Source: a virus
DNA: 62,604 bases
Direction: 5' to 3' (one strand)
IMG/VR virus record: IMGVR_UViG_3300003690_000007
Coordinates: 1 to 62,604 of that record
Shown here: positions 1 to 62,604 of the stretch, one piece after another
Numbering within the stretch: position 1 is the first letter of the stretch
Layout of the letters: every line of letters begins with the position of its first letter
Notes under the pieces: generated by a model
The model's input: the letters and a program-made list of their open reading frames with translations, nothing else
What the model was told of the DNA's origin: nothing
The model's database searches: none
Program-made: the position numbers and the translations under genes

Positions 1-91
1 ACGTCTCGACCTTGGAACAAAAACGCCTGTTCGTTGTCAACAGCGAGACCCACTGCGCTGTCCAGCAGGCGGTGGGGCATCCTGAGCGGGA
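1..91. repeat. 91-bp direct terminal repeat, copy 1 (identical to 62514..62604); circular-assembly overlap or terminal redundancy
   Basis: nt 1-91 (acgtctcgaccttggaacaaaaacgcc...ggggcatcctgagcggga) recur base-for-base as the last 91 nt of the window, in the same orientation. Confidence 0.95.
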
Positions 92-239
92 GGATGCAGA
101 AGAGGATCTGGGCTGCTTCCTGCAAGACCTCGACTCTACCAAGTACAAGATTACGTCAGGCAAATACGTCTGCCGCGCGATGGACGGTAGCGTGATCTGG
201 GAGACCTCCTCCAGCATTGCCTCCTACCTGAGCAACTAA
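1..239 (+). CDS. 3' part of junction-spanning hypothetical protein (full gene 62456..62513 + 1..239, 98 aa)
   Basis: The frame opened by ATG 62456 runs through the repeat and stays in frame to TAA 237-239. ORF-track entry 12..239 is the same frame from an internal TTG. Confidence 0.6.
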   Translation, partial: VSTLEQKRLFVVNSETHCAVQQAVGHPEREDAEEDLGCFLQDLDSTKYKITSGKYVCRAMDGSVIWETSSSIASYLSN

Positions 240-260
240 CCGGGGCCACGCCCCACAACC
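237..260 (+). promoter_or_regulatory. stop-codon-linked GC hairpin repeat, copy 1
   Basis: TAACCGGGGCCACGCCCCACAACC: the stop TAA, then a GGGGC/GCCCC stem with a 3-nt loop and a CA-rich tail. A second small hairpin (GCCTGAACGGGC) and an SD lie before ATG 286. Confidence 0.6.
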
Positions 261-285
261 GCCTGAACGGGCAGAGGAAGAGACG

Positions 286-678
286 ATGAACGACCTGACG
301 ATTATTCCGAGTGTGGGCGACCGGGACCGCACCCCCTTCAAACTGGTCAAGGGCGACCGAGTGGTTATTGACGATGGCTGGAATTTCCACCTCGCCACCG
401 TGGTCGGCTTCGGCAAAGAGTCGGTCAAAGTGAAACCTGACCACCACATTGAGAAGAACCCCGCCGTGAGTTTCGACAAGTACGGATGGCAATGGGGGAC
501 ACGCGGCAACTACGGGTACACGCTGAGGACGATTGAAGAGGCGATGCCCAAAGTGCTGAACTCACTGGCGACACGGAACCGCCTGATGGAAAAGGCGCAG
601 AGAGAGAACAACGATTACGCCGCTCGGCTGGAACTTCTTGACTCCCGAGTCAACGAACTCTGGAGCGAGCGAGTCTAA
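286..678 (+). CDS. hypothetical early protein (130 aa)
   Basis: ATG preceded by gaggaagagacg; bounded by hairpin repeats on both sides; no motif recognised. Confidence 0.7.
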   Translation: MNDLTIIPSVGDRDRTPFKLVKGDRVVIDDGWNFHLATVVGFGKESVKVKPDHHIEKNPAVSFDKYGWQWGTRGNYGYTLRTIEEAMPKVLNSLATRNRLMEKAQRENNDYAARLELLDSRVNELWSERV

Positions 679-699
679 CCGGGGCTTCGCCCCACAACC
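676..699 (+). promoter_or_regulatory. stop-codon-linked GC hairpin repeat, copy 2
   Basis: TAACCGGGGCTTCGCCCCACAACC: same stem as copy 1 with a different loop (TTC), followed by GCCCGAACGGGC and an SD before ATG 725. Confidence 0.6.
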
Positions 700-724
700 G
701 CCCGAACGGGCAAGGGACGAGACG

Positions 725-976
725 ATGGACCTGATCGCACGATACACCAGAAACTTCAAAATTGGACGGTCAACCCATATGGTCGATGTCTACGAAACCT
801 ACACAAAAGATGAAGGGTTAATTGGGAAGCCCATCATTCGCCGCGAGTCTGGTCGCATTAGTGAGTGCTTGCGTGGACTCCCTGTCAACAAAACGCAAAT
901 CGAAATACTTCGGAAATTGGCCCGTCTCAAGGAAGACATGATCGTCCACCCGGATGGAACAGTGACGAACTTCTAA
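725..976 (+). CDS. hypothetical early protein (83 aa)
   Basis: Internal ATG of ORF 638..976, placed just after the repeat leader (aagggacgagacgATG). The upstream 29 codons overlap the hairpin and the previous gene. Confidence 0.65.
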   Translation: MDLIARYTRNFKIGRSTHMVDVYETYTKDEGLIGKPIIRRESGRISECLRGLPVNKTQIEILRKLARLKEDMIVHPDGTVTNF

Positions 977-1007
977 CCGCCCGAACGGGCAAGGAGAGGA
1001 GTAAGCG

Positions 1008-1376
1008 ATGACCGTAATCACGAGTCCAGTGCCTTTGGAAATGCTTCCGCCGGGGACCGACTTCATGTTCTCGACCGGATCACAGGCGACGCTGCAATAC
1101 ATCGGCATGGGCGGCGCAACCATCACTTACCGAGGTCGTCCCCGAGAGGTTGAGTTCATCGACCGGCGCGGGAAGCACCGCACCTTCACCGCTGCCGGAA
1201 AACGCACGACCCGGTGCGCCCGGTGCGTCAACGTCACCGTCGAGGCGCTGCCCGATGGCTGGGCTTGGGGGTCCGCGTTGATGCGGGCGGGGACCAGCGA
1301 CAACGACAACGTGGCGACGTGGGTGTGGGCCGCTGGCGATGACGGGCCGGGCTGGTACGCCCCGCTGCCGGTGTAA
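1008..1376 (+). CDS. hypothetical early protein (122 aa)
   Basis: Strong SD (caaggagaggagtaagcgATG) after a truncated repeat (TAACCGCCCGAACGGGC). Confidence 0.65.
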   Translation: MTVITSPVPLEMLPPGTDFMFSTGSQATLQYIGMGGATITYRGRPREVEFIDRRGKHRTFTAAGKRTTRCARCVNVTVEALPDGWAWGSALMRAGTSDNDNVATWVWAAGDDGPGWYAPLPV

Positions 1377-1395
1377 AAAACACCGCGTTTGATCG

Positions 1396-1424
1396 TTGAC
1401 AGCGAGGCCAACTGCCGCCATACT
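1396..1424 (+). promoter_or_regulatory. sigma70-like promoter
   Basis: TTGACA (1396-1401), 17-nt spacer, CATACT (1419-1424), in the 1377..1463 gap. An AACACCGCGTTT box abuts the -35. Confidence 0.45.
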
Positions 1425-1463
1425 AGAGGTGTGGAGTGGAGGAAACAACGGAAGGGGGACGGG

Positions 1464-1664
1464 ATGAGTGCTGCCAAGAAGCTGCTGTTCAAAAGCATGA
1501 CGTACAGGGCCGTGTCGATTGCAACAAGCGTTGGGGTCGCCGGGGCCGTGACCGGATCAGCATCAATCGGCCTGACTGTCGGGCTGCTCGATTCAGTTTT
1601 TATGATGGCGGTGTTCGTCGTCAACGAGATTCTCTGGGAGAGGGTAGGAGGAACCACCGCATGA
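1464..1664 (+). CDS. small membrane protein, DUF2061-like (66 aa)
   Basis: Internal ATG with SD gaaggggga. Sequence KSMTYRAVSIATSVGVAGAVTGS...VNEILWERV has two hydrophobic helices and resembles the DUF2061 pattern (from recall). Confidence 0.55.
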   Translation: MSAAKKLLFKSMTYRAVSIATSVGVAGAVTGSASIGLTVGLLDSVFMMAVFVVNEILWERVGGTTA

Positions 1665-1972
1665 CGACCATCGACCTGACCAAGTGCCCGGTTGCACTGG
1701 AACACTGGACCGCCGACGAGGTTGCCGAGTGCATCCCCTACGAGGATGACGACAAGCACACCCTCGCCAAGAAGCTCTGGGGTTTCCTGCACGACGCCAA
1801 GAACAAGACCCCGAGCGGTGGCGACGGGACGGACGGAACGGTCGAGTACCCTGACGCCCGATACAACCCCGAGAACGACGACAAGGCTCCGCACTGGTGG
1901 GGCAAGCTGACCGACGACGAGAAGCTGTTGATCATCGCCGGGTGGACAAAGGACTTCGGGGACATCTACTAG
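1661..1972 (+). CDS. hypothetical early protein (103 aa)
   Basis: ATGA start/stop overlap with the previous gene (1661-1664); acidic; no motif. Confidence 0.65.
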   Translation: MTTIDLTKCPVALEHWTADEVAECIPYEDDDKHTLAKKLWGFLHDAKNKTPSGGDGTDGTVEYPDARYNPENDDKAPHWWGKLTDDEKLLIIAGWTKDFGDIY

Positions 1973-1983
1973 GAGGACGCCTG

Positions 1984-2067
1984 ATGGCTTGGCTTTGCCG
2001 AGTGTGCATGAGGTGGGTCTCGGCCCACCGGTTCACCTGCCCGTACTGCCGGGGGGTCAAGAAGTGA
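1984..2067 (+). CDS. 27-aa zinc-ribbon mini-protein (MAWLCRVCMRWVSAHRFTCPYCRGVKK)
   Basis: The perfect SD AGGAGG lies 7 nt upstream of ATG 1984. Contains CxxC-x11-CxxC. Its TGA overlaps GTG 2064 of the next gene. It is below the ORF-track cutoff. Confidence 0.5.
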   Translation: MAWLCRVCMRWVSAHRFTCPYCRGVKK

Positions 2068-2294
2068 AGACCGTGATCCACGTCAATCAGCACAAGATCA
2101 AGGCCAACGCCAAGCACGGCACGCGAGACCCGGTGCTGACGGCGAAGACCTACAAGAGCAACGACTACTGCCATGAGGTGATCATCGACGGCCCGTGCCG
2201 CGTGGTCTACTCGCCCGACAAGCCGCTTTCGTGCGGAGCGAAAGTTTGGATCGAAACCGAGTCGGGAGTCCACTGCGTCGAAAGGAACGACTGA
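2064..2294 (+). CDS. hypothetical early protein (76 aa, GTG start; alternative TTG start at 1989)
   Basis: GTGA overlap with the mini-ORF. The sequence upstream of 2064 in this frame (TTG 1989) has no SD and reads as low complexity. Confidence 0.5.
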   Translation: MKTVIHVNQHKIKANAKHGTRDPVLTAKTYKSNDYCHEVIIDGPCRVVYSPDKPLSCGAKVWIETESGVHCVERND

Positions 2295-2295
2295 C

Positions 2296-2550
2296 ATGAC
2301 TATCACACTCCAGCACCAAGAGGCCGTGCCCGGCACGATTCTGGACGGCACCACGGGGACCGTCAAACGTGACGGCACCATCGTCGGCGACTTCATCGAA
2401 CTCGAACGGGTGCCCGCCCTGTACTTCGCGAGCGCTGACGACGGGGGGGACGTGATGGGGACGCTCGACGAGGTTGTGAAGTTTTTCGGGGGGGTGGACA
2501 CCGAGAAGGGGAACACGCCGAACGATCCTGACGCGGGGGAAGCTCCATGA
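2296..2550 (+). CDS. hypothetical early protein (84 aa)
   Basis: ATG 1 nt after the previous stop; SD aaagga. Confidence 0.65.
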   Translation: MTITLQHQEAVPGTILDGTTGTVKRDGTIVGDFIELERVPALYFASADDGGDVMGTLDEVVKFFGGVDTEKGNTPNDPDAGEAP

Positions 2551-2804
2551 CATTCATGCAGCAGGAGATTGCGTACAGCCAGTGGTACGAGGTCGAAGAC
2601 ACCGACGGCGGGACGTACTGGTACGACGCCCACCTGTTCAGCAGGGACGAGGTCAAGGCGTTCGGCGTGATCAAGAGCATGACCGACGGGTGGGGTGCCC
2701 GCCTGTCGGCACCGGGTTACCTCGACTGCACCGACTGGTGCGTGTTCGAGACTGAGGCCGAGGCGACGGAGTACCTCGACGACACCTACGGGGATGACGA
2801 ATGA
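2547..2804 (+). CDS. hypothetical early protein (85 aa)
   Basis: ATGA overlap coupling at 2547-2550. Confidence 0.7.
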   Translation: MTFMQQEIAYSQWYEVEDTDGGTYWYDAHLFSRDEVKAFGVIKSMTDGWGARLSAPGYLDCTDWCVFETEAEATEYLDDTYGDDE

Positions 2805-2887
2805 CAATGTCGACCGTGCTGATTCTGGTGGTGGGCATCCTGTTCGTCGCCGGGTTCGCGAAACTGATCGGGTGGTACGACGACTAA
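2801..2887 (+). CDS. 28-aa single-pass membrane peptide (MTMSTVLILVVGILFVAGFAKLIGWYDD)
   Basis: ATGA overlap at 2801-2804. It fills the otherwise empty 2805..2900 gap and has one clear hydrophobic helix. Confidence 0.4.
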   Translation: MTMSTVLILVVGILFVAGFAKLIGWYDD

Positions 2888-2900
2888 GGGGGAGAAGAAG

Positions 2901-3263
2901 ATGACGAAGAAACGATGGCACGACAACAGGAAGCGGCGCAGGCGACCCGTGAAGGTCGAGGGGCGCAGCTTCGCGGAGAACTGCCCGCCCTTGCAGGTTG
3001 GAAAGACAGTTCTAGTTTGCCTGAGCAAACAAGACACCGAAGACCCGCGCATCGCCGAGGCGATGAAGCAAGTCTCGGACAGCGGAAACCTGACGACACT
3101 GTTCGAGGCGTTCACCGACTTGTGCGACGTGGGTCGTCTGGTCCGGCGGACCGACGACACGGTCATCATCGACACCGGCAACGGTCTGGAGGTCGAGCAC
3201 ACGCTCGACGAGATCGTCGCCTGCATGGACACCCCAAAAGGGGAAGAAGGGACACGACGATGA
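2901..3263 (+). CDS. hypothetical early protein with basic N-terminus (120 aa)
   Basis: SD aagggggagaagaagATG. Confidence 0.65.
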   Translation: MTKKRWHDNRKRRRRPVKVEGRSFAENCPPLQVGKTVLVCLSKQDTEDPRIAEAMKQVSDSGNLTTLFEAFTDLCDVGRLVRRTDDTVIIDTGNGLEVEHTLDEIVACMDTPKGEEGTRR

Positions 3264-3742
3264 AGTGCAACCTATGTGAAGCCGAGGTTACCGGGGGGAC
3301 GATCTCGTCCTACGCCGGATTTGTCTGCGAGGACGACGGCTGCAAAAACGAAGCCCGCACGCTGCGAGAGTCCGTGATGGGCAAGGCCCGCGCGTATTCG
3401 TTCGACGACATCCCCGAGACGATGGACGTGCCCGCCTTCGAGGACTTCGTTCTCGGGTACGCGGTGAGTGTTCTCGACAACGAGGACAGCCGCAAGGTGA
3501 TTCGCGAGATCAACCCGCTGCTAGTCATCCCCGAGGAACTGGCGCTGTTCTGGAAGGACCGGCTGCTGGAAGGTCTGCGAGACGAACTCGACGCATCGAA
3601 CGAGTTCCTCGACATCAACGAATCTCGTGGTCACGAGCGGTGGTTCCACGGAGGAACCTTTCGATTCATCAAGCCGATCCCGAGCGAGGCGGTTCTGGAA
3701 GTCGCCAAGCGTCTCGGGATGATGGAGACCAATGATGACTGA
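3260..3742 (+). CDS. hypothetical protein with N-terminal Cys cluster (160 aa)
   Basis: ATGA overlap at 3260-3263. Starts MKCNLCEAEV...FVCEDDGC. The long ORF 2915..3742 is this gene plus an out-of-frame shadow over 2901..3263. Confidence 0.7.
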   Translation: MKCNLCEAEVTGGTISSYAGFVCEDDGCKNEARTLRESVMGKARAYSFDDIPETMDVPAFEDFVLGYAVSVLDNEDSRKVIREINPLLVIPEELALFWKDRLLEGLRDELDASNEFLDINESRGHERWFHGGTFRFIKPIPSEAVLEVAKRLGMMETNDD

Positions 3743-4007
3743 ACGACTGCCAATCTGCGTTGCGTGCCGGGTGCAATTCAAGGTCCAGAAAAACGGGGTT
3801 ACGGTTCGCGATCCGAAGGTTTCGGGATGGTTGCCGACGTTCAACCAAGCTGACCTGATGGTATGCCCGGATTGCGGGGTCGAGATTCTGACAGGCTTCG
3901 GCGCGGACTACACAGCGCCCTCGGCCGACGACGGTGCCGAGTGGGCCGAGGGGGCGTTCCTGTGTTTCCCAGACATCCACAGCCGTGACCGGGGGGAGGA
4001 CGCCTGA
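3732..4007 (+). CDS. zinc-ribbon protein (91 aa)
   Basis: CVAC...CPDC pair. Confidence 0.65.
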   Translation: MMTERLPICVACRVQFKVQKNGVTVRDPKVSGWLPTFNQADLMVCPDCGVEILTGFGADYTAPSADDGAEWAEGAFLCFPDIHSRDRGEDA

Positions 4008-4008
4008 T

Positions 4009-4287
4009 ATGAGCCAGTTAGTTCCACTCTGTCCATCCTGCGGCCAGTTCACGCGGGGTCCGCTCGCCGACACCGACGACGGCCCGATGTGCCCGGTCTG
4101 CTTCGAGGGCTGGGAGATCGAGAACCGCTGCGACCGGTGCGACGGCGATGGACGGGCTGACTGCCCGCTGTGTCAAGGGTGCGGTCTGCCGTACTCTGGC
4201 CCGCCCGATGCGGGCTGGTGTTCGCACTGTGCCGGGTCCGGCGTGGTCGTCTGCGACTGTGTCGACGAACCGCCGGAAGACTGGTAA
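4009..4287 (+). CDS. DnaJ-type CxxCxGxG zinc-finger protein (92 aa)
   Basis: Internal ATG 1 nt after the previous stop. Contains CPSC, CPVC, CDRCDGDG, CPLCQGCG and CSHCAGSG repeats. Confidence 0.7.
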   Translation: MSQLVPLCPSCGQFTRGPLADTDDGPMCPVCFEGWEIENRCDRCDGDGRADCPLCQGCGLPYSGPPDAGWCSHCAGSGVVVCDCVDEPPEDW

Positions 4288-4319
4288 GTAAGGCGGGTCG
4301 GAAATACACAGTGTGTTGG

Positions 4320-4348
4320 TTGACAACTGCCGACATAGATGACATAAT
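4320..4348 (+). promoter_or_regulatory. sigma70-like promoter
   Basis: TTGACA (4320-4325), 17-nt spacer, CATAAT (4343-4348), in the 4288..4411 gap. The inverted repeat ACACA-g-TGTGT (4306-4316) abuts the -35. Confidence 0.5.
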
Positions 4349-4411
4349 GGTGGTGGAGGGTGGGACGGCCCCGCCCGGAACCGGGACTGACACGAGAAAG
4401 AGACAACAACA

Positions 4412-4801
4412 ATGGCCGACAAGGGGAAAACGATGACGGACAAGCTGACAACCCTTCCGATTGACCGGGTAACCTCGTTGCGATGCTGGGGCGGCTGTTG
4501 CGTCCTAGCGTCCGATCTCTATGGAACGGAAGACCGGTGCGACGGGAGTCGTGCGGAACGGTTTATCGCCGGATGGACGAACGCGGCCGACATGATCGAA
4601 GTCGACGAACTGGACGAACGCGACTGGGAAGCTGTCAAGACGGTGGTCCTGTCGGAGGTGCTGAATCACGAACCGGCGTTGTTCGCGAAGGCGACCGAGA
4701 TGGTGGAGTGCGATTGCGGTCACGAATGCGGGGCGGCGATGGTCATGTCCGCCAGCACGGGGACAGCCTGCCCGGACTGCTACGACATGATGAGCAACTA
4801 A
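4412..4801 (+). CDS. hypothetical protein with C-terminal CDCGHEC...CPDC module (129 aa; alternative start 4433)
   Basis: The C-terminal 33 aa are nearly identical to those of 4837..5232. Confidence 0.65.
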   Translation: MADKGKTMTDKLTTLPIDRVTSLRCWGGCCVLASDLYGTEDRCDGSRAERFIAGWTNAADMIEVDELDERDWEAVKTVVLSEVLNHEPALFAKATEMVECDCGHECGAAMVMSASTGTACPDCYDMMSN

Positions 4802-4822
4802 CCGGGGCCACGCCCCACAACC
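4799..4822 (+). promoter_or_regulatory. stop-codon-linked GC hairpin repeat, copy 3
   Basis: TAACCGGGGCCACGCCCCACAACC followed by CGAGGAGAGAAACGATG. Confidence 0.6.
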
Positions 4823-4836
4823 CGAGGAGAGAAACG

Positions 4837-5232
4837 ATGACGACCGAGAATGAGTACCACATGATCTATCCCGCCGACCGATGGGTGACGGGCGACTGGC
4901 TGCTGGTCAAGGCATCGGACGCAATCGCAAACAACGGTCTGGAAGACTACGACCTTGGGACGTTCGCGACTGCGACCACACCGGCAACCGGCGCGCGATG
5001 GGCTGGCACGGGCGAGACGATCACGGTCGACGAAGCTATCTCCATTCTGCTTGACACCGGAGATATCACCGTGGTGAAGCACACAGCCCATGCGAACATC
5101 GACGCCGCTCCGACCCGCGTGGTGCCCGAGATGGTGGCGTGCGATTGCGGTCACGAATGCGGGGCGGCAATGGTCATGTCCGCCAGCGTGGGGACATCCT
5201 GCCCGGACTGCTACGACATGATGAGCGACTAA
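4837..5232 (+). CDS. paralogue of 4412..4801 (131 aa)
   Basis: Internal ATG directly after the repeat leader. Shares the C-terminal module MVACDCGHECGAAMVMSASVGTSCPDCYDMMSD. Confidence 0.7.
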   Translation: MTTENEYHMIYPADRWVTGDWLLVKASDAIANNGLEDYDLGTFATATTPATGARWAGTGETITVDEAISILLDTGDITVVKHTAHANIDAAPTRVVPEMVACDCGHECGAAMVMSASVGTSCPDCYDMMSD

Positions 5233-5253
5233 TCGGGGCAACGCCCCACAACC
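5230..5253 (+). promoter_or_regulatory. stop-codon-linked GC hairpin repeat, copy 4
   Basis: TAATCGGGGCAACGCCCCACAACC followed by CGAGGAGATAAACAATG (loop AAC). Confidence 0.6.
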
Positions 5254-5267
5254 CGAGGAGATAAACA

Positions 5268-5504
5268 ATGACGACCGCGAACATTTGGATCGGACGAGCT
5301 TATGAATTCATGGACGGTTGGGTGCGGTACGGAAAACGTCACGCCTTTCACATGGTGGATGGCTACCGGACAGTTTCTATCTGCGGGACGATGGACATCA
5401 CCGACCGCCGAGATGTGGACCCGGAACCCGACGGCAGTTTCCCAACATGCAAGACCTGTATGAAGAAGATGGTTGATGTCGATACCAGTTCCCTCTTAGC
5501 GTAA
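5268..5504 (+). CDS. hypothetical early protein (78 aa)
   Basis: SD gaggag in the repeat leader; possible C...C / CxxC metal site (SICG...CKTC). Confidence 0.65.
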   Translation: MTTANIWIGRAYEFMDGWVRYGKRHAFHMVDGYRTVSICGTMDITDRRDVDPEPDGSFPTCKTCMKKMVDVDTSSLLA

Positions 5505-5505
5505 A

Positions 5506-5526
5506 CAACCACCAACCACCAACCAC
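5506..5526 (+). repeat. CAACCAC x3 tandem repeat in a 5' leader
   Basis: caaccac caaccac caaccac lies immediately upstream of gagagagaaaaccATG (5541). The same CA-rich flavour appears in the CACAACC tail of the hairpin repeats. Confidence 0.7.
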
Positions 5527-5540
5527 CGAGAGAGAAAACC

Positions 5541-5777
5541 ATGACGACAATCACTCCCACAGCCGAGGCACTTGAGATCATCGAGAACAAGATCAACCAA
5601 GAGTCGGATCGCCTTCGCTCAACAATCCGCCGCTGGCGAGAGACCGCGCAAGCACGGTTGTCGATCGGGGACGAGGCTGGTGCCGACCGGTACTTGGCAA
5701 TGTCTGCTGAGGCACGGGTGAAGATTCACACGCTCAGCGCGTCAGTCATGGCGATCAAGTCTGTTCTCGGAAACTAG
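5541..5777 (+). CDS. hypothetical early protein, helical (78 aa)
   Basis: ORF with a purine-rich leader. Confidence 0.65.
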   Translation: MTTITPTAEALEIIENKINQESDRLRSTIRRWRETAQARLSIGDEAGADRYLAMSAEARVKIHTLSASVMAIKSVLGN

Positions 5778-5837
5778 GAACCTGCCACCACCAACTAGGG
5801 GCAACCTGCTCCCCGGCCCAACCCAAGGAGATAAACG

Positions 5838-6107
5838 ATGACCAACTATCACCGTCTGACAGCCGCGCAGTTGAGAACCTTCAAGCAGGCTGCCAACCAT
5901 ATGTTTGGGGGCGGCAGATTCACCGTTGGGCGGCTGGCGCGCTGCCTTGACCGTGCTGCTGCCATACGCCTTGTCACCTTGGTTGACCGGCACGGCCTGC
6001 TTGCAGGTTGTAACCAGTTCGCAGCCATTTGCGCCGCATGGTCTGAACCTGTCTTCTGGTGGGACTGCCCATCGAGCGGGACCGCTACTGGTCCCCGACA
6101 CCACTGA
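5838..6107 (+). CDS. hypothetical early protein (89 aa)
   Basis: A degenerate hairpin repeat (GGGGCAACCTGCTCCCC) and aaggagataaacgATG lie upstream. Confidence 0.55.
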   Translation: MTNYHRLTAAQLRTFKQAANHMFGGGRFTVGRLARCLDRAAAIRLVTLVDRHGLLAGCNQFAAICAAWSEPVFWWDCPSSGTATGPRHH

Positions 6108-6143
6108 GTGAACTCCGGGGATAAGAAACACCGGTTTAGTTCC

Positions 6144-6172
6144 TTGACACGGGCCTACTATGTTGATAGTAT
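6144..6172 (+). promoter_or_regulatory. sigma70-like promoter
   Basis: TTGACA (6144-6149), 17-nt spacer, TAGTAT (6167-6172), in the 6108..6190 gap. An AACACCGGTTT box (6127-6137) lies upstream of the -35. Confidence 0.5.
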
Positions 6173-6190
6173 GTAGTTGGAGGTGAGAGG

Positions 6191-6475
6191 ATGACCAAGG
6201 CCCTGACAGGAGAACCGAGAATGGACAAGGCCCCCTACCGCTGGAAGATCACAAAGGACCACATCGGAACCGAAGCCGCCGGGGTGGAGGGTCCGAGGAA
6301 CGCCGACCGGGACGAGAAGTCGAACCCCTCGAGGTTCAGCCTCTACGACGCGGACGGCGAGTGCTACTACGAGGGAATGATCTACGGGGTCTACTCCGGC
6401 TTCGAGCCGCTGGACGACTTCGGGACGCCAAACGCCGGGGCCGTCAATGTGAAGCTCAACGGAGAGTGGCTCTAG
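6191..6475 (+). CDS. hypothetical early protein (94 aa)
   Basis: SD ggaggtgagaggATG. Confidence 0.65.
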
Positions 6476-6501
6476 GAACCCCTAACCGAGGAGACCTGAG
6501 A

Positions 6502-6759
6502 ATGAGCAAGGAACTGAAAACGGGCACGACCTACAACGGCTGGCGAAACCACGCCACTTGGAACGTGGCCCTTTGGATCGGCAACGACGAGGGGCTGTAC
6601 CACCTCGCTCTGGAAAGCGAGAACTACTCGGCCTTCGCCGAGACGATGCGGGAGCTTGGCTCGGTCGAGACCGACGACAAGGTCGCTTGGAACGACTCGG
6701 CACTCGACACCGACGCTCTGGACGAAATGATCCTCGAACTGAAAGGCGAAGCAGCATGA
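6502..6759 (+). CDS. hypothetical early protein (85 aa)
   Basis: Internal ATG with SD gaggagacctgaga. The motif [23 protein letters not shown] recalls a recurrent uncharacterised phage family. Confidence 0.7.
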
Positions 6760-6974
6760 GCTACATCACCCTCACACCGGCCTACGGGCGCGACTACAAG
6801 AGCAAGGCGGCGGTGCTTGCCGACTGGAACGCGGACAAGGACTTCGTGATCGCCAGCATCGGCCACCCCTACGACGGGAAGCCCATGAACAGGGCCGACG
6901 CCGCCAGCACGCCGAACGACAGCTACAACGTCCGGTACGACCGCCTGCGAAAGATCACCCCTGTCACCGCCTGA
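6756..6974 (+). CDS. hypothetical early protein (72 aa)
   Basis: ATGA overlap at 6756-6759. Confidence 0.7.
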
Positions 6975-6984
6975 AAGGAAAACC

Positions 6985-7302
6985 ATGAAAGTGCTCGACC
7001 TCAGAAAATCGACTCCGAAGACAGCGGCCACCCGGCTGCACGCCTTCATCACCACCGAGCTTCGGGACTGGGGCGGCGACGAAGCCCTGCTCTGGTCTCC
7101 CGAGGAATCCGACAAGCGAGGACTCGGTAAGTCGTGGCACGTCTCATGGGAAGGCGGGCCGTTCGAGTGGGCCATCAGCGTCTCGCTCGGCGGCAGCATC
7201 AGCGGGCGCTTCACCGGTGCAGCGGAGGTGCTGCTGGTTGGTGCCAAGAAGTACATCGCCGAACCGTATCACTCGTTCGACTTGAGTTTTTCCCCCGACT
7301 GA
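6985..7302 (+). CDS. hypothetical early protein (105 aa)
   Basis: SD aaaggaaaaccATG. Confidence 0.65.
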   Translation: MKVLDLRKSTPKTAATRLHAFITTELRDWGGDEALLWSPEESDKRGLGKSWHVSWEGGPFEWAISVSLGGSISGRFTGAAEVLLVGAKKYIAEPYHSFDLSFSPD

Positions 7303-7314
7303 AAGGAACCACTA

Positions 7315-7569
7315 ATGTCCATGAGCAAGAAAGACTACAAGCTGATCGCCGACGGCCTTGGCAGGCTGCTCGCGAAGAACTCGGTGGGTGCCCTTGAGTC
7401 ACGCACCGGAAACGTCGGAGTCGCCAACGGTCTGGTGGACGACGCGATCGCGATTTTCTCCGACCTTCTCGGGGCCGACAACCCCGCGTTCAGGTCCGAC
7501 TTCTTCGGGTCCGCCGTCCGCGAGGCGTTCGGCGGGTACTTCGCACGACTGCGAGGAATGATCGCATGA
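7315..7569 (+). CDS. hypothetical early protein (84 aa)
   Basis: SD aaaggaaccactaATG. Confidence 0.65.
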   Translation: MSMSKKDYKLIADGLGRLLAKNSVGALESRTGNVGVANGLVDDAIAIFSDLLGADNPAFRSDFFGSAVREAFGGYFARLRGMIA

Positions 7570-7883
7570 CCGACATCCGCTTCTTCGACAAGAGAACGCT
7601 CGCCGCCGCGAACGCCGAGGCGATCACCGCCGGGCGGAACCGATCGCTGCGGGTCGACCTCGTCGAGACGCTGCCTGTCGGTAGGCGGTTCCCGGTCGTG
7701 ATGACCATGCCGCACGACGACGGCGACGATGTCAGGGTTGGCATCACCGTTCCGTCGCCCGGCTTCGACGAGCCGATCGTCGGCGTCGAGGCCCACGGTC
7801 GCGTGACGGTGTTCCTCGACATCTCGGTCGAGACCTACAACAACCTGCCGATCGCGGTCGTGGGGGAACGTCGTGCCAACTGA
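7566..7883 (+). CDS. hypothetical early protein (105 aa)
   Basis: ATGA overlap at 7566-7569. Confidence 0.65.
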   Translation: MTDIRFFDKRTLAAANAEAITAGRNRSLRVDLVETLPVGRRFPVVMTMPHDDGDDVRVGITVPSPGFDEPIVGVEAHGRVTVFLDISVETYNNLPIAVVGERRAN

Positions 7884-8274
7884 ACGAATCAAAGTCGGGG
7901 ACGAGACCATCGAGATCGAGACGAAGCCGCTGACGCTGGTCTTCTCGGACGGATCGCTGCCGAAGATCACGGTGCCCGGAAAGGTCAGCCTCGACATCGG
8001 GGCAACGACCTACCACGCCGACCGCATGACGAAGCCGCACGCCCGGCTGGACGAGATGCTGGTGATGGTCACCGGCGCTCCGCTCGCCGAGCACGGAGAC
8101 AAGCGGGGGTGGGGGCTTGGCCTGCGGCACGTTGTCGGCCTGCTCGACCTGACGCTCAAGTTGCTGGATCAGAACATCGGGATTCACTGGGCGTACCCGG
8201 AATCTGCCCTGCACCCGAAGTGGCAGTTAGGGCTGGCCGACGTACTACTCGCACTCAAGGGAGAAGACGCATGA
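7873..8274 (+). CDS. hypothetical early protein (133 aa, GTG start)
   Basis: GTG preceded by gggggaacgtc; 11-nt overlap with the previous gene. Confidence 0.6.
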   Translation: MPTERIKVGDETIEIETKPLTLVFSDGSLPKITVPGKVSLDIGATTYHADRMTKPHARLDEMLVMVTGAPLAEHGDKRGWGLGLRHVVGLLDLTLKLLDQNIGIHWAYPESALHPKWQLGLADVLLALKGEDA

Positions 8275-8504
8275 CGATCACTACGACGTGGGAACCGACC
8301 GATCAGGACATCGCATGGCAGGCCAACGTACTGGACCTGATGGCGGACGACGGGACGTGGGGCGTGCCCGACACGCTCTCGTCCTTCACGGTCAACAAGA
8401 CCAACAAGACGTTCCGGCTCGACGGCGACCCGGAGATTGAAACCAACCAGCGCATCCTCATCGTGTTCGAGAGGTTGGGCTACACCTTGGAAGGGAGCGA
8501 CTAA
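8271..8504 (+). CDS. hypothetical early protein (77 aa)
   Basis: ATGA overlap at 8271-8274. Confidence 0.65.
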   Translation: MTITTTWEPTDQDIAWQANVLDLMADDGTWGVPDTLSSFTVNKTNKTFRLDGDPEIETNQRILIVFERLGYTLEGSD

Positions 8505-8566
8505 TGGCCGTATCGCTTCGGTCGTCTCACCCACTGACGATGTCCAACCCCGGAAGTGGGATTTAC

Positions 8567-8595
8567 TTCACATACCTACCACAAACTGGTAAACT
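8567..8595 (+). promoter_or_regulatory. sigma70-like promoter (weaker)
   Basis: TTCACA (8567-8572), 17-nt spacer, TAAACT (8590-8595), 6 nt before ATG 8602, so there is a very short or no leader. Confidence 0.4.
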
Positions 8596-8601
8596 CTAGC
8601 C

Positions 8602-8790
8602 ATGACTACAGAACCACAGCCGTGCATCAGTGTCCACGTCACCCTACCGCCGGATCTGGTCTCGGCGATTGACATCAAGGCCGGGAAGCGAGGTCGGTCG
8701 GAGTTTCTCAGGCGCGCCGCCGCGAAGGAACTTCAGAGTCCCGATCTGGCCGAGACGCTCCCACAAGGCCGGAGGAGGTCGAATGGATAA
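8602..8790 (+). CDS. ribbon-helix-helix (CopG/Arc-like) DNA-binding protein (62 aa)
   Basis: VHVTLPPDLVSAIDIKAGKRGRSEFLRRAAAKEL fits a beta-strand/helix/helix RHH layout. Confidence 0.65.
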   Translation: MTTEPQPCISVHVTLPPDLVSAIDIKAGKRGRSEFLRRAAAKELQSPDLAETLPQGRRRSNG

Positions 8791-9109
8791 GGATGACGCC
8801 AAGGGTCCGGGTCCGCCTTTCATCCGCCAGCCATATGACTGGATCAGCACCGACACCGGAATCGGTCGGTGCAACTGGCCGATGGTGGTGTGGACGGAAC
8901 TCTACAACCCGAGCCGTTGTCGGTGGTTTCTGTACCTCGACCGGGACGGGTCGTTTGGCACCGAAACGAATCTGATAACCGAGGAAGAGGCCCGCGAGGT
9001 GGCGGGAGATCACCTGATGGACCCTCGCGGTCTATCGCGGGAGATCACCCCCGAGCAACGCGCGGAGTACCATGCCCGCTATCTGGATATGATGAACGCC
9101 ACTGACTAG
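8783..9109 (+). CDS. hypothetical protein, partner of the RHH gene (108 aa)
   Basis: Internal ATG with SD ggaggaggtcga; overlaps the RHH gene by 8 nt; last gene of the plus arm. Confidence 0.6.
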   Translation: MDKDDAKGPGPPFIRQPYDWISTDTGIGRCNWPMVVWTELYNPSRCRWFLYLDRDGSFGTETNLITEEEAREVAGDHLMDPRGLSREITPEQRAEYHARYLDMMNATD

Positions 9110-9243
9110 CCAGCCTGCGTTCGGTCGCTGTGTAGCTGACACATCGTACACGCCCCCGCCACGCCGGGTGCTGTCATCCCGATCACGCACTCGCCGATCT
9201 CAGGCTCGGAGCAGGCGAAGACCTTCGCCTTGATCCGGCCCGG

Positions 9244-9534
9244 TCACCCGCTACAGATTCCGATGAAATCCCCGCGCTTCGTGCAACCGGCGGGATGGAC
9301 GTTGTGGGGCACCGGCCTGCGGGGTGGGTCGGTGACACTGGAGTCGGGGTTGGATGCGACGTAGTCCCACATCCGAACATACTTCACCCGCGTCTCATCA
9401 CTCATGCCCTCGGCAGTGCCACGGCAGATGTCGAGCAGACGACCAACCTTGTGACACTGAGGGTGACGCTTGCACTGCCCGAGATCGACGCAGCGCGCAC
9501 AGTCTTCGGGCGTCGGCAGGGAAAGCTCCATCAC
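9244..9534 (-). CDS. Cys-rich small protein downstream of the fibre gene (96 aa; the frame stays open past its TGA to 9106)
   Basis: 9 Cys. The frame continues 45 codons beyond TGA 9244-9246 with 5 more Cys. Confidence 0.5.
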   Translation of the reverse strand: MMELSLPTPEDCARCVDLGQCKRHPQCHKVGRLLDICRGTAEGMSDETRVKYVRMWDYVASNPDSSVTDPPRRPVPHNVHPAGCTKRGDFIGICSG

Positions 9535-9543
9535 TTCGGATTC

Positions 9544-11991
9544 CTAACTCGTCAGTACGATCGTCACTGACCCGCTGGGCGAATCGGTCGCGTTGCAGCA
9601 CGTCCCGCCTGCTTCGACAGTCTCGAAGGTTAGGCTGAACGGGTCACAACTGCAAGCGGGTGACGTAGTGGGGGCGTAGGTCGCGTTGCTCCCGCAATTG
9701 TCCAGCCATTCCACGTCCAGACGATAATCGTTGCAATCACCGGTCCCGGCGGTAGTCTCCGAAAAACCGCACCGGATTGTCAACTGGATCCCGTGAGTAC
9801 AGAAAGTACCCTGCCCCCTCCACCAATTGTTCACCGAGTCCCAAATCAGGGTCATCACCAGACCGTCCGCGCACGGACAGTTGTCTTGTTCGGTGAAGGT
9901 CGCAGTCATACGGTCGATCTGAATCGGACAACACGCCGCGCCGGGGCTTAGGCAGATCCAGCAGGGAATGTCGATACAGTCCGTCGGGAGGGCGTCCGGG
10001 CAGACGAGCCTCAGTTCGTTCTGGCAATTGCAGCAGAACGGGTAGGGGTTCTTGTAGACGATCGACTTTGTATCTTCCAGCGTGATCGACAGGGAGACAT
10101 CGTAGGGATCCAATCCCCCGATATTTAGTTCCCAATTCGGTTCTGTCGTATCGAATGCGCATTGGTCTAGTGCTGGACCCGACCATACGCACCCGGAGTC
10201 GTGCAGCAACACTTGGGGCCACTTCAGTTGCTGGCAGCACGTCTCAGCATTGGCTTCCTTTTGGTTGCGGGACTCGAACATGAATGCCCAACTGTTCGGC
10301 GCGCCATTGAGATTACAGACTTCACACTCAGTTATCGATCCTCCGTCTGATCCACACAAGCCGCAGCAATTATCGACATGACCACCATCCGGCCTGCTGG
10401 AGTCGACGCTGCACTCGCCGAGCCAATGGAACATCTCCTCGACACCGAAGTTGTAGGTCGGACCAGCAACCCTCGTCTCCGCTTCGTATTGCCCACCATG
10501 CCGCCGACGGTGTCCGAAGTTGTATTCAACATGATCGTCGTATCCCGTCTCTGACCAGAATTGAACCGACGCAAACTTGTAGTCGTGCTTGATCAGGAGT
10601 GACTCAAAATACTGATCAGCCAATTGTTGGCCTAGCGCGTTCACGTCTGTCGCGTTGCTCGGAGTCCCATCGGCCGTGGACGGGAAACTGGCAATCGCCT
10701 GCGTTCGGATGATCTTCTCGGTGCCCCAGTAGACGTAGGGCGGTTCATTCATGTTTACCGATGTAAAATCGACGGCGTTGTAAGTCTTGACAAAGTGATC
10801 GGGCGGGTCGGTCATCAGTCCACCGTTGCAGCGGCGAAACACGATCCGCAGATGTTGTGGAACAACTGCGCCGGGATAGTCCCGATGGCTGGACGAAAAA
10901 TCGTCACCGGCAACCATCGCTCCACGAAAGGTCGCCACGCCTCTGTGAGCGGATGGCTGTCCAATGATCGTCGATTGGCGAGTCAGGTTCTCCTGCTCAC
11001 GATCCCGAGATTGATCGTGCGTCAGGAGTTCAAATTCCCGGCTGACCCATTGGGATTGGGGAGTCGATGTTCCCGATGGCCTAGTCGATTCTTCCATCCC
11101 CATGTCCCGCCACTGGTGAACGAGACGACGGTCGAGGCACCATGCGAGTCCGTCTAGGATGTAGGCGGCGTTGTGGAACTCGGTGCCCTTGGCGAACTGG
11201 GTGTCCACTTCTCCATAAGCAGTTTCGATATCGGTGTGTCCGATGATCACCGAGAGCTTATCGGCAATCCGCCTGATTGCATCGGTCCAGTTCTGGGCAC
11301 CGCTACTTGGGGGTCGCCAGTCTTCGCCGACACTGAAAAACTGCCAGTAGTATCGAACATCGACGATCGGCATGATCCAGAGTCCGTCGCCGACGACGTT
11401 CGGATCATCGGGTGGTGGTGGCGTCGGCGGCGGGGTGGTATCACCGCCGGGATCTACCCACCTCGGCCTGCGGGGATTCCACTTGTCCCAGTCACCCGGC
11501 GCTCGACCGCTGGCATCGTCGTCTCCCGGTGCCGTAGGGGCACGATACTCCGGCTCACTCAGCATCCGCACCGTGATCGGACGAGGTGGCAACAGGAACA
11601 TCTTGACCATGACGCGGGGACTTCCGTAGCCGGGTTCCCCGAATTCCAACCAGCCGCTTCTCTCGACGTTGAGCCACGACAGAGTTGTCGCACTCGTTTC
11701 ACCCCAGTCGAGGTTCGACACGATCTGGTTTTTCTGGCTGGTCGAGGCCAGAAAATGACCAACGGACCATCGGCTCGCACCGGTCGGCCAGTAGAGAGAG
11801 TTGAGCTTGACCCGCCGGACACGTTCGTAGTTCGGCAACGGGAAGCCGACTGGCTTGTGAACCGCTTGGTATACCGTCGATGACCCGAGTGCGACGAGGT
11901 CTTCGAGAGTAAGGTGGTCGTCCAGCCACCTCTGGAGGACGCCGCCGGGGTCATCCATCGACAGGTCTACGCCCGCGTACCGTACCGACAT
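9544..11991 (-). CDS. tail fibre / receptor-binding protein with very Cys-rich C-terminal third (815 aa)
   Basis: Last large gene of the tail module. The C-terminal ~300 aa carry more than 40 Cys (CCGLCG, CEVC, CCQQ, FCCNCQ, CWIC, ACCP, CPC, TCCN). Confidence 0.5.
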   Translation of the reverse strand: MSVRYAGVDLSMDDPGGVLQRWLDDHLTLEDLVALGSSTVYQAVHKPVGFPLPNYERVRRVKLNSLYWPTGASRWSVGHFLASTSQKNQIVSNLDWGETSATTLSWLNVERSGWLEFGEPGYGSPRVMVKMFLLPPRPITVRMLSEPEYRAPTAPGDDDASGRAPGDWDKWNPRRPRWVDPGGDTTPPPTPPPPDDPNVVGDGLWIMPIVDVRYYWQFFSVGEDWRPPSSGAQNWTDAIRRIADKLSVIIGHTDIETAYGEVDTQFAKGTEFHNAAYILDGLAWCLDRRLVHQWRDMGMEESTRPSGTSTPQSQWVSREFELLTHDQSRDREQENLTRQSTIIGQPSAHRGVATFRGAMVAGDDFSSSHRDYPGAVVPQHLRIVFRRCNGGLMTDPPDHFVKTYNAVDFTSVNMNEPPYVYWGTEKIIRTQAIASFPSTADGTPSNATDVNALGQQLADQYFESLLIKHDYKFASVQFWSETGYDDHVEYNFGHRRRHGGQYEAETRVAGPTYNFGVEEMFHWLGECSVDSSRPDGGHVDNCCGLCGSDGGSITECEVCNLNGAPNSWAFMFESRNQKEANAETCCQQLKWPQVLLHDSGCVWSGPALDQCAFDTTEPNWELNIGGLDPYDVSLSITLEDTKSIVYKNPYPFCCNCQNELRLVCPDALPTDCIDIPCWICLSPGAACCPIQIDRMTATFTEQDNCPCADGLVMTLIWDSVNNWWRGQGTFCTHGIQLTIRCGFSETTAGTGDCNDYRLDVEWLDNCGSNATYAPTTSPACSCDPFSLTFETVEAGGTCCNATDSPSGSVTIVLTS

Positions 11992-12486
11992 TCAGTCTTC
12001 CAGTTCCCAATGAATATCAGTTGAGAATGTTATCATCAGGCTGACGTGCCGACCATCCGCCGAGAGTTCCGGGCGACCGGACTGTAGCGGTTCCAGAAGC
12101 GTCGTCAGCGGTTCATCGCGACCAGCCCCGAGATCGTGACCGGCGAGTGCCCGGAGAATTCTCCGCTTCCATTCGAGCAGTCCCCGACGAGGGTCCAGAA
12201 GATCTCCATCGTGAACCCCGGCCCGACCCTTATATGTCAGGTAGGTCGTCACGACAATTCCGGTTTGCTCGATGACGACGTGCTGTGCGCTGCCGGTGAA
12301 GACCTCGCTGTCAAACGTGCCCTCCATCGGAGAGATGAGCAGGAACACGCCCTTCGAGATCCCCGGTGGAGGCTCGGGATCGAAGGTGACCATGCACATC
12401 GCTGTCGTCAGTTCCTCGATGGACTCGAGCAACCGGCTGACAACGGCATTCAGGACATCGGCTTGGCTGCTCGGTGCCCGCGCCAT
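11992..12486 (-). CDS. virion/tail-associated protein (164 aa)
   Basis: Its stop abuts the next start; it lies in the tail module. Confidence 0.6.
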   Translation of the reverse strand: MARAPSSQADVLNAVVSRLLESIEELTTAMCMVTFDPEPPPGISKGVFLLISPMEGTFDSEVFTGSAQHVVIEQTGIVVTTYLTYKGRAGVHDGDLLDPRRGLLEWKRRILRALAGHDLGAGRDEPLTTLLEPLQSGRPELSADGRHVSLMITFSTDIHWELED

Positions 12487-12492
12487 CGATCA

Positions 12493-12771
12493 CTATTCCT
12501 CGTCGCCGCCGCTGTCAACTTCTTCGTCATCCGAGTCGGATTCCTCGACGACCTCCTCGACGACTTCCGTCTCGGCGTCTCGATCCGCCGCAAGCTCTTT
12601 GCCGATGTTCTCGGCAAGCAGATGGATATTGTCTGTCAGGACAGACAGCACGGTCGATCCCAGCGCATCGGGGCAGGCCAATTCCACCGCTTTCACCAGT
12701 CCATCAGCCGCGTCGGCGATCGCATCCTTGTAGTGACTACGACAGCCACTCATTCGATCATGTGCGGACAT
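12493..12771 (-). CDS. small protein with acidic tail (92 aa)
   Basis: C-terminal sequence EEVVEESDSDDEEVDSGGDEE. Confidence 0.6.
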   Translation of the reverse strand: MSAHDRMSGCRSHYKDAIADAADGLVKAVELACPDALGSTVLSVLTDNIHLLAENIGKELAADRDAETEVVEEVVEESDSDDEEVDSGGDEE

Positions 12772-12787
12772 CTCACTCTCCCAAGAC

Positions 12788-14458
12788 TTAGGACACTACC
12801 GTGTCAGGAATCGTTTCTGAGCCAGCCGCATTGCTGGGCAGCAACAGGCCGAGTCTCGCCATGTTGAAGTTTCGATTGTACCACTCCTGAACCTCTCCTG
12901 CCCGGTCGTTCGTCACCGTTATCGTGATCTTGTCATCGACCTCGAAATTACTCGATCCCGAGAACGCGGCTGCGAGCGGCCCGCCGGGGTACAGTTGAGT
13001 CATTGTCGAAACTGCCCAGTGGTCGAAGAACACTGCGGCAGAGGCATCGATTGGAGTGGATTGACGAATTCTCAGGTATACAAGAGTCGGCACGACCGCC
13101 GGGATGCGAAACACGGTCTCCCCCGTCACGAGTTCGTTGAGACTCTTGAACGTCGTCGTCAGGGACGAGGCGTTGAACGTGAAGCTGTTAGCGGTTCCCT
13201 CGGCATCGTTGATAACGCTTCCCCCAAATCCTTCAACCAGATCAACGGTGATCACCCCGCTGGTGATCGCACCCGACGACCGGTTGACCCACCCACTGAC
13301 CGCGTATGCAGCCTTTGGTCTCAGGCTGACTAGCTTCTGTTGGATCGTCGTACTGGTCGACGCATCACCGACCATTTTCAAGGACTTCCCGCCGACGTAT
13401 ACCTCGGCATCTCCAGAGGTCGGTGTCGAGTGCGTGACCACCGGACTGCCGCCGGTCATGCTGCTGATGCTCGTGAACTGGTTCAGGTTTCCGCCCGCGC
13501 CGCCGAAGGTGATGTCGTGGGTATAGTTGGGACTGGTCCCCGTCGTAGCCACGCTGACGTTGTTCAAGTTCTGGAACGGCCTCAACGCGGTCTGAAGGTC
13601 AGCGGACGAGGCGTTGTAGTCGAGAACGACACTCTGCTCGGTATCTCCAGCGACGTTGACCCACTGCACCTTGTAAGTGCCTCCGGTCGGCGTGCCTGAA
13701 ATTACGATCCGCTGGACTTCTACATTGGTCATCAGGATGTCGGTCCCCACCGTGCCGGTCGGAATGTCCCAATCATCAGGAGCGTTCGCGAGATCGTCCT
13801 CGTCCTCGAAATCTCCGTTAGCCAACAGGCTGCTCGCTGCATCCGTCGTGCTGATGGCCGTGGCACAATTGCTCCCCTTCGGCCAGAGAACGTCCATCAG
13901 GGGAACCGACAGATCCCCGGTCAGGCTGAAGCTGGACGTTGTGGTCCCGCCGGAGATGCACAGTGCTTCAATCGTTTCACCATAAGCATACTCGACCACG
14001 CGACCGTCACCGCTCTTTGCTGACAGGACCAGAACTCCGTTGCCCGAGTTTCCACCTGCGGCTGACACGGCCACCGTCACCGCCGAGGCGTCCACGCTGT
14101 TCGTCGTCTCCGTCATCTGATCGACGAGTTCGGAAAGTGCCGCCCCGAGGCTTTTCTGGATCTTCGAATTGTCATCATGGATCAACTCGATCAAAATCTG
14201 CTGCGAGTATCTTCCGAGTTGCGCCTTCAGTGTTGCCCCGGCTCCAAGCACGCCGTCATTGGCTGACGTGACTCCGATGATGGTCTGTTGGAGTTCCATT
14301 TCCACTGATCGTTTCCGAAACTGCGTCACGACATCAACGATCTCGGCGGGAATCGTAGTCCCGATGTGCGTATCGGTAATCTTCTGGGCGTAGAACACCT
14401 TGCCATGAAGGTCGAACAACCCATCACCGTTCAGCGCATCGTAGAATTCAACTGTCAT
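12788..14458 (-). CDS. baseplate/tail-tip structural protein (556 aa)
   Basis: Large ORF downstream of the tape measure, tightly packed. Function is inferred from position only. Confidence 0.55.
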   Translation of the reverse strand: MTVEFYDALNGDGLFDLHGKVFYAQKITDTHIGTTIPAEIVDVVTQFRKRSVEMELQQTIIGVTSANDGVLGAGATLKAQLGRYSQQILIELIHDDNSKIQKSLGAALSELVDQMTETTNSVDASAVTVAVSAAGGNSGNGVLVLSAKSGDGRVVEYAYGETIEALCISGGTTTSSFSLTGDLSVPLMDVLWPKGSNCATAISTTDAASSLLANGDFEDEDDLANAPDDWDIPTGTVGTDILMTNVEVQRIVISGTPTGGTYKVQWVNVAGDTEQSVVLDYNASSADLQTALRPFQNLNNVSVATTGTSPNYTHDITFGGAGGNLNQFTSISSMTGGSPVVTHSTPTSGDAEVYVGGKSLKMVGDASTSTTIQQKLVSLRPKAAYAVSGWVNRSSGAITSGVITVDLVEGFGGSVINDAEGTANSFTFNASSLTTTFKSLNELVTGETVFRIPAVVPTLVYLRIRQSTPIDASAAVFFDHWAVSTMTQLYPGGPLAAAFSGSSNFEVDDKITITVTNDRAGEVQEWYNRNFNMARLGLLLPSNAAGSETIPDTVVS

Positions 14459-14460
14459 GT

Positions 14461-16623
14461 CTATTGCTCAAGTGTGAATATTTTGCCTGCGTCGATGGAT
14501 GTTCTTGCCTGCTCATGCGGCATGTCGTTGATTCGTTCCAGCCACGGGATAGGAGGCGTGCGAATTGACTCCTTGCTCAGATCAATCGGTCGGCTCATCG
14601 CGTAGACGTAGTTGCAGTCGAATCGATAGATTGTCAGGAGGTGCGGCCCGATGACTGGAGGCAGAAGCTCGAACGACGAGTCTATAAGGGTGTAGACGAT
14701 ACCGTTCAGATCGGTGAATTGATCCTTCATCTCTGGAACCTGTGGATGCTCGCCCAATCTCTGCGAGGTCACCCGCACGTTGTAGCTGGATTGCGGGTTG
14801 CTCAGGAGCGAGATCGTGCAGACAGCCGCTCCGATTGGGGATAAGAAGAACCCGGCGGCAGGAACCTGTAGCCTCATCTGGGGAGTGTCATAGAATGCGG
14901 TCGCGTGGTTGAACCGGTACAGGTTGTCCAGATGCTCAGTGGTATATTTGTAGTGTTCCGTACTGCTAGTGCTGTCGGAATCCGCCATGTCTGACCATGT
15001 CGGAAGCACATCAACTTCGCGCGCGCTCGCCTCCCCAGAGGGACCGTCTCCGACCCCTGTATCCGTGGAGGCGTGGCTGTTGATCCACCACGCCCCTCGA
15101 TGATTATATGAGTCTCCCTCAAGGCTATCGCACTGGAGCTTTACCGCGCAACTGAATGCCATCGCCAGAGTCAAGACACCCTGCGTCGGGTGTCCGACGA
15201 ACTGCGGCCCACCTGTCGGTGCAGCTGGAGGCGAAGTGCCCGCGTTCCACTGAGATCCTAAAGCACCTCTCGAGTAGTTCTTATTGTAGCCGCTGATAAA
15301 TGCGCCGATGTCGTTGTCGCTGATCGGAATTCCCATGATCTGAAAGGCATGTTGCGCCGGTAGCGGTATGGGAAAGTTAGCATTTCCTGCTATCCGCTGT
15401 GCGTGATCGCCGCCCGTTAGCTTCACCCTCGCCGAGATTCTGACTTCGCTGCCGCTCGATCCATAACTGTCAGTGATTGACAGGTGTTCTATCAAATGTC
15501 GGATCCTTCCGGGTGCGTTTGCAGAATCCCACCGGAGACGGCTTTCCAGAATCGTCAGGCCGAGTTGAATCAAGACACCCTTCGAGACCGTGCGGTCGCC
15601 CTTGAGCCGAACGCTGCCCTCGGCCTCCCCGAGCATTCCGTCCCCGGTCGTCAGCGTCCACTCGAAGTCCCACGTCGTAGCCGGGTATGGAGCGGAGTAT
15701 TCGATTTCCTTGTGAACGATCGTGTAGTTGAGAGTCATTCCGTCCGGACTGGTCTCGAAGGTCATCGAGAAGATTCGGTAGCCATAACTCAGGACCGGGA
15801 CGACCCACCGTCTGAATGCGTTGGGGTTGATGTTGGCCGTGGCTGCCCGCAGGATTCCGGTGAAGGTCCGCGTCGTCTGCATATCCCCGTCAACCGTGTC
15901 GATCACGGACCACCGGTTGCTCAGGACTTGGTTCCCCCTTCGCGGGCCGCCAGCCTTTCCCACGTCGGAGTCTATAGCCCCGTAATTCGTAGAACCGGGA
16001 AAGCAGTGGAGGAGGCACAACTCCACGGTCCACTGAACTCGAAAGATCGCCGGTCCCTGAATGCTCTCGATCTCGCACCGGGTAATCTTGGGTCCGTTGC
16101 ACAGATCGTGCTGGTCGATGTCATCGGTAGACCGGTTGAGTTGTTTGGCAGCATTCGCTGTCTGGCTCGACCCCCATGCCGGGGCACCGCGAAGAATCTG
16201 GTTGTCGCCAACCCACATCTGAAACGGCTGGCGTGGTTGACCGAGGGCTGCGCGCAGGGTTCGGTAGTTCCACACGGCGTGCTGAGTTGACAGTGTTGCG
16301 CCAGACGCCGCTCCGACGGCGGGTGCAAACGAGTCCCCGGTAGTCAGGCCCACTCCCGAGATGTAGTTAGTTCCACCATCGATTCCATTGTTGATAATCG
16401 CTGGTCCGTCGTTGGACACCGACGGAGGCTGTGCGCCGTAGCTCGAGATGTTTCCCGTGCTGGTGTCACCATGAACGTAACAGGTGACCGCGACGACGTA
16501 CTTGTAGTAGAGGAGGTCCGTGCCGGATTCGTCGTAGACTGGCTCCTGCGAGAAGCTGTCTGTCAGGCAGTTGACCAGATCAACATCGCCGTAGCGAATG
16601 TGAGTTCTGACGAGGGTTGGCAT
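14461..16623 (-). CDS. distal tail / tail-tip structural protein (720 aa)
   Basis: First large ORF after the tape measure. Function is inferred from position only. Confidence 0.55.
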   Translation of the reverse strand: MPTLVRTHIRYGDVDLVNCLTDSFSQEPVYDESGTDLLYYKYVVAVTCYVHGDTSTGNISSYGAQPPSVSNDGPAIINNGIDGGTNYISGVGLTTGDSFAPAVGAASGATLSTQHAVWNYRTLRAALGQPRQPFQMWVGDNQILRGAPAWGSSQTANAAKQLNRSTDDIDQHDLCNGPKITRCEIESIQGPAIFRVQWTVELCLLHCFPGSTNYGAIDSDVGKAGGPRRGNQVLSNRWSVIDTVDGDMQTTRTFTGILRAATANINPNAFRRWVVPVLSYGYRIFSMTFETSPDGMTLNYTIVHKEIEYSAPYPATTWDFEWTLTTGDGMLGEAEGSVRLKGDRTVSKGVLIQLGLTILESRLRWDSANAPGRIRHLIEHLSITDSYGSSGSEVRISARVKLTGGDHAQRIAGNANFPIPLPAQHAFQIMGIPISDNDIGAFISGYNKNYSRGALGSQWNAGTSPPAAPTGGPQFVGHPTQGVLTLAMAFSCAVKLQCDSLEGDSYNHRGAWWINSHASTDTGVGDGPSGEASAREVDVLPTWSDMADSDSTSSTEHYKYTTEHLDNLYRFNHATAFYDTPQMRLQVPAAGFFLSPIGAAVCTISLLSNPQSSYNVRVTSQRLGEHPQVPEMKDQFTDLNGIVYTLIDSSFELLPPVIGPHLLTIYRFDCNYVYAMSRPIDLSKESIRTPPIPWLERINDMPHEQARTSIDAGKIFTLEQ

Positions 16624-16629
16624 GATCTT

Positions 16630-18441
16630 CTATGGGAATTGTTGATTGCCCGGTGCTGGTTGATGTAGATCGGGTCGGAACCCCATATTCGGGTCTGTTG
16701 GATCTATAACCGCACCTTGCTGGAACTGTCTGAGTAAAGCCCGGTACTCAGTGCTGGACTTCTTCTTGTCGTCGATGGCGATGTCTAGGAACTTGCTGAG
16801 ATACTCCGTGATGATCTTGAGAGGTTGAACAATAACATTTGCTAGCGTGAGCAGTCCCGTGCTGAGAAGGTTCTTGATGTTGTTGGAGAGTTGCTGGATC
16901 GGTTGCGTGTTTTCCCGCAATTCCATCAACTCGTCGGTCATCATCTGAAATGACGCCTCCGTCCCGCGAGCCTGTTGCAAATTCAACAGGATGGCCTGAC
17001 GTTCTAGGTCTCCGAACGCGGCGGCGATCCGACCGCTGTAATTCTTGAGGTGTTCCTGTGACGCTGCGAGAGACTCAGCCCATTTCTTTGAAATAATCGG
17101 CAGCATCACCGCAAACGTGATGATGTCTCTAGTAGCGTTCTTCATTTCCCCGCCGAGTTTTGCGAGCGATGAATTGGCGCGCAGTCTCGTGCGCTCCTCG
17201 TCTTCGCCAAGTTCGATCGACTCGAACTGCTGCTCCTTCTTCTTGCGATTCAGTTCCTCGAACTCGGTGGATGTTGCCAAGGGCGGACGTTCATCGGGAG
17301 CGAGTCCGGGCATCGATTCAATTTTCGATTCCCGTTGCTCGGTGGTTAGCGTCGGGGCTTCGCCGGGTCCAAGCATCCGATCCATGAAGCCCGGCTTCTG
17401 CTGCTTGATGCGTGCCCGCTGTTCCTTGCCAGCCCTCAGTGACGCCATCATGCGTTGAATCAGACCTTGCGGTGGAGCCGGGGCTGGCGGGGGCTTTGGC
17501 TCGACCTTGGGGCCACCTGTCGGAGCCGGGGCTGATGGGCGCGCGGCGGGGGCAACTGTCGGCTTCGGGGCTGATGGGATCAGCGGAGGCAGCGGAGGCA
17601 GCGGAGGCAGCGGAGGCAGCGGGGGCTGAACACCGGGGCCGGGGGTCGGCGTCGTGTCCATCCTCTCGGCTTGCATCACGGCGGCGTCTGCGGCCTCGTC
17701 AATTCGCCTTCCGGCTTCCACTGTCGGAGCCGGGTATCGATGCGCCGTTGGCTCCGTTACCTCTGGACGCTTGAGGGCATAACCCGCTCTGCCGGGATCA
17801 ATAACTCGTTCTGTCCGAGTGGCCCGAACACCTGTGGGCCTGCGGGCTGCACTGCCCATCGGAAGTCTGGGAATCGCCTGCGAAGGTCGCGCAGCAGCAG
17901 CGGCCCCGCCAAAGCCTCGATGCTCCATCCCCGTCGCAAGGTACATCTCCTCGCCGCCACGGTTCTTCTCGCTAGAAACACCGCTGCGTGCCCCAGCGGC
18001 AGCGCCCGATAATCGACCCATCTCCATCGTGATCGTTTGCGAGACGGTGTCTTCAAGACCCTGCTTGGCCTTGGACATCATTCGTTGCCAGAATGCGCCC
18101 GCTTGTGATCCCGCACTCTCCTGCCCTGCTGCGGCCGCTGCACCACGGGATGCTGCTCCTCTGGTCGCAACGGCTGCCGGTGCTGCTCTTGTTGCGCCGG
18201 TCGATCCGGCTGCTCCTGCCGCTCGACCCCCTGCGCCACCACGCGCCGCACGAGTGAGCTTTCCACCCCTCGAGGCAAGTCGGCCACCGGCCCTCGCCGT
18301 GCCGCGAGCGGCGGCGCGCGCCCCCCCGCGCGAGACCGCGCGCCCGCCAGCCTGCGCGGCGGCTCGGGATGCGACCCGACTGCCACCTCTCGCAGCGAAC
18401 TTAGCTGCGAATTGAGCGAGCAGTCTTCCGATCGACCCCAT
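16630..18441 (-). CDS. tape measure protein (603 aa)
   Basis: Follows the frameshifted chaperone pair. Has an Ala/Arg/Gly-rich N-terminus, a PPLPPLPPLPPLPPL run and a long helical C-terminal half. Confidence 0.6.
   Translation of the reverse strand: MGSIGRLLAQFAAKFAARGGSRVASRAAAQAGGRAVSRGGARAAARGTARAGGRLASRGGKLTRAARGGAGGRAAGAAGSTGATRAAPAAVATRGAASRGAAAAAGQESAGSQAGAFWQRMMSKAKQGLEDTVSQTITMEMGRLSGAAAGARSGVSSEKNRGGEEMYLATGMEHRGFGGAAAAARPSQAIPRLPMGSAARRPTGVRATRTERVIDPGRAGYALKRPEVTEPTAHRYPAPTVEAGRRIDEAADAAVMQAERMDTTPTPGPGVQPPLPPLPPLPPLPPLIPSAPKPTVAPAARPSAPAPTGGPKVEPKPPPAPAPPQGLIQRMMASLRAGKEQRARIKQQKPGFMDRMLGPGEAPTLTTEQRESKIESMPGLAPDERPPLATSTEFEELNRKKKEQQFESIELGEDEERTRLRANSSLAKLGGEMKNATRDIITFAVMLPIISKKWAESLAASQEHLKNYSGRIAAAFGDLERQAILLNLQQARGTEASFQMMTDELMELRENTQPIQQLSNNIKNLLSTGLLTLANVIVQPLKIITEYLSKFLDIAIDDKKKSSTEYRALLRQFQQGAVIDPTDPNMGFRPDLHQPAPGNQQFP
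17581..17625. repeat. 9-bp tandem repeat x5 (cagcggagg) inside the tape measure gene
   Basis: Encodes (PPL)n on the minus strand. Confidence 0.9.
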
Positions 18442-18443
18442 TA

Positions 18444-18773
18444 TCAGAGTCCTTCCCTGTTGTCGAACGGGTGCGGAAATCCATTCCCGCGTGTCTGCTG
18501 CATTCTCTGCCGAGCTTCCGCCGACTGAAACTCTGCATCACCACTCAGGTCGTTTTCGGCGAATGCAGCGTACCATTCCTTACTCAATTTCCCGTCAGAG
18601 AGGACTCCGTTGATGGCGATGAGGATTCCACGAGCGTTTCTGACGGCGGCTCGGTTGGTGTTGAGCCAGAGTCCAATGAAGCACTCGTAGGGAATTCGCC
18701 CGTCGAAGAAGTGGGAGAGGGCTGCGGCACCATATGCTCCGGCGAAATCGGCGTGGGGTTGCCATTTTTTTTT
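18444..18773 (-). CDS. -1 frame extension of the tail assembly chaperone (GT-like product, about 225 aa after a shift at the A9 tract)
   Basis: The -1 frame is open from the A9 tract to TGA 18444-18446. It reads as ordinary protein (ADFAGAYGAAALSHFFDGRIPYECFIGLWLNTNRAAVRNARGILIAINGVLSDGKLSKEWYAAFAEND...) and ends 2 nt before the tape measure ATG. Confidence 0.5.
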   Translation of the reverse strand, partial: KKKWQPHADFAGAYGAAALSHFFDGRIPYECFIGLWLNTNRAAVRNARGILIAINGVLSDGKLSKEWYAAFAENDLSGDAEFQSAEARQRMQQTRGNGFPHPFDNREGL

Positions 18774-19120
18774 ACACCAACAAGGAACTCCACAAACGAT
18801 ACCAGCAAGGCAATCGTTTCCGCCTCGGTCAGTCCCCGGCTTTTATTCGACCACGCACGGATTCCGAATACATCGCGGATTGCCCGAATGGTGACCTCGG
18901 ATGCCGCAATCGCGATGTTCCTCTGACCGGCGTTGTCGGAGTCCATCTGGTCGATCAGCGTCGGGTGAAGCTCCCAGTCGAATTCCGGGTGGGCGAGCAT
19001 CGCGCGGTATGCGCGCAGCGGGTCGACACCTCGCACCTTGTGGCCGTCCCAGAACCGGAAGATGTCTCGGTTTGCTTCACGCCGCGAGAACCACCGGCTT
19101 GCCGATGCCAGCCATCCCAT
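18584..19120 (-). CDS. tail assembly chaperone, frame-0 (G-like) product (178 aa)
   Basis: Lies between the tube-like gene and the tape measure. Downstream of the A9 tract, frame 0 becomes an S/T/P-rich low-complexity sequence. Confidence 0.55.
   Translation of the reverse strand: MGWLASASRWFSRREANRDIFRFWDGHKVRGVDPLRAYRAMLAHPEFDWELHPTLIDQMDSDNAGQRNIAIAASEVTIRAIRDVFGIRAWSNKSRGLTEAETIALLVSFVEFLVGVKKNGNPTPISPEHMVPQPSPTSSTGEFPTSASLDSGSTPTEPPSETLVESSSPSTESSLTGN
18765..18773 (-). other. A9 slippery tract (GGT GTA AAA AAA AAT in frame 0)
   Basis: A run of 9 T on the plus strand, equal to the A AAA AAA heptamer in the chaperone frame. Confidence 0.6.
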
Positions 19121-19138
19121 GTCTTACCCCGATCAGTT

Positions 19139-19681
19139 CTAGGCGTGTGTCGCGAGTCCGGAGACATCCTCGTTGAACAGGATGCCGTCGCTCTGGTGAC
19201 ACTCGAATTCAAACATGAGTCTAGCGAACTTTGTCCCCTTGTTGAACTCAACAGGGGATCGGGGTACGGCGAACAGGAAGTTGATCGATCCGGTGAGAGG
19301 CGCGTCCACGCCGAGTGTCTCAGCCTTCAGGTGCAACCTAAAGCCCTTGCTGTTCGCGGACAACAGCGTGCCGACGGTGTGAGTTGTGGCAGCATTCTGG
19401 TAGTCCCCACCTTGGAACCGGGACAGCAGCACCGACGCGACGAGCTTGTCCCATGACGACAGTTCGAGGCGCACACGGGCGGTCTGGCCGAAATACTGGA
19501 TGTCGATCGGTGGTCCTTCATCCCCGCCGTTCTGGTCGCCGGGAACGTCTGACATCAACACGTCGTGCGTGATGTCTGCACCGTTGATGGTGTATCCGAG
19601 AATCTCCATCGCGCCGGGCGTGCCGGATCCGGTACTAACCTGTATTTGTACCGCGCCGGGAACATGAATGGCGTGCGCCAT
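19139..19681 (-). CDS. major tail tube-like protein (180 aa)
   Basis: Size and position immediately upstream of the chaperone/tape-measure pair. Confidence 0.5.
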   Translation of the reverse strand: MAHAIHVPGAVQIQVSTGSGTPGAMEILGYTINGADITHDVLMSDVPGDQNGGDEGPPIDIQYFGQTARVRLELSSWDKLVASVLLSRFQGGDYQNAATTHTVGTLLSANSKGFRLHLKAETLGVDAPLTGSINFLFAVPRSPVEFNKGTKFARLMFEFECHQSDGILFNEDVSGLATHA

Positions 19682-19698
19682 GTGTTACTCTCCTTGTG

Positions 19699-20205
19699 TT
19701 ACCTATTACCCGGCAATCGTCTGCCCGGATAATAATGCCTCACTCGGTCTCGCATCAGGTTGAGATGAGTCTGAAAACGTATCAGCGTCGGCCCATCGAC
19801 CGTCGGGTTTCCCGCGTTTCGGTTGCCAACGATGTTGAGTACGTTCTGTCCGTTGCGCAGACGCTCGAGGTGGGACTCGGCCAAGTCCTGTTGCGCACTC
19901 ATCCGATCGGGGTCGAATCCCGGTCGCCGTGCCAGCAGGAACGCCATCGCGATGTCGCAGGTGATCCTCTCCAGAAAATTTGCGCTGTTTCCGGTCAGTG
20001 ATTCCAGATCGGATGGCTCGTACCGGTTGCCCACCAGTAGTGCCCCTTCTATCGACCCGGACGCATCCTCCAGCGCAGTCGTCACCATCGGGTGCGTCAC
20101 AAGGTCGATCGGCGAGGCTTGGTCGTCGGTATCGCTCACTAGGTCGCCAAGATCGCGAGCATCGTACCGCTCCAACAACTGCGCGGACGTGGCATACGTC
20201 GCCAT
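19699..20205 (-). CDS. head-tail connector, Mu gp36/DUF1320-like (168 aa)
   Basis: MATYATSAQLLERYDARDLGDLVSD matches the recalled DUF1320 N-terminal pattern. It directly follows the capsid gene. Confidence 0.55.
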   Translation of the reverse strand: MATYATSAQLLERYDARDLGDLVSDTDDQASPIDLVTHPMVTTALEDASGSIEGALLVGNRYEPSDLESLTGNSANFLERITCDIAMAFLLARRPGFDPDRMSAQQDLAESHLERLRNGQNVLNIVGNRNAGNPTVDGPTLIRFQTHLNLMRDRVRHYYPGRRLPGNR

Positions 20206-20217
20206 CCGGTACGACTC

Positions 20218-21264
20218 CTATGCGAGTGTATCGGTGAACAGGAATCCCGAGACCGGCGCGGTCATCACCACGTCGTAATTCTCGACCACCCGCAGAAGAG
20301 TCCGTCGATCCTTCTCGTCACGCAGAGTTTCAACCGTCATTTCCTCGTGCATGAAAACGGTGCAGGTGGCGAAGCTCGGACTTCCAAACACCCCGATCAA
20401 CCCGCCGGGTCGGGCCGTCATGAACGCCTTGTCGTCGGAGAGAACGAACGCGCGACTGACCGAGGCGGCACCCTTGCGGCTGCTGACCTTGACGGTCTTC
20501 TCGATCACGACCGGGAAGCCGTACAGCTTGTCGGGCAACCCGTAGATCGCGTTGTTGCCGGGAAGCTCGCCGCGAATCTGAGCGAGCGCGTCGGGCGACC
20601 CCTTGATGTGTTCAACGATTTCCGCTGTCGCCGAGAGTTCCTTGGCGAGACCGGGACTCATCACCAACACCAGATCGTTGATGTCGATCCCGGCGAGCGT
20701 GTCCTTCAGGATCACGTTCGCCGCGTAATTCAACGACTGCTTGATGGCCTGATTGCCCACTGTCGCAGCGTCCCAGTACGCATTGCCGACATCGGCATGG
20801 TTGACGGCCATCGCGTGGGTGGAATCGTAGTTCGACGCCGTGGTCAGCACGGTGATCGCCTTGACAGTCCTGCCGGTCATGGCCTGCTGCGCCTTCTTGG
20901 CGGAGTACTCCTGACGAATGTCCCACGACGCCTGATCGATCGTCAGGTCACCGAGAGTCACCGGGAAGGCGAACCGCTCACAGCGGAATTCCTTCCACTC
21001 GTGCGATTCCGTCCCCTCGAATCCCTCGGGGGCGGCGGCACCGTCGGCCCACGAGAAGTTCGACAGGTCGGTGTTGAGAATCCGCCCGGCTTCTTCGAGC
21101 GTGACCTCCCGGTAGTATCCGGCCACCTTGTCGGCGGGCTGGATCTGGGCATAACTGTTGATCGCGAAATCCTTCACGTTCCTCGAGAAGTCAACAGTCA
21201 TCTTGCCGCTCGATTCGTGATCCTTCACGAACACGTTTTGATGACTTGGGTATTGGGCGACCAT
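20218..21264 (-). CDS. major capsid protein (348 aa)
   Basis: Size and position after the scaffold and decoration genes and before the connector. The upstream leader has SD gaaggag. Confidence 0.7.
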   Translation of the reverse strand: MVAQYPSHQNVFVKDHESSGKMTVDFSRNVKDFAINSYAQIQPADKVAGYYREVTLEEAGRILNTDLSNFSWADGAAAPEGFEGTESHEWKEFRCERFAFPVTLGDLTIDQASWDIRQEYSAKKAQQAMTGRTVKAITVLTTASNYDSTHAMAVNHADVGNAYWDAATVGNQAIKQSLNYAANVILKDTLAGIDINDLVLVMSPGLAKELSATAEIVEHIKGSPDALAQIRGELPGNNAIYGLPDKLYGFPVVIEKTVKVSSRKGAASVSRAFVLSDDKAFMTARPGGLIGVFGSPSFATCTVFMHEEMTVETLRDEKDRRTLLRVVENYDVVMTAPVSGFLFTDTLA

Positions 21265-21329
21265 GCCGGTTACTCCTTCTGTTTGTAGGTAGTCTGACTT
21301 CTGTCAGTCGAGGGCGTACACCAGAGAGA

Positions 21330-21719
21330 TCAGATTCCGCTTCCAAGTACGACCTGAACGAGAACGAGTTCACCGGCAACCCCCGCTTCGAGAGCGATCG
21401 CGCCGTGGTACTTTCCAGCGGTGACCGCAATCCCGTCACCGTCGGAGTCCGACATGAGCAACTGACCAGCCGTGACCGTGGCACCCGCTCGCAGCAGGCA
21501 TTCCTCGGCGAGACTGAAGACGTTCAACTGCTCACCAGACTGGGCAGCTTCCACCGGATCCGCGATCACGTCGGGGATCGGGGGAGTCCGTCCACCAGCT
21601 TGTGAGATTCCGATCGGCATCGCATCGCCGGTCGTGGCTTCCTGAACCGTGCTGTTGCCACTGATGTTGACGAAGCGGCTGACCCGGATCGTCCCACCTG
21701 ATTTGTAGATTTTTGGCAT
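21330..21719 (-). CDS. head decoration protein, DUF2190-like (129 aa)
   Basis: Size, Gly/Ala-rich beta-type sequence ending GELVLVQVVLGSG, and position before the capsid gene. Confidence 0.5.
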   Translation of the reverse strand: MPKIYKSGGTIRVSRFVNISGNSTVQEATTGDAMPIGISQAGGRTPPIPDVIADPVEAAQSGEQLNVFSLAEECLLRAGATVTAGQLLMSDSDGDGIAVTAGKYHGAIALEAGVAGELVLVQVVLGSGI

Positions 21720-21764
21720 CTGAGCCTACTCCAATTTCGTGTTCTCGTTGTCGGGTGACGATCG

Positions 21765-23003
21765 TTACCCCGCGCGGACAGCCTCGAGGGCTTCGACGTA
21801 GGTGATGGTGTTGCCCTTGTCGCGCTCCCTCATGCAGTGGGCGACGGCCGCGTCGGCAGTGTCCTTCGCGTACCGATCCGACTGAACCGTGTCAGCACTG
21901 AGGTCCGGTGTGAACAGTTGCGGAGTCCGCTCGGCCAGCGGGATGCGAGAGTAGTTCTCGGCGATCACGTCGAGATGATCCTCGAACTGCGGCGAAGACA
22001 TCATCGAGCATCTCTCGGATTCCTTCGCCAGATCGAGGACGTACTCGAACGAGAGTTGCTGGATTTTCGCGTACCGCTGGGCAGCGACCTTCTCGATTTC
22101 GATTCCGTCGAGTCGGGACTTCAGCTTGTTGTGAGCGTTCGCCAACCGAGAATATCGGGTTCGCTCGCTTCGCAAACTGCTGCGCAGCTTGGAGAACTTC
22201 ATCAGGCCGGGGTCGGCGACATCGGAGTCCTTGGTTGCTTCACCGAGGTTGTCTGCGGACACCGACGCTTCTTCGAGTGCTTGGTAGAGGCGAGCCTGAT
22301 ACTCCTCGGATTCCTCGTCTTCCTCGTCCTCGTCCTCGTCCTCGAGGTCGATGTCGATCTGGACGCTGTCATCGTCGTCGGCGTTGTATTCGTCGGCGAG
22401 TTCCTCGTCCTCCTCGTCCATATCAACGTCGATCTGGACTTCATCATCATCGTCGTGATCGGCTTGGAACAGGACTTTCCCAGCAAGACCATGAGCGGCC
22501 CCGGCGACTTTCCCTCCCCCACCAATGAGTCCGTACCGTCGTTTTCTGTTGTGTCTTCGCATTTGTTCCTGTTCCTGTTCAGGCGGTGGTTCGGCTGGCG
22601 CGAATGGCGCGGGGATCTGTGCTTCCGGGGCCGGGGTGGCGACCGGCGCGCCTCCGGGGACCGGAGGTGGTGCAGCACCATCCGGGGCGGCGGGGAAAGG
22701 CGACACCGGCGCACCCTCTTGTGGCGGCGGTTCCAACTCGGCGAGATCCGGCTGCGGCACGGTGGGCTGTGGCTCGCTGTTCATCTGGTTCTTGACCCAT
22801 TCGACCCAATCGAGTTGCTCGACGGCATCAACGATGGCCTGTACGTCTTCGGGGCTGAGAGCCATGTTGGTCGCTCCTCCATTGCCGTTCCCGTCGGCTT
22901 GGTTTTTATCTGGTTTCTGGGCTAGTTTCGATCCGATGTAGGTTGCACCGCCTGCCAGCGCTGCTCCGGCGAGGGGACCGAGGTATCTGTCTTGTTCAGT
23001 CAT
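21765..23003 (-). CDS. scaffolding protein (412 aa)
   Basis: Pro/Ala-rich region, long acidic runs (DDDDEVQIDVDMDEEDEE..., DEDEDEEDEE) and a helical C-terminus; immediately upstream of the decoration and capsid genes. Confidence 0.55.
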   Translation of the reverse strand: MTEQDRYLGPLAGAALAGGATYIGSKLAQKPDKNQADGNGNGGATNMALSPEDVQAIVDAVEQLDWVEWVKNQMNSEPQPTVPQPDLAELEPPPQEGAPVSPFPAAPDGAAPPPVPGGAPVATPAPEAQIPAPFAPAEPPPEQEQEQMRRHNRKRRYGLIGGGGKVAGAAHGLAGKVLFQADHDDDDEVQIDVDMDEEDEELADEYNADDDDSVQIDIDLEDEDEDEEDEESEEYQARLYQALEEASVSADNLGEATKDSDVADPGLMKFSKLRSSLRSERTRYSRLANAHNKLKSRLDGIEIEKVAAQRYAKIQQLSFEYVLDLAKESERCSMMSSPQFEDHLDVIAENYSRIPLAERTPQLFTPDLSADTVQSDRYAKDTADAAVAHCMRERDKGNTITYVEALEAVRAG

Positions 23004-23008
23004 TGGGG

Positions 23009-24259
23009 TTATCTCACGAGTGATCCAAGTTTTCGTGCCGCCCCGGAGACCTTCTTGACCCCCGACCGGGCTAGCGCCTTGCCAGCACCCACGGCGGCGC
23101 GCCCGGCGTGCTGACCAGCCCTCTGCGCCGCCGCGCCTGCTACGTCAGTTGCAGCTTTCTTGAATCCTGTCGCAGCTTTCTTGACTCCTTCGGAGGCGTA
23201 GTCCTCGGAATGCTCGTGGTCTTCACCGCAGTCGTACTTGCGAGGTCCAAGCTCTAGGTCTTTTCTGACCTCGGCGATTGACTGGGGAACCAAAGCCGTC
23301 GGCACACCCTGAGACGACAGCAGTCTTCCCAGACCCGCATCGCTCGGGTGCTTGTTGGGCAGATGCCGCCTGACCCAATCAGACACGTTGAGAACTCCGA
23401 TCGCCGAACCTTCGGAGATGTCCGCCCCAGCTTCGTATGAGGTTCTGAATCGTCCTTGTCCGGGGCAGGGTGGGCAGGACTTGAGTGCCGAACCAGCAAG
23501 TGCCCCGAGTCCGGCGGCTACCCAAGGGTTGACGCCGTACTTCTTTTTCTTGTTCAGGTCGTCGCTCTTGGGACTGACCGTCATCGCGCCGGGGAAGGTC
23601 GCCGTGTATTTCTCGACCACCTGTCCATCGAATCGTCTGGCGAACCGCGTCATGCCCATGTCAAGCCGGGGTGTTTCAGCACCGAGCGCGGCGATCGGAT
23701 CGAAGAACCGATCTTCCATGCGCTCTTCCAGCCAGACCTCGGGTGACCGCCGCCTGAGCTTTCGCAGGCGATCGGCATCTTCGCGATGCCACCACTCGTC
23801 CGTGAAGATCGCCCAGCGCGGCGTCTTGTTTCCGATCTTCCCTAGACGGTATGGGCCGGAGTACCCGAGAACGTCGGGCATCGCGGCACCAGCAGCCGCT
23901 TGTGCTTTGTCCGGCGTGTGCCCGTCGGTGATGGGTGAGAAGTCTCCGGTATCGTGGATGCGATCGTTGCAGCGTTGCGCGATCGCAGCCAGTGCATTGC
24001 GGTCGTAGACCACCACGTCGCCGTCTCGATCTCTGGTCGTATGCTCGGCAAAGATCGGAACGTCACGGACCCGCATAAACTGGTCGTTCGAGAATCTCTG
24101 GATCGCCTTGCGTTCGATCGGCGTCTCGCCTCGAACAGATCGCCACTGCTGGAAACACTGCGCTTGCTTGTCGTCGGTTTCCATCCCGGTCCCGAGGTCA
24201 GCATGGCACCGTTCGGTGAAACTGACCTCGGTTTCGTTTGGCAACGGGTTTGTCATCAT
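23009..24259 (-). CDS. putative prohead protease / head maturation protein (416 aa)
   Basis: Occupies the position of Mu gpI (between the portal block and the scaffold). There is no clear catalytic motif, and the start codon has no SD. Confidence 0.35.
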   Translation of the reverse strand: MMTNPLPNETEVSFTERCHADLGTGMETDDKQAQCFQQWRSVRGETPIERKAIQRFSNDQFMRVRDVPIFAEHTTRDRDGDVVVYDRNALAAIAQRCNDRIHDTGDFSPITDGHTPDKAQAAAGAAMPDVLGYSGPYRLGKIGNKTPRWAIFTDEWWHREDADRLRKLRRRSPEVWLEERMEDRFFDPIAALGAETPRLDMGMTRFARRFDGQVVEKYTATFPGAMTVSPKSDDLNKKKKYGVNPWVAAGLGALAGSALKSCPPCPGQGRFRTSYEAGADISEGSAIGVLNVSDWVRRHLPNKHPSDAGLGRLLSSQGVPTALVPQSIAEVRKDLELGPRKYDCGEDHEHSEDYASEGVKKAATGFKKAATDVAGAAAQRAGQHAGRAAVGAGKALARSGVKKVSGAARKLGSLVR

Positions 24260-24265
24260 GGCAAT

Positions 24266-24303
24266 AAAAAAAGCCCGCAGCCCCCCGGCGAGGGGATGCG
24301 GGC
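24266..24303 (-). terminator. intrinsic terminator-like hairpin with U7 tract
   Basis: Minus strand: GCCCGCAtCCCCtcgccGGGGggcTGCGGGC followed by TTTTTTT. The T tract ends 6 nt before ATG 24259. Confidence 0.65.
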
Positions 24304-24326
24304 GCGGTTGTTCCGTGGACCCGATT

Positions 24327-24551
24327 CTAGTGTCGAATTGTCTGCTTCAGGTCGGCGTTGATGCCGATGATGAAGTTGTCTCTAAGTAGGATAGTAACTT
24401 CGACATGACCGTGGAAGCCCTTTTTCACGATTGCGTCGTCGAGCAGCGCATCCAGTTGCAGATGCGCCCTCTCTCGCCACCTCCGGTTTCGATCACCCTT
24501 GGTTGACGACGAGGCATTTTTGTTGTCCACCTGTGTTGCTGTCAAGGTCAT
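24327..24551 (-). CDS. hypothetical protein (74 aa)
   Basis: 4-nt overlap with the upstream gene. Confidence 0.55.
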   Translation of the reverse strand: MTLTATQVDNKNASSSTKGDRNRRWRERAHLQLDALLDDAIVKKGFHGHVEVTILLRDNFIIGINADLKQTIRH

Positions 24552-24775
24552 CTGTTGTCGAGGGGGATGATCGGATCGACGCCGAATAGCTCACCGGCTT
24601 TCAGCAGCGCCGCACGCCCCACGCCTCCCTGCCACTCGCGTTCCTCGACCGGGATCACCTTGTTCAATGCCTCGGCGAAATCCGGGTCATCGTCGCAAAC
24701 CCACTCCTGCTCGTCGCCGTCCACGGCGATGCGACCGATGCCGTCGAGGTTGATCCATCCGATTGCTGGCATCAC
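24548..24775 (-). CDS. hypothetical protein (75 aa)
   Basis: 4-nt overlap with the upstream gene. Confidence 0.6.
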   Translation of the reverse strand: MMPAIGWINLDGIGRIAVDGDEQEWVCDDDPDFAEALNKVIPVEEREWQGGVGRAALLKAGELFGVDPIIPLDNR

Positions 24776-26793
24776 AGACCTCGCAACGTGGCGATGACAA
24801 AGCGGAAGTATTCCGGGTCGGACTTGGCGAATCCCGTCGGGTCTTCGAACAGGCGCTCGACACCCATCGAAATCACCTCGGTGGCGGTGATTCCGAATCC
24901 AAACGACCCCATCGTTGCCTTGGGGTCATCGCCGTAGGACGAAGTCTTGTAGAGCTTCCCGGCGTAGGCCGCACGTTGCTGCGAGTCGCCCCGCTGCTTG
25001 CCACCGAAGGCGTCTCGCATCCTGTCGGGGTTGCCGTACTCGTCGAGATCGTACCAGTCGCCGTATCTATACAGCGGCCCATCGTCGTCCTCGTTCATCC
25101 GCGACATGAGGAACCCGAGCGACTTGAGCGCGTAGGTCTTCGTGGCACCGTATTCGATGTGGTGCCCGAACTCATGGGCGACGGTGACGGCGGTGACACC
25201 CGGCGTCAGACGAAGTTCCTGATCGCTGTCCGAGTAGCTCGACCGGTACTTGTGTCTCCCGCTGCTCGGTCCGATGTTGACGTGCCTGACCTTGTACGCC
25301 AGTCTCCCCGAAGGAATCCACCCGGCCACCTTCTCGACGGCCTTGGTGATCATCTGTTTCTTGTCGTCAGAGAAGTGCCCCTTGGAGAACGTCAGTTCGA
25401 CCTGTTGGCTGGTCCCCTCGGGAAGCGTGAGCGCGTCGTGGACCGCGCCGTTACGCTTCTTGCGTAGGTCGTCCCGGTCATCCCTGACCTTCTCCATCAG
25501 ACGCTCCGAGTCGCCAAGCTCTTTCAAGTACCGCTTCCGCTCTTTCGAGAGGTCGTTGGCGGACAGTCCCTTGCGTCGCTTCTGGTGCTCGCTGATGATC
25601 TCCAAGGCGATGTCGTTTGCGTCATTGATCCCCTTGTCGAGCGCCTCGATCTGTTCGTCCCACACGTCGCTGGTGAGCACTTCCTGACGAATCGACTCGG
25701 ACGTTTCGTGGAATCGCTCCTTGGCGGTCTCGTAGTCATGCGAGATCGCCTTCTTGTTTTTGAACAGTTCAGACCGCCAGTTCCGCATCTCACGACCGCT
25801 GATGTGAGCGGCGAGCAGCCGCGACGCCCGGCCTTTGCGGCCCCACTGGAAACAGCGCGCGTGTGACTTGAGTATCTCGCTCGGGATGTCCTTGACCAGT
25901 TCAACGAACCGGCGCTTCTCGTCGGCGCTGCCCTTGTCGTGGGGTTTGAGCTTGCTGCCCAACCGCGCGTAGAACGACCTGACGCTGTTGATATAGACCT
26001 CGTCGGAGCGCGGGCGAAGTTCGCGATCCCAGAGGTCGCTGTGTTCGAGCGCCCTGAGCACCTTGGAGTCTTGTGACGTTTCGGACAGCATCGCCGCCCC
26101 GATCAGCTTTTGCCGACGCTCGACCATCTTCCCAAGTGCCCGCTCTGCACCTCCCGGCGAGTAGTACTTCTCTCCCCACGGAGTCGTGAACTCCACATCC
26201 GCAGCCGCGTGGTACGCGGCGTACGTATCCTTCCACGCTGCCCGGTCTTCTTCGCTCTGCGGGTGTTGGTTGACGTGAAGCTCCTCGTTCAGCCTGACGA
26301 CCTCGTCGGCCTTGGCCTTCGCCGCCTCGTAGGCTGGCTCGATCTGGTCCCAGACCCAGAGCTTCCACTCATCCCGGAAGTCCTCGATCGTTCCTTTGAA
26401 GACCGCGCGGGGTTTCTTCCTGTTCGCCTTGGACTTCTTCTTGGGCTTCTTCTTGGCAGGCTTCTTTGGTGCAGACTTCCTTTCGCTCTTGGGTCGGTGG
26501 TCGTCCCAATCCTCTGGTTGTCCTCCGCTGCCCGAGGTGGTGGAGAACTTGCCGCCCTCGTCACGCGGGCAGTCGTCCAGTGCCGCTTCGGGTCCGCATC
26601 GATGACGGCGATCGTAGAACCCCCTCTGCAACAGTTCGCGGAAGCTGCGGACCTTGCTCGCGCGCGAGAACCGCCGAGAGAACTGGGCCACGGTGTCCTC
26701 GGGTTCCGACGGGTCGAGCATATCGAGCACGTCGGGGTGGACGCCCGGCTGGTGCTCGGACATCTCCACGAACAGGGTCGGCTTGTCACTCAC
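24772..26793 (-). CDS. polyvalent effector protein with C-terminal HExxH zinc metallopeptidase (673 aa)
   Basis: AHEFGHH (nt ~25160-25180) plus a downstream Glu (ATEVISMGVE). Also has a Lys-rich stretch (KKPAKKKPKKKSK) and one linker motif (GFYDRRHRCGPEAALDDCPRDEGGKFSTTSGSGG). Confidence 0.7.
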   Translation of the reverse strand: MSDKPTLFVEMSEHQPGVHPDVLDMLDPSEPEDTVAQFSRRFSRASKVRSFRELLQRGFYDRRHRCGPEAALDDCPRDEGGKFSTTSGSGGQPEDWDDHRPKSERKSAPKKPAKKKPKKKSKANRKKPRAVFKGTIEDFRDEWKLWVWDQIEPAYEAAKAKADEVVRLNEELHVNQHPQSEEDRAAWKDTYAAYHAAADVEFTTPWGEKYYSPGGAERALGKMVERRQKLIGAAMLSETSQDSKVLRALEHSDLWDRELRPRSDEVYINSVRSFYARLGSKLKPHDKGSADEKRRFVELVKDIPSEILKSHARCFQWGRKGRASRLLAAHISGREMRNWRSELFKNKKAISHDYETAKERFHETSESIRQEVLTSDVWDEQIEALDKGINDANDIALEIISEHQKRRKGLSANDLSKERKRYLKELGDSERLMEKVRDDRDDLRKKRNGAVHDALTLPEGTSQQVELTFSKGHFSDDKKQMITKAVEKVAGWIPSGRLAYKVRHVNIGPSSGRHKYRSSYSDSDQELRLTPGVTAVTVAHEFGHHIEYGATKTYALKSLGFLMSRMNEDDDGPLYRYGDWYDLDEYGNPDRMRDAFGGKQRGDSQQRAAYAGKLYKTSSYGDDPKATMGSFGFGITATEVISMGVERLFEDPTGFAKSDPEYFRFVIATLRGL

Positions 26794-29700
26794 TCGTCAC
26801 GCCCTCGGTGTCTTCCCACGGCCCCCAATGCTCCGTCTGCGACATCCATCCCGCCATCTCCGCGTCGTCGTAGGTGTGCTCGACAGACACATCGCAGAAC
26901 TGGTAGTAGCTGGCCTTGTCGTAGAACTGCGTATGTGTTCCATCATAGACAACGTCGCCGATCTCGACCCACGCATGAGCGATTGGGATGTTACCCATCG
27001 TCACCGTACCGTGGACGAGACGCATCTCTCGGAAGTCGTCGTTGCCTGCCGAGAACATATTATCCAGCATCAGCCGCCCGGCTTCCGGGTAGCAGTCGCC
27101 GGGCATCGGGGTGCCCAACGGCCTGTCGATCAGGTTCTTCGCTCCTTCGGGTGCGTCCGCGATCGTGGGATGCGAGAACAGGTGCGGACTGTGCTTCTCG
27201 GCGTAGGCCGTCGCTTCGGCGTGGATCTTCTGACCCTCCTTGGCCGAGACGACTTTCCCGCCGCCCGAGGTCTTCCCCCCGCCAGCCTTGGTCGCGAAGC
27301 GCCCGCCCTTGTCCCGCTTGATCTTCGACTCGTCGAACTTCCTGCCGTAGAATCCTCGGCGGTAGAACTCCTTGTCGAGCTTCTCCGCGTCATCGTCGTC
27401 AAGTCCGAGCGCCTCGCTGCTGTCGTCGGTGCGCTTCGGCCAGTCGGCGTTGTGAACCAACTCGTCGAAGTCCAGTACGAGCACGTCCGGGTCGCGGTCC
27501 TTCGCGTACCACGCCGGGCTGTCGTATCCGGGAGTGCCAACCAACCGGCCACTGGTGAGCAGATCGTCACCCCGACCCTCGAACAGTGCGCCCGTCGGCC
27601 CCTTCCACTTGCTCTTGAGGTGCTCGCGGTACGCCAAGCCAGCAAACTGTTCGGGGTCCACAACGAGATGCTGCTCCTCTGGTCGCAACGCAGGGTCTTC
27701 GCCCACACGATCAATCCAGAAGTGCGTGTCTCCGTCGTGCGGCATCACGACGACTTCGGATTCAGTCAGGCAGCCCACCCCCGTGGTCGGCATACTGAGG
27801 ATCGCCTCGATGGGAACGTGCGACGCTGCCACGACAGAGGCGGTTCCCCGCGCGAAGCTGTTCGGCCCCCCGCTCGCGAAACTGGTGGCCGTCGAGAGGG
27901 TCATCGAGTACGAACTCATCGGCTGGAACAGCGCCTCGGCGTGAAGGTGCTTCGAAGGGACGAACTTGCGCAGGTCGTCTCTTGAAATATCGAAGATACC
28001 CTCCGGCGGCTTGCGGCCATCCTCTACCCAGTTCATCCCTCTGAACAGGGTGATCGTGTCGCCCGGCTTGAAGCCCATTTCCTTGAGTTTGTCCTGCGTG
28101 TTCTCGTACTGAGACCTCACGAAGTTGCGCATATCCTTGGCGATATGCCCTTGGTAGAACTCTCGCGCCTGAGTCCTCGGCTCGTTGCCGTCCTTGATGC
28201 GCTGCCACTCTTGGCTGGTCTTCTCCCATTCGAGATAGGGTTCGTGGTCGGTCGCAGACTTGTAGAGCGCGTCGTAGAAGTGCCGCACGTTCGTGTCGTA
28301 GTCCGCCTCGGGGTCGAAGCCGACGTGATCTCTCACGAAACCGGGGTCGCGATAGTTGCCGCCCGGCTTCTCGCCGCGTGCCTGAACATTGAGATACTCC
28401 ATCTGGCGCAAGTGGCCGGACCACAATTCCTCGGTGACGTTCACCGTCCGAGTTCCGGCGGTCAACTCTCCAGCCTCGTCGCGCCCGTACCACCCCTCTT
28501 GGGCAACCTTGAACGTCACCCCCTGATCATCGCGAGGGTCGTAGTCCGTCAGCGTGTCATCATCGACGGCCTTCCTCATGCGAAGATTGTCATCGACCAA
28601 CTTCGCAAACTCGTCGGCGTTCGCGATCGGTGGCCGTCCGCTCGGTGACCACGGGCCGGACGTGACTGCGCGTTGAACATTACGCGCCGCCATGACGTGC
28701 GTGGGAAAGCTGGTCGACGGCATCTTTCTGTCGTATGCCTGCGGAGACGTTTTCGACAGCACCCGATACAGGTCTTCGAGTTCAGGAATGTCCGGCAACG
28801 GTTCTGGTTCGAAACGAGGGTCCGGGTCCATGCCGAACTCCTCGGCAGCGGCCAACTGCATCGCGATCGCTTCGAGGTGTTCGTCGGCGGAAGTCGTCGC
28901 CCACAGATCCACCCACATCCTGACTGCGCGTTCGGCAGTATGCCGACCACGGGGGTGGGCTGCCTGTGACCGCCCGCCGAGGGATGGGTCACGCTTCACC
29001 ATCCGCTCGGTCAGGGACTTGTTGAGCGCAGCCTTCGATGCGTTTCGCGCCTCTTTGCTGAACAGTGACGGGTGAGGCACATCCCCCTCGTCGGGGCTGT
29101 GGGTGCTCCCATACCAGAACGCCGCCGCGCGCGCGTCGGCCTCGTCTCCTCCCTTTCCTAGCGAGTCCTTGAGTATCTCGATCACCGAGTTCGTGAGGCC
29201 GTCCTGAAACTTCTCAAGGTTTCGCATCGACCCGACGGTGTCGGTCTTCACCTTCCCGGTGCCCGCCTTGGTCGAGAACCGCCCGCCTTCGTCACGCTTG
29301 ATCTTCGATTCGTCGAAGGGCCGCTTGTAGAACCCTCTCCGGCAGAACTCCCTGTCGAGCGGACTACGGTCAGTGAAAACCTGCAACTGCTTGCGATAGA
29401 TGTCTACGATGTCAACAGCATCACCGGACCACGTTCTCCACTCGCCGAGCGCGGACATCTGATGACCCTGAGCACCGTCGACCGGGGACACCTCAACCGT
29501 CTTGATCTGAGACTCGTCGATGTTCGCCAACGCCTCGGGGTCGGACAGGAAGAAGCCGGGGTTCATCGGACCGCCCGCGTACTCGCGGAAGGTGAGGTAG
29601 TTCTTGTACATCTGGAAGCGGTCGTACAGTGCGTCCTCTGGAGGTTGGGCGCGTTCCCACGCAGCAAACTTTCCCGGTGCCGTCTCGTGTGCTCCCTCAA

Positions 29701-30625
29701 TCACACGCCACTCACCCGCACCATCCTTGGGTTTCTCGTCCTTCATCTCCTCGGCAGTCTTCGGCCACCCGTGACGGTACTCGGTGCCATCCATTGCGCG
29801 CTTCATGCCCGGAGGAAATTCGTCTCCCTCTTCCCAGTTCCGATCCCACATCGAGATCAGGTCTTTCAGGAACGGCTTACCGTTGGTGGATCCTCCAGTG
29901 CGAGCATCCTCGACCAGATCCTGTGGAGTGATCTCTCCCCTCGCGAACTTGCGACCCTCCTTGAGCAAGCTGACGATAGCGTCGGCCACCTCCTTGTCCT
30001 CAGTGAAGCTGACCGTGTCGTCGTCTCCTCCACCAAGCCCCAGCCCGGCCTCCTGACCCAACTCGACCCTGCTCTTGAGTCCGGTCTCCCTCACGGCATC
30101 GGAAGCGGTCGTCGCGTGGTACATCTTCTCGGGTAACTCGACCACCCCCTGAATCCCATCCGGAACACCGACGGCGAAGAATCCCATCTTGTCGGCTACC
30201 TTGGCATCAATCGCCCCGGTAGCGATTGCCAGACGTACCTGTTCCTTCCACTCACTCTCCCGGATTCTGTCGTGTCCGAACGCCCGGCGCACGACCTCCT
30301 TGCCGAACTTCTCATACAAGTCGTCGAGTCCGAGATCTGATTCAAACACCTCGGGGTGGGGATTGTCGAGTCGTGCGAACTCCTTCACCGGCATCCTCAG
30401 CGCGGGGAACTCGGACAGCTTGTGTCGCTTGGCCCGCCTCGACTTCTTCTGGTCGGCAGGCGACGACCCGCCCCCAGCAGACTCCGAGAACTTCCCATCG
30501 TCGGCGCGCGGGTGCTCGTCCTCCTTCCAGCGCGCATAAAACTCGCGAGCGAGCAAAGTTCGCACACTGCGAACCCTGCTCGCTCGCTGCACGGCGTGTC
30601 GGATGGTCTGGCTACTTCTTGCCAT
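26786..30625 (-). CDS. polyvalent effector protein: R-S-ExE ADP-ribosyltransferase + C-terminal transglutaminase/papain-like Cys-His-Asp domain (1279 aa)
   Basis: LFRG ... LSTATSF ... TESEVVV (nt ~27740-28060). GDCYPEAG ... IAHAWVEIGDVVYDG (nt ~26940-27100). Three linker motifs lie at nt ~30468-30545, 29255-29335 and 27275-27355. Confidence 0.75.
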   Translation of the reverse strand: MARSSQTIRHAVQRASRVRSVRTLLAREFYARWKEDEHPRADDGKFSESAGGGSSPADQKKSRRAKRHKLSEFPALRMPVKEFARLDNPHPEVFESDLGLDDLYEKFGKEVVRRAFGHDRIRESEWKEQVRLAIATGAIDAKVADKMGFFAVGVPDGIQGVVELPEKMYHATTASDAVRETGLKSRVELGQEAGLGLGGGDDDTVSFTEDKEVADAIVSLLKEGRKFARGEITPQDLVEDARTGGSTNGKPFLKDLISMWDRNWEEGDEFPPGMKRAMDGTEYRHGWPKTAEEMKDEKPKDGAGEWRVIEGAHETAPGKFAAWERAQPPEDALYDRFQMYKNYLTFREYAGGPMNPGFFLSDPEALANIDESQIKTVEVSPVDGAQGHQMSALGEWRTWSGDAVDIVDIYRKQLQVFTDRSPLDREFCRRGFYKRPFDESKIKRDEGGRFSTKAGTGKVKTDTVGSMRNLEKFQDGLTNSVIEILKDSLGKGGDEADARAAAFWYGSTHSPDEGDVPHPSLFSKEARNASKAALNKSLTERMVKRDPSLGGRSQAAHPRGRHTAERAVRMWVDLWATTSADEHLEAIAMQLAAAEEFGMDPDPRFEPEPLPDIPELEDLYRVLSKTSPQAYDRKMPSTSFPTHVMAARNVQRAVTSGPWSPSGRPPIANADEFAKLVDDNLRMRKAVDDDTLTDYDPRDDQGVTFKVAQEGWYGRDEAGELTAGTRTVNVTEELWSGHLRQMEYLNVQARGEKPGGNYRDPGFVRDHVGFDPEADYDTNVRHFYDALYKSATDHEPYLEWEKTSQEWQRIKDGNEPRTQAREFYQGHIAKDMRNFVRSQYENTQDKLKEMGFKPGDTITLFRGMNWVEDGRKPPEGIFDISRDDLRKFVPSKHLHAEALFQPMSSYSMTLSTATSFASGGPNSFARGTASVVAASHVPIEAILSMPTTGVGCLTESEVVVMPHDGDTHFWIDRVGEDPALRPEEQHLVVDPEQFAGLAYREHLKSKWKGPTGALFEGRGDDLLTSGRLVGTPGYDSPAWYAKDRDPDVLVLDFDELVHNADWPKRTDDSSEALGLDDDDAEKLDKEFYRRGFYGRKFDESKIKRDKGGRFATKAGGGKTSGGGKVVSAKEGQKIHAEATAYAEKHSPHLFSHPTIADAPEGAKNLIDRPLGTPMPGDCYPEAGRLMLDNMFSAGNDDFREMRLVHGTVTMGNIPIAHAWVEIGDVVYDGTHTQFYDKASYYQFCDVSVEHTYDDAEMAGWMSQTEHWGPWEDTEGVTSE

Positions 30626-31550
30626 CGTCCTTGAGTTGGATCAGGTACGGGAAGCGCTTGCCCTTGGGTACATCGTCCGACGGAAACTCGACACCGCTGT
30701 CGTCAATCGGCAACCGCCTCAGTTCCTCGTCGCTCGGCATCTTCACCTTGCGGTCCATCGCCCATTCGATCTTCGCCCGTTTGGCCCACGTTCTCATTCT
30801 GCGAACGGGTACGATCAGGTTGAAGCTCTCCCCGGCACCGCGCACGAGCATACCGATCAGACGCCCGTCTGTCTTGTAGACACCGCCGCCACTCGAACCG
30901 GGAAACGCCGGGCACGTCGTTTGATCGAAAACCGTCTTGCCGATCAGTCGACCATGTTGGGACATGATGCCGCTCGTCATCGAGTTCGACCCCAGACGAC
31001 CTCCGAGCAGGCTCCCGACGTGGTACAACCGGGTTCCCAACGGCGGGATCGGTTTGTCGAGGTAGAACTCCACGCTGCTCTTGATGAAGCCGCGCTTGCG
31101 CACGCGCAGGAGCGCGAGATCCTCTCCGTGGTCGGCGTCGGAATAGCGGATGACGGCCGCTGACATCTCAAGAACGCCGACGGTGCGTCCATCTTCGATG
31201 AGCGTCTTCACAACCTTCGCGTCCTTGAACTCGATCACCGTCCGCTTCGATCCAGTCTTCGCGTCAACCACCTGTCTTGTGCTGCGAAGGTCATCAATCA
31301 CATGGGCTGCCGTCCACACGAACGTCTGGTCTCCTCGGACGAACGCCACGCCGGAACCCTCCGACGAGGACGCGCGTATCGTCACCGAGATGTCTTGAAG
31401 GTGTTGGGGAACGCCAGCCTCCGGCGTGCAGTCCTTCTCGGCGTCTGCGGCGGCGATCATGGAGGTCGTCACCGGGTAGCCGCCGGGTGAAATCGGGATC
31501 AGGCCGAGCGTGGCAATCGACAGTGCTGCTAGAACGAGGAACGGTTTCAT
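30612..31550 (-). CDS. trypsin-fold (S1/DegP-like) serine protease with N-terminal signal-peptide-like helix (312 aa)
   Basis: MKPFLVLAALSIATLGL. Catalytic triad: His in WTAAHV, Asp in DLALLRV, Ser in PGSSGGGVY. Confidence 0.8.
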   Translation of the reverse strand: MKPFLVLAALSIATLGLIPISPGGYPVTTSMIAAADAEKDCTPEAGVPQHLQDISVTIRASSSEGSGVAFVRGDQTFVWTAAHVIDDLRSTRQVVDAKTGSKRTVIEFKDAKVVKTLIEDGRTVGVLEMSAAVIRYSDADHGEDLALLRVRKRGFIKSSVEFYLDKPIPPLGTRLYHVGSLLGGRLGSNSMTSGIMSQHGRLIGKTVFDQTTCPAFPGSSGGGVYKTDGRLIGMLVRGAGESFNLIVPVRRMRTWAKRAKIEWAMDRKVKMPSDEELRRLPIDDSGVEFPSDDVPKGKRFPYLIQLKDDGKK

Positions 31551-31576
31551 CGGTCACTCCTTTGACCAGAGGGTTG

Positions 31577-33202
31577 TCAGTCGTCTTGACTGTCTGTCGT
31601 GGTGTATTCGTCATTCTCCATTTCATCCCACATCGCGTCGAGGTCAGCCAGTTCCTCGGGCGACAGGTCCGGCTCCTCGACCAGAGCGGTGGCCTGTTGT
31701 GGGGGCGTGTCCTTGTCTTTCTGGTACTGGTCGGGGAGCTTCCGCGCTGCCACCTTGCGGCGGATGTACTTGTCGAGAATCTTGCTGCTCTGAGAGCCTT
31801 CGCTCGTGTCAAACACGAGATGGACGATTCTGCCGAACTTTGTCCACCACGCACGGCCCTCCTTATGCTTGAGCAGTTCGAGAATGTCGACGCTGCATTC
31901 ATCCTCGAGTCTGAATGCAGCGTCAGGACAGTCGCCTGACAGTCCCAACTTCTCCAGCAGGTCCGGGGAAACTTCGCTACCGTCGACTGTTTCGAGCAGG
32001 TCGAAGATGTCAACGCTGGCCCCGCCGTATCCCATCTTCGGCCAGACATCGTAACCGACCACTGGAGATAGTCCCTCCCCACCCTCCCCAAGTCCCGGTC
32101 CCTGCCCCGCCGCCGATACTTTGATTTCAGCAATTCCTTCTTCGCGACAGAACTGAACCTGCTTACTCAACATTCGCGACCCGATACCTTGTCCCTGATA
32201 TTCAGGTTTCACCCTAAGCGTCTGGTTTGTAACCGTTCGGGTTCCATCTCCCTGAAAGTAAAACATTCGATTCGCATGCACCTTTTCATGTTGGACCGTC
32301 ACATCGGCGACCCAAGTTCCCGTTCTGGTGTCACTGGACAGCAAGACCCACACCTTCGCGTCATCGGGGGCACCGACCAGACTCGCCATACGGGAAATGG
32401 GAATTCCCGTAGCCTTCGTGAACAGCTTCGAATTCACCCCCGGAGTGCGCGACCCCACGGGGATGGGGATCCGACCGAAGCTCCTGTGCCCGTAGCGCAC
32501 GCCTCCGCTGGCGACCTTGGCCTTGGATGGCTGGATGTTCGGGCTGGATACCGGATCCTTGTCCTTCACGCCCGCGTACTGGACTTCATCGAAATCGTGA
32601 GCCGCGTCGAGCAGATCGTGGATGTTGGCCTGAACTTGTAGCAACAGCATCTTCGAGTTCGGGTCGATAAGACGCTGTGCCGCCCACCTGTGGTGTCCGT
32701 CGAGGATGTGCCCGTCCGCGCTCGCGAGGACGCGGCTGTCGGACTTGGACGGATCGAACTTTCCATCGCGCATCGCCTGTGCCATCCCGTGAACCTTGTC
32801 CCAGTTCAGTTCCTCTTGAGTCCCCTTCAGATCTTGGACCGACACCGACGCTTCCTTGATCTCGATACCCTTTGCTTGTAGCTGTTCGACGAACGGCTCG
32901 ATGTTGTCGGCGGTGATCTGTGGCATATCGTGTCTCTTCAGGCCGATGTTATCCTCGAGGATCTGGGCCTCCCGTGACTCCTGATCAGAATCGGGTTCCG
33001 CTTGGCCGGGCGCGGTGGACGTGCCCCCGGCACTGGAGAAGCGACCGGGATGCTTGGCATCACCGCCACGGTTCACCGTGGACTCATCCCACGTCTTCTT
33101 GTATATCTCTCGTCCCTGCTCCTCGCTCGCGAGCGGAACCAACGGGAGATCGGCAATCACGCCGTCTATCTCGACACTCCCCCGGAAGATTTCAGGAATC
33201 AT
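31577..33202 (-). CDS. polyvalent effector protein: ParB/Srx-like nuclease domain + GNAT acetyltransferase (541 aa)
   Basis: LKGTQEEL...ILDGHHRWAAQRL (nt ~32678-32708). RVKPEYQGQGIGSRMLSKQ (nt ~32170-32196). One linker motif, YKKTWDESTVNRGGDAKHPGRFSSAGG. Acidic C-terminus. Confidence 0.75.
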   Translation of the reverse strand: MIPEIFRGSVEIDGVIADLPLVPLASEEQGREIYKKTWDESTVNRGGDAKHPGRFSSAGGTSTAPGQAEPDSDQESREAQILEDNIGLKRHDMPQITADNIEPFVEQLQAKGIEIKEASVSVQDLKGTQEELNWDKVHGMAQAMRDGKFDPSKSDSRVLASADGHILDGHHRWAAQRLIDPNSKMLLLQVQANIHDLLDAAHDFDEVQYAGVKDKDPVSSPNIQPSKAKVASGGVRYGHRSFGRIPIPVGSRTPGVNSKLFTKATGIPISRMASLVGAPDDAKVWVLLSSDTRTGTWVADVTVQHEKVHANRMFYFQGDGTRTVTNQTLRVKPEYQGQGIGSRMLSKQVQFCREEGIAEIKVSAAGQGPGLGEGGEGLSPVVGYDVWPKMGYGGASVDIFDLLETVDGSEVSPDLLEKLGLSGDCPDAAFRLEDECSVDILELLKHKEGRAWWTKFGRIVHLVFDTSEGSQSSKILDKYIRRKVAARKLPDQYQKDKDTPPQQATALVEEPDLSPEELADLDAMWDEMENDEYTTTDSQDD

Positions 33203-36200
33203 ACCAACTCCCTGTCTTTCCAGAATGCGTAGACGTTCGGGTATTCCTCCCGAATCTTATTGCGGTCCTTGCGGGTCAGGATCAGTCGACCGAACTCCGC
33301 GAATCCTTCACGGGCATCTTGGCTCGCGTGGTTTGTGAGTTCGCCATTTGAAAGGTCCACCTTCCACGCCTGTTTCCAGTCCTCCTCGCTGGACAGGTGT
33401 CCGCTGAACCGACCATCGATGGCGTGTGTCATCGCGTGAGCAAAAATGTGTACCATCCGCGCACCCTTCGGAAGCCCGCCTCCCCCGTGGTCCGTGTAAC
33501 CGTGGGGGTCGATCATGTGCAAGCTGGCCGTGTGCGGATCATAGGCCGCGATCGGGTGACCATCCCTCCCCCAGCCTATGCTGCCCATCAGGCCGATCGA
33601 TTCGTCCATCGCCTCCCGGCTCCCGTGGAACAACATCTGCTTGACTGATCGGGACATCCGGCGGCGACCGCGTTGGGACATCTTGTTGGTAAGGTCTGTC
33701 ACCGCTCGACCCATGACCTTCCGGCGAGCGGCAGTGCTGACCCCACCTGATTTGATGGCCGAGTGTTCGAGACCTTGCTTGCGTCTCTCGCCGAGTTCGG
33801 CCCTCACCGTTGCCGCGCCTTTCTCCATGCGCCACAGCCTCTGGGGTACTCCCGGCGCATCGGGGTCTTCAGGAAGCTCTGCCATGATAAGCCATGTATC
33901 ACCGCCGGGCATCTTGATTTTATCATTCGCCTTCTTGCGGCTGCGCGTCGTCGCGGGTGCGTCCTTGCCGGGAGCCGCTGCGCCGCCCTTTGTGGCAAAC
34001 TGTCCCTTGTCGTCGCGCTTGATGTTCGATTCTTCAAACTGCTTCCGGTACTGCGCAGCTTCGGTCGATCCGAAATTGAAGTTGAGCATGAACTTGGAAC
34101 ACGGCTTGCCGCCTTCCTCGCAGAACTCGGTGTAGAAATCGCTGGCGTCCTGCCGGTAGTCGAACCCGGACCCCTTGTGGGCCTGCCCCTTGTTATCGCC
34201 CGTCGTGTAGACAAAGTGGTTCTGCCCAGCATCGGACCAGATCACCGAATCCTGATTGTACTTCTCGCCCATCTCGACCATCTCGCCGCGTGACGCCTCG
34301 GGGATCATCACCAGAATCGCCGCTTCGTCGTGACCCTCGTATCGCCCGTTGCCTTCCGAGAACACGAAGCCGCGAGCTACGAGGTCGTCCTTCAGCTTGT
34401 CGTGGCGGGCTGCCGCCTGCTCGGGCGACATATCCGGCTCGTAGTTCGGGTTCTTGCCCGCGCTGATCAGGCCGACGATGCCGTGCTTCAGCAGGTCGTC
34501 GACTTCCTCAAGCGTGAAGTGGACGTGCTCGCCCTTGCCCGGTTCGCGGCGTGCGATCTTCTCGGCCAGCCCGCCGACCTTCAGCCGCTTCCCCGCCTCG
34601 GCGGCGTGCTGTCGCCACACGTCGGGAACCTGCGGCTTGATCGGCAACTTGTCGGGCGCGGTCGTTGTTGCCGATCCACCGCCTGAGCCGAACTTCCCAT
34701 CAGCAGCACGCGGGTGATCGGCTTCCCGGAACTTCGCGTAGTCCTCGGTCAACTCGTCGTAGGTATCCTGTTCTGCCTCGGTCCACTTGCTGAAGAAATC
34801 CTCGCCGTACTTCTCGTCCATCTCGAACGTGAAGTCGGACACATCGTCATACGTCTTCTTTGGTTCGGGCTTCTTCTCTGCCGACCAGACCTCTACCTCA
34901 TAGCCCCATCCGGGGAGCGGCTCACGATAGCTTTCGCCCACACCTCTCCTCAGATTCACGTCGTCGAAATCCCCCTCAAGACCAATGTAGGCGATTCTGT
35001 TTCCGGGGGTTGATCGCTCGCCAGCCCATTTTCCAGTTTCGAGAATCTCCTTGAACTCCTTGATAGACCCTCGCCACCTCTCAACGGCGGTGTTCTCGTT
35101 TTCCCACGCGACCCTGACCATGACACCCGACGACCGAACCGTTCCCGTCAGGCCCATGTTGCGAGCCTGCTGTTTCAGTTCCCAGATCGCGTCGTCTCTC
35201 AGCTTGCGAACCTGAGCTTTGAGTTCCTTGACCTTTCCGACCTTCCATCCTGTCTTGATGTCCTCGGAAGACCAGAGACCCTCGTCGGTCTCGTCGGCGG
35301 CACTCCCGCCGCCTGCCTTGTCCGAGAACTGGCCGCCCTCGTCGCGATCGTGCTGCGACTCATCGAACTGCTTGGCGTATGTGATGCGAGGGTCTTCTGG
35401 ATCGAAGTCGCCCTTGTTGCCGATCGCCGACTTGATCTGTGTCGGCTCGAACGCGATGAACGTCGTGGCCCGAAGATTGTCGGAGTAGTAGTCGTTGAAC
35501 TTGATCCCGTCGAACCCGGCACTCACAGCCTGCGCTCGCAGAACCTTCACAATCTCGTACTGGTTGAGAATCTGGTAGAGGTCGCGGCCCGCAACCGGGA
35601 AGTCCCGCATCGACACGTCCAGACCGTTGTCTTTCAACAGCGACACCAGCTTCTTGGTGCTGACCCGGCGCGCTGGCAACGAGGTCAGGTCGAGCGGGTT
35701 CTCCATCTTCGCGAAGACAGGCTTGATCTGTGAGCCGACCCCGAGACCTTTCTTGCCCTTGTATCCGAATAGGTAGTCTGGCTCGTTTCTGTCCTCGTGA
35801 ACCTCCCGCATGAGTTCCCGTGCTGACTTGATCGCACCCTTGACCTCGGACTTTATCCCCTTTTGCTTCATGAGACCCTTGGGGTCTTCGATGCTCCAAT
35901 CGAACTTGCCACCGATCTCGTCGGCCAAGTACATGGCGTGCTCAAGGTCCAGCCCGGTTGCGATAGCCATCCCGCTGGGCTTGTGTGTCACGCTGTAGTA
36001 AGTCTCGTCTGGATCGTGGACGGGAAACATCCCGCTCCCTTTCTCAAACGGGGTGTGCGACCCACTAGCCAAGACGAGATCGTGGTGTGGGGTGATGTAT
36101 CCGGACCGGTCCTCCATGCCGTCCTGAGTCCCAATCTGGACCGTGGCCTTCTTGTAGTCGAACAGTTCCACCGTCGGTTTATTGAGTGGCTTTCCAGACA

Positions 36201-39108
36201 CAGCGAACTCGGACGCGAACTTGGGGTCGTCGCTCAGGTAGTGCCAACCGAGACCGGCCAGCCCCTCGTCGTCGCCACGCCAGAACTTACCGAACGTCTC
36301 GAAGCTCTGGTCGGTCCCGTGGTAGAGACGCAGCGGCTCGCCCTGATCGTCAATGACCTTCGAAGCGCCAAACCACTCCGTGAACTTCGGCGTGTCGGTC
36401 TGCTTCCCCTTCGACTTCTGCTCCGACGAGCCGTCTCCTGATTTCTCAGAGAACCGACCGGGGTGCTCGGAGTCACCGCCACGACTCACCTTCGACTCGT
36501 CGAACTTAGCGTGCCGCTTGGCGTACTTGTCGTCGGTTTCGGCCCCCTGAACAAACCCAGAATCATGCACACCCAAGTACCAGTCGGCTTCCGGGAAAAA
36601 CCCGTCGAGCCTTCCGCCGTTGGTGATCTTGACCGTGGACACGCCTCGCTGCAAAAACGCGCCTTTCCGAAACGCCTCTACGTCAATGCCCCGTTCTACC
36701 GACCTCGGGAACTTGTCCCCAAACTCCCACCCGCTGATCGCAGCACCAAACTCCTCGGCTTCTTTCCGGGACTCCTGTTTTGTGATGGGGCCAATCCCGT
36801 CCATGAACTCATCGACCTGACCTTGCCAGTCTCTCGCGGCAACGGACACCCCGTACTTGTTGTATTTCACCGCAGACTGAATCAGGAACTCTTGCCACTC
36901 CAAGTGGCTGTCGAATGTTCGCATCCCGCCGCTTTTGATCAGCACCGGCGTCTTGGTCTTCTTGTCGCCAGCGGGTGTCCTTGCATAAATGTCCGCTTCT
37001 GACGGAACACTGGTGAAGAAGACTCCGAGTGTGTCGAGTATCGGCTTGCCTGTTCGCAAGACCTTGCCGGTTGTAAGTTTTCCGTGTGCATCCGCGTCGT
37101 AGCTCTGGCTTCCGTGCCACACGACCCGTGGGTCACCGTTGTCGTCACGAAGAATGTCGTCTCTCCCCTTTGCCATCTTCAGCAAAGACTCCGAGGCTGA
37201 CTTCTCGCGGGGAGACAACGCTGTCGGGTCGCCGCCCGACTTCTCGGAAAATCGCCCCGGATGGTCGGGGTCACCGCCGCGAGAAACCTTGCTCTCGTCG
37301 AACTTGGCGTGCCGCTCGACGATGTGACGGTCAGCCCGCTGGCGCTCCCCCGTGTCAAAAGGGATGTCCCGCTGCTGCCACTTCCCGTCGGTCGAGACGT
37401 AGGTAACGGTCTGCCCGTCCACACTGGCCTCACCAAAAAGTTCCCGCAGGACAGAGTCGGTGTCCCGGTCGACATCGGGCGGGGGGGGCACGTCGTCCAT
37501 CCGGTCCATCTGTTCGACCCCATCCTGCGGGGTTGGTGGCTGCCCAACTCCACCCGGTCCCATACCGGGAAACATCCCGCCACCGCCGCCGGGTGGCGCG
37601 CCGCCCATCTGGTCCTCTGGCATCTCAAGCACGCGGTCCTCCTCGGTCGGCACCGCCGCACCGATGAGTTCCATCACGTCGCTTTCCTTCAATTTAGCGC
37701 CCATCTGGAACGCCATCTGCCACGCGCTGAGCTTCTCGGACGGGTCTTGCTCCTCCACATCGATCTTGAAGGAGATATGGATTCCCTTGGCCGATGGGAA
37801 GTTCCAGTCCTTGATGTATTTGACGAGTTGGTGGGTGATCGTCTCCTCCAAGTTCGTCGCGTCGTACTTGATGATTTGCAAGAACGTGTCGAGATGTAAC
37901 TCGGCCAGCCCGCTGCCAAGCCCTGTTGCTTGGGCCTCGGACGAGAGGGTCTGGCCGAGTATGTATCGTTTGATCCTGTGACCGTAGTAGTCGTTCAGGA
38001 TGTTCTGGAGCGCGTCGATGCCACCCATTCCCGGTTCGATGATCTCGACTCCGAAGGCGTGCGCGTCGTCGCCCATCGGTTTCGGGACGAGGACGATGTT
38101 CCGCTGGTTGGCGACCCGCTCCTCGGCTGCGATTCGCGCCTTCTTTTCAGCTTCCTCGTTGCCCTGCGGGTAATACCAGATCTCGATTCCACCCGCCGAC
38201 CGCTCGAGGTACTCCATCAGGAACGCGAGGCACTCCTGCTTCTGAAACCAGTCCCAGTAGATTCTCGATCGCAGGCCGACGCCGTGAACCATCCCGGCGT
38301 CGATGAAGTTGTGCCAGTCTCCGTCCTCGATCGTGTGCTTGTGAATCGCCAGCAGAGGACGTTCCCAGTCTTTTAGAAAGTAGGCCAGCCCGCTCTCGGT
38401 CGGCTCCACGTCCCATCGACCCGAGATCTTGTCGTCAGACATGAACCGGGATCCGATCTTGATCCCGACCTGATCGGGCTTGTTGTCGGCGCTTCCGTCG
38501 TCATACCGAAAGACGAGCTTGTCCCCGTTGACCGGAATCCATCCGGGGTTGTCGCGGTAGGCGGCGGGCATCACCCGCATCCTGCCGTTGACATCGCTCC
38601 AGCGGTATCGGTGCTGCACTGCGTAGCGTCCGTACCACACCGCGTGCAGTAGATTGAACCGATACTCGGTGAACCGATGTATCCGGTTCAGGATCTTCGT
38701 CAGTTCCTCGACGAGTGCCACTTGCTCGGTCGAGTTCTCGTCCTCGGGTTCGAGATGCCAGCCAAGCATCGCGGTGCAGCGCTGCCTCGCCTCGACGCAC
38801 TCCATGATCCCGCAGTCGTTCCGCATGAAGCGCGCGTTCTCGCGCGAGTCGCGCAGGGCTTCGTCATTTGCCTGATAGACCTTCGAGAATGAACCGGAGA
38901 TCCCGGCGAACGACAGGACGTGCGGGATGGGGAACTTGCCGAAGTTCGGCGCGGAGCCGGGAATTCCCGTGGCCGGGTCTGTCGCTGCCTCGTTCCGCTC
39001 TTGGACAATCTTCTCGATAAAGCTCGCGGGCCTGCGATCCTCCCCGTTGCCGTTGCCGTTGCCGCTGGCTGCTTGCAACGCATCGGTCAAATCGCGAACC
39101 TTCGCCAT
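33199..39108 (-). CDS. portal protein (Mu gp29/DUF935-like, about the first 500 aa) fused to ~1,450 aa of polyvalent effector domains (1969 aa)
   Basis: Portal hallmark GQTLSSEAQATGLGSGLAELHLDTFLQIIKYDATNLEE, then a Gly/Pro linker (GGAPPGGGGGMFPGMGPGGVGQPP). Two ART-like modules follow (VVWHGS...FFTS; WFGASKVIDDQGEPLRLYHGT...QIKSAIGNKGDFD). Then a DUF3293-like LISAGKNP module and a degenerate metallopeptidase end (FAHAMTHAIDG...EGFAEFG). Five linker motifs. Confidence 0.75.
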   Translation of the reverse strand: MAKVRDLTDALQAASGNGNGNGEDRRPASFIEKIVQERNEAATDPATGIPGSAPNFGKFPIPHVLSFAGISGSFSKVYQANDEALRDSRENARFMRNDCGIMECVEARQRCTAMLGWHLEPEDENSTEQVALVEELTKILNRIHRFTEYRFNLLHAVWYGRYAVQHRYRWSDVNGRMRVMPAAYRDNPGWIPVNGDKLVFRYDDGSADNKPDQVGIKIGSRFMSDDKISGRWDVEPTESGLAYFLKDWERPLLAIHKHTIEDGDWHNFIDAGMVHGVGLRSRIYWDWFQKQECLAFLMEYLERSAGGIEIWYYPQGNEEAEKKARIAAEERVANQRNIVLVPKPMGDDAHAFGVEIIEPGMGGIDALQNILNDYYGHRIKRYILGQTLSSEAQATGLGSGLAELHLDTFLQIIKYDATNLEETITHQLVKYIKDWNFPSAKGIHISFKIDVEEQDPSEKLSAWQMAFQMGAKLKESDVMELIGAAVPTEEDRVLEMPEDQMGGAPPGGGGGMFPGMGPGGVGQPPTPQDGVEQMDRMDDVPPPPDVDRDTDSVLRELFGEASVDGQTVTYVSTDGKWQQRDIPFDTGERQRADRHIVERHAKFDESKVSRGGDPDHPGRFSEKSGGDPTALSPREKSASESLLKMAKGRDDILRDDNGDPRVVWHGSQSYDADAHGKLTTGKVLRTGKPILDTLGVFFTSVPSEADIYARTPAGDKKTKTPVLIKSGGMRTFDSHLEWQEFLIQSAVKYNKYGVSVAARDWQGQVDEFMDGIGPITKQESRKEAEEFGAAISGWEFGDKFPRSVERGIDVEAFRKGAFLQRGVSTVKITNGGRLDGFFPEADWYLGVHDSGFVQGAETDDKYAKRHAKFDESKVSRGGDSEHPGRFSEKSGDGSSEQKSKGKQTDTPKFTEWFGASKVIDDQGEPLRLYHGTDQSFETFGKFWRGDDEGLAGLGWHYLSDDPKFASEFAVSGKPLNKPTVELFDYKKATVQIGTQDGMEDRSGYITPHHDLVLASGSHTPFEKGSGMFPVHDPDETYYSVTHKPSGMAIATGLDLEHAMYLADEIGGKFDWSIEDPKGLMKQKGIKSEVKGAIKSARELMREVHEDRNEPDYLFGYKGKKGLGVGSQIKPVFAKMENPLDLTSLPARRVSTKKLVSLLKDNGLDVSMRDFPVAGRDLYQILNQYEIVKVLRAQAVSAGFDGIKFNDYYSDNLRATTFIAFEPTQIKSAIGNKGDFDPEDPRITYAKQFDESQHDRDEGGQFSDKAGGGSAADETDEGLWSSEDIKTGWKVGKVKELKAQVRKLRDDAIWELKQQARNMGLTGTVRSSGVMVRVAWENENTAVERWRGSIKEFKEILETGKWAGERSTPGNRIAYIGLEGDFDDVNLRRGVGESYREPLPGWGYEVEVWSAEKKPEPKKTYDDVSDFTFEMDEKYGEDFFSKWTEAEQDTYDELTEDYAKFREADHPRAADGKFGSGGGSATTTAPDKLPIKPQVPDVWRQHAAEAGKRLKVGGLAEKIARREPGKGEHVHFTLEEVDDLLKHGIVGLISAGKNPNYEPDMSPEQAAARHDKLKDDLVARGFVFSEGNGRYEGHDEAAILVMIPEASRGEMVEMGEKYNQDSVIWSDAGQNHFVYTTGDNKGQAHKGSGFDYRQDASDFYTEFCEEGGKPCSKFMLNFNFGSTEAAQYRKQFEESNIKRDDKGQFATKGGAAAPGKDAPATTRSRKKANDKIKMPGGDTWLIMAELPEDPDAPGVPQRLWRMEKGAATVRAELGERRKQGLEHSAIKSGGVSTAARRKVMGRAVTDLTNKMSQRGRRRMSRSVKQMLFHGSREAMDESIGLMGSIGWGRDGHPIAAYDPHTASLHMIDPHGYTDHGGGGLPKGARMVHIFAHAMTHAIDGRFSGHLSSEEDWKQAWKVDLSNGELTNHASQDAREGFAEFGRLILTRKDRNKIREEYPNVYAFWKDRELV

Positions 39109-39125
39109 GCCTCACCCCTTTTCTG

Positions 39126-39518
39126 CTAGTCGAGCGCCGTGTCGAGCGAGATCATCCACCCTCGCGACACGACGCGGAAGACCGATCCGCTCGCCGGAGT
39201 GAAACTGTAGACGACGGTGTATTCGTCCTCGGCAGGAAACGCGGACGCGGGCACCGTGTGAGAGAAGTTGTAGCCCGTGTTGTCCTTCTCCCACCGGGCA
39301 TCAGTTTGTAGCGCGTCCGAGACAGCGTCAGACACCGTGACGGTCGGCGTGGACGTGGTCGATACGCTCCCGTCCGATCGATTGTAGCGCAGCACCTTGC
39401 ACGCGATCGACGAGATGTCAGACTGCGTGACCGCCACTCCGTTGTGCAGGACACGAGCAAGAATCGGCAGGTCCGTCTGCTCGTAGCCCTTGATCGGCCA
39501 TATTCTAGCTTTGGGCAT
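39126..39518 (-). CDS. hypothetical virion-module protein (130 aa)
   Basis: Beta-rich; between TerL and the portal. Confidence 0.65.
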   Translation of the reverse strand: MPKARIWPIKGYEQTDLPILARVLHNGVAVTQSDISSIACKVLRYNRSDGSVSTTSTPTVTVSDAVSDALQTDARWEKDNTGYNFSHTVPASAFPAEDEYTVVYSFTPASGSVFRVVSRGWMISLDTALD

Positions 39519-39541
39519 CTTTGTGGATCATCCGTGACCAG

Positions 39542-40135
39542 CTAGTCGATACTCACCACGTCGGGTTCCGTGATTTCGAGCAGTCCGGGTGGCGACTCGT
39601 CACCCCAGTCGTCGGGCTTCTCGTCCGGGCCGGGACGAGTCAGATCGGGAGGCGGGTTTCCGTCCTCGTCTTCCGTCGGCGGTCCCTCGGGAACTTCCAG
39701 CGGAGGCGGGGTCAGGCTCGGCAGCGGTTCGCTGTCGTCGGGCGCTACGGGCACAGGAGCTTCCTCGACATCTTCGTCCGCTTCCCCTTCCGCTTCTTCG
39801 TCTTCTTCATCGCCTTCGTCGTCTTCCTCGGATTCCTCGGCATCGTCGGCATCGTCGGTGTCCTCGCTGTCGTCGGAGGCGCGCGACTCTCGAAAGATCT
39901 GCACGGGTGAGTCAGGAGATCCGTACCATTTGTTGTCCTCCGTCGAGTTGATTGTCGACGGGTCGATGACCTCGCGCGAGCAAGTAATCGAACTGGTGAC
40001 ACCCTCCAGAGCGACCGCCAGCTTCTCGTCGATGTATCCCGTCAGCGCGTCGGCCACATCGATCAGGTCACCGACCGTCAGGCTGCTACGTCGATCCTTG
40101 CTGTACAACGGATGCAGTCCTCTGAGTTCTGCCAT
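39542..40135 (-). CDS. highly acidic protein (197 aa)
   Basis: DDSEDTDDADDAEESEEDDEGDEEDEEAEGEADEDVEE. Confidence 0.65.
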   Translation of the reverse strand: MAELRGLHPLYSKDRRSSLTVGDLIDVADALTGYIDEKLAVALEGVTSSITCSREVIDPSTINSTEDNKWYGSPDSPVQIFRESRASDDSEDTDDADDAEESEEDDEGDEEDEEAEGEADEDVEEAPVPVAPDDSEPLPSLTPPPLEVPEGPPTEDEDGNPPPDLTRPGPDEKPDDWGDESPPGLLEITEPDVVSID

Positions 40136-40162
40136 GTCGCGTCTCCCCTTCTGGTTTACTCG

Positions 40163-41284
40163 CTACCCCCTGTTGGGGGGTGCCCGATTCGGATCTCCAC
40201 CGTTCGCTCTCCCCCGGTTTGGAAGACCACGGCGCACCATCATATCACCGCCGCTCTCGAAAATACGCTCCTCGCCTGTCTTTGTCGAACGACCGCTGAA
40301 CTGTCGTCTGACGAACCATTCCTCGCGCCCCATCATGGTCGCCTTCCGAGGCACATAGCCGCGCGTGATCCCGGCGAGACGGTAGTCGTAGCGGTGACCC
40401 GAAACACTGCCACGATACCTGACGTTATCCCAGACCCACGCGCCCTTCGAGCCTGCCTTTCGGAATGCCTCGAATACGGTCGTTGGAACGTGGTAGTAGT
40501 AATACAAAGACCCCGGCGCACCAAACCCCTTTCGAGTTTTATGGACGAAGCGGATCTTGAGAGTTCCCAGCGTGGCGTTTGCCGGGTCCATGTCGAATCC
40601 GATCGAGTGGACGCTGTCCGAGGTCACAAGAATCATCTCTCCCGTGACGATCGGGTCTGTGATCCTAAACCGTCGCTTGGCACCTCCCACCTCGACATCG
40701 ATTGTCGTTCGACGCTTCCCCCTCGTGGTCGGGGGGATCACGCGGGGGGGCGTGGTGGGCATCTGCCCGCGCTGCCGCACGGGCTTCGTGATCGTATACC
40801 CCTGATCCTCGAGGTACTTGATCATCTGCTTGTTGGCCTTCCGGTCACCCGGAAGAGTTGCGAAGCCGCCGAAGGCACGGATCAGAGACGAGGCCGCGCC
40901 AAGCTCCTGATCGATCGTCTTGGCAACTGGCTTGCCCCTCGGACGCAGTAGACCTTGCATCAGTTCCCCGAGCGGTCCCAGCGATCCGAACAGTTCCCCG
41001 AGAAGCTGGCCCTTCAGAGACTCGGCCATGCCGTACCGCTGGATGCCTCCCGCGATCTGGCCGACTTCTGATCGACGCGCGAGTTGCTGGAGAGTGCCAG
41101 ACTTCGACAACTTGTTGAGACTTCGGTAGAACTTGTCGTTGTCGGACTTCTTGGCACGCCCACCAGTGACCTTTCTGACCTCTTTGACCAGCTTGCCGAT
41201 GTCCGAGTTGTTGAACTCCTGCCGCGCCGCCTTGCGAATGGCCTTGCTTGAGCGCTTGAACAGGGGTGAGAACGGCGTCGCCAC
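40163..41284 (-). CDS. KTSC-domain protein (373 aa)
   Basis: SVHSIGFDMDPANATLGTLKIRFVHKTRKGFGAPGSLYYYYHVPTTVFEAFRKAGSKGAWVWDNVR matches the recalled KTSC pattern. Confidence 0.6.
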   Translation of the reverse strand: MATPFSPLFKRSSKAIRKAARQEFNNSDIGKLVKEVRKVTGGRAKKSDNDKFYRSLNKLSKSGTLQQLARRSEVGQIAGGIQRYGMAESLKGQLLGELFGSLGPLGELMQGLLRPRGKPVAKTIDQELGAASSLIRAFGGFATLPGDRKANKQMIKYLEDQGYTITKPVRQRGQMPTTPPRVIPPTTRGKRRTTIDVEVGGAKRRFRITDPIVTGEMILVTSDSVHSIGFDMDPANATLGTLKIRFVHKTRKGFGAPGSLYYYYHVPTTVFEAFRKAGSKGAWVWDNVRYRGSVSGHRYDYRLAGITRGYVPRKATMMGREEWFVRRQFSGRSTKTGEERIFESGGDMMVRRGLPNRGRANGGDPNRAPPNRG

Positions 41285-41286
41285 TA

Positions 41287-42864
41287 CTATCTCCCGAACA
41301 ACGATCCGTTGCGCCCGTTGCGCACATTGCTCCGAGTGTCTGTTGTAATCCTATCCCTGTCTGCGAACAAGATTGATCGTTTTCCGCCGTCCCGCTGAAG
41401 ATGAACGCCGTACCTTCGATCGTCCCGCTCGCGCTTGGTCGGCTGTGGCACGATCCCGTCGATCTGCGCTTCGGAGAACAGCAGGTATCTCAGGGCGTCT
41501 ACCGCGTGATCGTCCTTCTTCAACGGCTCCGGTCGAGCGTCGCGAGGGTTCATACCCTTGTCGCTGGGTTGAATCCAACGGTACGTCCGCATCTCGCGCG
41601 ACAAGTTCGGGCAGTTGTTCTTGTGAACGAACAGGCGAGGCTCGCCGAGACCGGGAACCGTCTTGAGTGCCTGACGAACGTAGTCGATCCCCTCGAGGAC
41701 AGCGTTCGCCGCCCCCGACATCTGGAAGCCCGCACGCTGCGCGATGCGAATGCTGTCGAGTCCCGACGGGTCGGCCCACGTCGTCCCGTAGTTGGGGTGG
41801 TCCTTCGGCCACGACTCCATATCCTCGATCGCATCGAGGTGGTCTAGCACAGTCCGGTTCTGATCGGTTGACCAGTATTCGTTGTAAATGAACCACTGCC
41901 CCACGCCGTTGCGATAAGCCCACAGGCAATAGAAGGCGTTGCTGGGTCCAGCCCCCCAGTCGATCGCGCGTCGGTAGAAGCAGCCGTCCGGGTGGTCGAT
42001 CTTGTCATCTTCGACGAGGTGAATGTGCGGGTTGAACCCCTGATAGATCGCGCCTTCGTATGAGGCGAACGCGCCGATCAGGCGAGTCAGCAACATCTCG
42101 TCAGGGATCATCCCGTAGAATTCGTCGAACCACGCCGCGCTGATGTGTCCCTTCTCTTTCGCGCACTCGGTGTTGCACCGGTACACTTCCCACCCCTCCG
42201 GCAGCCGGTCATTCTCGATCATCTCCTCGATGGGTGCCGAGAGACCGGGATCGACAGGCGTGAACTCGCAGAACTTCGATCCGGGGAAGTTGTACTCGCG
42301 ACAACCTCGCAGCACCTCGGTCAGCAGGGCGTATGGGAATTGCTCGCTGAAACAGAAGCCGCCGATCGACCGCGCCTGCAATCGTTGGCGTCCTTGCTCA
42401 TAGCTCTTGAACTCCAGCACCCAGTTCTTTCGAGGACGACCCGGCCACGAGAGGAGCGGCACCCGGAAAGGCCAGTTCTGGTTTGGCTTGTACCAACTGA
42501 TCCTGTCCCAGTCGATCTCGCTCGACGGCAGGTGTCCGTGGCCGTAGAGCTTCTCCTTCCATAACGTCTCCATCACCTGTTCGTAGGTGTCGCCGATAAG
42601 CCAGAACGGCGTGTCGAACCGGGGCGGCGGCGTGTTCATCACGAACCGCGCGACCTTGTTCATCGCGCACTCTGTCGTCCCGCTGCCGTTGCCACCGATT
42701 AGCCAGATGACTCCGCTGCTGTCTGCCTCGATGAACCCCGTCTGCTGGTCGTACCGCTCGAGATCGTCCTCGCGCGGCGTGAAGACAAAATATGCCTGCT
42801 CGGCCTGTTCGGTCAACAGGGCCAGATCTTCGATCGGGTCAGTCAGGCTCATCATCACTCGCAT
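41287..42864 (-). CDS. terL: terminase large subunit (525 aa)
   Basis: Walker A-like IGGNGSGTTE (nt ~42673-42696), Walker B-like GGFCFSE, and nuclease motifs AIDWG and KKDDHAVDALRYLLF. Confidence 0.85.
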   Translation of the reverse strand: MRVMMSLTDPIEDLALLTEQAEQAYFVFTPREDDLERYDQQTGFIEADSSGVIWLIGGNGSGTTECAMNKVARFVMNTPPPRFDTPFWLIGDTYEQVMETLWKEKLYGHGHLPSSEIDWDRISWYKPNQNWPFRVPLLSWPGRPRKNWVLEFKSYEQGRQRLQARSIGGFCFSEQFPYALLTEVLRGCREYNFPGSKFCEFTPVDPGLSAPIEEMIENDRLPEGWEVYRCNTECAKEKGHISAAWFDEFYGMIPDEMLLTRLIGAFASYEGAIYQGFNPHIHLVEDDKIDHPDGCFYRRAIDWGAGPSNAFYCLWAYRNGVGQWFIYNEYWSTDQNRTVLDHLDAIEDMESWPKDHPNYGTTWADPSGLDSIRIAQRAGFQMSGAANAVLEGIDYVRQALKTVPGLGEPRLFVHKNNCPNLSREMRTYRWIQPSDKGMNPRDARPEPLKKDDHAVDALRYLLFSEAQIDGIVPQPTKRERDDRRYGVHLQRDGGKRSILFADRDRITTDTRSNVRNGRNGSLFGR

Positions 42865-43012
42865 CCGTGCGGTTCAATTGCCGCGCGATCCATGACTCAA
42901 GCTCATCAAGTTGATATGGACTCAGGTCGCCTATCTCATCCAGCGATATCTCGATGTCGATCCTCAACAACGCTCGCCGCAAGTAGACCACCCTGTCCAA
43001 CCACGCATCCAT
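42839..43012 (-). CDS. small acidic ORF upstream of terL (57 aa)
   Basis: ATG 43012 preceded by aaggagccgacgc; overlaps the terL start by 26 nt; below the ORF-track cutoff. Confidence 0.4.
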   Translation of the reverse strand: MDAWLDRVVYLRRALLRIDIEISLDEIGDLSPYQLDELESWIARQLNRTDASDDEPD

Positions 43013-43051
43013 GCGTCGGCTCCTTGATCAATCCCGTTACTCCCCCATGTC

Positions 43052-43096
43052 CTGAGTTCTCTGTGTCCTCTGTGTCCTCTGCGCCCTCTGTGTTTC
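43052..43096. repeat. five tandem 9-mers (CTGNGYYCT) in the terS-terL intergenic region
   Basis: ctgagttct ctgtgtcct ctgtgtcct ctgcgccct ctgtgtttc. Confidence 0.85.
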
Positions 43097-43188
43097 AAGA
43101 GTTACCACGTCGGACGAACCGACAGTCGGGACACCACTGGTCTCGAACACTTGCTCATCACCTGTTCATCGACAACGGATAAAGCGCC

Positions 43189-43767
43189 CTAGCCCCCCGT
43201 CACATCGATGATCCGCTTCCGCGCTATCTCCATCTGGTTCAGCACATCTTTCGCCGCGTCCTCCATGTCCCGACCGGCGACGCGGATTTCCAAACCGTGC
43301 CGGACCTCGATCGGAGCGTCGGCTCCCCAGATTCCCCTGATCTCGGCGAGAGCCTGACGAGCTTGCGTCAGGAATGCCGGGTTGCCGACGTGCGACTGCT
43401 GCGTCGTGGTGGTCATGTACTGGCCGTCACCCTCGGAGACAGCCACCTTGGTGTCGACACACTTCGAGCAATCCCACGCATTCATGGCCTCTCGGAAGAT
43501 GACCATGAGGTGCTGCGTGTGCCGCGCCTTGATGACGCGGATCGACTCCATCAATTGCGGCGCGAGCCAGTCGTCAATCTTTCTGCCGACCTTGCTGACC
43601 GTTTGTCGACCGATCCCCTTGAACTCCTCGGAGATCTCGGTGTGCGTCTTCCTGCCGTCGCAGATCATCCTGTAGATTTCGAGGTCGCGGGTCGATGGCT
43701 CCCACGGCTTCACTCGGCGAGTGCCGCCCTTCTTTGGACTTCGTCTCGACTTGCTCGCTACCGTCAT
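43189..43767 (-). CDS. terS: terminase small subunit candidate with HTH (192 aa)
   Basis: Basic N-terminus, HTH-like THTEISEEFKGIGRQTVSKVGRKI, and position just upstream of terL. Confidence 0.5.
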   Translation of the reverse strand: MTVASKSRRSPKKGGTRRVKPWEPSTRDLEIYRMICDGRKTHTEISEEFKGIGRQTVSKVGRKIDDWLAPQLMESIRVIKARHTQHLMVIFREAMNAWDCSKCVDTKVAVSEGDGQYMTTTTQQSHVGNPAFLTQARQALAEIRGIWGADAPIEVRHGLEIRVAGRDMEDAAKDVLNQMEIARKRIIDVTGG

Positions 43768-43774
43768 GGGCTAC

Positions 43775-44806
43775 CTACACGTCGGACACGATCCGTTCCT
43801 TGTGCCTCCGAATGATCTGCGCCGCCTTCTGCACCGTGATTCCCATCGTCTTCGCAATTGTTGTCGACGTTCCGCCGTCGGTGAACTGCATCACCACCTC
43901 GTCAGAGATCTGATCGTCGGACATATCCCCCGGCTCGATGTCCTCGGTTGTCTCGTCAACTTCCGGATCGGCGTCAGCATCCGGCTTTGGATCCGCTAGC
44001 TGTGAATCCATCATCGCGTGGTCGGCTTTGGATATCTGCGGTTCCGCCGGTGCCCTGACGGCTCCCGTCGGGGTTTCGTACTTTTTGATCGGGATGCCGA
44101 GAATCTCGGCCATCTGCCGAATTTGATCCTCCTCCCGCTTTGTGATCTTGGTGATCTGCTCGATGTACGCGCCGTCGTTGAGCATTTCTTCGACGGTCGG
44201 GACCGGCTTGTCCTTGTTCTCGAGGTCGGCCACCGCCTGAATCCTCGTCCTCTCCCGATCCTCTCGGTTTGCCTGTTGTTGTTGTATGCTCGGATGAATC
44301 CATCCGACGGGAACGACCGATCCCGGCTCCTCGGCCTCCTTGCGAATGAGTACCTCACTCATGTGTCCGTTCTCATCGATGAACGGTCCACCCAAGCTGC
44401 GAGACCCATAGATTGCGTAGGCGATTTGCTGGTAGCCCACACCCTCATCGATCAGCGCTTGCACGCTGGGCGGCGACGCCTGTGGAACGACGACGGCTGT
44501 GGCACGTTCGTTCAGCATTCCCCTGAAAGAATTCCAGAACGACGGGTACGGTCTGCCCGCTCGATCCCAGTTTCCGTTGCGGTACGACTCCCACTCAACA
44601 GACAGCCTCCCGACGGAGGTCACGAGGCTTCGGCAGTCCTCCGGCACGGATCCGGTGTCGCAGACCTCGATCACAGCCTCCATCAGACGCTCCATCTCCT
44701 GCGTCGGGACATCGGGTGCCTGATCGTCCTCGGACCACCGGTCGTGACAATCGACCAGCCTGTCCACCGATGCCAGAATCTCATCTCGTCTCTGATCGCT
44801 CGCCAT
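43775..44806 (-). CDS. multi-HTH DNA-binding protein (343 aa)
   Basis: Three HTH-like segments, including C-terminal GGTSTTIAKTMGITVQKAAQIIRRH; adjacent to terS. Confidence 0.5.
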   Translation of the reverse strand: MASDQRRDEILASVDRLVDCHDRWSEDDQAPDVPTQEMERLMEAVIEVCDTGSVPEDCRSLVTSVGRLSVEWESYRNGNWDRAGRPYPSFWNSFRGMLNERATAVVVPQASPPSVQALIDEGVGYQQIAYAIYGSRSLGGPFIDENGHMSEVLIRKEAEEPGSVVPVGWIHPSIQQQQANREDRERTRIQAVADLENKDKPVPTVEEMLNDGAYIEQITKITKREEDQIRQMAEILGIPIKKYETPTGAVRAPAEPQISKADHAMMDSQLADPKPDADADPEVDETTEDIEPGDMSDDQISDEVVMQFTDGGTSTTIAKTMGITVQKAAQIIRRHKERIVSDV

Positions 44807-44808
44807 GA

Positions 44809-46221
44809 TTATACCTGCACCACTACTAGCCCTGAAACCGGGGTGCCAACCGCCTCGGCACCGCTCGATTCAGATTGTATCTCGATTGCACCTTTCATCA
44901 ACACGCTGCTCAACACAACTGCACCCGACAGGTGACCCGCAGACACAACTGCACCAGACAGGGCCGGTTGTATCTCGGCTACCCGTCCCGACGATACACT
45001 GACATATGTCAAGATGACCTCGGGTGCTATCGCCGCTGCGTCGGCATTGGCCGATAACACCCCGCCAATCGACAAGTCAACCTGTTCCACCGTAGCGTTG
45101 GCGTTGGCAACACCGACAGACAAGACAACAGCACTCAACACCACCGACGGATCGCCACCAGATGCCTCGGAGTGTGCGACACCGGGAGACTCGGAAACCG
45201 CGCCCAGCGTGACGGCGGGTGCAGCACCTTCCGCATCGGCATTCGCCACCAGACCCGACAAGCCGATGCCCGCGTCCTCGCCGATCGCCGTGGCGTTTGC
45301 CACACCGACCGTCACCGTCACCTCGCCGATCACCACCGACGGGTTGACGGCAGCCGCTTCAGCACTGGCTACCCCGACCGTGACGGTAACCGACCCCAGA
45401 ACAACCGACGGCTCGGTGGCCGATGCCTCCGCATTCGCCACGCCCGCTGAAGCGCTCTGCCCCGAGATCACAGACGGGGTGATGCACTCGGCGTCAGCAT
45501 TGGCTACGCCGACCACCACCGTAACCGCGCCCAGAACGACCGAAGGGTCGACACCCGTCGCGTCAGCATTGGCAACACCGGCTGTGACAGTAACCGCGCC
45601 GAGAACGACCGACGGGTCTGCCCCCGTCGCGTTGGCATTCGCCACGGAAACCCCGAGCGTCACGCCCGGTGTCACTGCCGTCGCGTCGGAGTTCGCGACC
45701 CCCGGAGCAACGCTGATCCCGGCATCGATCGATGGGTTGTCCGCTGTCGCGTTGGCATTCGCCACGCCCACGGATACGGTGACCGCCCCGACCGTGACCG
45801 CCGGGGTGATCGCCACGGCATTTGCGTTTGCGACGCCCGGCGTAACCGTGACCGATCCAACCGTGACCGCCGGGGTGATCGCGGACGCATTTGCGTTTGC
45901 CACCCCCGCGCCGAGCGCGCTGCCGGGATAGGGCGCTTGTGCGTCTGCGTTGGCAACGCCGGGAGAAACAGTGACCGCGCCGACCGTAACAGTCGGATCG
46001 ACTACCGTGGCGTCGGCGTTTGCCGCGCCGGGAGTGACTGTCACCGCACTTAGTGTGACCGACGGGGCCACCACCGAGGCGTTGGCGCTGGCTACGCCAA
46101 CAGATACCGTGACCGCGCCAAGAGATACTGACGGAGCAACGGCCTGCCCGTTAGCGTTGGATGCGCCGGGAGTTACCTCAACCGCCGCAACCTGAGCCGG
46201 TGCAAGAAATAGCTGGAGCAT
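44809..46221 (-). CDS. repeat protein: about 17 tandem 18-23-aa units (consensus xxDPSVVLGAVTVTVGVANADAT), fibre/decoration-like (470 aa)
   Basis: The periodicity is visible in the protein and as ~66-69-nt DNA repeats. Confidence 0.7.
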   Translation of the reverse strand: MLQLFLAPAQVAAVEVTPGASNANGQAVAPSVSLGAVTVSVGVASANASVVAPSVTLSAVTVTPGAANADATVVDPTVTVGAVTVSPGVANADAQAPYPGSALGAGVANANASAITPAVTVGSVTVTPGVANANAVAITPAVTVGAVTVSVGVANANATADNPSIDAGISVAPGVANSDATAVTPGVTLGVSVANANATGADPSVVLGAVTVTAGVANADATGVDPSVVLGAVTVVVGVANADAECITPSVISGQSASAGVANAEASATEPSVVLGSVTVTVGVASAEAAAVNPSVVIGEVTVTVGVANATAIGEDAGIGLSGLVANADAEGAAPAVTLGAVSESPGVAHSEASGGDPSVVLSAVVLSVGVANANATVEQVDLSIGGVLSANADAAAIAPEVILTYVSVSSGRVAEIQPALSGAVVSAGHLSGAVVLSSVLMKGAIEIQSESSGAEAVGTPVSGLVVVQV

Positions 46222-46234
46222 TTACCGCTCCAGC

Positions 46235-46681
46235 TTAGGCTCTAACCAGCTTCAGGTTTCCGGGCGACGCGGTCGCAAAGTCTAGCGTGATGTCAGACCC
46301 GTTCGTCGTCGTGTTGGCGATGTCCAAGAACGCGATCAGAGGACAGTCGCCATCCGTGCCGCTGACGTGGTGGTACAAGATCGCCGCACCCCAAGTCTCC
46401 CCGGCAGGCATGGCCGAGAACGTGATGTCTGCGTCGCTCGTGTTTTGGATTTGCACCCACGCGCCGTCGATTGAGTCGTCTTGCGTCACTGTCACATTGG
46501 TCTGCTGGCGAGCGTAACCGGACAACCCCGACTCGTTTGCGACCACGTCGGCAACATCTACATCCGCCTCGGCAAAAGTCTCGGTGCTTGTGACGATCAT
46601 GATCCGCAGGTCGTCCGTGTCCATGTGCAGGTCGCCCAGAAGCAAAAGCTCCAGCGCGTTGTTGTACCAATGACTGGCCAT
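46235..46681 (-). CDS. hypothetical structural-module protein (148 aa)
   Basis: Tightly packed ORF. Confidence 0.65.
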   Translation of the reverse strand: MASHWYNNALELLLLGDLHMDTDDLRIMIVTSTETFAEADVDVADVVANESGLSGYARQQTNVTVTQDDSIDGAWVQIQNTSDADITFSAMPAGETWGAAILYHHVSGTDGDCPLIAFLDIANTTTNGSDITLDFATASPGNLKLVRA

Positions 46682-46693
46682 GTTCTCGTCTCC

Positions 46694-47389
46694 TTACGAT
46701 CCCTTGGTCCCCACGATCTCGAACGGATCGTCATCCGCCGGAGCGTTGGGCATGGTTTGTACTGTCAGCTTCACCTTGTTGTTGCTGTTGGCTGTGGTGC
46801 CCTGACTGTCCGTGACGAAGAAGGTGAGTCCGGCGTTCGCTGCACCGGCTCCCCATATCAGGGCTTGGTCATTGTAATGGTCGTCGCTCGCCTCGGTAAG
46901 ATCGGTTTCAAACACCGTCGTGGTCGGCGTGAATGTCGCGCTGTCTGACGTGCCGATCTGGACCCCTTCGAGCATCCGTTCGAGGTTGTCCGCTGCCCCG
47001 GCGTCACCGCTGATCTTGCCCACGTCCACCGTGTCCGTGCCCGAGACGAAGACGCTCGGCTCCTCGACAGCGCTGCCGCTCCAGTGGATCGTTCCCGATC
47101 CGATCATCGTGTCGCTCTCGGCAGGGCTGCCACCCGCCCTATCGCGGACCACCACGGAGAACAGGCCCGCACTGATCGACGACGGGAATGTGCCGACATA
47201 CACGCCCGACGCCGTGCCCTGCTCGGACATCGACGTGTCGTAGTTGCTGAAGTCCGTGGTCGAGTATGCCACAAACGCCACGGCAACCGTCGACCAGATT
47301 TCTCCCGGCGTGCCGCTGCTGAGTTCGCGCACCGTGAAGTACGGCGTCTTGCCGGTCAGGCCGTAGGCTATCTGGACTTCACCGGCCAT
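46694..47389 (-). CDS. hypothetical structural-module protein (231 aa)
   Basis: Tightly packed ORF; Ser/Thr/Gly-rich and beta-like. Confidence 0.65.
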   Translation of the reverse strand: MAGEVQIAYGLTGKTPYFTVRELSSGTPGEIWSTVAVAFVAYSTTDFSNYDTSMSEQGTASGVYVGTFPSSISAGLFSVVVRDRAGGSPAESDTMIGSGTIHWSGSAVEEPSVFVSGTDTVDVGKISGDAGAADNLERMLEGVQIGTSDSATFTPTTTVFETDLTEASDDHYNDQALIWGAGAANAGLTFFVTDSQGTTANSNNKVKLTVQTMPNAPADDDPFEIVGTKGS

Positions 47390-47392
47390 GAG

Positions 47393-47650
47393 TCACTCGA
47401 TCGTGATCGCGTTGACTTCATCCGCGATCTCCTGTTCTCGTGTATCGCGGTCAGACTGCTGCTCGCACTTGATCACCTGACTCCTGATCCATTTCGACAG
47501 CAGGCCGTGAACGAACTGGAGTTTCGTTTCGGGGTTCGGGGCAGACCCCTCGTCGGTGGCGATCGTGTCCCGGTATCCGAACCGCTTGCAAATTGAATCG
47601 AGAACTCTGTCGATGTCGCCGTCGGGAATCGTCAGGTTGATCGATGCCAT
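47393..47650 (-). CDS. hypothetical protein (85 aa)
   Basis: Tightly packed ORF. Confidence 0.6.
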   Translation of the reverse strand: MASINLTIPDGDIDRVLDSICKRFGYRDTIATDEGSAPNPETKLQFVHGLLSKWIRSQVIKCEQQSDRDTREQEIADEVNAITIE

Positions 47651-47713
47651 GCTATGCCGCCCTGAAGTCCGTTGCGTCGGTAACGCTAATCGTGAGTTCT
47701 GACATCTTCCCGC

Positions 47714-48724
47714 CTACGGCGCTCCTCCCCCGGACGCTGCGCCAAAGTCGGTCGCGATCCACCCGTCTGTCGAGTCGATCGCGATCAGCCGAAGACCGTC
47801 GAACTGGTTTGCTATTGTGAGGGCGGAAGTCGAACCGTTGATCTGCACCGATGACGGAGCCGCCACCGACAGGTCATTCATCCCCCCCGAGTCCGCCCGG
47901 TAGACCTCATACACTCGACCTTTCGTCCACGTCGGCAGCGTGATCGTTACATCGCTGGAGCTAGCATCCCCGTAGATGACGTGGTCCGCATCCGTCAGCG
48001 TGTAATCGGATGTTCGACTCAGGACCGGGTAGCCGAGTGAACCCCGCACGTCCAGCGTGTGCCGGGCCGAACCTGTGCCAACCGAGATTCCCACCCGGTC
48101 AGCCGAGGCGTCGACCGTGAACAGGTCCGCGTCGGTCTCGCCCCTGAACTGTACGTCCCCGGTGCTGGTGTCCCCGGTGTTGTGAACCAACACACCATTC
48201 TGATCCCACGTCGTTCTGGTCGTCCCCGATGAACCGTCGTGGGATCGAATTTCTAGGTAGCCGCTCGAACCGGTCGGGTAGTCGATCTTGAATTTCTTGT
48301 CGGTCTGGTCGTTTCGCACGATCAGGTTGTTCCCGCCCGTAGCCACACGAATCGTCACCGACACGCTCGTGTCGCCAAGGTTGTACGTCGCCCCCTTGGC
48401 AGTGATTCCCGAGTCTAGCGAGAGAAGGCCGTTGTCGTTGACGCTCGCCACGTCGGTGAGCGTCCCGTCCCGCATCAGCAGGATGTGCAGCTTGCCGTCC
48501 TCGGAGCCGTTGCTCACGTCAACGCCGGAGATCACGAGGCGACCGTACTCGACCTTGCTTCCAGTATCGCTCTCCCCGGTGAATTTCACCGCGCCCAGCT
48601 TGTCGTCATCGGCGGGGCTGGCCGAGTTGCGGTAGACCTCGATGAACGGCTCGGCGGCAGAACCGGCGTCTCCGCTCTCGATGAGTATCTCGTCGACAAA
48701 CGTCCTGCGGATCACCGGGATCAA
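47714..48724 (-). CDS. tail fibre/spike-like protein (~336 aa, TTG start overlapping the upstream stop; alternative GTG at 48713)
   Basis: The first ~67 codons of ORF 47714..48925 are Arg-rich and overlap the nuclease gene. TTGA start/stop overlap at 48721-48724. The body is beta-rich. Confidence 0.5.
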   Translation of the reverse strand: MIPVIRRTFVDEILIESGDAGSAAEPFIEVYRNSASPADDDKLGAVKFTGESDTGSKVEYGRLVISGVDVSNGSEDGKLHILLMRDGTLTDVASVNDNGLLSLDSGITAKGATYNLGDTSVSVTIRVATGGNNLIVRNDQTDKKFKIDYPTGSSGYLEIRSHDGSSGTTRTTWDQNGVLVHNTGDTSTGDVQFRGETDADLFTVDASADRVGISVGTGSARHTLDVRGSLGYPVLSRTSDYTLTDADHVIYGDASSSDVTITLPTWTKGRVYEVYRADSGGMNDLSVAAPSSVQINGSTSALTIANQFDGLRLIAIDSTDGWIATDFGAASGGGAP

Positions 48725-49203
48725 TTGTTTCGGTCCAGTCCGGGGAAAAAGTCTGTTAGTTCGGTGAACAAGTGCTGCGGGATCATCGCGCAAATCTCGA
48801 TGTCGTCGGGATCGTTCCTGTCTCGTCGACCCGCCATCGCGAAATCGATGATATCCAAGTGGCTCTTCTGGAAGACGTACTGTTTGATCGACGGCTCCGG
48901 CGGGTTGTCGCCGCGCCCCAGCCATTCCACCATCAGGACAAACGGAACGTGCATCACCCGGCTGTAGACTATCCCGGTCCTGAACTTCTGGAGACTGAGC
49001 AGGTAGGTCGGGAAGTCACCAAAGTTGTACCGTCTGCACTTGAGTTCGGCCAGACCAACCACGCGGTCGTTCTTGGTCACGCCGCAGTCTATCTCGTAGG
49101 AGATCTTTAGCTTCTCTAGCGTGACTCCCCAGATATTCTCAAGGTGCTGTCTGAAACTTGTCTCCAGCCGGAGGCTCTCGGCGTTTTCGTATCGTGGTCT
49201 CAA
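48721..49203 (-). CDS. PD-(D/E)xK-fold nuclease candidate (160 aa)
   Basis: EIDCGV...VVGLAELKCRRY gives a D...ExK arrangement. Confidence 0.45.
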   Translation of the reverse strand: MRPRYENAESLRLETSFRQHLENIWGVTLEKLKISYEIDCGVTKNDRVVGLAELKCRRYNFGDFPTYLLSLQKFRTGIVYSRVMHVPFVLMVEWLGRGDNPPEPSIKQYVFQKSHLDIIDFAMAGRRDRNDPDDIEICAMIPQHLFTELTDFFPGLDRNN

Positions 49204-49643
49204 TAGTTCTTCTCCACCGCGTGACCGCCATCGACGAGCAACCGGCAGATGTTCACGTCGTCTAGACCGTGGACGGTCGCCAAGTATCTACCGTACTTAC
49301 CCCGACGCTTGGCCGTGCGGACGACGAGCGTGATCGGGCCGTACCCCTTGGAGTAGGAATGCCGCCACAGGAGAGCCGTCAGGGCTTCCTTGGCGACGAG
49401 TCCGGCCTCCCGCTCGGGTCCACGAACCTCTGGAGCATTCAGGCCGATGACTTTCGGCCTCACTTCCAGTGCCAAGCGGAGGCGCTGATGGCTCCACTGC
49501 CCGAAACCCGTGTCGCATAACACGTCAATCGTGTCAGCGTCGACAATCCTGACCAGCACAGCCCGGAACCACCACGGATCAACTTCATCGGGCCAACACC
49601 CCCTGAGCGCCAACCCCGCCGGGCCACTGTGGTCTGCGTCCAT
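49200..49643 (-). CDS. staphylococcal-nuclease-like (SNase/thermonuclease fold) protein (147 aa)
   Basis: VDADTIDV...RLRLALEV...GLNAPEVRGPEREAGLVAKEALTALL...KYGRYLATV follows the SNase consensus (DGDT...GIDAPE...YGR.LA). Confidence 0.65.
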   Translation of the reverse strand: MDADHSGPAGLALRGCWPDEVDPWWFRAVLVRIVDADTIDVLCDTGFGQWSHQRLRLALEVRPKVIGLNAPEVRGPEREAGLVAKEALTALLWRHSYSKGYGPITLVVRTAKRRGKYGRYLATVHGLDDVNICRLLVDGGHAVEKNY

Positions 49644-49649
49644 GCGTAT

Positions 49650-50054
49650 CTATTCCTGCGGCAGCGGGTCCGCCAGATCGAGACCGTAGCGGGTGTCCGC
49701 GTCGGGTGGCGGGTCAGCCTGCACCGGGGGCGTCCTGTCCATCAGTCCCATCGCGATCGGCACCGCCGCACCCAGACCTCCAGCGACCAGAACTCCCGCC
49801 ACCGCGAGCGGGATCAGCCTGCTCGCTCTTGGGCGGGATGCGTTCGGGTGGTGGTGATGGGTACTCATGTCGATGTTGCCCATCTGGTCACCGGGGTCGT
49901 CGAAATTATCGTTGTTATTACGGTGGTGCGCCCGCACCGCTTCCCGATCCGTCCTCTGGACCTCCTGCAAGTCCAGCAGCCCGTTCGCCTCGTTCGCCAG
50001 ATTCAGCTTCCCCAGATTGTGAAGCAGACCCTCCAACCAGTGACCGTGAGTCAT
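49650..50054 (-). CDS. membrane protein, lysis-cassette candidate (134 aa)
   Basis: His-rich stretch, then the TM helix LIPLAVAGVLVAGGLGAAVPIAMGL. Confidence 0.5.
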   Translation of the reverse strand: MTHGHWLEGLLHNLGKLNLANEANGLLDLQEVQRTDREAVRAHHRNNNDNFDDPGDQMGNIDMSTHHHHPNASRPRASRLIPLAVAGVLVAGGLGAAVPIAMGLMDRTPPVQADPPPDADTRYGLDLADPLPQE

Positions 50055-50186
50055 CGTCCCTCGCCTTCGCGTCTGCGATGATGAACGCGGACAGTTCGCC
50101 GCGCAAAAACGCCCTCCGCATCGAAAGGACGCGGTCGGACGAGATCGTGAACTCGGTGGTCAGCGGGTGCGGACCAGATGCCACGA

Positions 50187-50423
50187 CTACGAGTCGGGCT
50201 GGTTCGATGCCGCCCGCGCTTGAAGTACCTCGCGGGCCTGCGCCGAAGTCCGCACCTCCTGCATCGCGACCGCCTCGCGTGTCCCCATCTGGTCCTTGCC
50301 TTCGAGGTACTGGAGGCGAGATTGCTCGGCGATGAATGCCGCGCCGTCGGCCTGACGCTGTGCGGCGTCGGAGGCGTGCTGGTGCAGCAGGCTCGAAGTC
50401 GTGGGTCCAAACGGTTCTTCCAT
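50187..50423 (-). CDS. hypothetical helical protein (78 aa)
   Basis: The ORF competes with the Arg-rich alternative frame 50051..50410; this frame is chosen on composition. Confidence 0.45.
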   Translation of the reverse strand: MEEPFGPTTSSLLHQHASDAAQRQADGAAFIAEQSRLQYLEGKDQMGTREAVAMQEVRTSAQAREVLQARAASNQPDS

Positions 50424-50439
50424 CTTCGTCTCTCCTGTG

Positions 50440-50799
50440 TCAGTTCGGTTGTTCTGGGAGCATCAAACGTATCGCCGACCCGTATGGGTAGGACTTTTGA
50501 ACCAGAATGGCATTCGTCTGCGGATCGACAATCTGGACGGTGATCGGCGTCGCGCGGATCAACTCCAATTGATCGTCCAGTTCCGTTATCCGGTCGAGTA
50601 ACTCATCGACATCCGGGGACGTGGTCGACAACTTTTCAATCGCCTCCCACAACATCACGATCTGATCAGTGCGATCGCGATCTCCCCACCTTGCGGTGTC
50701 CTTGACCGGTGGAGTGTCATCCGCCGTCGCCGTCACCACTACCAACGCGAGACCTACGGCGAGCAGAATAGCGACGACGGAGCGAGAAAGAGACAGCAT
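50440..50799 (-). CDS. secreted/anchored protein (119 aa)
   Basis: N-terminal signal-like helix SVVAILLAVGLALVVVTATA. Confidence 0.55.
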   Translation of the reverse strand: MLSLSRSVVAILLAVGLALVVVTATADDTPPVKDTARWGDRDRTDQIVMLWEAIEKLSTTSPDVDELLDRITELDDQLELIRATPITVQIVDPQTNAILVQKSYPYGSAIRLMLPEQPN

Positions 50800-50828
50800 G
50801 ACCAGATTCTACGCCCACAGTTTGCGTG

Positions 50829-51053
50829 TTAGCAATAGCCCGGTCCCATTTTTTGTCCACATCGGTAACACCAGTCCGCACCCGCCGTTCCGTAGTGTTC
50901 CGGTTTCAGATACATGAGCGGTCGTGACACCGGTCGGTTGCACAGCGTGAAGTCCTCGTTCGGATCACAGCGGATGTGCAGCATCTCGAGCGATCCGGTC
51001 GAGGCTTCACAGACCTGACCCGGTCTTACATGGTAGAAGCGACTTGTTCGCAC
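50829..51053 (-). CDS. small Cys-containing protein (74 aa)
   Basis: ORF overlapping the upstream gene by 28 nt; 6 Cys, including C-terminal CYRC. Confidence 0.45.
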   Translation of the reverse strand: MRTSRFYHVRPGQVCEASTGSLEMLHIRCDPNEDFTLCNRPVSRPLMYLKPEHYGTAGADWCYRCGQKMGPGYC

Positions 51054-51532
51054 TGGCGATGGAACTCCGGGTGATCATCCATGTAGGAGTGCCGTATCGT
51101 CAAGGTCGTCGGGCGATGAATTCGTGTCGCGTCCCTGTCCTTGGCGACCACGTCGTGACCCCTCAGAACTTCTTCCTTCTGCCGGAACCACCTCACCGTT
51201 CGGACGTTGTCGGGAACCACGATGACAGGTTTCCACAACGGACTCCACAACGCCCTCCACGGGAACCAGCCCGAGTGGTACACGCCGTCCGACAGCACGG
51301 CACTGGCGATCTTCATGCCGCGATCCCTGAGTTCGTGTGCCAGCGTGATAAATCCGTTGCCAACTCCCCACGAGTAGGCGAAGACCCCGACCTCCAACGT
51401 AGTAAAGTCGTCCTCCGGTCCCGTGCGGAGAAAATGTTCAGCGATACCGGACCACGGCGCGTCCCACGGAAAATAGCTCACCCGCGTCGTCGGTGATTCG
51501 TGCCGCCTGAGCTTGAGCCAGAGCTTCTCCAT
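51026..51532 (-). CDS. alpha/beta-hydrolase-like protein (168 aa), possible lysis esterase
   Basis: FAYSWGVGNG resembles a nucleophile elbow (A-x-S-x-G), with downstream Asp/His candidates. It lies in the lysis-like cassette. Confidence 0.4.
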   Translation of the reverse strand: MEKLWLKLRRHESPTTRVSYFPWDAPWSGIAEHFLRTGPEDDFTTLEVGVFAYSWGVGNGFITLAHELRDRGMKIASAVLSDGVYHSGWFPWRALWSPLWKPVIVVPDNVRTVRWFRQKEEVLRGHDVVAKDRDATRIHRPTTLTIRHSYMDDHPEFHRQCEQVASTM

Positions 51533-51610
51533 CCCGAGCGGTTGGGCGATGGTCTGGGTGAACCCGCTGATGCAGACGAGTCGCTTCAGGATATGCGGGG
51601 CGGTCAGGTC

Positions 51611-51838
51611 TCACTTCCTCTTGTTGAGACTGGCTACCAGAGAGTCGAGTAGACTCTGGATGCGCTGGATGTCCTCGGCGTGTGCCTTGCTCCGTTCCTC
51701 CAGCCGCGCGACCATCGCCGTGATCCTGCGCAGTTCCCCGTTTCCGTTGGATCGATCAGGAACCATCTTCGCAATCGATATCGATGCCGGTATTCCGATT
51801 CCCAGTACCATCAGCCCGTAGCCCAACACGTCTGTCAT
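51611..51838 (-). CDS. holin-like small membrane protein (75 aa)
   Basis: N-terminal TM (LGYGLMVLGIGIPASISIA) and a charged coiled-coil tail; first gene of the cassette. Confidence 0.45.
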   Translation of the reverse strand: MTDVLGYGLMVLGIGIPASISIAKMVPDRSNGNGELRRITAMVARLEERSKAHAEDIQRIQSLLDSLVASLNKRK

Positions 51839-51937
51839 CCTTATCCTCGTCGATGTCGTGATCGATTTTCGCGGTTCGCGCCGGGCTGGTCAAGGTGGGC
51901 TTGATTCGACCGCAGGGCTGTCGGCTACACTGATGGT

Positions 51938-52249
51938 ATGAGTTTGGACACCATGCCCCAGTTGGAGCCAAGGATGGCGAGTGTCCCGGTGGCGGTGCGT
52001 GGCACCGCGTCACTGGTGACGAACCTCTGCGCCGTCCTTCGTCTCTGGCTAAGTAGCGCCCCGGAGACCGGCGTGACTCAGTCCATTGAGTGCGGGGTCG
52101 TCTTCGACGACACCCCCTACTGCGGACTGAGAGTCATCACGGATGAGGGCCGAGTCTTCGAGGTCGCCGTGCGAGAGGTGGATCGAAGATGGCTGGAAGA
52201 AGATACCAGTTCTGGAGTCCCGAGGACGAGGAGACACTGCTCAGGCTAA
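51938..52249 (+). CDS. possible small ORF upstream of the phosphatase gene (103 aa)
   Basis: Open frame overlapping the start at 52189 by 61 nt; no clear SD. Confidence 0.25.
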   Translation: MSLDTMPQLEPRMASVPVAVRGTASLVTNLCAVLRLWLSSAPETGVTQSIECGVVFDDTPYCGLRVITDEGRVFEVAVREVDRRWLEEDTSSGVPRTRRHCSG

Positions 52250-53325
52250 ACTCGGAAGGCCACACCGATCGGCAGATCGGTCGGGTAATGAATCGGACCA
52301 AGGCGTCGGTTCACTCAAAACGGACCAACCTCTTGGCCGATCCCATATACACCGACCCCGAGGTGGCACCGCAGCTAGTCGATATGGAGAACTCCGCGCT
52401 CGAAACCGAGATCGGACAACTCAAACAACATATCGAATCTCTCGAGGATCCACCGGACAGTCGTCCGGCAGTCGAACCTGAACTCGATGATGACTGGGAC
52501 GGCGGATCCGAGTGGGGTGCCGCCGAGCATAAGTCAGGCAAAGACCTCCAGCGCCACATCCTCCTCGGTCGCTTCAAGGTCAAGTTCGACACCGGACCCA
52601 TCGCCATCTGTGCGATCAGCGATCAGCACATCGCACCCGGATCCCCGGTCGACCTCAAGCGGATGCGCGAGGACGCCGAACTGATACGGGACACGCCGGG
52701 ATTCTATGCGCTCCTCGGCGGTGATGCCGTCGACAACCACATGAAGCACCGCTCGGCGATGCTGGATGCCGGGGGAAGGATCGATGACCAGTGGCGGCTG
52801 TTTGATCACTACCTGACCATTTTCGCCGAGAAGATTCTGGTACTCATCAGCGGCAACCACGATGCGTGGACCGTCCAGACCGCCGGGGTCGATGTCCTGC
52901 GACGGATCGCCGAGAGCCACCGCATCTGCTACGCCCCGGCAGAGGCCCGGATTGCTGTCACAGTCGGTGATGTCAAGTACGACATCTGCCTGCGGCACCA
53001 GTACCGCTACAATTCCAGCTTCAATCTCAACCACGCCGTGAAGCGTATGTTCGATATGTCGTCCGAACCCTTCGACATCGGGATCATCTGCCACCATCAC
53101 GAGGCCAACTTGGAGTCGTTCCAGAAGCACGGCAAGAAGCGATACGGTGCGCGGCCCGGCAGCTATCAGTTGACGAGCAACTATTCCCGCCAGTATGGAT
53201 TCAACAACGCTTACCCGACGTGTCCGACTTTCATCCTGTTCCCCGACGGTCGCCGGATCATCGGGTTCGATGATATTCGAGATGCGCTGTGGGCGTGGAA
53301 ACGAGAGGGAGCAGATCAAGGATGA
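52189..53325 (+). CDS. calcineurin-like metallophosphoesterase with N-terminal GcrA/Myb-like HTH (378 aa)
   Basis: WSPEDEETLLRLNSEGHTDRQIGRVMNRTKASVHSKR. Phosphoesterase motifs ISDQH, GGDAVDNH, ISGNHD and CHHHE. SD gagaggtgga. Confidence 0.75.
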   Translation: MAGRRYQFWSPEDEETLLRLNSEGHTDRQIGRVMNRTKASVHSKRTNLLADPIYTDPEVAPQLVDMENSALETEIGQLKQHIESLEDPPDSRPAVEPELDDDWDGGSEWGAAEHKSGKDLQRHILLGRFKVKFDTGPIAICAISDQHIAPGSPVDLKRMREDAELIRDTPGFYALLGGDAVDNHMKHRSAMLDAGGRIDDQWRLFDHYLTIFAEKILVLISGNHDAWTVQTAGVDVLRRIAESHRICYAPAEARIAVTVGDVKYDICLRHQYRYNSSFNLNHAVKRMFDMSSEPFDIGIICHHHEANLESFQKHGKKRYGARPGSYQLTSNYSRQYGFNNAYPTCPTFILFPDGRRIIGFDDIRDALWAWKREGADQG

Positions 53326-53630
53326 TCAGTAAACACTTGTGGTTTATTGTCGGACTCGTGTTCGTCAGCGCGGTCGCCTCGTTCGACACATACCGTTGCA
53401 TCTCCGACCGGCTGGTCCTGTCCGAGATCGAACTCAATCCGATCGCCCGACGGCTGATTGAATTGGATCACGGAGATGTCCGACTGCTCGTCGCTGGCAA
53501 GACGCTCGGGCTGGCTCTGGTGATCGGGTGCGTCGTCCACCTAGCCCACAGGTGGCCGAGGATGTCCCACTGGTCGCTCGCTGCACTGGTAGTGGTGCAG
53601 GCCGTGACGCTCTGGTCGCTCGTCCGCTAG
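53322..53630 (+). CDS. integral membrane protein (102 aa)
   Basis: ATGA overlap with the phosphatase stop; three or four hydrophobic helices. Confidence 0.6.
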   Translation: MISKHLWFIVGLVFVSAVASFDTYRCISDRLVLSEIELNPIARRLIELDHGDVRLLVAGKTLGLALVIGCVVHLAHRWPRMSHWSLAALVVVQAVTLWSLVR

Positions 53631-53741
53631 GGCGTGAACCCTTCGTCCGCTCCCAACTGTTTACCCGTCCACAGGTCTTGCCCGGATTCGTACCGACCGG
53701 CCATCACCGCAACCCTGTCGGCCATCAGTCCGCATGACACC

Positions 53742-54062
53742 TCACGGGGTCGGCTCTCTGGACTCGTTCGACCCTTGCTCCCCATCCGGGTCACTTGCTC
53801 CGGCAGGACGTTGCGGACCACCTTGTGCCTGACATCCATTTTGAACCCTCTCGATCAGACGCTCCAGATACCATCTCGCCTTTTTCAGATCCTCGATGCC
53901 CGCCTTGAATCGATAGCGGGACAGGTATTTTAAAACCTGTCCCGAGTGATAGTCGAGTCCAAGCCCCTCGATCGCGCAGATCGTCTCCATATCTCCCTGC
54001 CGGTAGTGCCTCGGACGATCGATTGATTCTCTAGGTTCCGGCTGTGATTGTGATCTGGACAC
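53742..54062 (-). CDS. DUF3310-like phage protein (~106 aa, GTG start)
   Basis: PRHYRQGDMETICAIEGLGLDYHSGQVLKYLSRYRFKAGIEDLKKARWYLERL matches the recalled DUF3310 pattern. The upstream part of ORF 53742..54146 overlaps rusA. Confidence 0.55.
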   Translation of the reverse strand: MSRSQSQPEPRESIDRPRHYRQGDMETICAIEGLGLDYHSGQVLKYLSRYRFKAGIEDLKKARWYLERLIERVQNGCQAQGGPQRPAGASDPDGEQGSNESREPTP

Positions 54063-54402
54063 GCGGGTGTTCCTTGTCGTACTTGACCGAAGACATGCCG
54101 AAGCTGAAGTGCTGGTCGTCGACCTCGAGGGCGTCGGCGATGCCATCCACGCCGGACTTCATCCACGCCAGACAGTTCGTCAGGTCGCGTCGGTGGCGTG
54201 TTGGAAAATAGAAGATCATCGATAGTTGAGACTTCGACCAGTCTAGGTCTTCGTGGAAGGTGCTGCCCGTGATAACGTCAGTCGTCGCCACTTGGGCTGC
54301 CAGCCGGTAACGCTTTGTGTCCCGTGCCCGTCGACCCCAATGCTCGCGGCTGTTGGGGGACAGAGATCGTGGAGGGAGAGGAAGTCGTATCGTCAAGGAC
54401 AT
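54031..54402 (-). CDS. rusA: RusA-family Holliday junction resolvase (123 aa)
   Basis: LPLPPRSLSPNSREHW...RRDLTNCLAWMKSGVDGIADALEVDDQHF follows the RusA consensus. Confidence 0.7.
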   Translation of the reverse strand: MSLTIRLPLPPRSLSPNSREHWGRRARDTKRYRLAAQVATTDVITGSTFHEDLDWSKSQLSMIFYFPTRHRRDLTNCLAWMKSGVDGIADALEVDDQHFSFGMSSVKYDKEHPRVQITITAGT

Positions 54403-54898
54403 CCGTGGCCCTCAGTCGTTTCATGTCGTCGATGACGTGCGGCGGAAGCAGTCTCGTCTCCCGGTCGACATCGACTGCGTCTCGGTAGGCGTGGATGAAG
54501 GCCGTGCGTGTCGATTCCTGCCTTCCCTCCCGAATGAAAGGCCATCCTACCTGACCAGCCACCTCGGACACCAGCCGAGGCAGCAGGGCGCGTGCCGTCT
54601 TGAACTCCGGGTGTCCCCCGCCGACACGAACAACAGCACGGACCTTCGCCCACGCCTCGGACGGTGTGAGGTAGCCCCCGGCCATCGACTCCACAGCGAG
54701 GCGACGGATAGCCGCGATCGTCGGGATGGTTGGATACTCGTTTTCAAGAAGTGACCGGGTCACGGCTACCTTCAGAACTTCTGCTGGCAGGTCTCCGAGA
54801 AGTCGCCAGTACACGGTGGCCTGCTCCATCGTCAAATCTTTGCCAATCGCGGCCACGGCTACCGCCATGATCGCGGAGAACTCGGTCTTGTCGATCAT
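54278..54898 (-). CDS. replication accessory protein, G39P-type helicase-loader-like N-terminal domain (206 aa)
   Basis: FSAIMAVAVAAIGKDLTMEQATVYWRLLGDLPAEVLKVAVTRSLLENEYPTIPTIAAI. The last ~40 aa are low complexity and overlap rusA by 125 nt. Confidence 0.45.
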   Translation of the reverse strand: MIDKTEFSAIMAVAVAAIGKDLTMEQATVYWRLLGDLPAEVLKVAVTRSLLENEYPTIPTIAAIRRLAVESMAGGYLTPSEAWAKVRAVVRVGGGHPEFKTARALLPRLVSEVAGQVGWPFIREGRQESTRTAFIHAYRDAVDVDRETRLLPPHVIDDMKRLRATDVLDDTTSSPSTISVPQQPRALGSTGTGHKALPAGSPSGDD

Positions 54899-54899
54899 A

Positions 54900-55103
54900 T
54901 CAGTCTCGGCTCCCGAACCTGTTGCGCATCATGTTGACCACGGCGTACAACACGGCCGTGGCCGACCCGGTGCAGACGATCGTCTGGTGTTCGGTGTGGT
55001 CGAACTGCGTGGCTGTGATCCACAGGATCGTGGTCAGGGCCAGCAGTCCGCTCGCCCAGTAGGCGAAGAACCAGAATCCGCTGTCTCGTCGTGGTGGTCG
55101 CAC
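54900..55103 (-). CDS. small membrane protein (67 aa)
   Basis: Two hydrophobic helices. Confidence 0.5.
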   Translation of the reverse strand: MRPPRRDSGFWFFAYWASGLLALTTILWITATQFDHTEHQTIVCTGSATAVLYAVVNMMRNRFGSRD

Positions 55104-55112
55104 CGTATCCCC

Positions 55113-55895
55113 TTAGCTGTCGCTGAACTCCCGAAGACCGTCGTAGTTCGGACCACGCCTTCCGGGTGACTGAGCCGATTCAGGTTCTCGGATTCCTATC
55201 CACCCCATCAGGATCGTGTATTCGATCGCCGCCACCGATCGCCCGACGCCCCACTGATCAAATCGATGAAGCAGATTGCGGAGCGAGAGAGGTTTCAACG
55301 ACTTGCCGATCGTCTTGCGATACTGGATCCAGTCCGACCACGCCGTGGTGAACGAGTCGTCGTGGAGTGAGTCTGGAATTACAATGTCGACCGACCGCAG
55401 CAGCCCCCCCTCGACCTCGACGAATCCGGGGCTGTTTTTCTCTGAAGCAGAAGTAGCAGTAGAAGTAGCAGTAGAAGTAGCAGTAGAAGTGTTCAACACT
55501 TGTTCACCCTTAGATTGAACATGCGATGAACACTTGTTCGCTATCGAAGCTCTTGCCAGACCTGACTTTATGCCAGCAGCGACGCGCTGCTCCCTGATCT
55601 CATCCATCCGATTACGCTCGGCCAGCAGCCTCAAATTTGTAAGACGACCATCCATCGTCGGGTGTGGAACGAACACACGGCGAAGTGTCGTTGAGGATTT
55701 GTTGAACACTTGTTCGCCGAGACGGGACAGGACAGCAAGCTCGCGGTCATCGTCGGGCAGGGAGCAATCCTTGTCGCTCCAGCAGTAGCACAGCAATCGG
55801 ATATAGGCACCCTCCTGCTCAGGAGTCATAAGCAGAATCGTTGGAGAACTCAGCCAGTCGTTCGGGTAGAACTGAAATGCCGGTGGCTTTCCCAT
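55113..55895 (-). CDS. DUF1376 (YdaU-like) replication initiation-associated protein (~260 aa)
   Basis: MGKPPAFQFYPNDWLSSPTILLMTPEQEGAYIRLLCYCW. Start moved to the internal ATG with SD gggag. Contains a (TSTA)n linker. Confidence 0.6.
   Translation of the reverse strand: MGKPPAFQFYPNDWLSSPTILLMTPEQEGAYIRLLCYCWSDKDCSLPDDDRELAVLSRLGEQVFNKSSTTLRRVFVPHPTMDGRLTNLRLLAERNRMDEIREQRVAAGIKSGLARASIANKCSSHVQSKGEQVLNTSTATSTATSTATSASEKNSPGFVEVEGGLLRSVDIVIPDSLHDDSFTTAWSDWIQYRKTIGKSLKPLSLRNLLHRFDQWGVGRSVAAIEYTILMGWIGIREPESAQSPGRRGPNYDGLREFSDS
55447..55490. repeat. 12-bp tandem repeat x3.7 (gtagaagtagca)
   Basis: Encodes TSTATSTATSTATS within the DUF1376 gene. Confidence 0.9.
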
Positions 55896-56017
55896 TAGAA
55901 AAATCTCCCGCGACGAGTACCACCCGACCCGTTCGATAGCAGGTGGCAAGCCTTGCCACTTCTCACCCTTTTACTCGTAGGCTTTGACTGGTCTGCTATC
56001 TATCGAGTCGGCAGTCG

Positions 56018-56986
56018 TCAGATCAAGGTCGGCTTCGACTTCGGGACACGAACGAACTTCACCGATGTACCCTCGCGCCAGTGGTTCCACATCAGTCGGC
56101 AGGCCCAGTTTATGTCAAGAATCGCGACGGCCCGTCTCCCGTTCGCACCACCAGCCCCGCGAGCGTGGTCGACCGAAATGTTCAGCAGCCAGTTACGCAG
56201 GACGAGCCTCGGGTCTGTCGGTGACGTGAATCCCACGCCGTTCGCCACCCGAGACCAGAACTCGTTGCTGAGATTCGGTCGGTGGGCAAACGTCGCGTAC
56301 ATCACCGCGATGACCGACGCCCGTCTGAGGTGCATGAAGTCCGAGTGTTCCACCGAGTGGAGGAATTTCCCCACCTTGATGCTCAGGTCACGGTACTCGC
56401 CACGCATCAGCGCCCCGATCTCGTCACCGTCCCGGCGGCGACCGCCATCGTAGCCCCAGCGATACTGAGTGAATCCGTGCGCGAGGACTGTTCGGATGCC
56501 CTTCGGGAGATCGGAGAACTCGGGATCACCGCCGAGGTAACCCGCCACCACGAACTGCTTGCTCCGCTCCTTGCCCCGGTCGATCGACGTGTAGAGCTTC
56601 GCCATCTCGTCCATCGACGAGGCTTCATATTTCAGCACATGCACGTCACCGACCGGCTTGTCGTGCAGGATCGTTGCCCACGCCGTGTGCTGCCCGTTCA
56701 TGCGGTACTCGACATCGCCGACCACACATATGATGATCTGCACTAATTCTGGAACGAACGTGCCACGTTCCATCGTGCGCACGAGGTAGTCGACGTGGAT
56801 CGAGTTCAGCGTCCGGTCATCTCGAAACTCGACCAACCCTTCCAGAATATGCGTCGCGAAATCCGGCGTGAGCGGGACAACGTCTCGCTTCACCAGCTTC
56901 GCCGCCCGCGCGGCAAATCCCTTGACCGCCTTGACCTCGCTAGAGTTCGTGGGGGCGTCTTCCTTGGCCTTGTATTCTCCTGTCAT
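56018..56986 (-). CDS. ParB/Srx-superfamily-like protein (322 aa)
   Basis: SIHVDYLVRTMERGTFVPELVQIIICVVGDVEYRMNGQHTAWA resembles the ParB N-terminal / DGQHR-type core. Confidence 0.4.
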   Translation of the reverse strand: MTGEYKAKEDAPTNSSEVKAVKGFAARAAKLVKRDVVPLTPDFATHILEGLVEFRDDRTLNSIHVDYLVRTMERGTFVPELVQIIICVVGDVEYRMNGQHTAWATILHDKPVGDVHVLKYEASSMDEMAKLYTSIDRGKERSKQFVVAGYLGGDPEFSDLPKGIRTVLAHGFTQYRWGYDGGRRRDGDEIGALMRGEYRDLSIKVGKFLHSVEHSDFMHLRRASVIAVMYATFAHRPNLSNEFWSRVANGVGFTSPTDPRLVLRNWLLNISVDHARGAGGANGRRAVAILDINWACRLMWNHWREGTSVKFVRVPKSKPTLI

Positions 56987-57013
56987 GTCGTCAGTCTCCT
57001 TCTCGGGGAGTGG

Positions 57014-58180
57014 TCAAAACAACGACTCGTCATCGCCGAACTTCTCATACTTCTGGTCGGTGGACAGGGACGCCTCGCGTGTGGCATATCGATCCATCAC
57101 TGTCTCGGTGTGACTCTTGCCCAGCGATCCGGTCTCCAGCATATCCTGAATCACCTCGCTGACGGCTCGGAGTCCTTTGAGGGAATTCGCGCCGTCGATC
57201 AGCCTCAGTGCCTTCTCACGTTCTTCGTCGGCGCTGGCCTGCTTGCCGTTTCCCTTGCCTTTCGCTCGCCGCTTCGTGCTTTTGGTGACGCTCTTGGACT
57301 TCGCCTTCTTCGGCTCGTCGCCGGATGTTCCGGTGAGGTCATCGGCGGTCACGCCTTCCTGATCGGCCACCGGCTCGACCCGTTGGATCATCACGTCGCC
57401 GAACACTTCGGTCACCGTGGACTCGCCGTCGGCGACCGCATTCCAGATTCCTAACAGGTCCACGCGGTCCTGCTTTGTCCACCCGGCCTCGCGGGTGCGG
57501 CCAACGTATCTCTCCAGCGTCTCTAAGTCGACGCCCTTGCTGGAGAACTGGCCGACGATCTTCTCGACCGTCGAATCGTCGAGCAGTTCGTCGATTTTGC
57601 GCTCGGCCATCGACATCAATTCAGCCCGCAGGCCCGGCGGGACCGATCGCAGTATCACCTCCCTGATGCGACGCGACTCCTCGGCCTTGACGGTTACCGA
57701 ATAGAATCGGTCGTCGGCGATGCGGGTCATCGAACCGCCGCGTGATCGGTAGAACTTAGAGACGAGTCCCGCCGAACTCCAGATTCGGCCTTTCTGGAAA
57801 TCCGTAAACGTGGCCTCGACCCGAACGGTGTCATCGTCGACCGGGGTCACATCCGAGCGAACCCGGCAGTAGCCGTAAGCCTCGGCCACCGCTTCGGCGG
57901 CTCGGATCGACAGACCGCGAGCGTACTTCATCTGCCCACCCTGATCACGCCCTACCGGTTTGCTGTAGATTGCCTCTGCGGCAAACGCCGGGTACGCTTC
58001 CATCTGCGCCGCCAGATCGGCCTTGATAGATTCATGGTCCCGAGGACGCGCGAGCGCGAGTGCCTGCATCGTGTCGTTTTCCATCCGCATCACAGCGAGG
58101 TGCGGAGGAATATCTACAATCTGCCCGATCTCGGCCATCTGCCCGATCTCGGTCTGCACCTCTTTGTTGACCGTCGTCAT
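57014..58180 (-). CDS. single-strand annealing protein candidate (RecT/Red-beta-like) with Lys-rich linker (388 aa)
   Basis: Immediately downstream of, and 4-nt overlapped with, the exonuclease gene. Motif KYARGLSIRAAEAVAEAYGY. The family assignment comes from context and recall only. Confidence 0.4.
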   Translation of the reverse strand: MTTVNKEVQTEIGQMAEIGQIVDIPPHLAVMRMENDTMQALALARPRDHESIKADLAAQMEAYPAFAAEAIYSKPVGRDQGGQMKYARGLSIRAAEAVAEAYGYCRVRSDVTPVDDDTVRVEATFTDFQKGRIWSSAGLVSKFYRSRGGSMTRIADDRFYSVTVKAEESRRIREVILRSVPPGLRAELMSMAERKIDELLDDSTVEKIVGQFSSKGVDLETLERYVGRTREAGWTKQDRVDLLGIWNAVADGESTVTEVFGDVMIQRVEPVADQEGVTADDLTGTSGDEPKKAKSKSVTKSTKRRAKGKGNGKQASADEEREKALRLIDGANSLKGLRAVSEVIQDMLETGSLGKSHTETVMDRYATREASLSTDQKYEKFGDDESLF

Positions 58181-58989
58181 TGTGCCATCTCCTCGCGTTC
58201 AGAGTTTACGAACGGGCAGGTTGCCCAGTAACCGCACCACCTTGAACCGCACCACCACGCGCCCGGCATCGCCGGGGCGAAGTTCCCCGCCTGAATCGCC
58301 GACGTGATGACGTTCAGACGATTTGCCAGTGCCGTGAAATCGACCGGGCCTCTGGTGGACGACACCACGTCCCGACTTGTCTTGGTCTTTGTCTTCACGA
58401 TCGTGTCCAACCTCACCTCGCTCGCATCCTCTCCGGTCTCCCGCTTGTGAGCGGCGGCGTAAATCGTAAGCTGCGTGGAGTGATCGGCGTCGGATTGACT
58501 TTTCTTACGACCACTCGTCTTGAAATCGACGACCCGGTTCTCGTCGTCGGTGAGGTCGATGATCCCGACGAGGTCGTGCGAGTGCTTCGGTAACTCGATG
58601 CGAACCCACTGCTCGCACGTCACCGGCTGGTAGTCCGGTGCCTGCTCGGTCGCGTGGCACGTCGCCATGTCGACCACGGCGTCGAGATTCTCACCGATCA
58701 CATCCTTGACGTTTCTGCCCTCGTCGGCGACTTCCAGCGTGTAGCCCCCGGCAACAGCCGACTCGAATCCTTCAGCAGCGGCAGAGACAATATCGTCCAC
58801 CGGCAAATCCTCGTGCGATTCGATCTTCTGCTTGAAGTTCGTCTCGGCTCCCCGGTGGACCCCGGTGCCCCGGAGCATCGCGAACCCCGGCGGGATGATC
58901 TCTCCCTCGATGTACCGGCGGCGGTAAGCCTCGGGACAGCGGGAGAACATATCAAGCTGTGTCGCGCTCAGGTGTTGTTTCTTCTTCAT
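58177..58989 (-). CDS. PD-(D/E)xK exonuclease, Cas4/RecB-like with C-terminal Cys cluster (270 aa)
   Basis: FSRCPEAY...GIIDLTDDENRVVDFKTSG...WWCGSRWCGYWATCPF: a D...D/ExK core plus 1+3 Cys, as in Fe-S Cas4/AddB nucleases. Confidence 0.7.
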   Translation of the reverse strand: MKKKQHLSATQLDMFSRCPEAYRRRYIEGEIIPPGFAMLRGTGVHRGAETNFKQKIESHEDLPVDDIVSAAAEGFESAVAGGYTLEVADEGRNVKDVIGENLDAVVDMATCHATEQAPDYQPVTCEQWVRIELPKHSHDLVGIIDLTDDENRVVDFKTSGRKKSQSDADHSTQLTIYAAAHKRETGEDASEVRLDTIVKTKTKTSRDVVSSTRGPVDFTALANRLNVITSAIQAGNFAPAMPGAWWCGSRWCGYWATCPFVNSEREEMAQ

Positions 58990-59140
58990 GGTTCCTCGTC
59001 AGTTCTTCTCGGACGATGATCACGGATCGGGGTGCATCGATCCCGATCCTAGCCTGACCGGATTGTGACTTGATCAGGGTCACTCGAATGTCGTCGCCAA
59101 TCAGGATCGCTTCAGTATCTTTCCTCGACAGCACCAGCAT
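58952..59140 (-). CDS. csrA: CsrA/RsmA-family RNA-binding translational regulator (62 aa)
   Basis: MLVLSRKDTEAILIGDDIRVTLIKSQSGQARIGIDAPRSVIIVREEL aligns along its length with E. coli CsrA ([48 protein letters not shown]). Confidence 0.85.
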   Translation of the reverse strand: MLVLSRKDTEAILIGDDIRVTLIKSQSGQARIGIDAPRSVIIVREELTRNHEEETTPERDTA

Positions 59141-59343
59141 CAGTCGGCCTCCTTCGGTCTCCCGATCGGGCGTGGCTCCGACAACGGGTCTCGTCGGGGC
59201 GTGTTGTCGATCCCCCGCCGGATCAGGTCACGCAAAAACTCTGGTCGGCCCGCGTCTTGGCGAGATCGGTCGATCCGTTCCCACCAATCTCGCGGCAGGT
59301 ACAGGCTGTACGGGACCATCGGCTCACTCATCGGTTCGTTCAT
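59140..59343 (-). CDS. ribbon-helix-helix protein (67 aa)
   Basis: YSLYLPRDWWERIDRSRQDAGRPEFLRDLIRRGI. Its TGA overlaps the csrA ATG by 1 nt (TGATG). First gene of the minus arm. Confidence 0.6.
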   Translation of the reverse strand: MNEPMSEPMVPYSLYLPRDWWERIDRSRQDAGRPEFLRDLIRRGIDNTPRRDPLSEPRPIGRPKEAD

Positions 59344-59449
59344 CGCTATTGCTCCTGCTGGATGATCTTACGAAAATGGTTCTGACCGTCTCTGCCGGTC
59401 GGCCAGTGGTTCCCCGTCCCGGCGGGCGGGGTCCACTTGGATGTTGACG

Positions 59450-59478
59450 ATTGTACGGGGTGTTTGTTTAGGTGTCAA
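59450..59478 (-). promoter_or_regulatory. sigma70-like promoter of the minus arm
   Basis: Minus strand: TTGACA (59478-59473), 17-nt spacer, TACAAT (59455-59450). A ~100-nt leader with a GC-rich hairpin (CCCCGCCCGCCGGGACGGGG) precedes the RHH gene. Confidence 0.6.
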
Positions 59479-59501
59479 GAATCAAATCACAGTAAATTAT
59501 C

Positions 59502-59813
59502 ATGCGACCCGACGAATTCGAGCTTGGCGTCTGCTGGTCATGCCAGACCGAACTGAGCCACGACAGCGTGGTCCTTCTGGATTCACAGACCGCGATCCAG
59601 TGCTGCCGGGAGTGTTGGGGTAAGATCGACGTGGCCGACCGCGTCCAGACGGCCCTGCTGTTCCACGACCGAACCGATGCCGGGCTTGGGATCGCCGACG
59701 CCACCCACGCGATCGTCGGAGTTGTCGAGACGATCATCCGACACTACATTCACCAGTCCCGGTTCAGCAACGGAAAATCGGATGGCGGACAGGACTGGAG
59801 TGGTCTGAACTGA
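59502..59813 (+). CDS. zinc-ribbon-like protein (103 aa)
   Basis: CWSC...CCRECW; first gene of the plus arm. Confidence 0.6.
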   Translation: MRPDEFELGVCWSCQTELSHDSVVLLDSQTAIQCCRECWGKIDVADRVQTALLFHDRTDAGLGIADATHAIVGVVETIIRHYIHQSRFSNGKSDGGQDWSGLN

Positions 59814-59821
59814 GGCACGCC

Positions 59822-61798
59822 ATGACACGCAAACAGGAAACCTACGCGGCATACCGCCAATCGCGACGCCGACTCCTGTACGCTCGCTGCGAGAAGGGCG
59901 CGAGCAAGAGTGACTGTCCGCGCGACGGTGGAAAGTTCTCGTCAACCTCGAAGTCGAAGACACTCCCGGTCGTGGTTGGAATCCCCGGACCTCTCGGGGT
60001 GATCGCCTCCATCGTCGCAACCAAGATCGCCGCCGCCCGGAAGCAGACCCCCGAGGCCAAGCGCATCACGGTCAAGATCAAGAGCGGGAAGAAGTGGCTC
60101 GGAAAGGAGGCAGAGAAAGCGGTGGCGAAGCAGGGGTTCGGGAGCGTCACCGACGCCCTGAGTTCTCAGTGGATGATCGACAGTGACCAGCGGGAGTACG
60201 TCGGACAGTCTCCTCCTCGCAATGCCGGGGAGAATGACAAGAGCTATGCCCGGCGGGCCGTCGACAGCCTGCCCAAGCCCAAGAACTTGCCAGAGGACCA
60301 CATCCAGTATTTTGACATCCGCAAGGCGACCGATACGGTTGCGCTGTCGAATCTGAAACCGACTCGGGCGCGACCGGGCGGCATCGAGCGTGCCGCTAAG
60401 TTCATGCGGATGACATACGAAAGACTCTTGTCACCCAAGACGAGACGAGACCCGATCGATGTCGAGGACAATGGAGACGGAACCTACACCATCCTCGACG
60501 GCAACTCTACGTTCGCCACCGCTAAGGAGTACGGGTGGGAGTCGATCCCGGTGCGCGTGATCGCCAAGGACCGGCACGGAAGAACATACCGCTGCGGGCC
60601 GGGTGCGACCACAACGGCCTGTCCCCGAGACGGGGGAAGGTTCGCTTCCGGCAGAAAAGGGAAAGCCGTCGCCGGGAAGCGCACACGCTCGACGACAACA
60701 TCTATCGGAGGGAAACTCCAACACGACAAAACATCTACTCGCCAGCGCCGGGACTTTCTCAAAGACCAAATACAAAAAATATATACACATTTGCCCCCCG
60801 CATGGTCTGGAGTTCCGGCCGTACCCGACGCTATTGTCGCCGCCGAACTCAACCGAACAAACAAGCCGGAACTCGCGTGTTGTCCAAAGCTCGACAACCT
60901 CCTCGACTCCATGAAGGTCACAACCCAGAAGCCTGACCAGCCCGATAGGTGGCGCTTCGACGACGAGTGCTGTGTGCTAGACCACGAAGGCACTCCACAG
61001 GTCGTTGACGGACAACTGGTTCTCCGGGATGAGTTTCTGGAACAGGGACGCAAGATGATCGCCGAGGCCAACGATATCCAGCCGCACTTCGCGGCCGCAC
61101 TCAGTGGACCGGTCAGGGACTCTCTCGCGGGAGTCACGGCGCGTCCGGGTTATCATATCTTCGACAGCGCTGAAAACTTCGAGAAGGGCAAGGCTGCGAT
61201 TCGTAAACATCCCGAACGGCCTCATGTCATCGTCGGCGGGGTCAAGGGTCTGAAGCGTGCAGCAGAGAAGGCAGCGATGCGAACGGATGGTAGCTGGATT
61301 CACATTCGCGACTTGGTGCGAGCCACCGTGCTTTCCCCGAGCGTCGCGGACCTCGCGACGACCGTGGAGCGGACATCGCAATCACTTGATCGATCGGGCT
61401 TCAAGCTGGTCAGCCTGAACGACCGTGTGAACAAACCGACGAATACTGGATACCGAGACGTGCAGATGAGCTTTCGCCACGAGGAGACGGGACACATTTG
61501 CGAGTTGCTGATCACGACCTCGGATATGTGGATGACGAAAGAGTCCGCTCCGACCTCTCACGGTGATGGTGCGCACAAGTTGTACGAGGTCCGGCGCAGC
61601 ATCATGGAGGTGGTAGAAGCCGAGGGAGGAAAGCATTCCCACTCTAACGCGAACAAGGTGCTCGGTAGTGCCACCGAGGAGAAGGACTTGTACGTCCGGG
61701 CGTGGGATGCGTCACACAGAGACAGCGTCTATGGTGGTTCCGGCTCGTCCGTGGTGGCTGGAACACGGGCGGCGAACACTCCTCGCGTCGGCGCATAA
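59822..61798 (+). CDS. ParB-like domain + RelA/SpoT-like nucleotidyltransferase (small alarmone synthetase-like) fusion (658 aa)
   Basis: VALSNLKPTR...TYTILDGNSTFATAKEYGWESIPVRVI (ParB-like). GGVKGLKRAAEK...IRDLVRATVL...NTGYRDVQMSFRHEETGHICELLITTSDMW...HKLYEVRR (RSH synthetase-like). Two copies of the linker motif in its CPRDGG[KR]F form. Confidence 0.7.
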   Translation: MTRKQETYAAYRQSRRRLLYARCEKGASKSDCPRDGGKFSSTSKSKTLPVVVGIPGPLGVIASIVATKIAAARKQTPEAKRITVKIKSGKKWLGKEAEKAVAKQGFGSVTDALSSQWMIDSDQREYVGQSPPRNAGENDKSYARRAVDSLPKPKNLPEDHIQYFDIRKATDTVALSNLKPTRARPGGIERAAKFMRMTYERLLSPKTRRDPIDVEDNGDGTYTILDGNSTFATAKEYGWESIPVRVIAKDRHGRTYRCGPGATTTACPRDGGRFASGRKGKAVAGKRTRSTTTSIGGKLQHDKTSTRQRRDFLKDQIQKIYTHLPPAWSGVPAVPDAIVAAELNRTNKPELACCPKLDNLLDSMKVTTQKPDQPDRWRFDDECCVLDHEGTPQVVDGQLVLRDEFLEQGRKMIAEANDIQPHFAAALSGPVRDSLAGVTARPGYHIFDSAENFEKGKAAIRKHPERPHVIVGGVKGLKRAAEKAAMRTDGSWIHIRDLVRATVLSPSVADLATTVERTSQSLDRSGFKLVSLNDRVNKPTNTGYRDVQMSFRHEETGHICELLITTSDMWMTKESAPTSHGDGAHKLYEVRRSIMEVVEAEGGKHSHSNANKVLGSATEEKDLYVRAWDASHRDSVYGGSGSSVVAGTRAANTPRVGA

Positions 61799-61920
61799 TA
61801 ACGCCCCGGCGTCCCTGCCGAGGCGACCGCGCGCCGGAATCCATTCCAGCGGCCCGGCGAAGACCATTCTACGGCAGCGACTTTTCTCGTTCCACATTAG
61901 AAATAACACGACGTTTGTTG

Positions 61921-61948
61921 TTGACATCTTCTCAACTATGGCTATAAT
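61921..61948 (+). promoter_or_regulatory. consensus sigma70 promoter
   Basis: TTGACA (61921-61926), 16-nt spacer, TATAAT (61943-61948). An AACACGACGTTT box (61905-61916) abuts the -35. Confidence 0.65.
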
Positions 61949-62000
61949 GGTAATGGAGGAGGAGAGAGAGGAACACGGCAACGAACACGGGAACGAAACC

Positions 62001-62237
62001 ATGACGACCACGACACGACGACCTACAGCCACGCGACTCGGGCCGGGCCATTATCGGGTGACCGTCCACGGTCGGACCTACGAGATCGAGGGCGACCGCG
62101 CGGCGACCGGTTACGGACTGAGCGGTACGCGCCCGGTTTGGGATTTGTTCGAGACCAGCAACGGGCGTCGAGTTTACGTCAACGACTTCGATTCTAAGAG
62201 AGACGCGGTCGACCACGCTATGTGTGCGGGTCCATAA
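62001..62237 (+). CDS. hypothetical early protein (78 aa)
   Basis: First ATG downstream of the promoter's predicted start site. The upstream part of ORF 61668..62237 overlaps the promoter and the previous gene. Confidence 0.5.
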   Translation: MTTTTRRPTATRLGPGHYRVTVHGRTYEIEGDRAATGYGLSGTRPVWDLFETSNGRRVYVNDFDSKRDAVDHAMCAGP

Positions 62238-62255
62238 GGATGAGGAGGGCAACTG

Positions 62256-62420
62256 ATGAGCCGCAAGTGCAAAATCCCAGCCTGCAAGCAGCGGTCGACC
62301 AAGCCGTGCGACGGCTGCGGCAAGCCGATCTGCCCCCACCACAGCAGCGGCTGGATGGCGGGCACGCCGTGGTGCCGCAAGTGCCGGAACGAGCAGGAAG
62401 CACGACACGCCAGATCCTAA
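62256..62420 (+). CDS. zinc-ribbon protein (54 aa: MSRKCKIPACKQRSTKPCDGCGKPICPHH...CRKCRNE)
   Basis: SD gaggaggg 6 nt upstream. It ends in the TAA of hairpin repeat copy 5. It is below the ORF-track cutoff. Confidence 0.55.
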   Translation: MSRKCKIPACKQRSTKPCDGCGKPICPHHSSGWMAGTPWCRKCRNEQEARHARS

Positions 62421-62442
62421 CCGGGCCAGCGCCCCACAACCC
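62418..62442 (+). promoter_or_regulatory. stop-codon-linked GC hairpin repeat, copy 5 (variant stem)
   Basis: TAACCGGGCCAGCGCCCCACAACC followed by CGAGGAGAGAATTGATG. Confidence 0.55.
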
Positions 62443-62455
62443 GAGGAGAGAATTG

Positions 62456-62604
62456 ATGACCGACCTGACCACGACCCAGCAGACCACACCGGACTTCGTA
62501 CACCCACTGACCAACGTCTCGACCTTGGAACAAAAACGCCTGTTCGTTGTCAACAGCGAGACCCACTGCGCTGTCCAGCAGGCGGTGGGGCATCCTGAGC
62601 GGGA
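62456..62604 (+). CDS. 5' part of the junction-spanning hypothetical gene (continues at 1..239)
   Basis: ATG 62456 sits directly after the repeat leader. The frame is open to the window end and in phase with 12..239. Confidence 0.6.
   Translation, partial: MTDLTTTQQTTPDFVHPLTNVSTLEQKRLFVVNSETHCAVQQAVGHPER
62514..62604. repeat. 91-bp direct terminal repeat, copy 2
   Basis: Identical to nt 1-91. Confidence 0.95.

Follow-up and report, generated by a model that had tools for sequence, protein, structure and literature searches.

In established portal structures the C-terminus lies inside the capsid, and phage T4 packages and injects an ADP-ribosyltransferase (ART), Alt. The capsid-targeting sequence of the T4 internal proteins, reportedly described by Mullaney and Black, is a short N-terminal peptide that guides cargo to the prohead core during assembly and is then cut by the prohead protease. 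In phages and conjugative elements, the polyvalent proteins (Iyer, Burroughs, Anand, de Souza, and Aravind, 2017; PMC5512222) include fusions to portal or MuF, with extensive domain shuffling, and the same authors describe P1 DdrB as a proteolytically processed protein with a ParB-like domain and a C-terminal zincin. Where effector domains are fused to portal or MuF, packaging in the head and injection have been predicted (PMC5512222; PMC9503650).

By the definition of Iyer et al. (2017), the block analyzed here is a locus of polyvalent proteins, as an earlier note made from the sequence alone had proposed; domain content and place in the head module agree. The ends of the window (i.e., the whole 62,604-nucleotide stretch) share an exact 91-bp overlap and thus close into a genome of 62,513 bp, which is a complete, circularly closed genome of an uncultured phage. 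Five co-directional minus-strand ORFs of 1969, 541, 312, 1279, and 673 aa make up the block (A–E; Table 1), with exactly the sizes and positions reported earlier, and they occupy 22.9% of this genome (earlier put at “close to a quarter”). Spacing is tight: A and B overlap by 4 nt, B and C are 26 nt apart, and C/D and D/E overlap by 14 and 8 nt. The block lies inside the head module, again as first noted, between the terminase and major capsid genes; in the minus-strand reading direction, three small genes separate it from the terminase large subunit and two genes of no assigned function from the major head protein. All peptide motifs quoted in the earlier note are present in the translations.

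Table 1. Coordinates of the effector block, its modules and linkers, and two flanking head genes (window positions; residues numbered within each ORF; linker E-values from the other-genomes profile).
Feature	Residues	Position	Strand	Evidence or assignment
Terminase large subunit		41287–42864		Before block in minus-strand reading direction
ORF A	1969 aa	33199–39108	-	ORF list
Mu-type portal domain	A 95–483	37660–38826	-	Pfam Portal_Mu 7.3e-41, 141 bits (cut-off 23.9)
Linker copy 1	A 595–632	37213–37326	-	E 7.5e-9, and alignment
Module A2	A 633–860	36529–37212	-	Possible divergent/partial ART (VVWHGS, FFTS)
Linker copy 2	A 861–901	36406–36528	-	E 3.2e-6
Module A3	A 902–1238	35395–36405	-	ART-PolyVal ADP-ribosyltransferase-like; Pfam 2.7e-20, 74 bits (cut-off 31.2)
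Linker copy 3	A 1239–1276	35281–35394	-	E 2.2e-13
Module A4	A 1277–1451	34756–35280	-	Function not assigned
Linker copy 4	A 1452–1488	34645–34755	-	E 3.7e-12
Module A5	A 1489–1681	34066–34644	-	Borderline S-AdoMet-lyase/DUF3293 family member
Linker copy 5	A 1682–1719	33952–34065	-	E 1.3e-8
Module A6	A 1720–1969	33202–33951	-	Lethal-factor/MtfA-type zincin; C-terminal cap
ORF B	541 aa	31577–33202	-	ORF list
ORF B linker	B 29–66	33005–33118	-	N-terminal
ParB/Srx-like domain	B 76–217	32552–32977	-	DGHHR motif
GNAT	B 297–365	32108–32314	-	Acetyltransf_1 26.7 bits (cut-off 20.7)
ORF C	312 aa	30612–31550	-	ORF list
ORF D	1279 aa	26786–30625	-	ORF list
ORF D linker 1	D 27–60	30446–30547	-	E 6.5e-12
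Module D1	D ~96–420	29366–30340	-	Conserved mobile module, function not assigned
ORF D linker 2	D 429–463	29237–29341	-	E 9.4e-9
Module D2	D 464–1088	27716–29236	-	Helical region, then candidate R-S-ExE ADP-ribosyltransferase
ORF D linker 3	D 1089–1121	27263–27361	-	E 1.2e-8
Module D3	D 1122–1279	26789–27262	-	Candidate Cys-His (papain/transglutaminase-like) domain
ORF E	673 aa	24772–26793	-	ORF list
ORF E linker	E 62–97	26503–26610	-	E 3.1e-7; preceded by leader
C-terminal HExxH domain	E 520–673	24775–25236	-	
Major head protein		20218–21264		After block in minus-strand reading direction

ORF A, which is identical to the JGI-called protein P0001 (309 homologues), is a portal protein to which five tagged cargo modules are fused. 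The claim that the block is portal-anchored stands: the Portal_Mu domain also matches PHROG 113 (portal, 4.6e-34) and leads, through a Gly/Pro-rich spacer (A ~500–560), into a multi-module tail of ~1,400 residues. Of the portal, MuF, and protease whose place the block was said to take, the portal is present, and searches of the window yielded no MuF domain. One of the two ART-like modules recognized earlier holds up (A3, its ART-PolyVal domain interrupted by an insert), while A2 is borderline, the match being limited to the N-terminal 50 positions, i.e., the N-terminal half (E 8e-4, 20.6 bits, below the cut-off of 31.2), and A2 was not found in close relatives. A4 gave no family match in the profile search and has homologues solely in P0002–P0004 (37–39% identity). 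The DUF3293-like module, A5, is likewise borderline (PF23780, 28.6 bits against a cut-off of 28; DUF3293, 22.1 against 25), with no match of its profile in the PDB. The degenerate HExxH peptidase reported at the C-terminus (A6) proved to be a real zincin domain of the lethal-factor/MtfA type, as its family profile matches the catalytic domains of the gluzincins anthrax lethal factor (2l0r, 2.2e-5), MtfA (9srw, 4.4e-4), and Zmp1 (~0.03), including HExxH and the downstream E-x-x-A-E helix. The window copy reads HAMTH and has its catalytic Glu replaced; homologues that are C-terminal in other portal fusions retain HExxH (HEMTH, HELGH, or similar), and the counterparts in the closest relatives retain neither His. 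Autoprocessing by A6 cannot be general.

ORFs B, D, and E are mosaics as well, drawn from the same module pool as A. In B, which ends in an acidic tail, the proposed GNAT passes its Pfam threshold, and the ParB/Srx part is borderline, with DGHHR invariant in 11 homologues but only marginal matches (SerK 5x0j, E 0.034; ParBc_2, E 0.005 in two of the 11). D1 (motifs LYHVTT, GLGGG, SFT, GGPMDPLFF, and SALGEWRT, in that order) has 10 homologues, in which its partners are MuF, S78 prohead protease, ParBc, and SAM-lyase domains; its AlphaFold model (pLDDT 78, pTM 0.72) found no fold match in the PDB (best E 0.74) and a single match in BFVD, to a “phage head morphogenesis domain” protein (E 2e-4). 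D2 opens with a helical “WATTSADE” region (D 464–615), followed by the candidate R-S-ExE ART (D ~830–970; LFRG, PMSSYS, ESE). Its triad is invariant in seven homologues (L-x-R-G, S-S, E-x-E), one of which matches DRAT (E 0.008), and in an hhalign comparison with bona fide PF03496 the R and STS motifs fall in register (E 0.043, probability 1%); fold and profile confirmation failed, as the profile had no PDB match and the AlphaFold model reached a pLDDT of 38.6. For D3, described earlier as a Cys-His-Asp transglutaminase/papain-like end, Cys and His are conserved with P0122, the one family match is Transglut_core3 at E 0.031, and the PDB returned nothing. ORF E carries a Lys-rich stretch (residues 98–130), then a helical region and the intact HExxH domain (AHEFGHH), which has 956 relatives; in an alignment of 20 homologues from among these, H, E, H, and E do not vary, family searches gave no assignment, and zincin matches were weak and confined to single homologues. 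ORF E was not found in the three relatives L001–L003. The confirmed domains are thus Portal_Mu, one ART-PolyVal, GNAT, a trypsin fold (ORF C), and a lethal-factor-type zincin without its catalytic Glu; the putative second ART-PolyVal, R-S-ExE ART, ParB/Srx, Cys-His, ORF E HExxH, and SAM-lyase/DUF3293 domains are motif-level or borderline only.

What unites these modules is a shared linker, which the earlier note had seen. Ten copies of ~35 residues, rich in Lys and Arg (consensus RYAK-x-(W/F)DESKHPRD-x-GG(K/R)F-x-K-GGGG), occur in A, B, D, and E. Searched against the whole window translated in all six frames, a profile built from 115 copies in proteins of other genomes, with the window excluded, found these ten sites and no others (E 2e-13 to 3e-6), far beyond chance; the next best match scored E 0.077, and none fell in ORF C. 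Each of the ten cargo units (A2–A6, the B unit, D1–D3, and the E body) has one copy ahead of it and none trailing. Among the top 120 portal homologues, 95 fusions carry at least one copy; the copies total 138, every one of them C-terminal to the portal domain, and the first follows that domain at a median distance of 112 residues. Not every such protein has the linker: it is absent from the 2999-aa fusion of L004 and from most proteins that contain D1. The motif is covered by no Pfam model, and the word “linker” is not used in PMC5512222; the conserved 35-residue tag ahead of every module is apparently the sole undescribed feature of the block. By contrast, the suggestion that the architecture matches no described system is not borne out, as portal and MuF effector fusions have been described (PMC5512222; PMC9503650) and more than 300 metagenomic proteins share the Mu-type portal with a long multi-domain tail. 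All of the top 120 portal homologues have at least 595 residues after the portal domain, and their tails carry domains from the polyvalent catalogue (LPD1, LPD3, PF18823, ART-PolyVal, 2H, Nudix, ADPrib_exo_Tox, and zeta toxin).

We consider it reasonably probable that the block is a capsid-cargo locus, its polyvalent effectors packed in the head and released into the host at infection. The Portal_Mu and PHROG 113 identity and the head-module position support this reading, as do the occurrence of the whole B unit covalently fused behind the portal in seven other proteins and the association of D1 with MuF and S78 prohead-protease domains. The tails of the portal homologues, the BFVD match of D1, the specificity of the linker, its presence at the N-termini of stand-alone proteins, the cassette-like exchange of modules at linkers, and the published predictions for portal and MuF fusions count in its favor too. 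From domain content and architecture we infer packaging, cleavage, and injection as follows. With one A protein for each portal subunit, ~12 copies would be present, each tethering ~157 kDa of enzymes inside the procapsid, and B, D, and E would be recruited via their N-terminal leader and linker. The linker may be a packaging or processing tag: if the head-assembly or maturation machinery recognized it as a joint targeting and cleavage signal, the cargo units would therefore be freed inside the head and exit with the DNA. The enzymes (ADP-ribosyltransferase-like domains, GNAT, a ParB-like NTPase/DNase, a possible SAM lyase, and a zincin peptidase) would then act early in infection on host proteins, nucleic acids, or cofactors. 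No head maturation protease was identified, p416 and p412 having no family match even at E 10.

The linker could instead be a mere flexible spacer and recombination junction for cassette swaps between phages, with no part in targeting or cleavage. In relatives, modules have been inserted, lost, moved between genes, and split from or fused to the portal, and the breakpoints of these changes and of gene fission fall at or just upstream of the linker. Relative to P0002–P0004, for example, the A2–A3 pair is an insertion placed precisely between linker 1 and linker 3; ART-PolyVal is located in the D homologue in L001; and in relatives the leader and linker that lie upstream of D3 form the N-terminal end of a product of 239 aa from a gene of its own. 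A Gly-rich tail follows the motif, and linker DNA copies within the window share 75–84% identity, a modest level, over short stretches (50–109 nt). A spacer alone would not explain why a strict W/F-D-E-x-x-H-P-R-D-x-x-G-x-F core is kept across proteins otherwise sharing 25–55% identity, nor why the motif persists near the N-terminus of 11 stand-alone proteins in five genomes (three in the window, i.e., B, D, and E, where it lies 27–97 residues from the protein’s own N-terminus; three each in L001 and L002; one in each of two Planctomycetaceae MAG loci), where spacing has no use. We therefore regard this alternative as rather unlikely. Junction and tag roles can coexist.

The block was also said to have its own protease; on this view, ORF C would be the dedicated enzyme that cuts the polyproteins at the linkers. 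Its trypsin fold is bona fide (residues 53–242; Trypsin_2 4.1e-15, passing the Pfam threshold; triad His83, Asp144, and Ser220 intact), it sits mid-block, and the linkers offer Lys and Arg. However, ORF C carries no tag, its nearest family matches, which are weak, are periplasmic DegP/HtrA types, and its signal-peptide-like N-terminus (residues 1–37; Kyte–Doolittle 19-residue maximum 2.05 at residues 4–22) is typical of exported or membrane-anchored proteins and is the only strongly hydrophobic one in the block. Moreover, tblastn found no ORF C in L001–L003, which keep the same linkers and cargo genes. That ORF C is the linker protease is hence improbable; the best reading is that an unrelated gene for an exported protease was inserted here.

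Little credence, similarly, can be given to the possibility that the block encodes phage-borne MuF-type polymorphic toxins, aimed mainly at competing bacteria or other phages or benefiting a lysogen, instead of disarming the infected host’s defenses. ART-type and peptidase domains are typical of toxin modules, a D2b-like ART comes after a MuF-like region in P0133, and MuF toxins adjoin portal genes in temperate phages (PMC5576092). Yet MuF was not detected in the window, the modules have no small immunity-like genes between them, the ORFs scanned showed neither an integrase nor a lysogeny module, and with ten different modules per genome the block resembles polyvalent proteins more than it does a toxin at a single C-terminus. 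Finally, while the source contig is metagenome-derived and the JGI start for D differs (1259 aa; alignment of the N-terminus with P0132 supports the ATG at 30625), it is exceedingly improbable that the giant ORFs are chimeric contigs or fused reading frames, as the contig closes on itself, GC content (0.59–0.63) and strand bias are uniform over the block, similar fusions number in the hundreds, and an assembly chimera is unlikely because three independent assemblies from other samples (L001–L003) share the gene order and giant genes of similar size (portal fusions of 1424–1428 aa, D homologues of 1391–1522 aa).

How the linker of this putative capsid cargo may work has its closest analogy in the targeting sequence of the T4 internal proteins and Alt, though that signal spans ~10–19 residues once per protein, whereas the linker is ~35 residues long, internally repeated, unrelated in sequence, and only putatively cleaved. 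Pre-toxin motifs of polymorphic toxins (CdiA VENN, Rhs DPxGL; Zhang et al., 2012; PMC3482391) likewise mark a cassette-exchange junction and, in Rhs, the site of toxin cleavage; they differ in sequence, delivery route, and organismal context, and mark one junction per protein rather than several. Fusions of MuF/SPP1 gp7 to toxins (e.g., the EFV ART toxin; Jamet et al., 2017; PMC5576092) resemble the block in pairing a head-internal anchor with a C-terminal enzyme, often an ART, in the gene immediately downstream of the portal, but the window genome has many modules rather than one, and its anchor is the portal (by analogy, ~12 copies in each virion) instead of gp7 (1–2 copies). The P1 Dar proteins (DarA operon, DarB, DdrB) are large head-packaged anti-restriction proteins, as the block proteins are predicted to be packaged, and DdrB combines domain types also seen in the block (ParB-like, C-terminal zincin), yet they are not portal fusions, as ORF A is, and the ORF A zincin in the window is, by its sequence, probably inactive. 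Closest are the polyvalent proteins (PMC5512222), which share many unrelated effector domains per polypeptide, a place among late or virion genes, and the ART-PolyVal, GNAT, ParB-like, zincin peptidase, and uncharacterized LPD-like modules; the block differs in spreading its cargo over four genes and ten units, in using the portal itself as anchor, and in placing a conserved tag ahead of every unit.

All five ORFs of the effector block (A–E) lie exactly where the earlier note had placed them, all on the minus strand, and each peptide motif quoted there was recovered in the translations (ORF listing and translations). Their spacing is operon-like, with overlaps of 4, 14, and 8 nt and one gap of 26 nt. 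The first and last 91 bp of the window are the same (an exact direct overlap), so that it represents a complete, circularly closed phage genome of 62,513 bp, of which the block takes 22.9%; no tRNA genes were found in the window. In the direction of transcription, the block is preceded by the large terminase subunit, a KTSC-domain protein, and two small proteins, and followed by proteins of 416 and 412 aa (p416 and p412) and then the major head protein, which bears out its assignment to the head module. The KTSC-domain gene, between terminase and portal, keeps its position in L001 and L003 (two of the three closest relatives, L001–L003, which are independent assemblies with collinear genes), and the 74-aa ORF between E and p416 has a 73-aa counterpart at the same position in L002. 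A 658-aa protein weakly matches ParB-like partition protein PHROG 8071 (E 3e-4).

Coordinates (window positions) of the block, its surroundings, and other features discussed in the text
Feature	Position	Strand	Length
Direct overlap of window ends	1-91 and 62514-62604		91 bp
Major head protein	20218-21264		
p412	21765-23003	-	412 aa
p416	23009-24259	-	416 aa
ORF between E and p416	24327-24551	-	74 aa
ORF E	24772-26793	-	673 aa
Lys-rich stretch of E (residues 98-130)	26404-26502	-	
ORF D	26786-30625	-	1279 aa
D1 module (D residues ~96-420)	29366-30340	-	
ORF C	30612-31550	-	312 aa
ORF B	31577-33202	-	541 aa
ORF A	33199-39108	-	1969 aa
KTSC-domain protein	40163-41284	-	373 aa
Large terminase subunit	41287-42864		
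658-aa protein	59822-61798	+	658 aa
Look-alike of linker core in 658-aa protein	60626-60661		

Ten copies of a linker of ~35 residues occur in the block—five in A, three in D, and one each in B and E. When the whole genome was translated in six frames and searched with a profile that drew its 115 copies only from proteins of other genomes, exactly those ten sites were recovered (E 2e-13 to 3e-6; next best 0.077), which upholds the shared linker proposed from the sequence. Its consensus, RYAK-x-(W/F)DESKHPRD-x-GG(K/R)F-x-K-GGGG, is not covered by any Pfam model. A stretch of the 658-aa protein, RDGGRFASGRKG, resembles the linker core by chance and is rejected by the external profile (E 1.0). 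One linker stands ahead of each cargo unit (i.e., the module behind one copy), and no copy trails a protein. The linker lies at residues 27–97 in the stand-alone proteins B, D, and E, and near the N-terminus also in the B homologue, the D homologue, and a 239-aa protein of L001 and L002; 11 such stand-alone proteins were found in five genomes, two of which are encoded by the gene that follows the portal in a Planctomycetaceae MAG locus (one in each of two loci). At least one linker is present in 95 of the 120 best portal homologues, and the 138 linkers in those 120 are without exception C-terminal to the portal domain, with a median distance of 112 residues from its end to the first linker. 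The linker is not universal, being missing from the 2999-aa fusion of a further locus (L004) and from most D1-carrying proteins. That the linker sequence is conserved, and that separate proteins retain it near their N-terminus, argues for a recognition element and against a spacer.

The nearest relatives, whose portals are 75–77% identical, have the gene order terminase, KTSC, two small genes, portal fusion, B homologue, D homologue, 239-aa gene, p416 and p412 homologues, and capsid gene. Compared with these relatives, A of the window gains the cassettes A2 and A3, exactly between linkers 1 and 3; the ART-PolyVal cassette of L001 is located in its D homologue; and the leader and linker that open the relatives’ 239-aa gene are found in-frame inside D of the window, with a different module (D3) behind them. 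In seven other proteins, a complete B unit follows the portal as part of one polypeptide. Since relatives differ by cassette insertion, relocation, and fusion at linkers, the modules move as linker-delimited cassettes, and, as gene fission or fusion takes place a short way ahead of a linker, a downstream module always keeps its tag. The portal-plus-tail design is common to >300 metagenomic proteins (1,085–3,251 aa), and homologous portal fusions carry LPD1, LPD3, and PF18823. No close relative was found among 50,697 GenBank phage records (megablast, tblastn), in which the best portal identity was 24–26%. Two Planctomycetaceae MAG contigs (L006, CAZDGB010000099.1; L007, JADZEF010000396.1) encode portal fusions of 1043 and 1325 aa with portals 55–56% identical, and the gene behind each fusion starts with a linker (residues 7–30 and 33–55, respectively). 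The presence of such loci in Planctomycetaceae MAGs suggests Planctomycetes as the host phylum of the clade.

Protein A anchors the locus to the portal, as proposed: residues 95–483 are a Mu-type portal that scores above the gathering threshold across the entire domain (Pfam Portal_Mu, DUF935; 7e-41, 141 bits vs a cut-off of 23.9; profile positions 7–335 of 336) and is 24–26% identical to the portals of the Mu-like phages B3, JBD67, and phiSHP3. Of two ART-like modules read behind it, A3 (A 902–1238) is an ART-PolyVal (PF18760) domain interrupted by an insert, matching in two stretches with profile positions that reach 140 of 140 (74–85 bits vs a cut-off of 31.2). A2 (A 633–860), however, matches only profile positions 1–50 at 20.6 bits, below that cut-off, and by BLAST its alignment with A3 is limited to the HG(S/T) strand (E 0.038). 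The module described as DUF3293-like, A5, is borderline for the S-adenosylmethionine lyase/DUF3293 families: PF23780 reaches 28.6 bits (cut-off 28) with the isolated segment and 24.2 within the whole protein, DUF3293 reaches 22.1 (cut-off 25), and the A5 family profile recovered no solved SAM lyase from the PDB. The C-terminal domain, A6 (A 1720–1969), belongs by family profile with gluzincins—lethal factor (PDB 2l0r, E 2.2e-5), MtfA, and Zmp1—while Pfam ATLF stays under its cut-off (E 9e-4). The degenerate HExxH noted there was real: the window has HAMTH where other portal fusions, in the same C-terminal position, keep HEMTH, HELGH, or HEFGH, and both His of the motif are lost in the closest relatives (P0002–P0004), so that A6 is, judging by these residues, probably catalytically dead. 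A is thus a portal, an ART-PolyVal domain, a SAM-lyase-like module, and a zincin-like domain in one polypeptide.

The ParB/Srx–GNAT fusion assigned to B is firm at its GNAT end, where residues 297–365 exceed the Pfam cut-offs (Acetyltransf_1, 26.7 bits vs 20.7; Acetyltransf_7, 27.0 vs 27) and the acetyl-CoA motif (Q/R-x-x-G-x-G/A) is present as QGQGIG. The candidate ParB/Srx domain has an ILDGHHR motif that is invariant across 11 homologues, but its profile matches are weak: B itself has no ParB-type Pfam match, ParBc_2 matches two of the 11 homologues (E 0.0054), and against the PDB the profile reaches a ParB-fold free serine kinase (5x0j, E 0.034) and 1vk1 (E 0.13), in the motif region. When A, B, D, and E were each searched as single sequences against those of the PDB, no useful match came back.

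Protein D is three distinct modules. In its candidate R-S-ExE ART (D2b, part of D2), the L-x-R-G, S-S, and E-x-E motifs are invariant and in order across seven homologues, whereas profile matches are weak: hhalign aligns the domain with a bona fide PF03496 domain, the R and STS motifs in register, at E 0.043 and 1% probability, DRAT matches one of the seven homologues (E 0.008), and there was no Pfam match for D itself and no PDB profile match. The candidate transglutaminase/papain-like end (D3) likewise keeps its Cys and His in its one homologue, but reaches Transglut_core3 at only E 0.031, and its profile had no match in the PDB. An AlphaFold model of D 800–1279, which covers both candidate domains, was too poor for a fold search (pLDDT 38.6), and a word-indexed homologue search with D2, D3, and E joined returned two relatives only. 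The first module, D1, is conserved and mobile, with invariant His, Arg, Glu, and Asp, and in other proteins is partnered with MuF, S78 prohead-protease, ParBc, and SAM-lyase-like domains. We had suspected a further ART from its LYHVTT, SFT, and GEWRT motifs; this is unsupported, as a good AlphaFold model (pLDDT 78, pTM 0.72) had no match among solved structures (PDB, Foldseek; best E 0.74). The sole match of D1 in BFVD was a “phage head morphogenesis domain” protein. D1 is a widespread enzyme-like module and, to go by this model, may represent an uncharacterised fold or enzyme family. The JGI start of D is 20 residues shorter (1259 aa; window 30565–30625 (-)); because D residues 12–52 align with the N-terminus of a homologous metagenomic protein (P0132; 61% identity), the better start is the ATG at 30625, from which D overlaps C by 14 nt.

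For the intact HExxH peptidase claimed in E, the motif held: the C-terminal domain has 956 relatives in an exhaustive library, and the H, E, H, and E of HExxHxxE are invariant in 20 homologues. Family matches were single and weak, of homologues to Zincin_1 (0.0027), M13, ATLF, and MPTase-PolyVal, with no match of the E profile in the PDB and an hhalign overlap with the A6 family that is limited to the HExxH helix (65% probability). Directly behind the E linker is a Lys-rich stretch, PKKPAKKKPKKKSKANRKKP, which may bind DNA or be disordered.

The locus had also been credited with a protease of its own. Directly behind the cargo genes lies p416, which is 66% identical in relatives and whose N-terminus may resemble P2 gpO-type proteases; by position, it is a candidate head maturation protease or scaffold, and a search of p416 and p412 against Pfam, PHROG, and NCBIfam for such a protease gave no match even at E 10. 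Its neighbor p412 is very acidic, scaffold-like, and coiled-coil in appearance, and has two RYAK boxes (residues 310 and 377), as at the linker start, semi-conserved as RYGK and QYAR in the L002 homologue—a weak hint, from these short motifs, of a protease site that p412 might share with the linker. Protein C is indeed a trypsin-fold protease (His83, Asp144, Ser220; Trypsin_2, 4e-15), yet is unlikely to be the processing enzyme or prohead maturation protease: it alone in the block begins with a strongly hydrophobic, signal-like segment (residues 4–22; Kyte-Doolittle 2.05), resembles periplasmic HtrA-type enzymes of the trypsin/HtrA family rather than a prohead protease family (S78, U35, S80), is without a linker, and is missing from L001–L003, which retain linkers. 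E keeps an intact HExxH yet, like C, is missing from relatives. The A6 zincin is ruled out as a general autoprocessing enzyme because it is degenerate in the lineage of the window.

Taken as a whole, the reading in the earlier note is supported in part. The description of the block as polyvalent mosaics in a head module stands: A, B, and D each carry at least two unrelated effector-type domains per polypeptide, A has the signature Pfam family ART-PolyVal, and the genes lie between terminase and head gene. No Phage_Mu_F (MuF/SPP1 gp7) domain was matched in A–E even at E 5, and the MuF domain is present in distant D1-carrying proteins (e.g., P0128). Portal structures have the portal C-terminus facing the capsid interior. 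The portal fusion, the head-module position, the MuF and prohead-protease partners in related mosaics, and published effector fusions to portal and MuF (analysed in PMC5512222 and PMC9503650) point to the head interior as the destination of the cargo. The 12 portal subunits would then tether ~12 × 157 kDa. The Mu portal gpH is reportedly processed at its C-terminus during head maturation, by gpI.

In the simplest model, drawn by analogy from the capsid-targeting sequence of T4, the linker would serve as a signal for both targeting and cleavage. It is possible, if on balance somewhat doubtful, that the linker is a portable “cargo tag” for the encapsidation and release of any downstream module, whether portal-fused or encoded by a separate gene, and that with the portal anchor it makes up a plug-and-play protein-delivery system in a large phage clade, including the widespread enzyme-like D1. 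If the block is indeed head-packaged cargo, the phage would inject its DNA together with ten distinct enzyme units, of which five would be at portal stoichiometry, and early anti-defence effectors (ART-like, GNAT, ParB-like, zincins, D1) would be plentiful in the clade and for the most part uncharacterised, with the tag a possible tool for loading foreign proteins into phage heads. The extent of this uncultured diversity is seen in the >300 metagenomic relatives, vs a nearest match among GenBank phages of 24–26% identity in the portal.

The earlier note could not match the architecture to a described system, which no longer holds: the literature already describes polyvalent proteins and effectors fused to portal or MuF, and the metagenomic relatives share the design. 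Literature searches for the linker motif returned nothing relevant, and no description of a conserved tag or of a one-tag-per-unit rule was found in the literature, including Iyer 2017 (PMC5512222) and Jamet 2017 (PMC5576092), in which the word “linker” is missing. The novelty would lie in the tag, which would suggest how capsid cargo is chosen and freed inside the head. To our knowledge, a rule for such choice and release in the capsid is known mechanistically for T4-type internal proteins only.

Follow-up and report, generated by a model that had tools for sequence, protein, structure and literature searches.

A short conserved peptide tag on the modules of phage proteins encoded beside head-assembly genes, with a probable role in packaging or processing

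What does a short peptide do that recurs twelve times in five proteins of a single phage? The question is raised by a stretch of viral DNA of 62,604 nucleotides (IMG/VR record IMGVR_UViG_3300003690_000007), here called the window, in which the original prediction had seen twelve copies of one linker motif, placed at domain boundaries of five proteins. The proteins that carry this peptide, hereafter the tag, are listed below, together with modules of the portal fusion.

33199..39108, minus strand: portal fusion ORF, five tags
37324..39108, minus strand: Mu-type portal domain of the portal fusion (Pfam Portal_Mu, E=7e-41, aa 95-483)
35389..36396, minus strand: ART-PolyVal ADP-ribosyltransferase module (Pfam, alignment, AlphaFold)
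33202..33762, minus strand: C-terminal zincin-like module of the portal fusion (alignment, AlphaFold model, Foldseek)
31577..33202, minus strand: ParB-GNAT ORF, one tag
26786..30625, minus strand: ORF1279, three tags
24772..26793, minus strand: ORF673, one tag
59822..61798, plus strand: ORF658, two tags

The effector domains combined in these proteins are Portal_Mu, ART-PolyVal, S-AdoMet-lyase-like and zincin-like in one case, and ParB-like and GNAT in the other. Portal homology of the portal fusion reaches about aa 615, and portals elsewhere that are 49-57% identical have different sets of tagged modules attached. The C-terminus of the portal domain, which bears the five tagged modules, is expected to face the capsid interior. 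The zincin-like module of the portal fusion was matched by Foldseek to anthrax lethal factor and PPEP-1 (E about 3e-4); it contains HAMTH in place of the HExxH of its relatives and is, judging from this motif, probably inactive.

Twelve tags and their placement in the window

Each of the 12 copies is read in frame with the long ORF that contains it, as follows.

37246..37317, minus strand: portal-fusion tag 1, aa 598-621, ERHAKFDESKVSRGGDPDHPGRFS, directly after the portal domain
36448..36519, minus strand: portal-fusion tag 2, aa 864-887, preceding the ART-PolyVal module (pLDDT about 44-63)
35323..35382, minus strand: portal-fusion tag 3, aa 1243-1262, TYAKQFDESQHDRDEGGQFS, ~8 aa past the end of the ART domain
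34687..34746, minus strand: portal-fusion tag 4, aa 1455-1474, canonical HPR form, preceding the S-AdoMet-lyase/DUF3293-like module
33994..34053, minus strand: portal-fusion tag 5, aa 1686-1705, preceding the C-terminal zincin-like module
33035..33106, minus strand: ParB-GNAT N-terminal tag, aa 33-56
30485..30544, minus strand: ORF1279 N-terminal tag, aa 28-47, HPR form
29273..29332, minus strand: ORF1279 internal tag 2, aa 432-451
27293..27352, minus strand: ORF1279 internal tag 3, aa 1092-1111
26542..26601, minus strand: ORF673 Cys-bracketed tag, aa 65-84, followed by a 44-aa Lys/Pro-rich spacer
59885..59941, plus strand: ORF658 Cys-bracketed N-terminal tag, aa 22-40, followed by a hydrophobic membrane-helix-like stretch
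60590..60646, plus strand: ORF658 Cys-bracketed internal tag, aa 257-275, between the ParB-like and weakly RelA/SpoT-like parts

The residues R, G and F were invariant (12/12). When the six-frame translation was searched with the loose pattern R[DAG]x1-8G[RKQ]F[SAG], the 12 matches were exactly the listed copies, as against 2.2 matches on average, and 8 at most, in residue-shuffled controls. A 13th copy was absent from the window according to an HMM of the 12 copies (next best E>0.5), a scan that is circular as regards its own source copies. The twelve copies were thus confirmed at the predicted places and in the coding frame, and chance controls did not reproduce them. The three Cys-bracketed copies are true variants of the tag: P0121, a 39%-identical homologue of ORF658, carries canonical-type tags at both ORF658 positions. 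The stretch containing portal-fusion tag 4 was also matched by the 'portal' profile PHROG 15528.

Every copy in the window is located between or ahead of modules defined by Pfam, PHROG or BLAST, or at a protein N-terminus; N-terminal tags were present in four of the five proteins, and tags also occur internally. In 11 of the 12 cases a hydrophobic-poor stretch of 11-44 aa comes next, the exception being the first copy of ORF658, where only 3 aa precede the hydrophobic segment. Two AlphaFold models assigned the tags a pLDDT of about 40-63 and the adjoining cores one of 80-95. Tag, spacer, ART domain and tag form a recurrent unit, and its alignment displays a regular succession of domain end, ~8 aa, tag, 10-20 aa and next domain. 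The predicted position at domain boundaries was therefore supported by module maps, spacers and low pLDDT, and these, together with the ART alignment, identify the tag as a boundary element and not as part of a folded enzyme domain. One might still regard it as the edge of neighbouring folded domains, or as a chance or low-complexity similarity, given that the first residues of portal-fusion tag 3 lie close to the ART domain and have a pLDDT of about 73. However, the same peptide stands ahead of or after unrelated domains and at residue 2 of many proteins, and chance is excluded by the shuffles and the database search, which leaves this explanation largely refuted and extremely improbable.

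At the DNA level, internal tags 2 and 3 of ORF1279 were the only similar pair (80% over 109 nt). The remaining window copies use different codons at the conserved residues, and no other DNA repeats joining them were found. Selection is on the peptide, not on the DNA. This bears on the possibility that the tag is a cassette-exchange junction, i.e. a recombination point for module swaps without any role of the peptide, as has been proposed for VENN in CdiA and for the Rhs core end. Modules do occur in varied orders and with varied partners, with a tag at each junction, and the ORF1279 pair would fit such a history. Unlike at the VENN/Rhs junctions, though, there is no conservation of DNA: codons at conserved residues vary freely among the other copies, the amino acids are conserved in GC-rich genomes as well as in AT-rich ones, single genes with a tag begin at a start codon of their own, and the trend here was for synonymous-site conservation to be no higher in tags than in flanks. 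A DNA-repeat or recombination origin was rejected on the differing codons and the single DNA-similar pair, and a mere exchange junction is very improbable.

Consensus, spread and genomic context

From 492 instances, the consensus [FW]-D-E-S-K-H-P-R-D-x-x-G-[KRQ]-F was derived, which is followed by 10-45 flexible Gly/Ser/Thr/Lys-rich residues; the tags of the window are a divergent version of it. The database scan proposed in the original prediction, run with a profile of the 12 copies, retrieved, from 1.84 billion cluster representatives, 1,040 proteins at E<=1e-3. The best 150 of these were all multi-copy, with 2-16 tags at a median spacing of 265 aa. Among the same best 150, the first tag lay within the first 60 aa in 55%, and a tag within 60 aa of the C-terminus was found in only 2.7%. 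Similarly, in IMG/VR and GTDB loci, which were retrieved by exact degenerate DNA patterns, 55 of 121 tagged ORFs had an ATG 0-4 codons ahead of the aromatic residue in [FW]DESKHPR. The tag belongs to the downstream module, on its N-terminal side, and the functional unit is the tag, then a spacer, then one enzyme domain. Such units appear as single small tag-first proteins, strung into 'polyvalent' chains, or behind a portal or a scaffold-linked domain, and different proteins contain the modules in reshuffled combinations, joined at the tag. A tag behind the portal was observed in the window, in Orimi01, in the L018 family and in FP_Brigit.

Tag-bearing phages and prophages have hosts in at least 10 phyla, with the peptide near-invariant, and were found in Clostridia, Bacilli, Bacteroides, Desulfovibrio, Planctomycetes, Verrucomicrobia, Treponema, Melainabacteria and actinobacteria. 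When three tag variants were compared by tblastn with 50,697 phage records, about 30 records matched, a lower bound on prevalence among isolates since tblastn is insensitive for a 20-aa query. A word-indexed protein search with a 44-aa motif alignment retrieved 12 short fragments with tags at their N-termini; the same kind of search with aa 560-1300 of the portal fusion gave no scoring match, and this protein is not on record as an exact sequence. Pfam searches of 39 multi-copy proteins detected no family in more than 10 of them; the one that reached this number was ART-PolyVal, and none covers the tag. No NCBIfam family matched the tag, no PDB chain contained it in a profile search at E<=10, and neither motif strings nor a description were found in the searchable literature. 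The tag is therefore apparently undescribed in these sources.

The domains of tagged proteins include ART-PolyVal, zeta toxin, NUDIX, GNAT, InPase, topoisomerase IB, RelA/SpoT, portals and zincin peptidases, which is a phage-type polyvalent repertoire. Where the locus was readable, neighbouring genes encoded the large terminase, an SPP1-type portal or Phage_min_cap2/MuF. The view of the tag as a mark of head-module proteins thus extends to a larger family than the one first noticed. In several GTDB pieces the tagged ORF adjoins ordinary cellular genes, so a head-module context is established for part of the copies only. Tagged phages differ in the families to which their portals, capsid proteins and terminases belong. 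Phage Mu H, F and I and phage P1 DarA, DarB, DdrA, DdrB, Hdf, Prt and Pro are without the tag; consequently, what is known of their processing is not transferable.

Packaging, cutting or action after injection

Since the tag occurs on proteins encoded beside head-assembly genes, and does so across many bacterial phyla, its probable function is that of a packaging and/or processing signal for capsid-internal proteins. We tentatively prefer, at somewhat below an even chance, to regard it as the leader of a capsid-cargo module, serving for docking and/or proteolytic separation. According to this model, the tag is exposed and would be recognised either by some part of the head under assembly or by a processing peptidase. 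Its recognition would bring the module into the procapsid or hold it there, and would mark where the polyprotein is to be cut into single domains, which could then exit together with the DNA and exert their effect in the next host. We infer that the modules are packaged and that the tag is bound and/or cut by a partner. The fusions of tagged modules to the portal and, in L010, to a scaffold-linked domain speak for the model, since both are proteins that one expects inside the procapsid. If an effector fused to the portal is to leave the capsid, a cut at or near the tag would be needed. As for ORF658, its packaging with the other tagged proteins is only weakly suggested, because its gene is located in a divergent plus-strand block away from the late genes.

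Several observations speak against a leader. It is difficult to see how phage-encoded receptors, divergent as they are, could all fit a peptide that hardly varies over at least 10 host phyla. A single-domain protein with its tag at residue 2 offers no second module for a cut to release, and a portal fusion, being anchored anyway, does not need five tags for targeting; from these placements it follows that neither function alone accounts for all of them. Finally, the classic packaged proteins P1 DarA, DarB and DdrB and Mu H and F have no tag.

Cutting alone, with no targeting, would require a peptidase that recognises the tag, and the following window genes were considered as sources of proteolytic activity or as parts of the head module.

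24775..25752, minus strand: ORF673, C-terminal part, in which the HEFGH zincin motif (nt 25162-25176) is intact
30612..31550, minus strand: ORF312, trypsin-like serine protease (Pfam Trypsin_2, E=4e-15) with a signal-peptide-like N-terminus, among the tagged genes
23009..24259, minus strand: ORF416, uncharacterised N-domain at aa 41-235
21765..23003, minus strand: ORF412, scaffold-like acidic protein, upstream of the major capsid gene
20218..21264, minus strand: major capsid gene
41287..42864, minus strand: large terminase, on the same strand as the portal fusion and the capsid gene

Tail genes are also present in the window. Its proteases are trypsin-like and zincin, plus the ORF416 domain of uncharacterised kind; no T4 gp21-type prohead protease was matched by Pfam or PHROG. 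The C-terminal part of ORF673 is, by its motif, a candidate processing peptidase. ORF312 had no homologue in 103 tagged loci (tblastn) or in 150 tagged proteins, and was rejected as a general partner of the tag. ORF416 is a probable occupant of the prohead protease position, to which its location and scaffold fusion are the only pointers: 120 homologues of its N-domain were mostly fused to a scaffold-like tail. It had no PDB or Pfam match and no significant similarity to Mu I, which left a Mu I-type protease unsupported by sequence. The ORF416 domain family was detected in only one other tagged locus, the relative L010, in which a canonical tag lies between the ORF416-type domain and the scaffold. 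No protease family or receptor universal to tagged loci was found.

If the tag is a cleavage site only, the zincin metallopeptidases of polyvalent proteins (here ORF673) would recognise it, with the invariant Phe in a hydrophobic S1' pocket and the cut between [KRQ] and F. Zincins favour a hydrophobic P1' residue, in keeping with this arrangement. HExxH motifs were present in 44 of 150 tagged proteins compared with 10.8 expected, a four-fold enrichment with a C-terminal bias, mostly in the last module, and 13 of the 18 HExxH sites in the loci fell inside tagged ORFs. The predicted fold of the window module resembles those of anthrax lethal factor and Pro-Pro endopeptidases, enzymes whose substrates are extended peptides with Pro. 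Such peptidases have also been proposed as processors of polyvalent proteins by Iyer et al. 2017 (PMC5512222). Nevertheless, HExxH occurs in just about 30% of tagged proteins and in 16 of 60 tagged loci (the loci being short pieces), and in the many single-domain tag-first proteins a cut would remove only about 15 residues. An AlphaFold model of tag 5 with the adjacent zincin-like module displayed no confident docking (tag pLDDT 58-59). We consider cleavage without targeting unlikely, if well worth keeping in mind.

Conversely, the tag might only target or retain, binding a procapsid component (portal, scaffold or shell interior) and never being cut. A short conserved peptide, a flexible spacer and a cargo make up the architecture of a cargo-loading peptide, and tags at the extreme N-terminus of free-standing effectors encoded beside terminase, portal and MuF would suit this function. 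What it leaves unexplained is why every module should have a tag of its own, with as many as 16 in one protein, and why tags occur on modules already fused to a portal; moreover, the receptors that come into question vary too much to suit a peptide of such constancy, and uncut portal fusions would be unable to deliver enzymes. Targeting alone is quite doubtful.

The near-invariance of the tag over many host groups hints at a partner that is better conserved than the head proteins are. This could be a universally conserved host component bound after injection, or the tag could be a handle for unfolded modules in the tail. One tag per module is consistent with a per-module handle, and the location of the ORF658 gene outside the late genes also speaks for such a role. 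On the other hand, no host partner was identified, the tag is not known to resemble clamp, SSB or ClpX motifs, and the readable contexts are head modules, which points to assembly. The tag of L010 would have no obvious role after injection, because scaffolds are normally not retained in mature heads. A post-injection role is, all in all, improbable. An equally improbable but broader proposal is that the tag is a portable cross-phylum signal of a new kind, read by one highly conserved partner (perhaps some host component, or the ejection path itself) that would load, thread or position every head-carried enzyme module of tailed phages. If so, the tag alone would predict the injected effector repertoire of uncultured phages, and foreign proteins could be loaded into capsids by means of it.

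Relation to known systems and use as a marker

Polyvalent proteins were described by Iyer, Burroughs, Anand, de Souza and Aravind (2017, PMC5512222) as large head-module chains of unrelated effector domains, among them ART-PolyVal, GNAT, ParB and zincin peptidase, for which packaging and processing by their own peptidases have been predicted. The proteins of the window and most of the database matches share this composition: the window combines two or more unrelated effector domains in one polypeptide (portal fusion, ParB-GNAT), encodes them together with a portal-terminase packaging module, and has a zincin-like domain within the protein set (HEFGH in ORF673, HAMTH in the portal-fusion module). 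In contrast, the tag also heads many single-domain, non-polyvalent proteins, and the prototypes, P1 DarB and DdrB, are tagless. Term searches of the main text of that paper found no mention of such a linker or spacer motif. The tag is a concrete, testable candidate for the long-postulated processing sites of polyvalent proteins.

Polymorphic toxins of the MuF type (SPP1 gp7 / Mu F; Jamet et al. 2017, PMC5576092) likewise have toxin and effector domains that are encoded at the head-module position next to the portal and enter the capsid from there, with the MuF domain as the vehicle through portal binding (PMC6316719); capsid entry of the tagged proteins would be a parallel. The text of PMC5576092 does not mention a linker, cleavage or a conserved motif. 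The link to MuF/SPP1 gp7 drawn in the original prediction is one of context only: tagged genes often adjoin MuF or Phage_min_cap2 genes, but Mu F, H and I are tagless, and the window gave no Pfam match to PF04233 or Phage_min_cap2 in nine large ORFs, including all five tagged ones, and no MuF-like Cys signature in any frame.

The phage and shell systems with short signal peptides offer further parallels. The T4 capsid targeting sequence is a short N-terminal leader which directs internal head proteins into the head and is removed at maturation. Prohead-protease sites are L/I-x-E for T4 gp21 and S/A/G-x-E for phiKZ/SPN3US. The tag likewise has a hydrophobic-x-Glu, [FW]-D-E, near its start, and cleavage there would be hypothetical. 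However, it is longer and far more conserved than a T4-type leader, occurs internally as well and in many phage lineages, and the window is without a T4-type protease. Encapsulin cargo-loading peptides, in turn, consist of a short peptide, a flexible Gly/Ser/Pro spacer and an enzyme cargo inside an HK97-fold shell. The tag shares this layout of short conserved peptide, flexible spacer and cargo, and might hypothetically bind the shell, but its consensus differs, its copies are repeated within one chain, and the window is that of a tailed phage with terminase, portal and tail genes. For SPN3US, head-protein processing is treated in PMC10052503.

The variable effector start of secreted toxins is marked by motifs such as VENN of CdiA, the Rhs core-end and MIX of type VI effectors. 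The tag is similarly a short conserved mark of the effector start, usable to find effectors; unlike those motifs, which belong to bacterial secretion systems, it occurs in a phage head context and at the N-terminus of each module. Sequence gives little clue to the proteins that phages carry in the head and inject, such as anti-defence enzymes, toxins and transcription starters. The tag could serve as a simple marker for such modules, including hundreds of uncharacterised domains that follow it, its positions would be natural module boundaries for cloning, and it is possibly a handle for loading chosen proteins into capsids. Tags were present in three cultured phages, namely Pseudomonas phage Orimi01 (portal-tag-ART), Mycobacterium phage Onyinye (gp16, tag-ART) and Gordonia phage JKSyngboy (gp16, tagged), which make the question directly testable.

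Twelve tag copies at module boundaries

All twelve copies of the ~20-residue tag were found in frame at the positions originally predicted, within five long ORFs: the portal fusion, the ParB-GNAT protein, ORF1279 and ORF673 (named by length in aa) and the ParB-RelA/SpoT protein ORF658. A loose pattern run over all six frames of the window returned 12 matches, exactly these copies, against a mean of 2.2 (maximum 8) in residue shuffles, and an HMM built on the twelve found no additional copy in the window. Arg, Gly and Phe of the tag were invariant in 12/12 copies. The copies all precede or separate modules recognised by Pfam, PHROGs or BLAST, which bears out the proposed domain-boundary position. 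In two alignment-based AlphaFold models, pLDDT of the tags was ~40-63 versus 80-95 in the adjoining cores.

In 11 of the 12 copies, a stretch of 11-44 residues with few hydrophobic side chains comes after the tag. The exception is ORF658 copy 1, where only 3 non-hydrophobic residues precede a hydrophobic, membrane-helix-like stretch (LPVVVGIPGPLGVIASIVATKIAAA, aa ~44-68, window ~59951-60025) instead of the usual hydrophilic spacer. The Cys-bracketed copies (two in ORF658, one in ORF673) are genuine variants; P0121, a tagged database protein with 39% identity to ORF658 along its full length, carries KKFDESKVNRSSDGTF and PWDESKVKRGQPDNPGQF at both equivalent ORF658 sites. A resembling stretch was seen in ORF416 (23009..24259(-)), where NPWVAAGLGALAGSALKSCPPCPGQGRFRTS (aa ~245-277, window ~23429-23527) consists of a hydrophobic stretch and then CPPCPGxGx[FW]R. 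This is conserved in the five nearest homologues, is like the Cys-type tag and is not scored by the HMM; it is possibly a degenerate thirteenth copy.

What is conserved is the peptide rather than the DNA: codons for the conserved residues vary between the window copies, and DNA similarity was confined to ORF1279 copies 2 and 3 (80% over 109 nt). The ParB, ART, zincin-like and other modules of the window match differently placed modules of other proteins, and portals 49-57% identical to the window portal have other module sets attached. That the tag itself is a recombination junction, a reading on which both the mosaicism and the DNA comparison bear, we consider highly improbable. A second ADP-ribosyltransferase-like module, missed by Pfam, was observed in ORF1279 (aa ~758-922, 27860-28354; LFRG … SSYSMT … ESEVVV); it matches ART modules in about a dozen other tagged proteins.

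Distribution and placement of the tag family

The family extends well past the window: the 12-copy profile matched 1,040 proteins at E<=1e-3 among 1.84 billion cluster representatives, 123 of them at E<=1e-10. The best 150 of the 1,040 are 244-7,334 aa long and contain 2-16 copies each. The general consensus of 492 instances is [WF]-D-E-S-K-H-P-R-D-x-x-G-[KRQ]-F-[GAST]-x-G-G-G, with its H-P often being I-K, V-S, H-D or C-P in window copies. The giant protein P0068 (7,334 aa) carries 16 copies of the tag and no fewer than five tag-ART-PolyVal units; its C-terminal zincin is similar to the ORF673 C-terminus.

Between copies the median distance is 265 aa. In 55% of top proteins the tag first occurs no more than 60 aa from the N-terminus, and only 2.7% have a copy within 60 aa of the C-terminus. 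From this N-terminal bias and scarcity near the C-terminus, it follows that the unit is tag, spacer, domain. In aligned ART-PolyVal units, the domain end (…QIKSAxGNxGxFDPxDPxIxY) is followed within ~8 residues by the tag, then by 10-20 spacer residues and the next domain. A Pfam scan of 39 tagged multi-copy proteins detected ART-PolyVal in 10, together with other ADP-ribosyltransferases, zeta toxin, NUDIX, GNAT, InPase, topoisomerase IB, RelA/SpoT, SprT-like, DUF2213, and Mu-type and HI1409-type portals. This repertoire is that of phage-type polyvalent proteins as described by Iyer et al. 2017 (PMC5512222), whose main text gave no match in a term search for a tag-like linker or spacer. Neither Pfam nor NCBIfam has a model covering the tag itself, no PDB chain with the tag was found, and the motif strings did not occur in the searchable literature.

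Exact matching of a degenerate DNA pattern encoding DESKHPRDxxG[KRQ..]F retrieved 59 IMG/VR loci and 44 GTDB species-genome stretches, the hosts of the latter including Clostridia/Christensenellaceae, Bacilli, Bacteroides, Desulfovibrio, Gammaproteobacteria, Planctomycetes, Verrucomicrobia, Treponema, Melainabacteria and Kiritimatiellae. In 55/121 tagged ORFs of the IMG/VR and GTDB loci, an ATG lies 0-4 codons ahead of the aromatic residue, and many encode single-domain proteins of 125-330 aa beginning M-x(0-3)-FDESKHPRDxDGKF. The commonest neighbours of tagged ORFs were large terminase, SPP1-type portal, Phage_min_cap2/MuF and HI1409-type portals. Head-module families in common were found by BLAST in 16 of the 44 GTDB pieces; in some others cellular genes adjoin the tagged ORF, and these may be prophage edges.

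Among cultured phages, gene 4 of Pseudomonas phage Orimi01 is portal-tag-ART with a head protein next, gp16 of Mycobacterium phage Onyinye carries the tag at aa 2-27 and then ART, and gp16 of Gordonia phage JKSyngboy is tagged. Tagged portals occur in Faecalibacterium phage FP_Brigit and a Helicobacter prophage, and in several unrelated phages the tag stands directly behind the portal domain. Mu H/F/I and P1 Dar proteins are without the tag. Pfam matched no MuF domain in nine large window ORFs scanned, and a MuF-like Cys signature was absent from all frames of the window.

Peptidases, scaffold link and a proposed role of the tag

In a related tagged locus (L010, portal 57% identical to the window portal), a 720-aa protein (L010 427-2589(-)) joins an ORF416-type N-domain, the canonical tag NFDESKHPRDEDGKFGEGGGGGG, a ~100-aa module and a scaffold part that is ORF412 (21765-23003(-)) in the window. 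Of the 120 homologues of the uncharacterised domain at ORF416 aa 41-235, almost all are joined to a scaffold-like tail (MALSPEDVxQIVDAxEQLDWVQWVK) which in the window is the separate gene ORF412; none of the 120 carries the tag. The prohead-protease position of ORF416 and the scaffold fusion recall the Mu I/Z protease-scaffold arrangement. ORF416 is without Pfam, PDB or Mu I similarity, and sequence or structure support for a protease was not found.

HExxH was present in 44/150 tagged proteins versus 10.8 +/- 3.8 expected, a four-fold enrichment, with most of the motifs in the last module. Of the 18 HExxH sites in the loci, 13 lay inside tagged ORFs; only 16/60 loci had any. In the window, the HEFGH of ORF673 is intact. 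The portal fusion ends in a module that belongs to an AHExxHAxDG…EGFAEF family but reads HAMTH at aa 1891-1895 (33424-33438): with HExxH in 8/8 aligned relatives, the window copy has lost the catalytic Glu and kept EGFAEF. The model of this module is similar to anthrax lethal factor and to Pro-Pro endopeptidases (E ~3e-4). The trypsin-like ORF312 (30612-31550(-)) had no counterpart in any other tagged locus examined. It begins with a signal-peptide-like hydrophobic segment, MKPFLVLAALSIATLGLIP, a sequence feature suggesting that it is exported rather than active in the procapsid.

Placement of the tag rules out a purely structural role. Its location N-terminal to every module, at the extreme N-terminus of free-standing effectors, behind portals and before a scaffold, always in a flexible segment, points to a signal recognised by another molecule. 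Two functions could be served: i) separation of modules at the tags, and ii) incorporation or retention of the tagged module in the procapsid. As for i), portal fusions would need it, since a portal-bound enzyme cannot be injected; the cut might be made by the zincin peptidases enriched in tagged proteins, whose S1' pocket the invariant Phe would suit. As for ii), nothing else obvious would explain why a single-domain protein whose gene neighbours terminase and portal carries a tag at residue 2. Because each fits different evidence, we tentatively favour a combined leader that would work as the T4 capsid targeting sequence does, a reading we regard as quite possibly correct. Its main weakness is that no universal partner occurs among the loci examined, yet the peptide is nearly constant across phyla. 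This leaves some room for a partner conserved among hosts, or for an action of the tag at ejection, which we consider unlikely.

Earlier work has described polyvalent proteins, MuF toxins and the leader peptides of head-internal proteins; the tag's consensus, per-module placement, use on free-standing effectors and breadth are absent from the libraries and literature searched. The tag can serve as a marker of effectors predicted to be injected and supplies a concrete candidate for the processing sites of polyvalent proteins, and the cultured phages Orimi01, Onyinye and JKSyngboy make it directly testable.

Gene order of the window

The 62,604-base window (G+C 60%) has an exact 91-nt direct repeat at its ends (1-91 = 62514-62604). 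The identical ends make this a complete phage genome, 62,513 bp in length; the repeat is either terminal or the overlap of a circular assembly. Replication-type genes (exonuclease, primosomal/O-like) lead a single long block on the minus strand, which continues into the late genes.

Late block of the window, in gene order
41287..42864 (-): large terminase
after the terminase (-): Mu-type portal fusion, 1,969 aa
then (-): ParB-GNAT protein, followed by the trypsin-like protease
then (-): ORFs of 1,279 and 673 aa
then (-): ORF416, ORF412 (scaffold-like) and a cement-like protein
20218..21264 (-): major capsid gene

ORF658 had been assigned to the same packaged set on account of its tags. The shared tag stands; packaging is no more than a tentative prediction, with the gene lying in a divergent plus-strand block by the genome end, outside the late genes.

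No close cultured phage was found (best portal identity <30%), and the names of ORF416 homologues come from Planctomycetes MAGs. The gene 44809..46221(-) contains repeats of 69-nt period at 45203-46126 (23-aa units, 5-8 copies), and its 470-aa product is without a PHROG match. An intergenic element (CTAACCGGGGCnnCGCCCCACAACC, then GAGGAGA…ATGAC) occurs six times in the early-looking region on the plus strand, at 236-279, 675-718, 4798-4841, 5229-5272, 5799-5842 and 62417-62460. The element places a GC stem-loop directly 5' of a ribosome-binding site and start codon, and could act in termination or processing, coupled to restart.

Follow-up and report, generated by a model that had tools for sequence, protein, structure and literature searches.

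A Mu-type portal protein continued in frame by a string of polyvalent effector modules in a complete phage genome

The window analysed here, the whole stretch of 62,604 nucleotides, contains one long gene (33199..39108, minus strand) whose product starts as a Mu-type portal and runs on into a string of polyvalent modules of ~1,372 aa. I consider it probable, at roughly 60%, that this protein is the sole portal of the phage and holds the string as cargo that is carried in the capsid, cleaved off and ejected with the DNA, with packaging, cleavage and ejection as the inferred parts of this reading. The view that a covalent link to the portal guarantees the presence of effector modules at the portal vertex is supported. 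As the principle had been put forward in 2017 and the architecture occurs widely in metagenomes, present concepts are unchanged: the portal-anchored polyvalent design has already been described.

The portal gene and its fusion point

The initial annotation had claimed an uninterrupted reading frame through portal and effectors, and translation bore this out: the gene starts with ATG and spans 1,969 codons (219.5 kDa) as a single ORF with zero internal stops, while in-frame GC3 ranged from 0.67 to 0.86 in each 300-nt block. The record carries 91-bp identical ends, and the genome was thus regarded as complete. Within it, the fusion gene sits between the large terminase subunit gene terL (41287..42864, minus strand; PHROG terL families, E=2e-17) and the major head protein gene (20218..21264). 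As had been proposed, it follows terL, with three small genes between them. Profile searches of the Pfam/PHROG type revealed no second portal among the 30 largest other ORFs of the complete genome, which agrees with the earlier claim that no other candidate exists, and no MuF domain was detected in the fusion protein or in 30 other ORFs (Pfam, E<0.01). NCBIfam profiles yielded nothing further for the fusion or its neighbours.

Residues 1-596 (37321..39108, minus strand) are assigned, from profile and homologue comparisons, as a complete portal of the large Mu gp29/DUF935-type clade and as the only portal found in the genome. Pfam Portal_Mu (PF06074/DUF935) matched aa 95-483 (nt 37660-38826) at 141 bits (E=7e-41; cut-off 23.9), covering profile positions 7-335 of 336, and the PHROG 113 'portal protein' family matched with E=5e-34. 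A profile built from the portal clade recovered two portals of solved structure from the PDB, 8rka (E=5e-10) and 9khx (E=7e-7); profiles were needed for this, as single-sequence phmmer against the PDB gave no match for either the portal part or the effector string. The family assignment made earlier is upheld by these matches. The portal peptide beginning GQTLSSEAQ was located at aa 385-422, and hundreds of portals share 50-77% identity with the portal part.

A Gly/Pro hinge had previously been placed at ~37556-37612 and taken as the fusion boundary. The hinge itself is present close by, at aa 502-525 (37534..37605, minus strand; GGAPPGGGGGMFPGMGPGGVGQPP), but it is not the joint, because it is native to unfused portals of the same clade. 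These unfused relatives (584-605 aa) have the hinge followed by a tail of ~70 aa and end at the equivalent of aa ~592. The corresponding native C-terminal tail of the present protein, aa 526-596 (37321..37533, minus strand), aligns with the short portals P0003, P0004, P0005 and P0008 and includes the stretch VPPPPD, encoded by a run of eight C (C8) at ~37481-37488. By these alignments the true fusion point is placed at residue 597, where the first copy of a junction motif with its Gly/Ser tail begins (aa 597-636, 37201..37320, minus strand; HAKFDESKVSRGGDPDHPGRFSEKSGG; motif HMM 42.9 bits). The initial annotation was thus right about the fusion and wrong about the sizes: the portal comprises 596 aa instead of ~500-520 aa and, given where the unfused relatives end, the added string ~1,372 aa instead of ~1,450 aa.

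An identical protein, P0121, was found in JGI data, and three proteins from other samples (P0122-P0124) are encoded by colinear fused genes with 75-77% identity over aa 1-613, a stretch that spans the hinge, the portal tail and junction 1; colinearity with P0124 ends at aa 613. Comparing split and fused versions in related genomes had been suggested as a check, and these independent samples carry the fused version. They also bear on the reading that the fusion is artificial, with two separate genes, one for a portal and one for a polyvalent protein, brought together by chimeric assembly or by an indel in sequencing. The hinge region, with its C8 homopolymer and low-complexity sequence, is indeed indel-prone. 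Yet the frame beyond the C8 run is kept in P0122-P0124, where the tail and junction 1 are 68-76% identical, the in-frame GC3 signal is continuous, more than 140 distinct fused representatives are known, and the true fusion point lies 55 codons beyond the run. The sequence comparisons effectively refute an artefact, which I regard as extremely improbable.

Fusion of this kind was not confined to the closest relatives. Among the 150 portal cluster representatives nearest to this protein, 144 are above 650 aa in length and 97 have at least 1,000 aa, the longest reaching 3,126 aa, and in these best 150 the portal part is always N-terminal. Two other homologue lists were selection-biased by length (one held only proteins of at most 876 aa, the other only proteins of at least 1,085 aa), so the lengths given are those of the exhaustive search, in which long cluster representatives may in turn be favoured. 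The domains fused to the relatives' portals (LPD1, LPD3, InPase, NUDIX, 2H and an N12 methylase) belong to the polyvalent set. Judged by these homologues, portal-effector fusion is the rule in this clade and common among related uncultured phages. The suggestion that a direct portal fusion is a 'more extreme' solution does not hold, given that such fusions were published in 2017 and 2022 and that 144/150 nearest representatives exceed 650 aa. Searches of 50,697 phage records with tblastn and megablast found no close cultured relative, only matches of ~29% identity to RcapMu-type portals and short ART matches.

Effector modules, junction motif and downstream cargo genes

Five modules follow the portal, each preceded by a junction motif of the form [FW]-x-E-x-x-(H-P-R)-x3-G-[KRQ]-F with a Gly/Ser tail. 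Exactly five such motifs were found in the ORF (aa 597-626, 862-892, 1240-1267, 1454-1479 and 1684-1710), matching the number of linkers given by the initial annotation, whose 'at least four further domains' are also accounted for by the five modules. All coordinates in this and the next paragraph refer to the minus strand. For module B (aa 637-861, 36526..37200), a weak resemblance to ART-PolyVal is limited to the N-terminal third of that family and lies under the Pfam cut-off (E=7.7e-4, 20.7 bits), and no homologue was present among 240 retrieved proteins. Behind junction motif 2 (aa 862-902, 36403..36525; 36.3 bits), module C (aa 903-1239, 35392..36402) is a predicted ART-PolyVal ADP-ribosyltransferase with an insert of ~140 aa, matched by PF18760 in two stretches (74 bits, E=2.5e-20); a second score for the same family is 84.9 bits, and the cut-off is 31.2. 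Junction motif 3 (aa 1240-1278, 35275..35391; 50.1 bits) was modelled as disordered (pLDDT ~30) and leads to module D (aa 1279-1453, 34750..35274), which has no assigned function, is shared with P0122-P0124 only (38-40% identity) and gave a poor model (pLDDT 57) for which a fold search returned noise and no match. Junction motif 4 (aa 1454-1490, 34639..34749; canonical form FREADHPRAADGKF; 37.8 bits) is missing at the same junction, between D and E, in P0122-P0124. Module E (aa 1491-1683, 34060..34638) is SAM-lyase-like (T3 SAMase family / DUF3293), an assignment that is borderline: PF23780 scored 28.8 bits on the isolated module (E=1.3e-6) and 24.2 bits within the whole protein, at a cut-off of 28. 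A DUF3293 match overlaps that of PF23780, and the PF23780 family is precomputed on P0122-P0124 as well.

Junction motif 5 (aa 1684-1720, 33949..34059; 44.5 bits) precedes the C-terminal module F (aa 1721-1969, 33202..33948), for which family profile, AF2 model and Foldseek search point to a zincin with the fold of anthrax lethal factor (LF) and the Pro-Pro-endopeptidases (M34). The family profile matched anthrax LF in the PDB (E=1e-5), and the model (pLDDT 81.6), with its fold core at aa 1790-1969, retrieved LF and PPEP-1/2/3 at TM 0.55-0.63, E ~2e-4 and probability 1.0. At the HExxH site the sequence is HAMTH (nt 33424-33438), with the catalytic Glu replaced, while the downstream Glu of 'GFAEFGR' is kept. 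Since that catalytic residue is lost, module F is unlikely to be an active peptidase. P0122-P0124 read YAMAR or YALAS at the site, and both His are gone as well as the Glu; HExxH together with the downstream Glu ligand is found in relatives, and eight more distant ones retain HExxH. The zincin was also considered as a universal 'cap' of fused portals, and was rejected as such with only 12 of the 240 retrieved proteins having module F. Some phage entries named 'minor capsid protein' have an LF-like zincin fold as well.

Relatives swap modules at the junctions. A segment of 658 aa holding the two ART modules of the fusion protein takes the place of 125 unrelated residues in P0124, and the flanks are colinear on both sides. 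In the retrieved set, the motif HMM detected the junction motif in 56 of the 120 long portals, in 13 of the 33 of middle length and in 2 of the 87 short ones, and the five copies of the present protein are the highest count. About half of the long fusions lack the motif, as does the D-E junction of P0122-P0124, so it cannot serve as an obligatory site of processing. It is also unlikely to be a general prohead-protease site, being absent from the major head protein and the scaffold-like ORFs. No published description of the motif was found in the literature searched, which does not prove novelty; it did not occur in keyword-retrieved passages of PMC5512222 and PMC9503650, and PMC5512222 does not use the word 'linker'.

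The effector string is not restricted to the portal gene: the same motif opens three downstream genes. The genome holds 10 motif copies by HMM, all of them in four adjacent genes. Next to the portal gene lies a cargo gene of 541 aa (31577..33202, minus strand), whose start overlaps the portal gene stop by 4 nt and whose product carries an N-terminal junction motif (44.3 bits), a DGHHR (ParB-like) region and a GNAT domain (Pfam); this GNAT gene is kept beside the portal in L003 and L004. A gene of 1,279 aa (26786..30625, minus strand) has motifs at aa ~31, ~434 and ~1094 (42.9, 50.1 and 43.7 bits), and one of 673 aa (24772..26793, minus strand) has an N-terminal motif (41.1 bits) and an intact HEFGH zincin signature near its C-terminus. 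Whether this zincin belongs to the module F family was checked with the module F HMM, which gave no detection. Since the motif heads all three genes, positions 24772..37320 were delimited as a cargo array of ~12.5 kb.

The array also includes a gene for a trypsin-like (HtrA-type) serine protease of 312 aa (30612..31550, minus strand; Trypsin_2 E=4e-15, NCBIfam DegP/HtrA weak) with a hydrophobic, signal-peptide-like N-terminus, and the closest relative's array is without it. No canonical prohead protease was recognised. A processing protease cannot be assigned, given that the zincin in cis is without its catalytic Glu and that the trypsin-like enzyme has such an N-terminus and is absent from the closest relative's array.

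A more far-reaching and tentative idea, which I think may well be wrong, is that the junction motif serves specifically to mark cargo, as a site for processing or as a peptide that targets the procapsid. It would do so in portal-fused modules and in the free-standing neighbouring proteins alike, each of which begins with it. In that case, 24772..37320 could be one co-packaged array making up ~20% of the genome, the portal could replace MuF as a covalent loader of fixed stoichiometry, and processing could have passed from the cis zincin to a protease in trans (the 673-aa HEFGH zincin or the trypsin-like enzyme). If true, it would amount to a general, testable grammar for loading and releasing injected phage effectors.

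Proposed fate of the cargo string and alternative readings

In the proposed mechanism, portal C-termini face the capsid interior, and every subunit would therefore hold its cargo inside the procapsid, a load of 12 x 153 kDa or 1.8 MDa. During head maturation the extension would be cut from the portal, and probably also into its modules, following the precedent of Mu gp29. The freed proteins would exit together with the DNA by way of the portal and tail channel and be the first to act in the newly infected cell, where SAM depletion would blunt SAM-dependent restriction and ADP-ribosylation would re-program or disable host targets. The three neighbouring motif-headed genes would supply further cargo of the same system, and the portal fusion would fill the anchoring role that MuF has in other phages. 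Two outcomes, cleavage during maturation or twelve tethered copies, had been left side by side in the initial annotation. Cleavage is favoured here because the C-terminus of Mu gp29, a member of the same family, is thought to be removed by protease I: its last 124 residues are missing from the virion structure, which the authors credit to this head protease (PMC11915804).

The same observation on Mu weighs against a permanently tethered extension, in which twelve uncleaved copies would stay on the portal crown in the capsid and work there, for example as an internal body organising or retaining DNA, or become exposed only after ejection, and never enter the host freely. Such an arrangement would suit a cis zincin that is catalytically dead and a genome in which no processing protease could be assigned, and Iyer et al. 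(PMC5512222) describe the phage N4 virion RNA polymerase and plasmid ArdC/TraC1 as transferred unprocessed. On the other hand, enzymes of the ART and SAM lyase types act on host targets and would find no substrate in the capsid, twelve anchored chains of 153 kDa cannot traverse the portal channel, and the junctions are modelled as long, disordered and protease-accessible. I judge tethering unlikely on balance. Delivery could also be absent altogether: the extension might be cut off before or during assembly and be disposable, or work late in the infected cell or as a chaperone or scaffold. Nothing in the sequence proves packaging, and the C-terminus of Mu gp29 is likewise removed with no known effector role (PMC11915804). 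However, a covalent link to the portal, the only protein sure to be present in each procapsid, ill fits a late cytoplasmic role, and the domain repertoire is that of virion-packaged polyvalent proteins, making a function in the producer cell improbable.

A mixed portal of mostly short subunits with few cargo-bearing ones seems very unlikely. It could arise from pre-assembly cleavage, or from slippage of the ribosome or during transcription at the C8 run (codons 541-543), which is the sole homopolymer of at least 7 bases in the 5.9-kb ORF. A -1 shift at this position would meet a stop after 16 codons and yield a portal of ~560 aa, close to the size of unfused relatives; the -1-frame peptide predicted from it is ARCRPGHRLCPAGTFW. 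The run is not conserved, though: L003 and L004 encode the same Pro stretch as CCT CCC CCT CCG CCG, other fused relatives are without such a run in the region, and programmed slippage is unlikely for this reason. A C-run is moreover expected by chance for PPPP at 77% GC3. Carriage in the capsid followed by cleavage and ejection is the reading favoured here.

Portal-anchored cargo and its relation to known systems

Anchoring cargo on the portal would be a simple assurance that anti-defence enzymes are in every particle and near the exit channel. With a complete genome, a single portal and no recognisable MuF, the phage is a clean example of this design, and one at large scale, given 1.8 MDa of portal-linked cargo and three more motif-tagged cargo genes. 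For annotation, very long 'DUF935' proteins are to be seen as portals with cargo and not as errors; for mining, exchangeable modules, several of them without known function, can be delimited by the junction motif. The system also offers a way to ask directly if, and at which positions, polyproteins of this kind are cut.

Effectors that are fused to portal or MuF, packaged and injected are a published concept, with portals linked to PBECR, 2H, InPase, ART and NUDIX domains, among them gp124 of Burkholderia phage BcepF1, a portal with an InPase (Iyer, Burroughs, Anand, de Souza and Aravind 2017, PMC5512222; Iyer et al. 2022, PMC9503650). In line with the polyvalent proteins of the 2017 paper, the present protein combines several unrelated enzymatic domains in one polypeptide, among the late or virion genes of a terminase-portal phage, and shares the diagnostic ART-PolyVal and zincin-type domains, the direct portal link and the predicted packaging and injection. 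The portal fusions given there are the simplest architectures with one effector, whereas five modules and three motif-bearing cargo genes are found here. An active zincin for (auto)processing, a common but non-obligatory theme of polyvalent proteins, is not seen here, the zincin being degenerate. Module F has the fold of anthrax LF and PPEP (MEROPS M34; TM ~0.6), but these enzymes have the general-base Glu in HExxH which HAMTH is without.

The closest counterparts, P0122-P0124 (1,424-1,428 aa), have modules D, E and F in common with the present protein, as well as the downstream GNAT gene. Long Portal_Mu/DUF935 entries such as P0161 ('phage portal protein family protein', Trichococcus shcherbakoviae, 1,745 aa), P0138 (Planctomycetaceae, 1,325 aa) and P0171 (Chloroflexota, 2,253 aa) belong to the same clade (46-80% identity) and combine an N-terminal portal with C-terminal polyvalent strings, many of them with the junction motif; their module sets differ, and the protein described here has two extra ART-type modules. 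Effector fusions and polymorphic toxins built on MuF (Mu gp30 / SPP1 gp7) likewise use a portal-vertex head protein as N-terminal anchor. They differ in that the anchor here, where no MuF is detectable, is the portal itself, covalent and with a stoichiometry fixed at 12. Mu gp29 (PDB 9khx), finally, is of the same portal family and has a C-terminal segment that is dispensable in the mature virion. It sheds ~124 residues without known function, whereas the C-terminal addition in the present phage consists of ~1,372 aa of enzyme modules.

Reading frame and boundaries of the portal fusion

The portal fusion (33199..39108, minus strand) could be read from an ATG through 1,969 codons with no internal stop, giving a 219.5-kDa product, and GC3 in the annotated frame was 0.67-0.86 in all of its 300-nt blocks, including those of the Gly/Pro hinge. 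Residues 95-483 matched Pfam Portal_Mu (E=7e-41, profile positions 7-335 of 336) with PHROG 113 'portal protein' concurring, a clade profile built from 29 members matched the solved portals 8rka and 9khx, and the gene lay between that of the large terminase subunit (terL, 41287..42864) upstream and that of the major head protein (20218..21264) downstream. This corroborates the initial annotation of a Mu gp29/DUF935-type portal downstream of terL that continues in frame into an effector string, with corrected boundaries. The window ends (1-91 and 62514-62604) were identical over 91 bp, so that the window constitutes a complete genome, circular or terminally redundant, of ~62,513 bp (about 62.5 kb). 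Its 30 other largest ORFs contained no match to portal or MuF families, and to this extent the claim that the genome has no other portal held as well.

The Gly/Pro hinge (aa 502-525; nt 37534-37605, minus strand) had been taken for the boundary between portal and effectors, which turned out to be incorrect. The hinge and a ~70-aa tail were also found in portals of this clade that carry no fusion (P0003, P0004, P0005, and P0008; 584-605 aa) and terminate at the equivalent of window residue ~592; the hinge is consequently a native part of the portal, and this alignment places the true fusion point at the first junction motif, aa 597. The string added after the portal comprises 1,372 aa (152.6 kDa). 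An assembly or sequencing artefact is effectively refuted as the origin of the fusion, since the closest fused relatives (P0122-P0124), which stem from independent ENA and Logan assemblies, share with the window protein a colinear block (aa 1-613, 75-77% identity) that spans the hinge, the region of a C8 run, the portal tail, and the first junction.

A KTSC-domain protein of ~370 aa and unknown function was located between terL and the portal across the phage group (40163-41284, minus strand, in the window; 8290-9420, 8348-9460, and 8324-9427 in the related loci L001, L002, and L005). The gene in the terL position of L001 (4460-8161) encodes 1,233 aa with a faint intein-splicing match, which suggests an intein within this terminase. 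A PD-(D/E)XK nuclease (58177-58989, minus strand; PF12705, E=1e-23) was found in what is presumably the region of early or replication genes.

Modules of the extension

The extension is split into five modules by a motif present in five copies. This motif has an aromatic residue separated from a Glu by one position (x), frequently followed by H-P-R, and ends in G-[KRQ]-F plus a Gly/Ser-rich tail; in structure models it was disordered (pLDDT ~30). Module B (aa 637-861) matched only the first third of ART-PolyVal, scoring below the cut-off, while module C (903-1239), at 74 bits vs a cut-off of 31, is an insert-bearing ART-PolyVal ADP-ribosyltransferase. Module D (1279-1453) yielded a poor structure model, a fold search of which returned no match, and no family was assigned. 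Module E (1491-1683) is SAM-lyase-like, reaching the S-AdoMet_lyase cut-off only if scanned alone (28.8 vs 28 bits). Module F (1721-1969) is a zincin of the anthrax lethal factor / Pro-Pro endopeptidase fold: its family profile matched lethal factor (E=1e-5), and its AF2 model (pLDDT 81.6) matched this fold in Foldseek with a TM of ~0.6 and a probability of 1.0. HExxH was retained by this domain in eight more distant relatives. The window protein carries HAMTH, and in the three closest relatives both histidines were gone as well, which makes it almost certain from these motifs that the cis zincin is not an active peptidase.

A second block, aa 1272-1969, was also colinear with P0122-P0124. Between the two blocks, 658 aa (modules B and C) in the window stood against 125 unrelated residues in P0124, which looks like a cassette exchange at the junctions. 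The junction motif occurred in 56/120 long, 13/33 mid-length, and 2/87 short portals among those retrieved, and was not found at the D-E junction of P0122-P0124; it is thus frequent but not obligatory.

The downstream cargo array

All ten copies of the junction motif in the window were confined to four adjacent minus-strand genes: five in the portal fusion, one near the N-terminus of a 541-aa ParB-like/GNAT protein (31577-33202), three in a 1,279-aa protein (26786-30625; the first near the N-terminus, two internal), and one near the N-terminus of a 673-aa protein with an intact HEFGH (24772-26793). Together, the fusion extension and the downstream motif-bearing genes (24772-33202) form a ~12.5-kb cargo array, inside which lies a trypsin/HtrA-like serine protease (30612-31550, minus strand) with a hydrophobic, signal-peptide-like N-terminus MKPFLVLAALSIATLGLIPIS. 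The closest relative locus, L003, has the order fused portal, GNAT protein, 1,391-aa protein, 239-aa protein, and all of its free-standing cargo proteins carry the motif near their start. The trypsin gene was not found in the L003 cargo block and a trypsin-domain gene was located elsewhere in L001, so the position of the protease is not conserved. The extra cargo genes were not found in the more distant relatives L001, L002, and L005.

In the 541-aa protein, a region preceding GNAT (aa ~76-217) contains DGHILDGHHRW and resembles ParB/sulfiredoxin-fold (DdrB-like) polyvalent domains; its sole match was PHROG 2859 (unknown function). The 1,279-aa protein displays by eye an R...S-T-S...E-x-E pattern (TLFRG / SYSMTLS / ESEVVV) suggestive of an Alt/VIP2-type ADP-ribosyltransferase, and a faint transglutaminase-like match in a Cys/His region at the C-terminus, both below significance in Pfam. 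The C-terminal ~150 aa of the 673-aa protein combine the HEFGH zincin signature with a downstream Glu-containing helix TEVISMGVERLF; neither any Pfam family nor the module F HMM matched this region, and the protein is a candidate for a processing peptidase acting in trans. In the stretch separating the cargo array from the major head protein gene, two ORFs of 416 and 412 aa (21765-24259, minus strand) had no family match, the second being highly acidic, Ala/Pro-rich and scaffold-like. The genome yielded no recognisable canonical prohead protease.

Proposed delivery of the cargo, and known portal fusions

The cargo string is made attached to every portal subunit. Portals orient their crown and C-terminus toward the capsid interior, and from this topology twelve strings, 1.83 MDa in total, would reside inside the procapsid, an amount similar to that of the internal or ejection proteins in phages of the P22 and T7 type. 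The extension may alternatively be permanently tethered to the portal; covalently anchored chains would be blocked from the portal channel, however, so that delivery requires cleavage. A precedent for C-terminal cleavage comes from Mu gp29, which belongs to this portal family: its last 124 residues are missing from the virion structure, for which the authors invoke the Mu head protease, protease I (PMC11915804). For both reasons, I favour cleavage followed by co-ejection of the cargo with the DNA. After ejection, judging by family names, the SAM-lyase-like module would act against SAM-dependent restriction and the ART module on host proteins or nucleic acids.

Two further alternatives concern the composition and the role of the extension. 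The portal could be mixed, with mostly short subunits arising via slippage at the C8 run (~37481-37488, minus strand; codons 541-543, part of VPPPPD), the sole homopolymer of at least 7 bases within the 5.9-kb ORF, where a -1 shift leads to a stop after 16 codons and a product of approximately unfused-portal size; the run was, however, not kept in the related loci L003 or L004. Alternatively, the extension could serve in the producer cell or in assembly, with no delivery to the next host; passages in PMC5512222 and PMC9503650 read portal-fused effectors as head-packaged and injected.

A direct portal fusion had been regarded as a more extreme design than the usual MuF linkage. With the portal part as query, an exhaustive HMMER search of 1.84 billion cluster representatives returned 957 proteins at E<=1e-30, and in the best 150 (every E<1e-136) the portal part was N-terminal in 150/150. 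Lengths were under 650 aa in six, 650-999 aa in 47, 1,000-1,999 aa in 83, and 2,000 aa or more (max 3,126) in 14, with the caveat that representatives may be biased to each cluster's longest member. Fusions are hence common (144/150 at 650 aa or more), and nr already holds some of 1,325-2,253 aa labelled 'DUF935' or 'phage portal protein family protein'. The kind of protein proposed was therefore correct and its rarity was not. Two features of modest weight may be new: that unfused cargo genes share the junction motif, and that the cis zincin has decayed in the window's sub-clade. The domains partnering portals in the relatives belong to the classic polyvalent repertoire (LPD1, LPD3, InPase, ART-PolyVal, NUDIX, 2H, N12 methylase, and SNF2), and fusions of PBECR, 2H, InPase, ART, and NUDIX to portal domains have previously been described in passages of the same two papers (PMC5512222, PMC9503650); the portal fusion is a large further member of this known class of portal-anchored polyvalent proteins.
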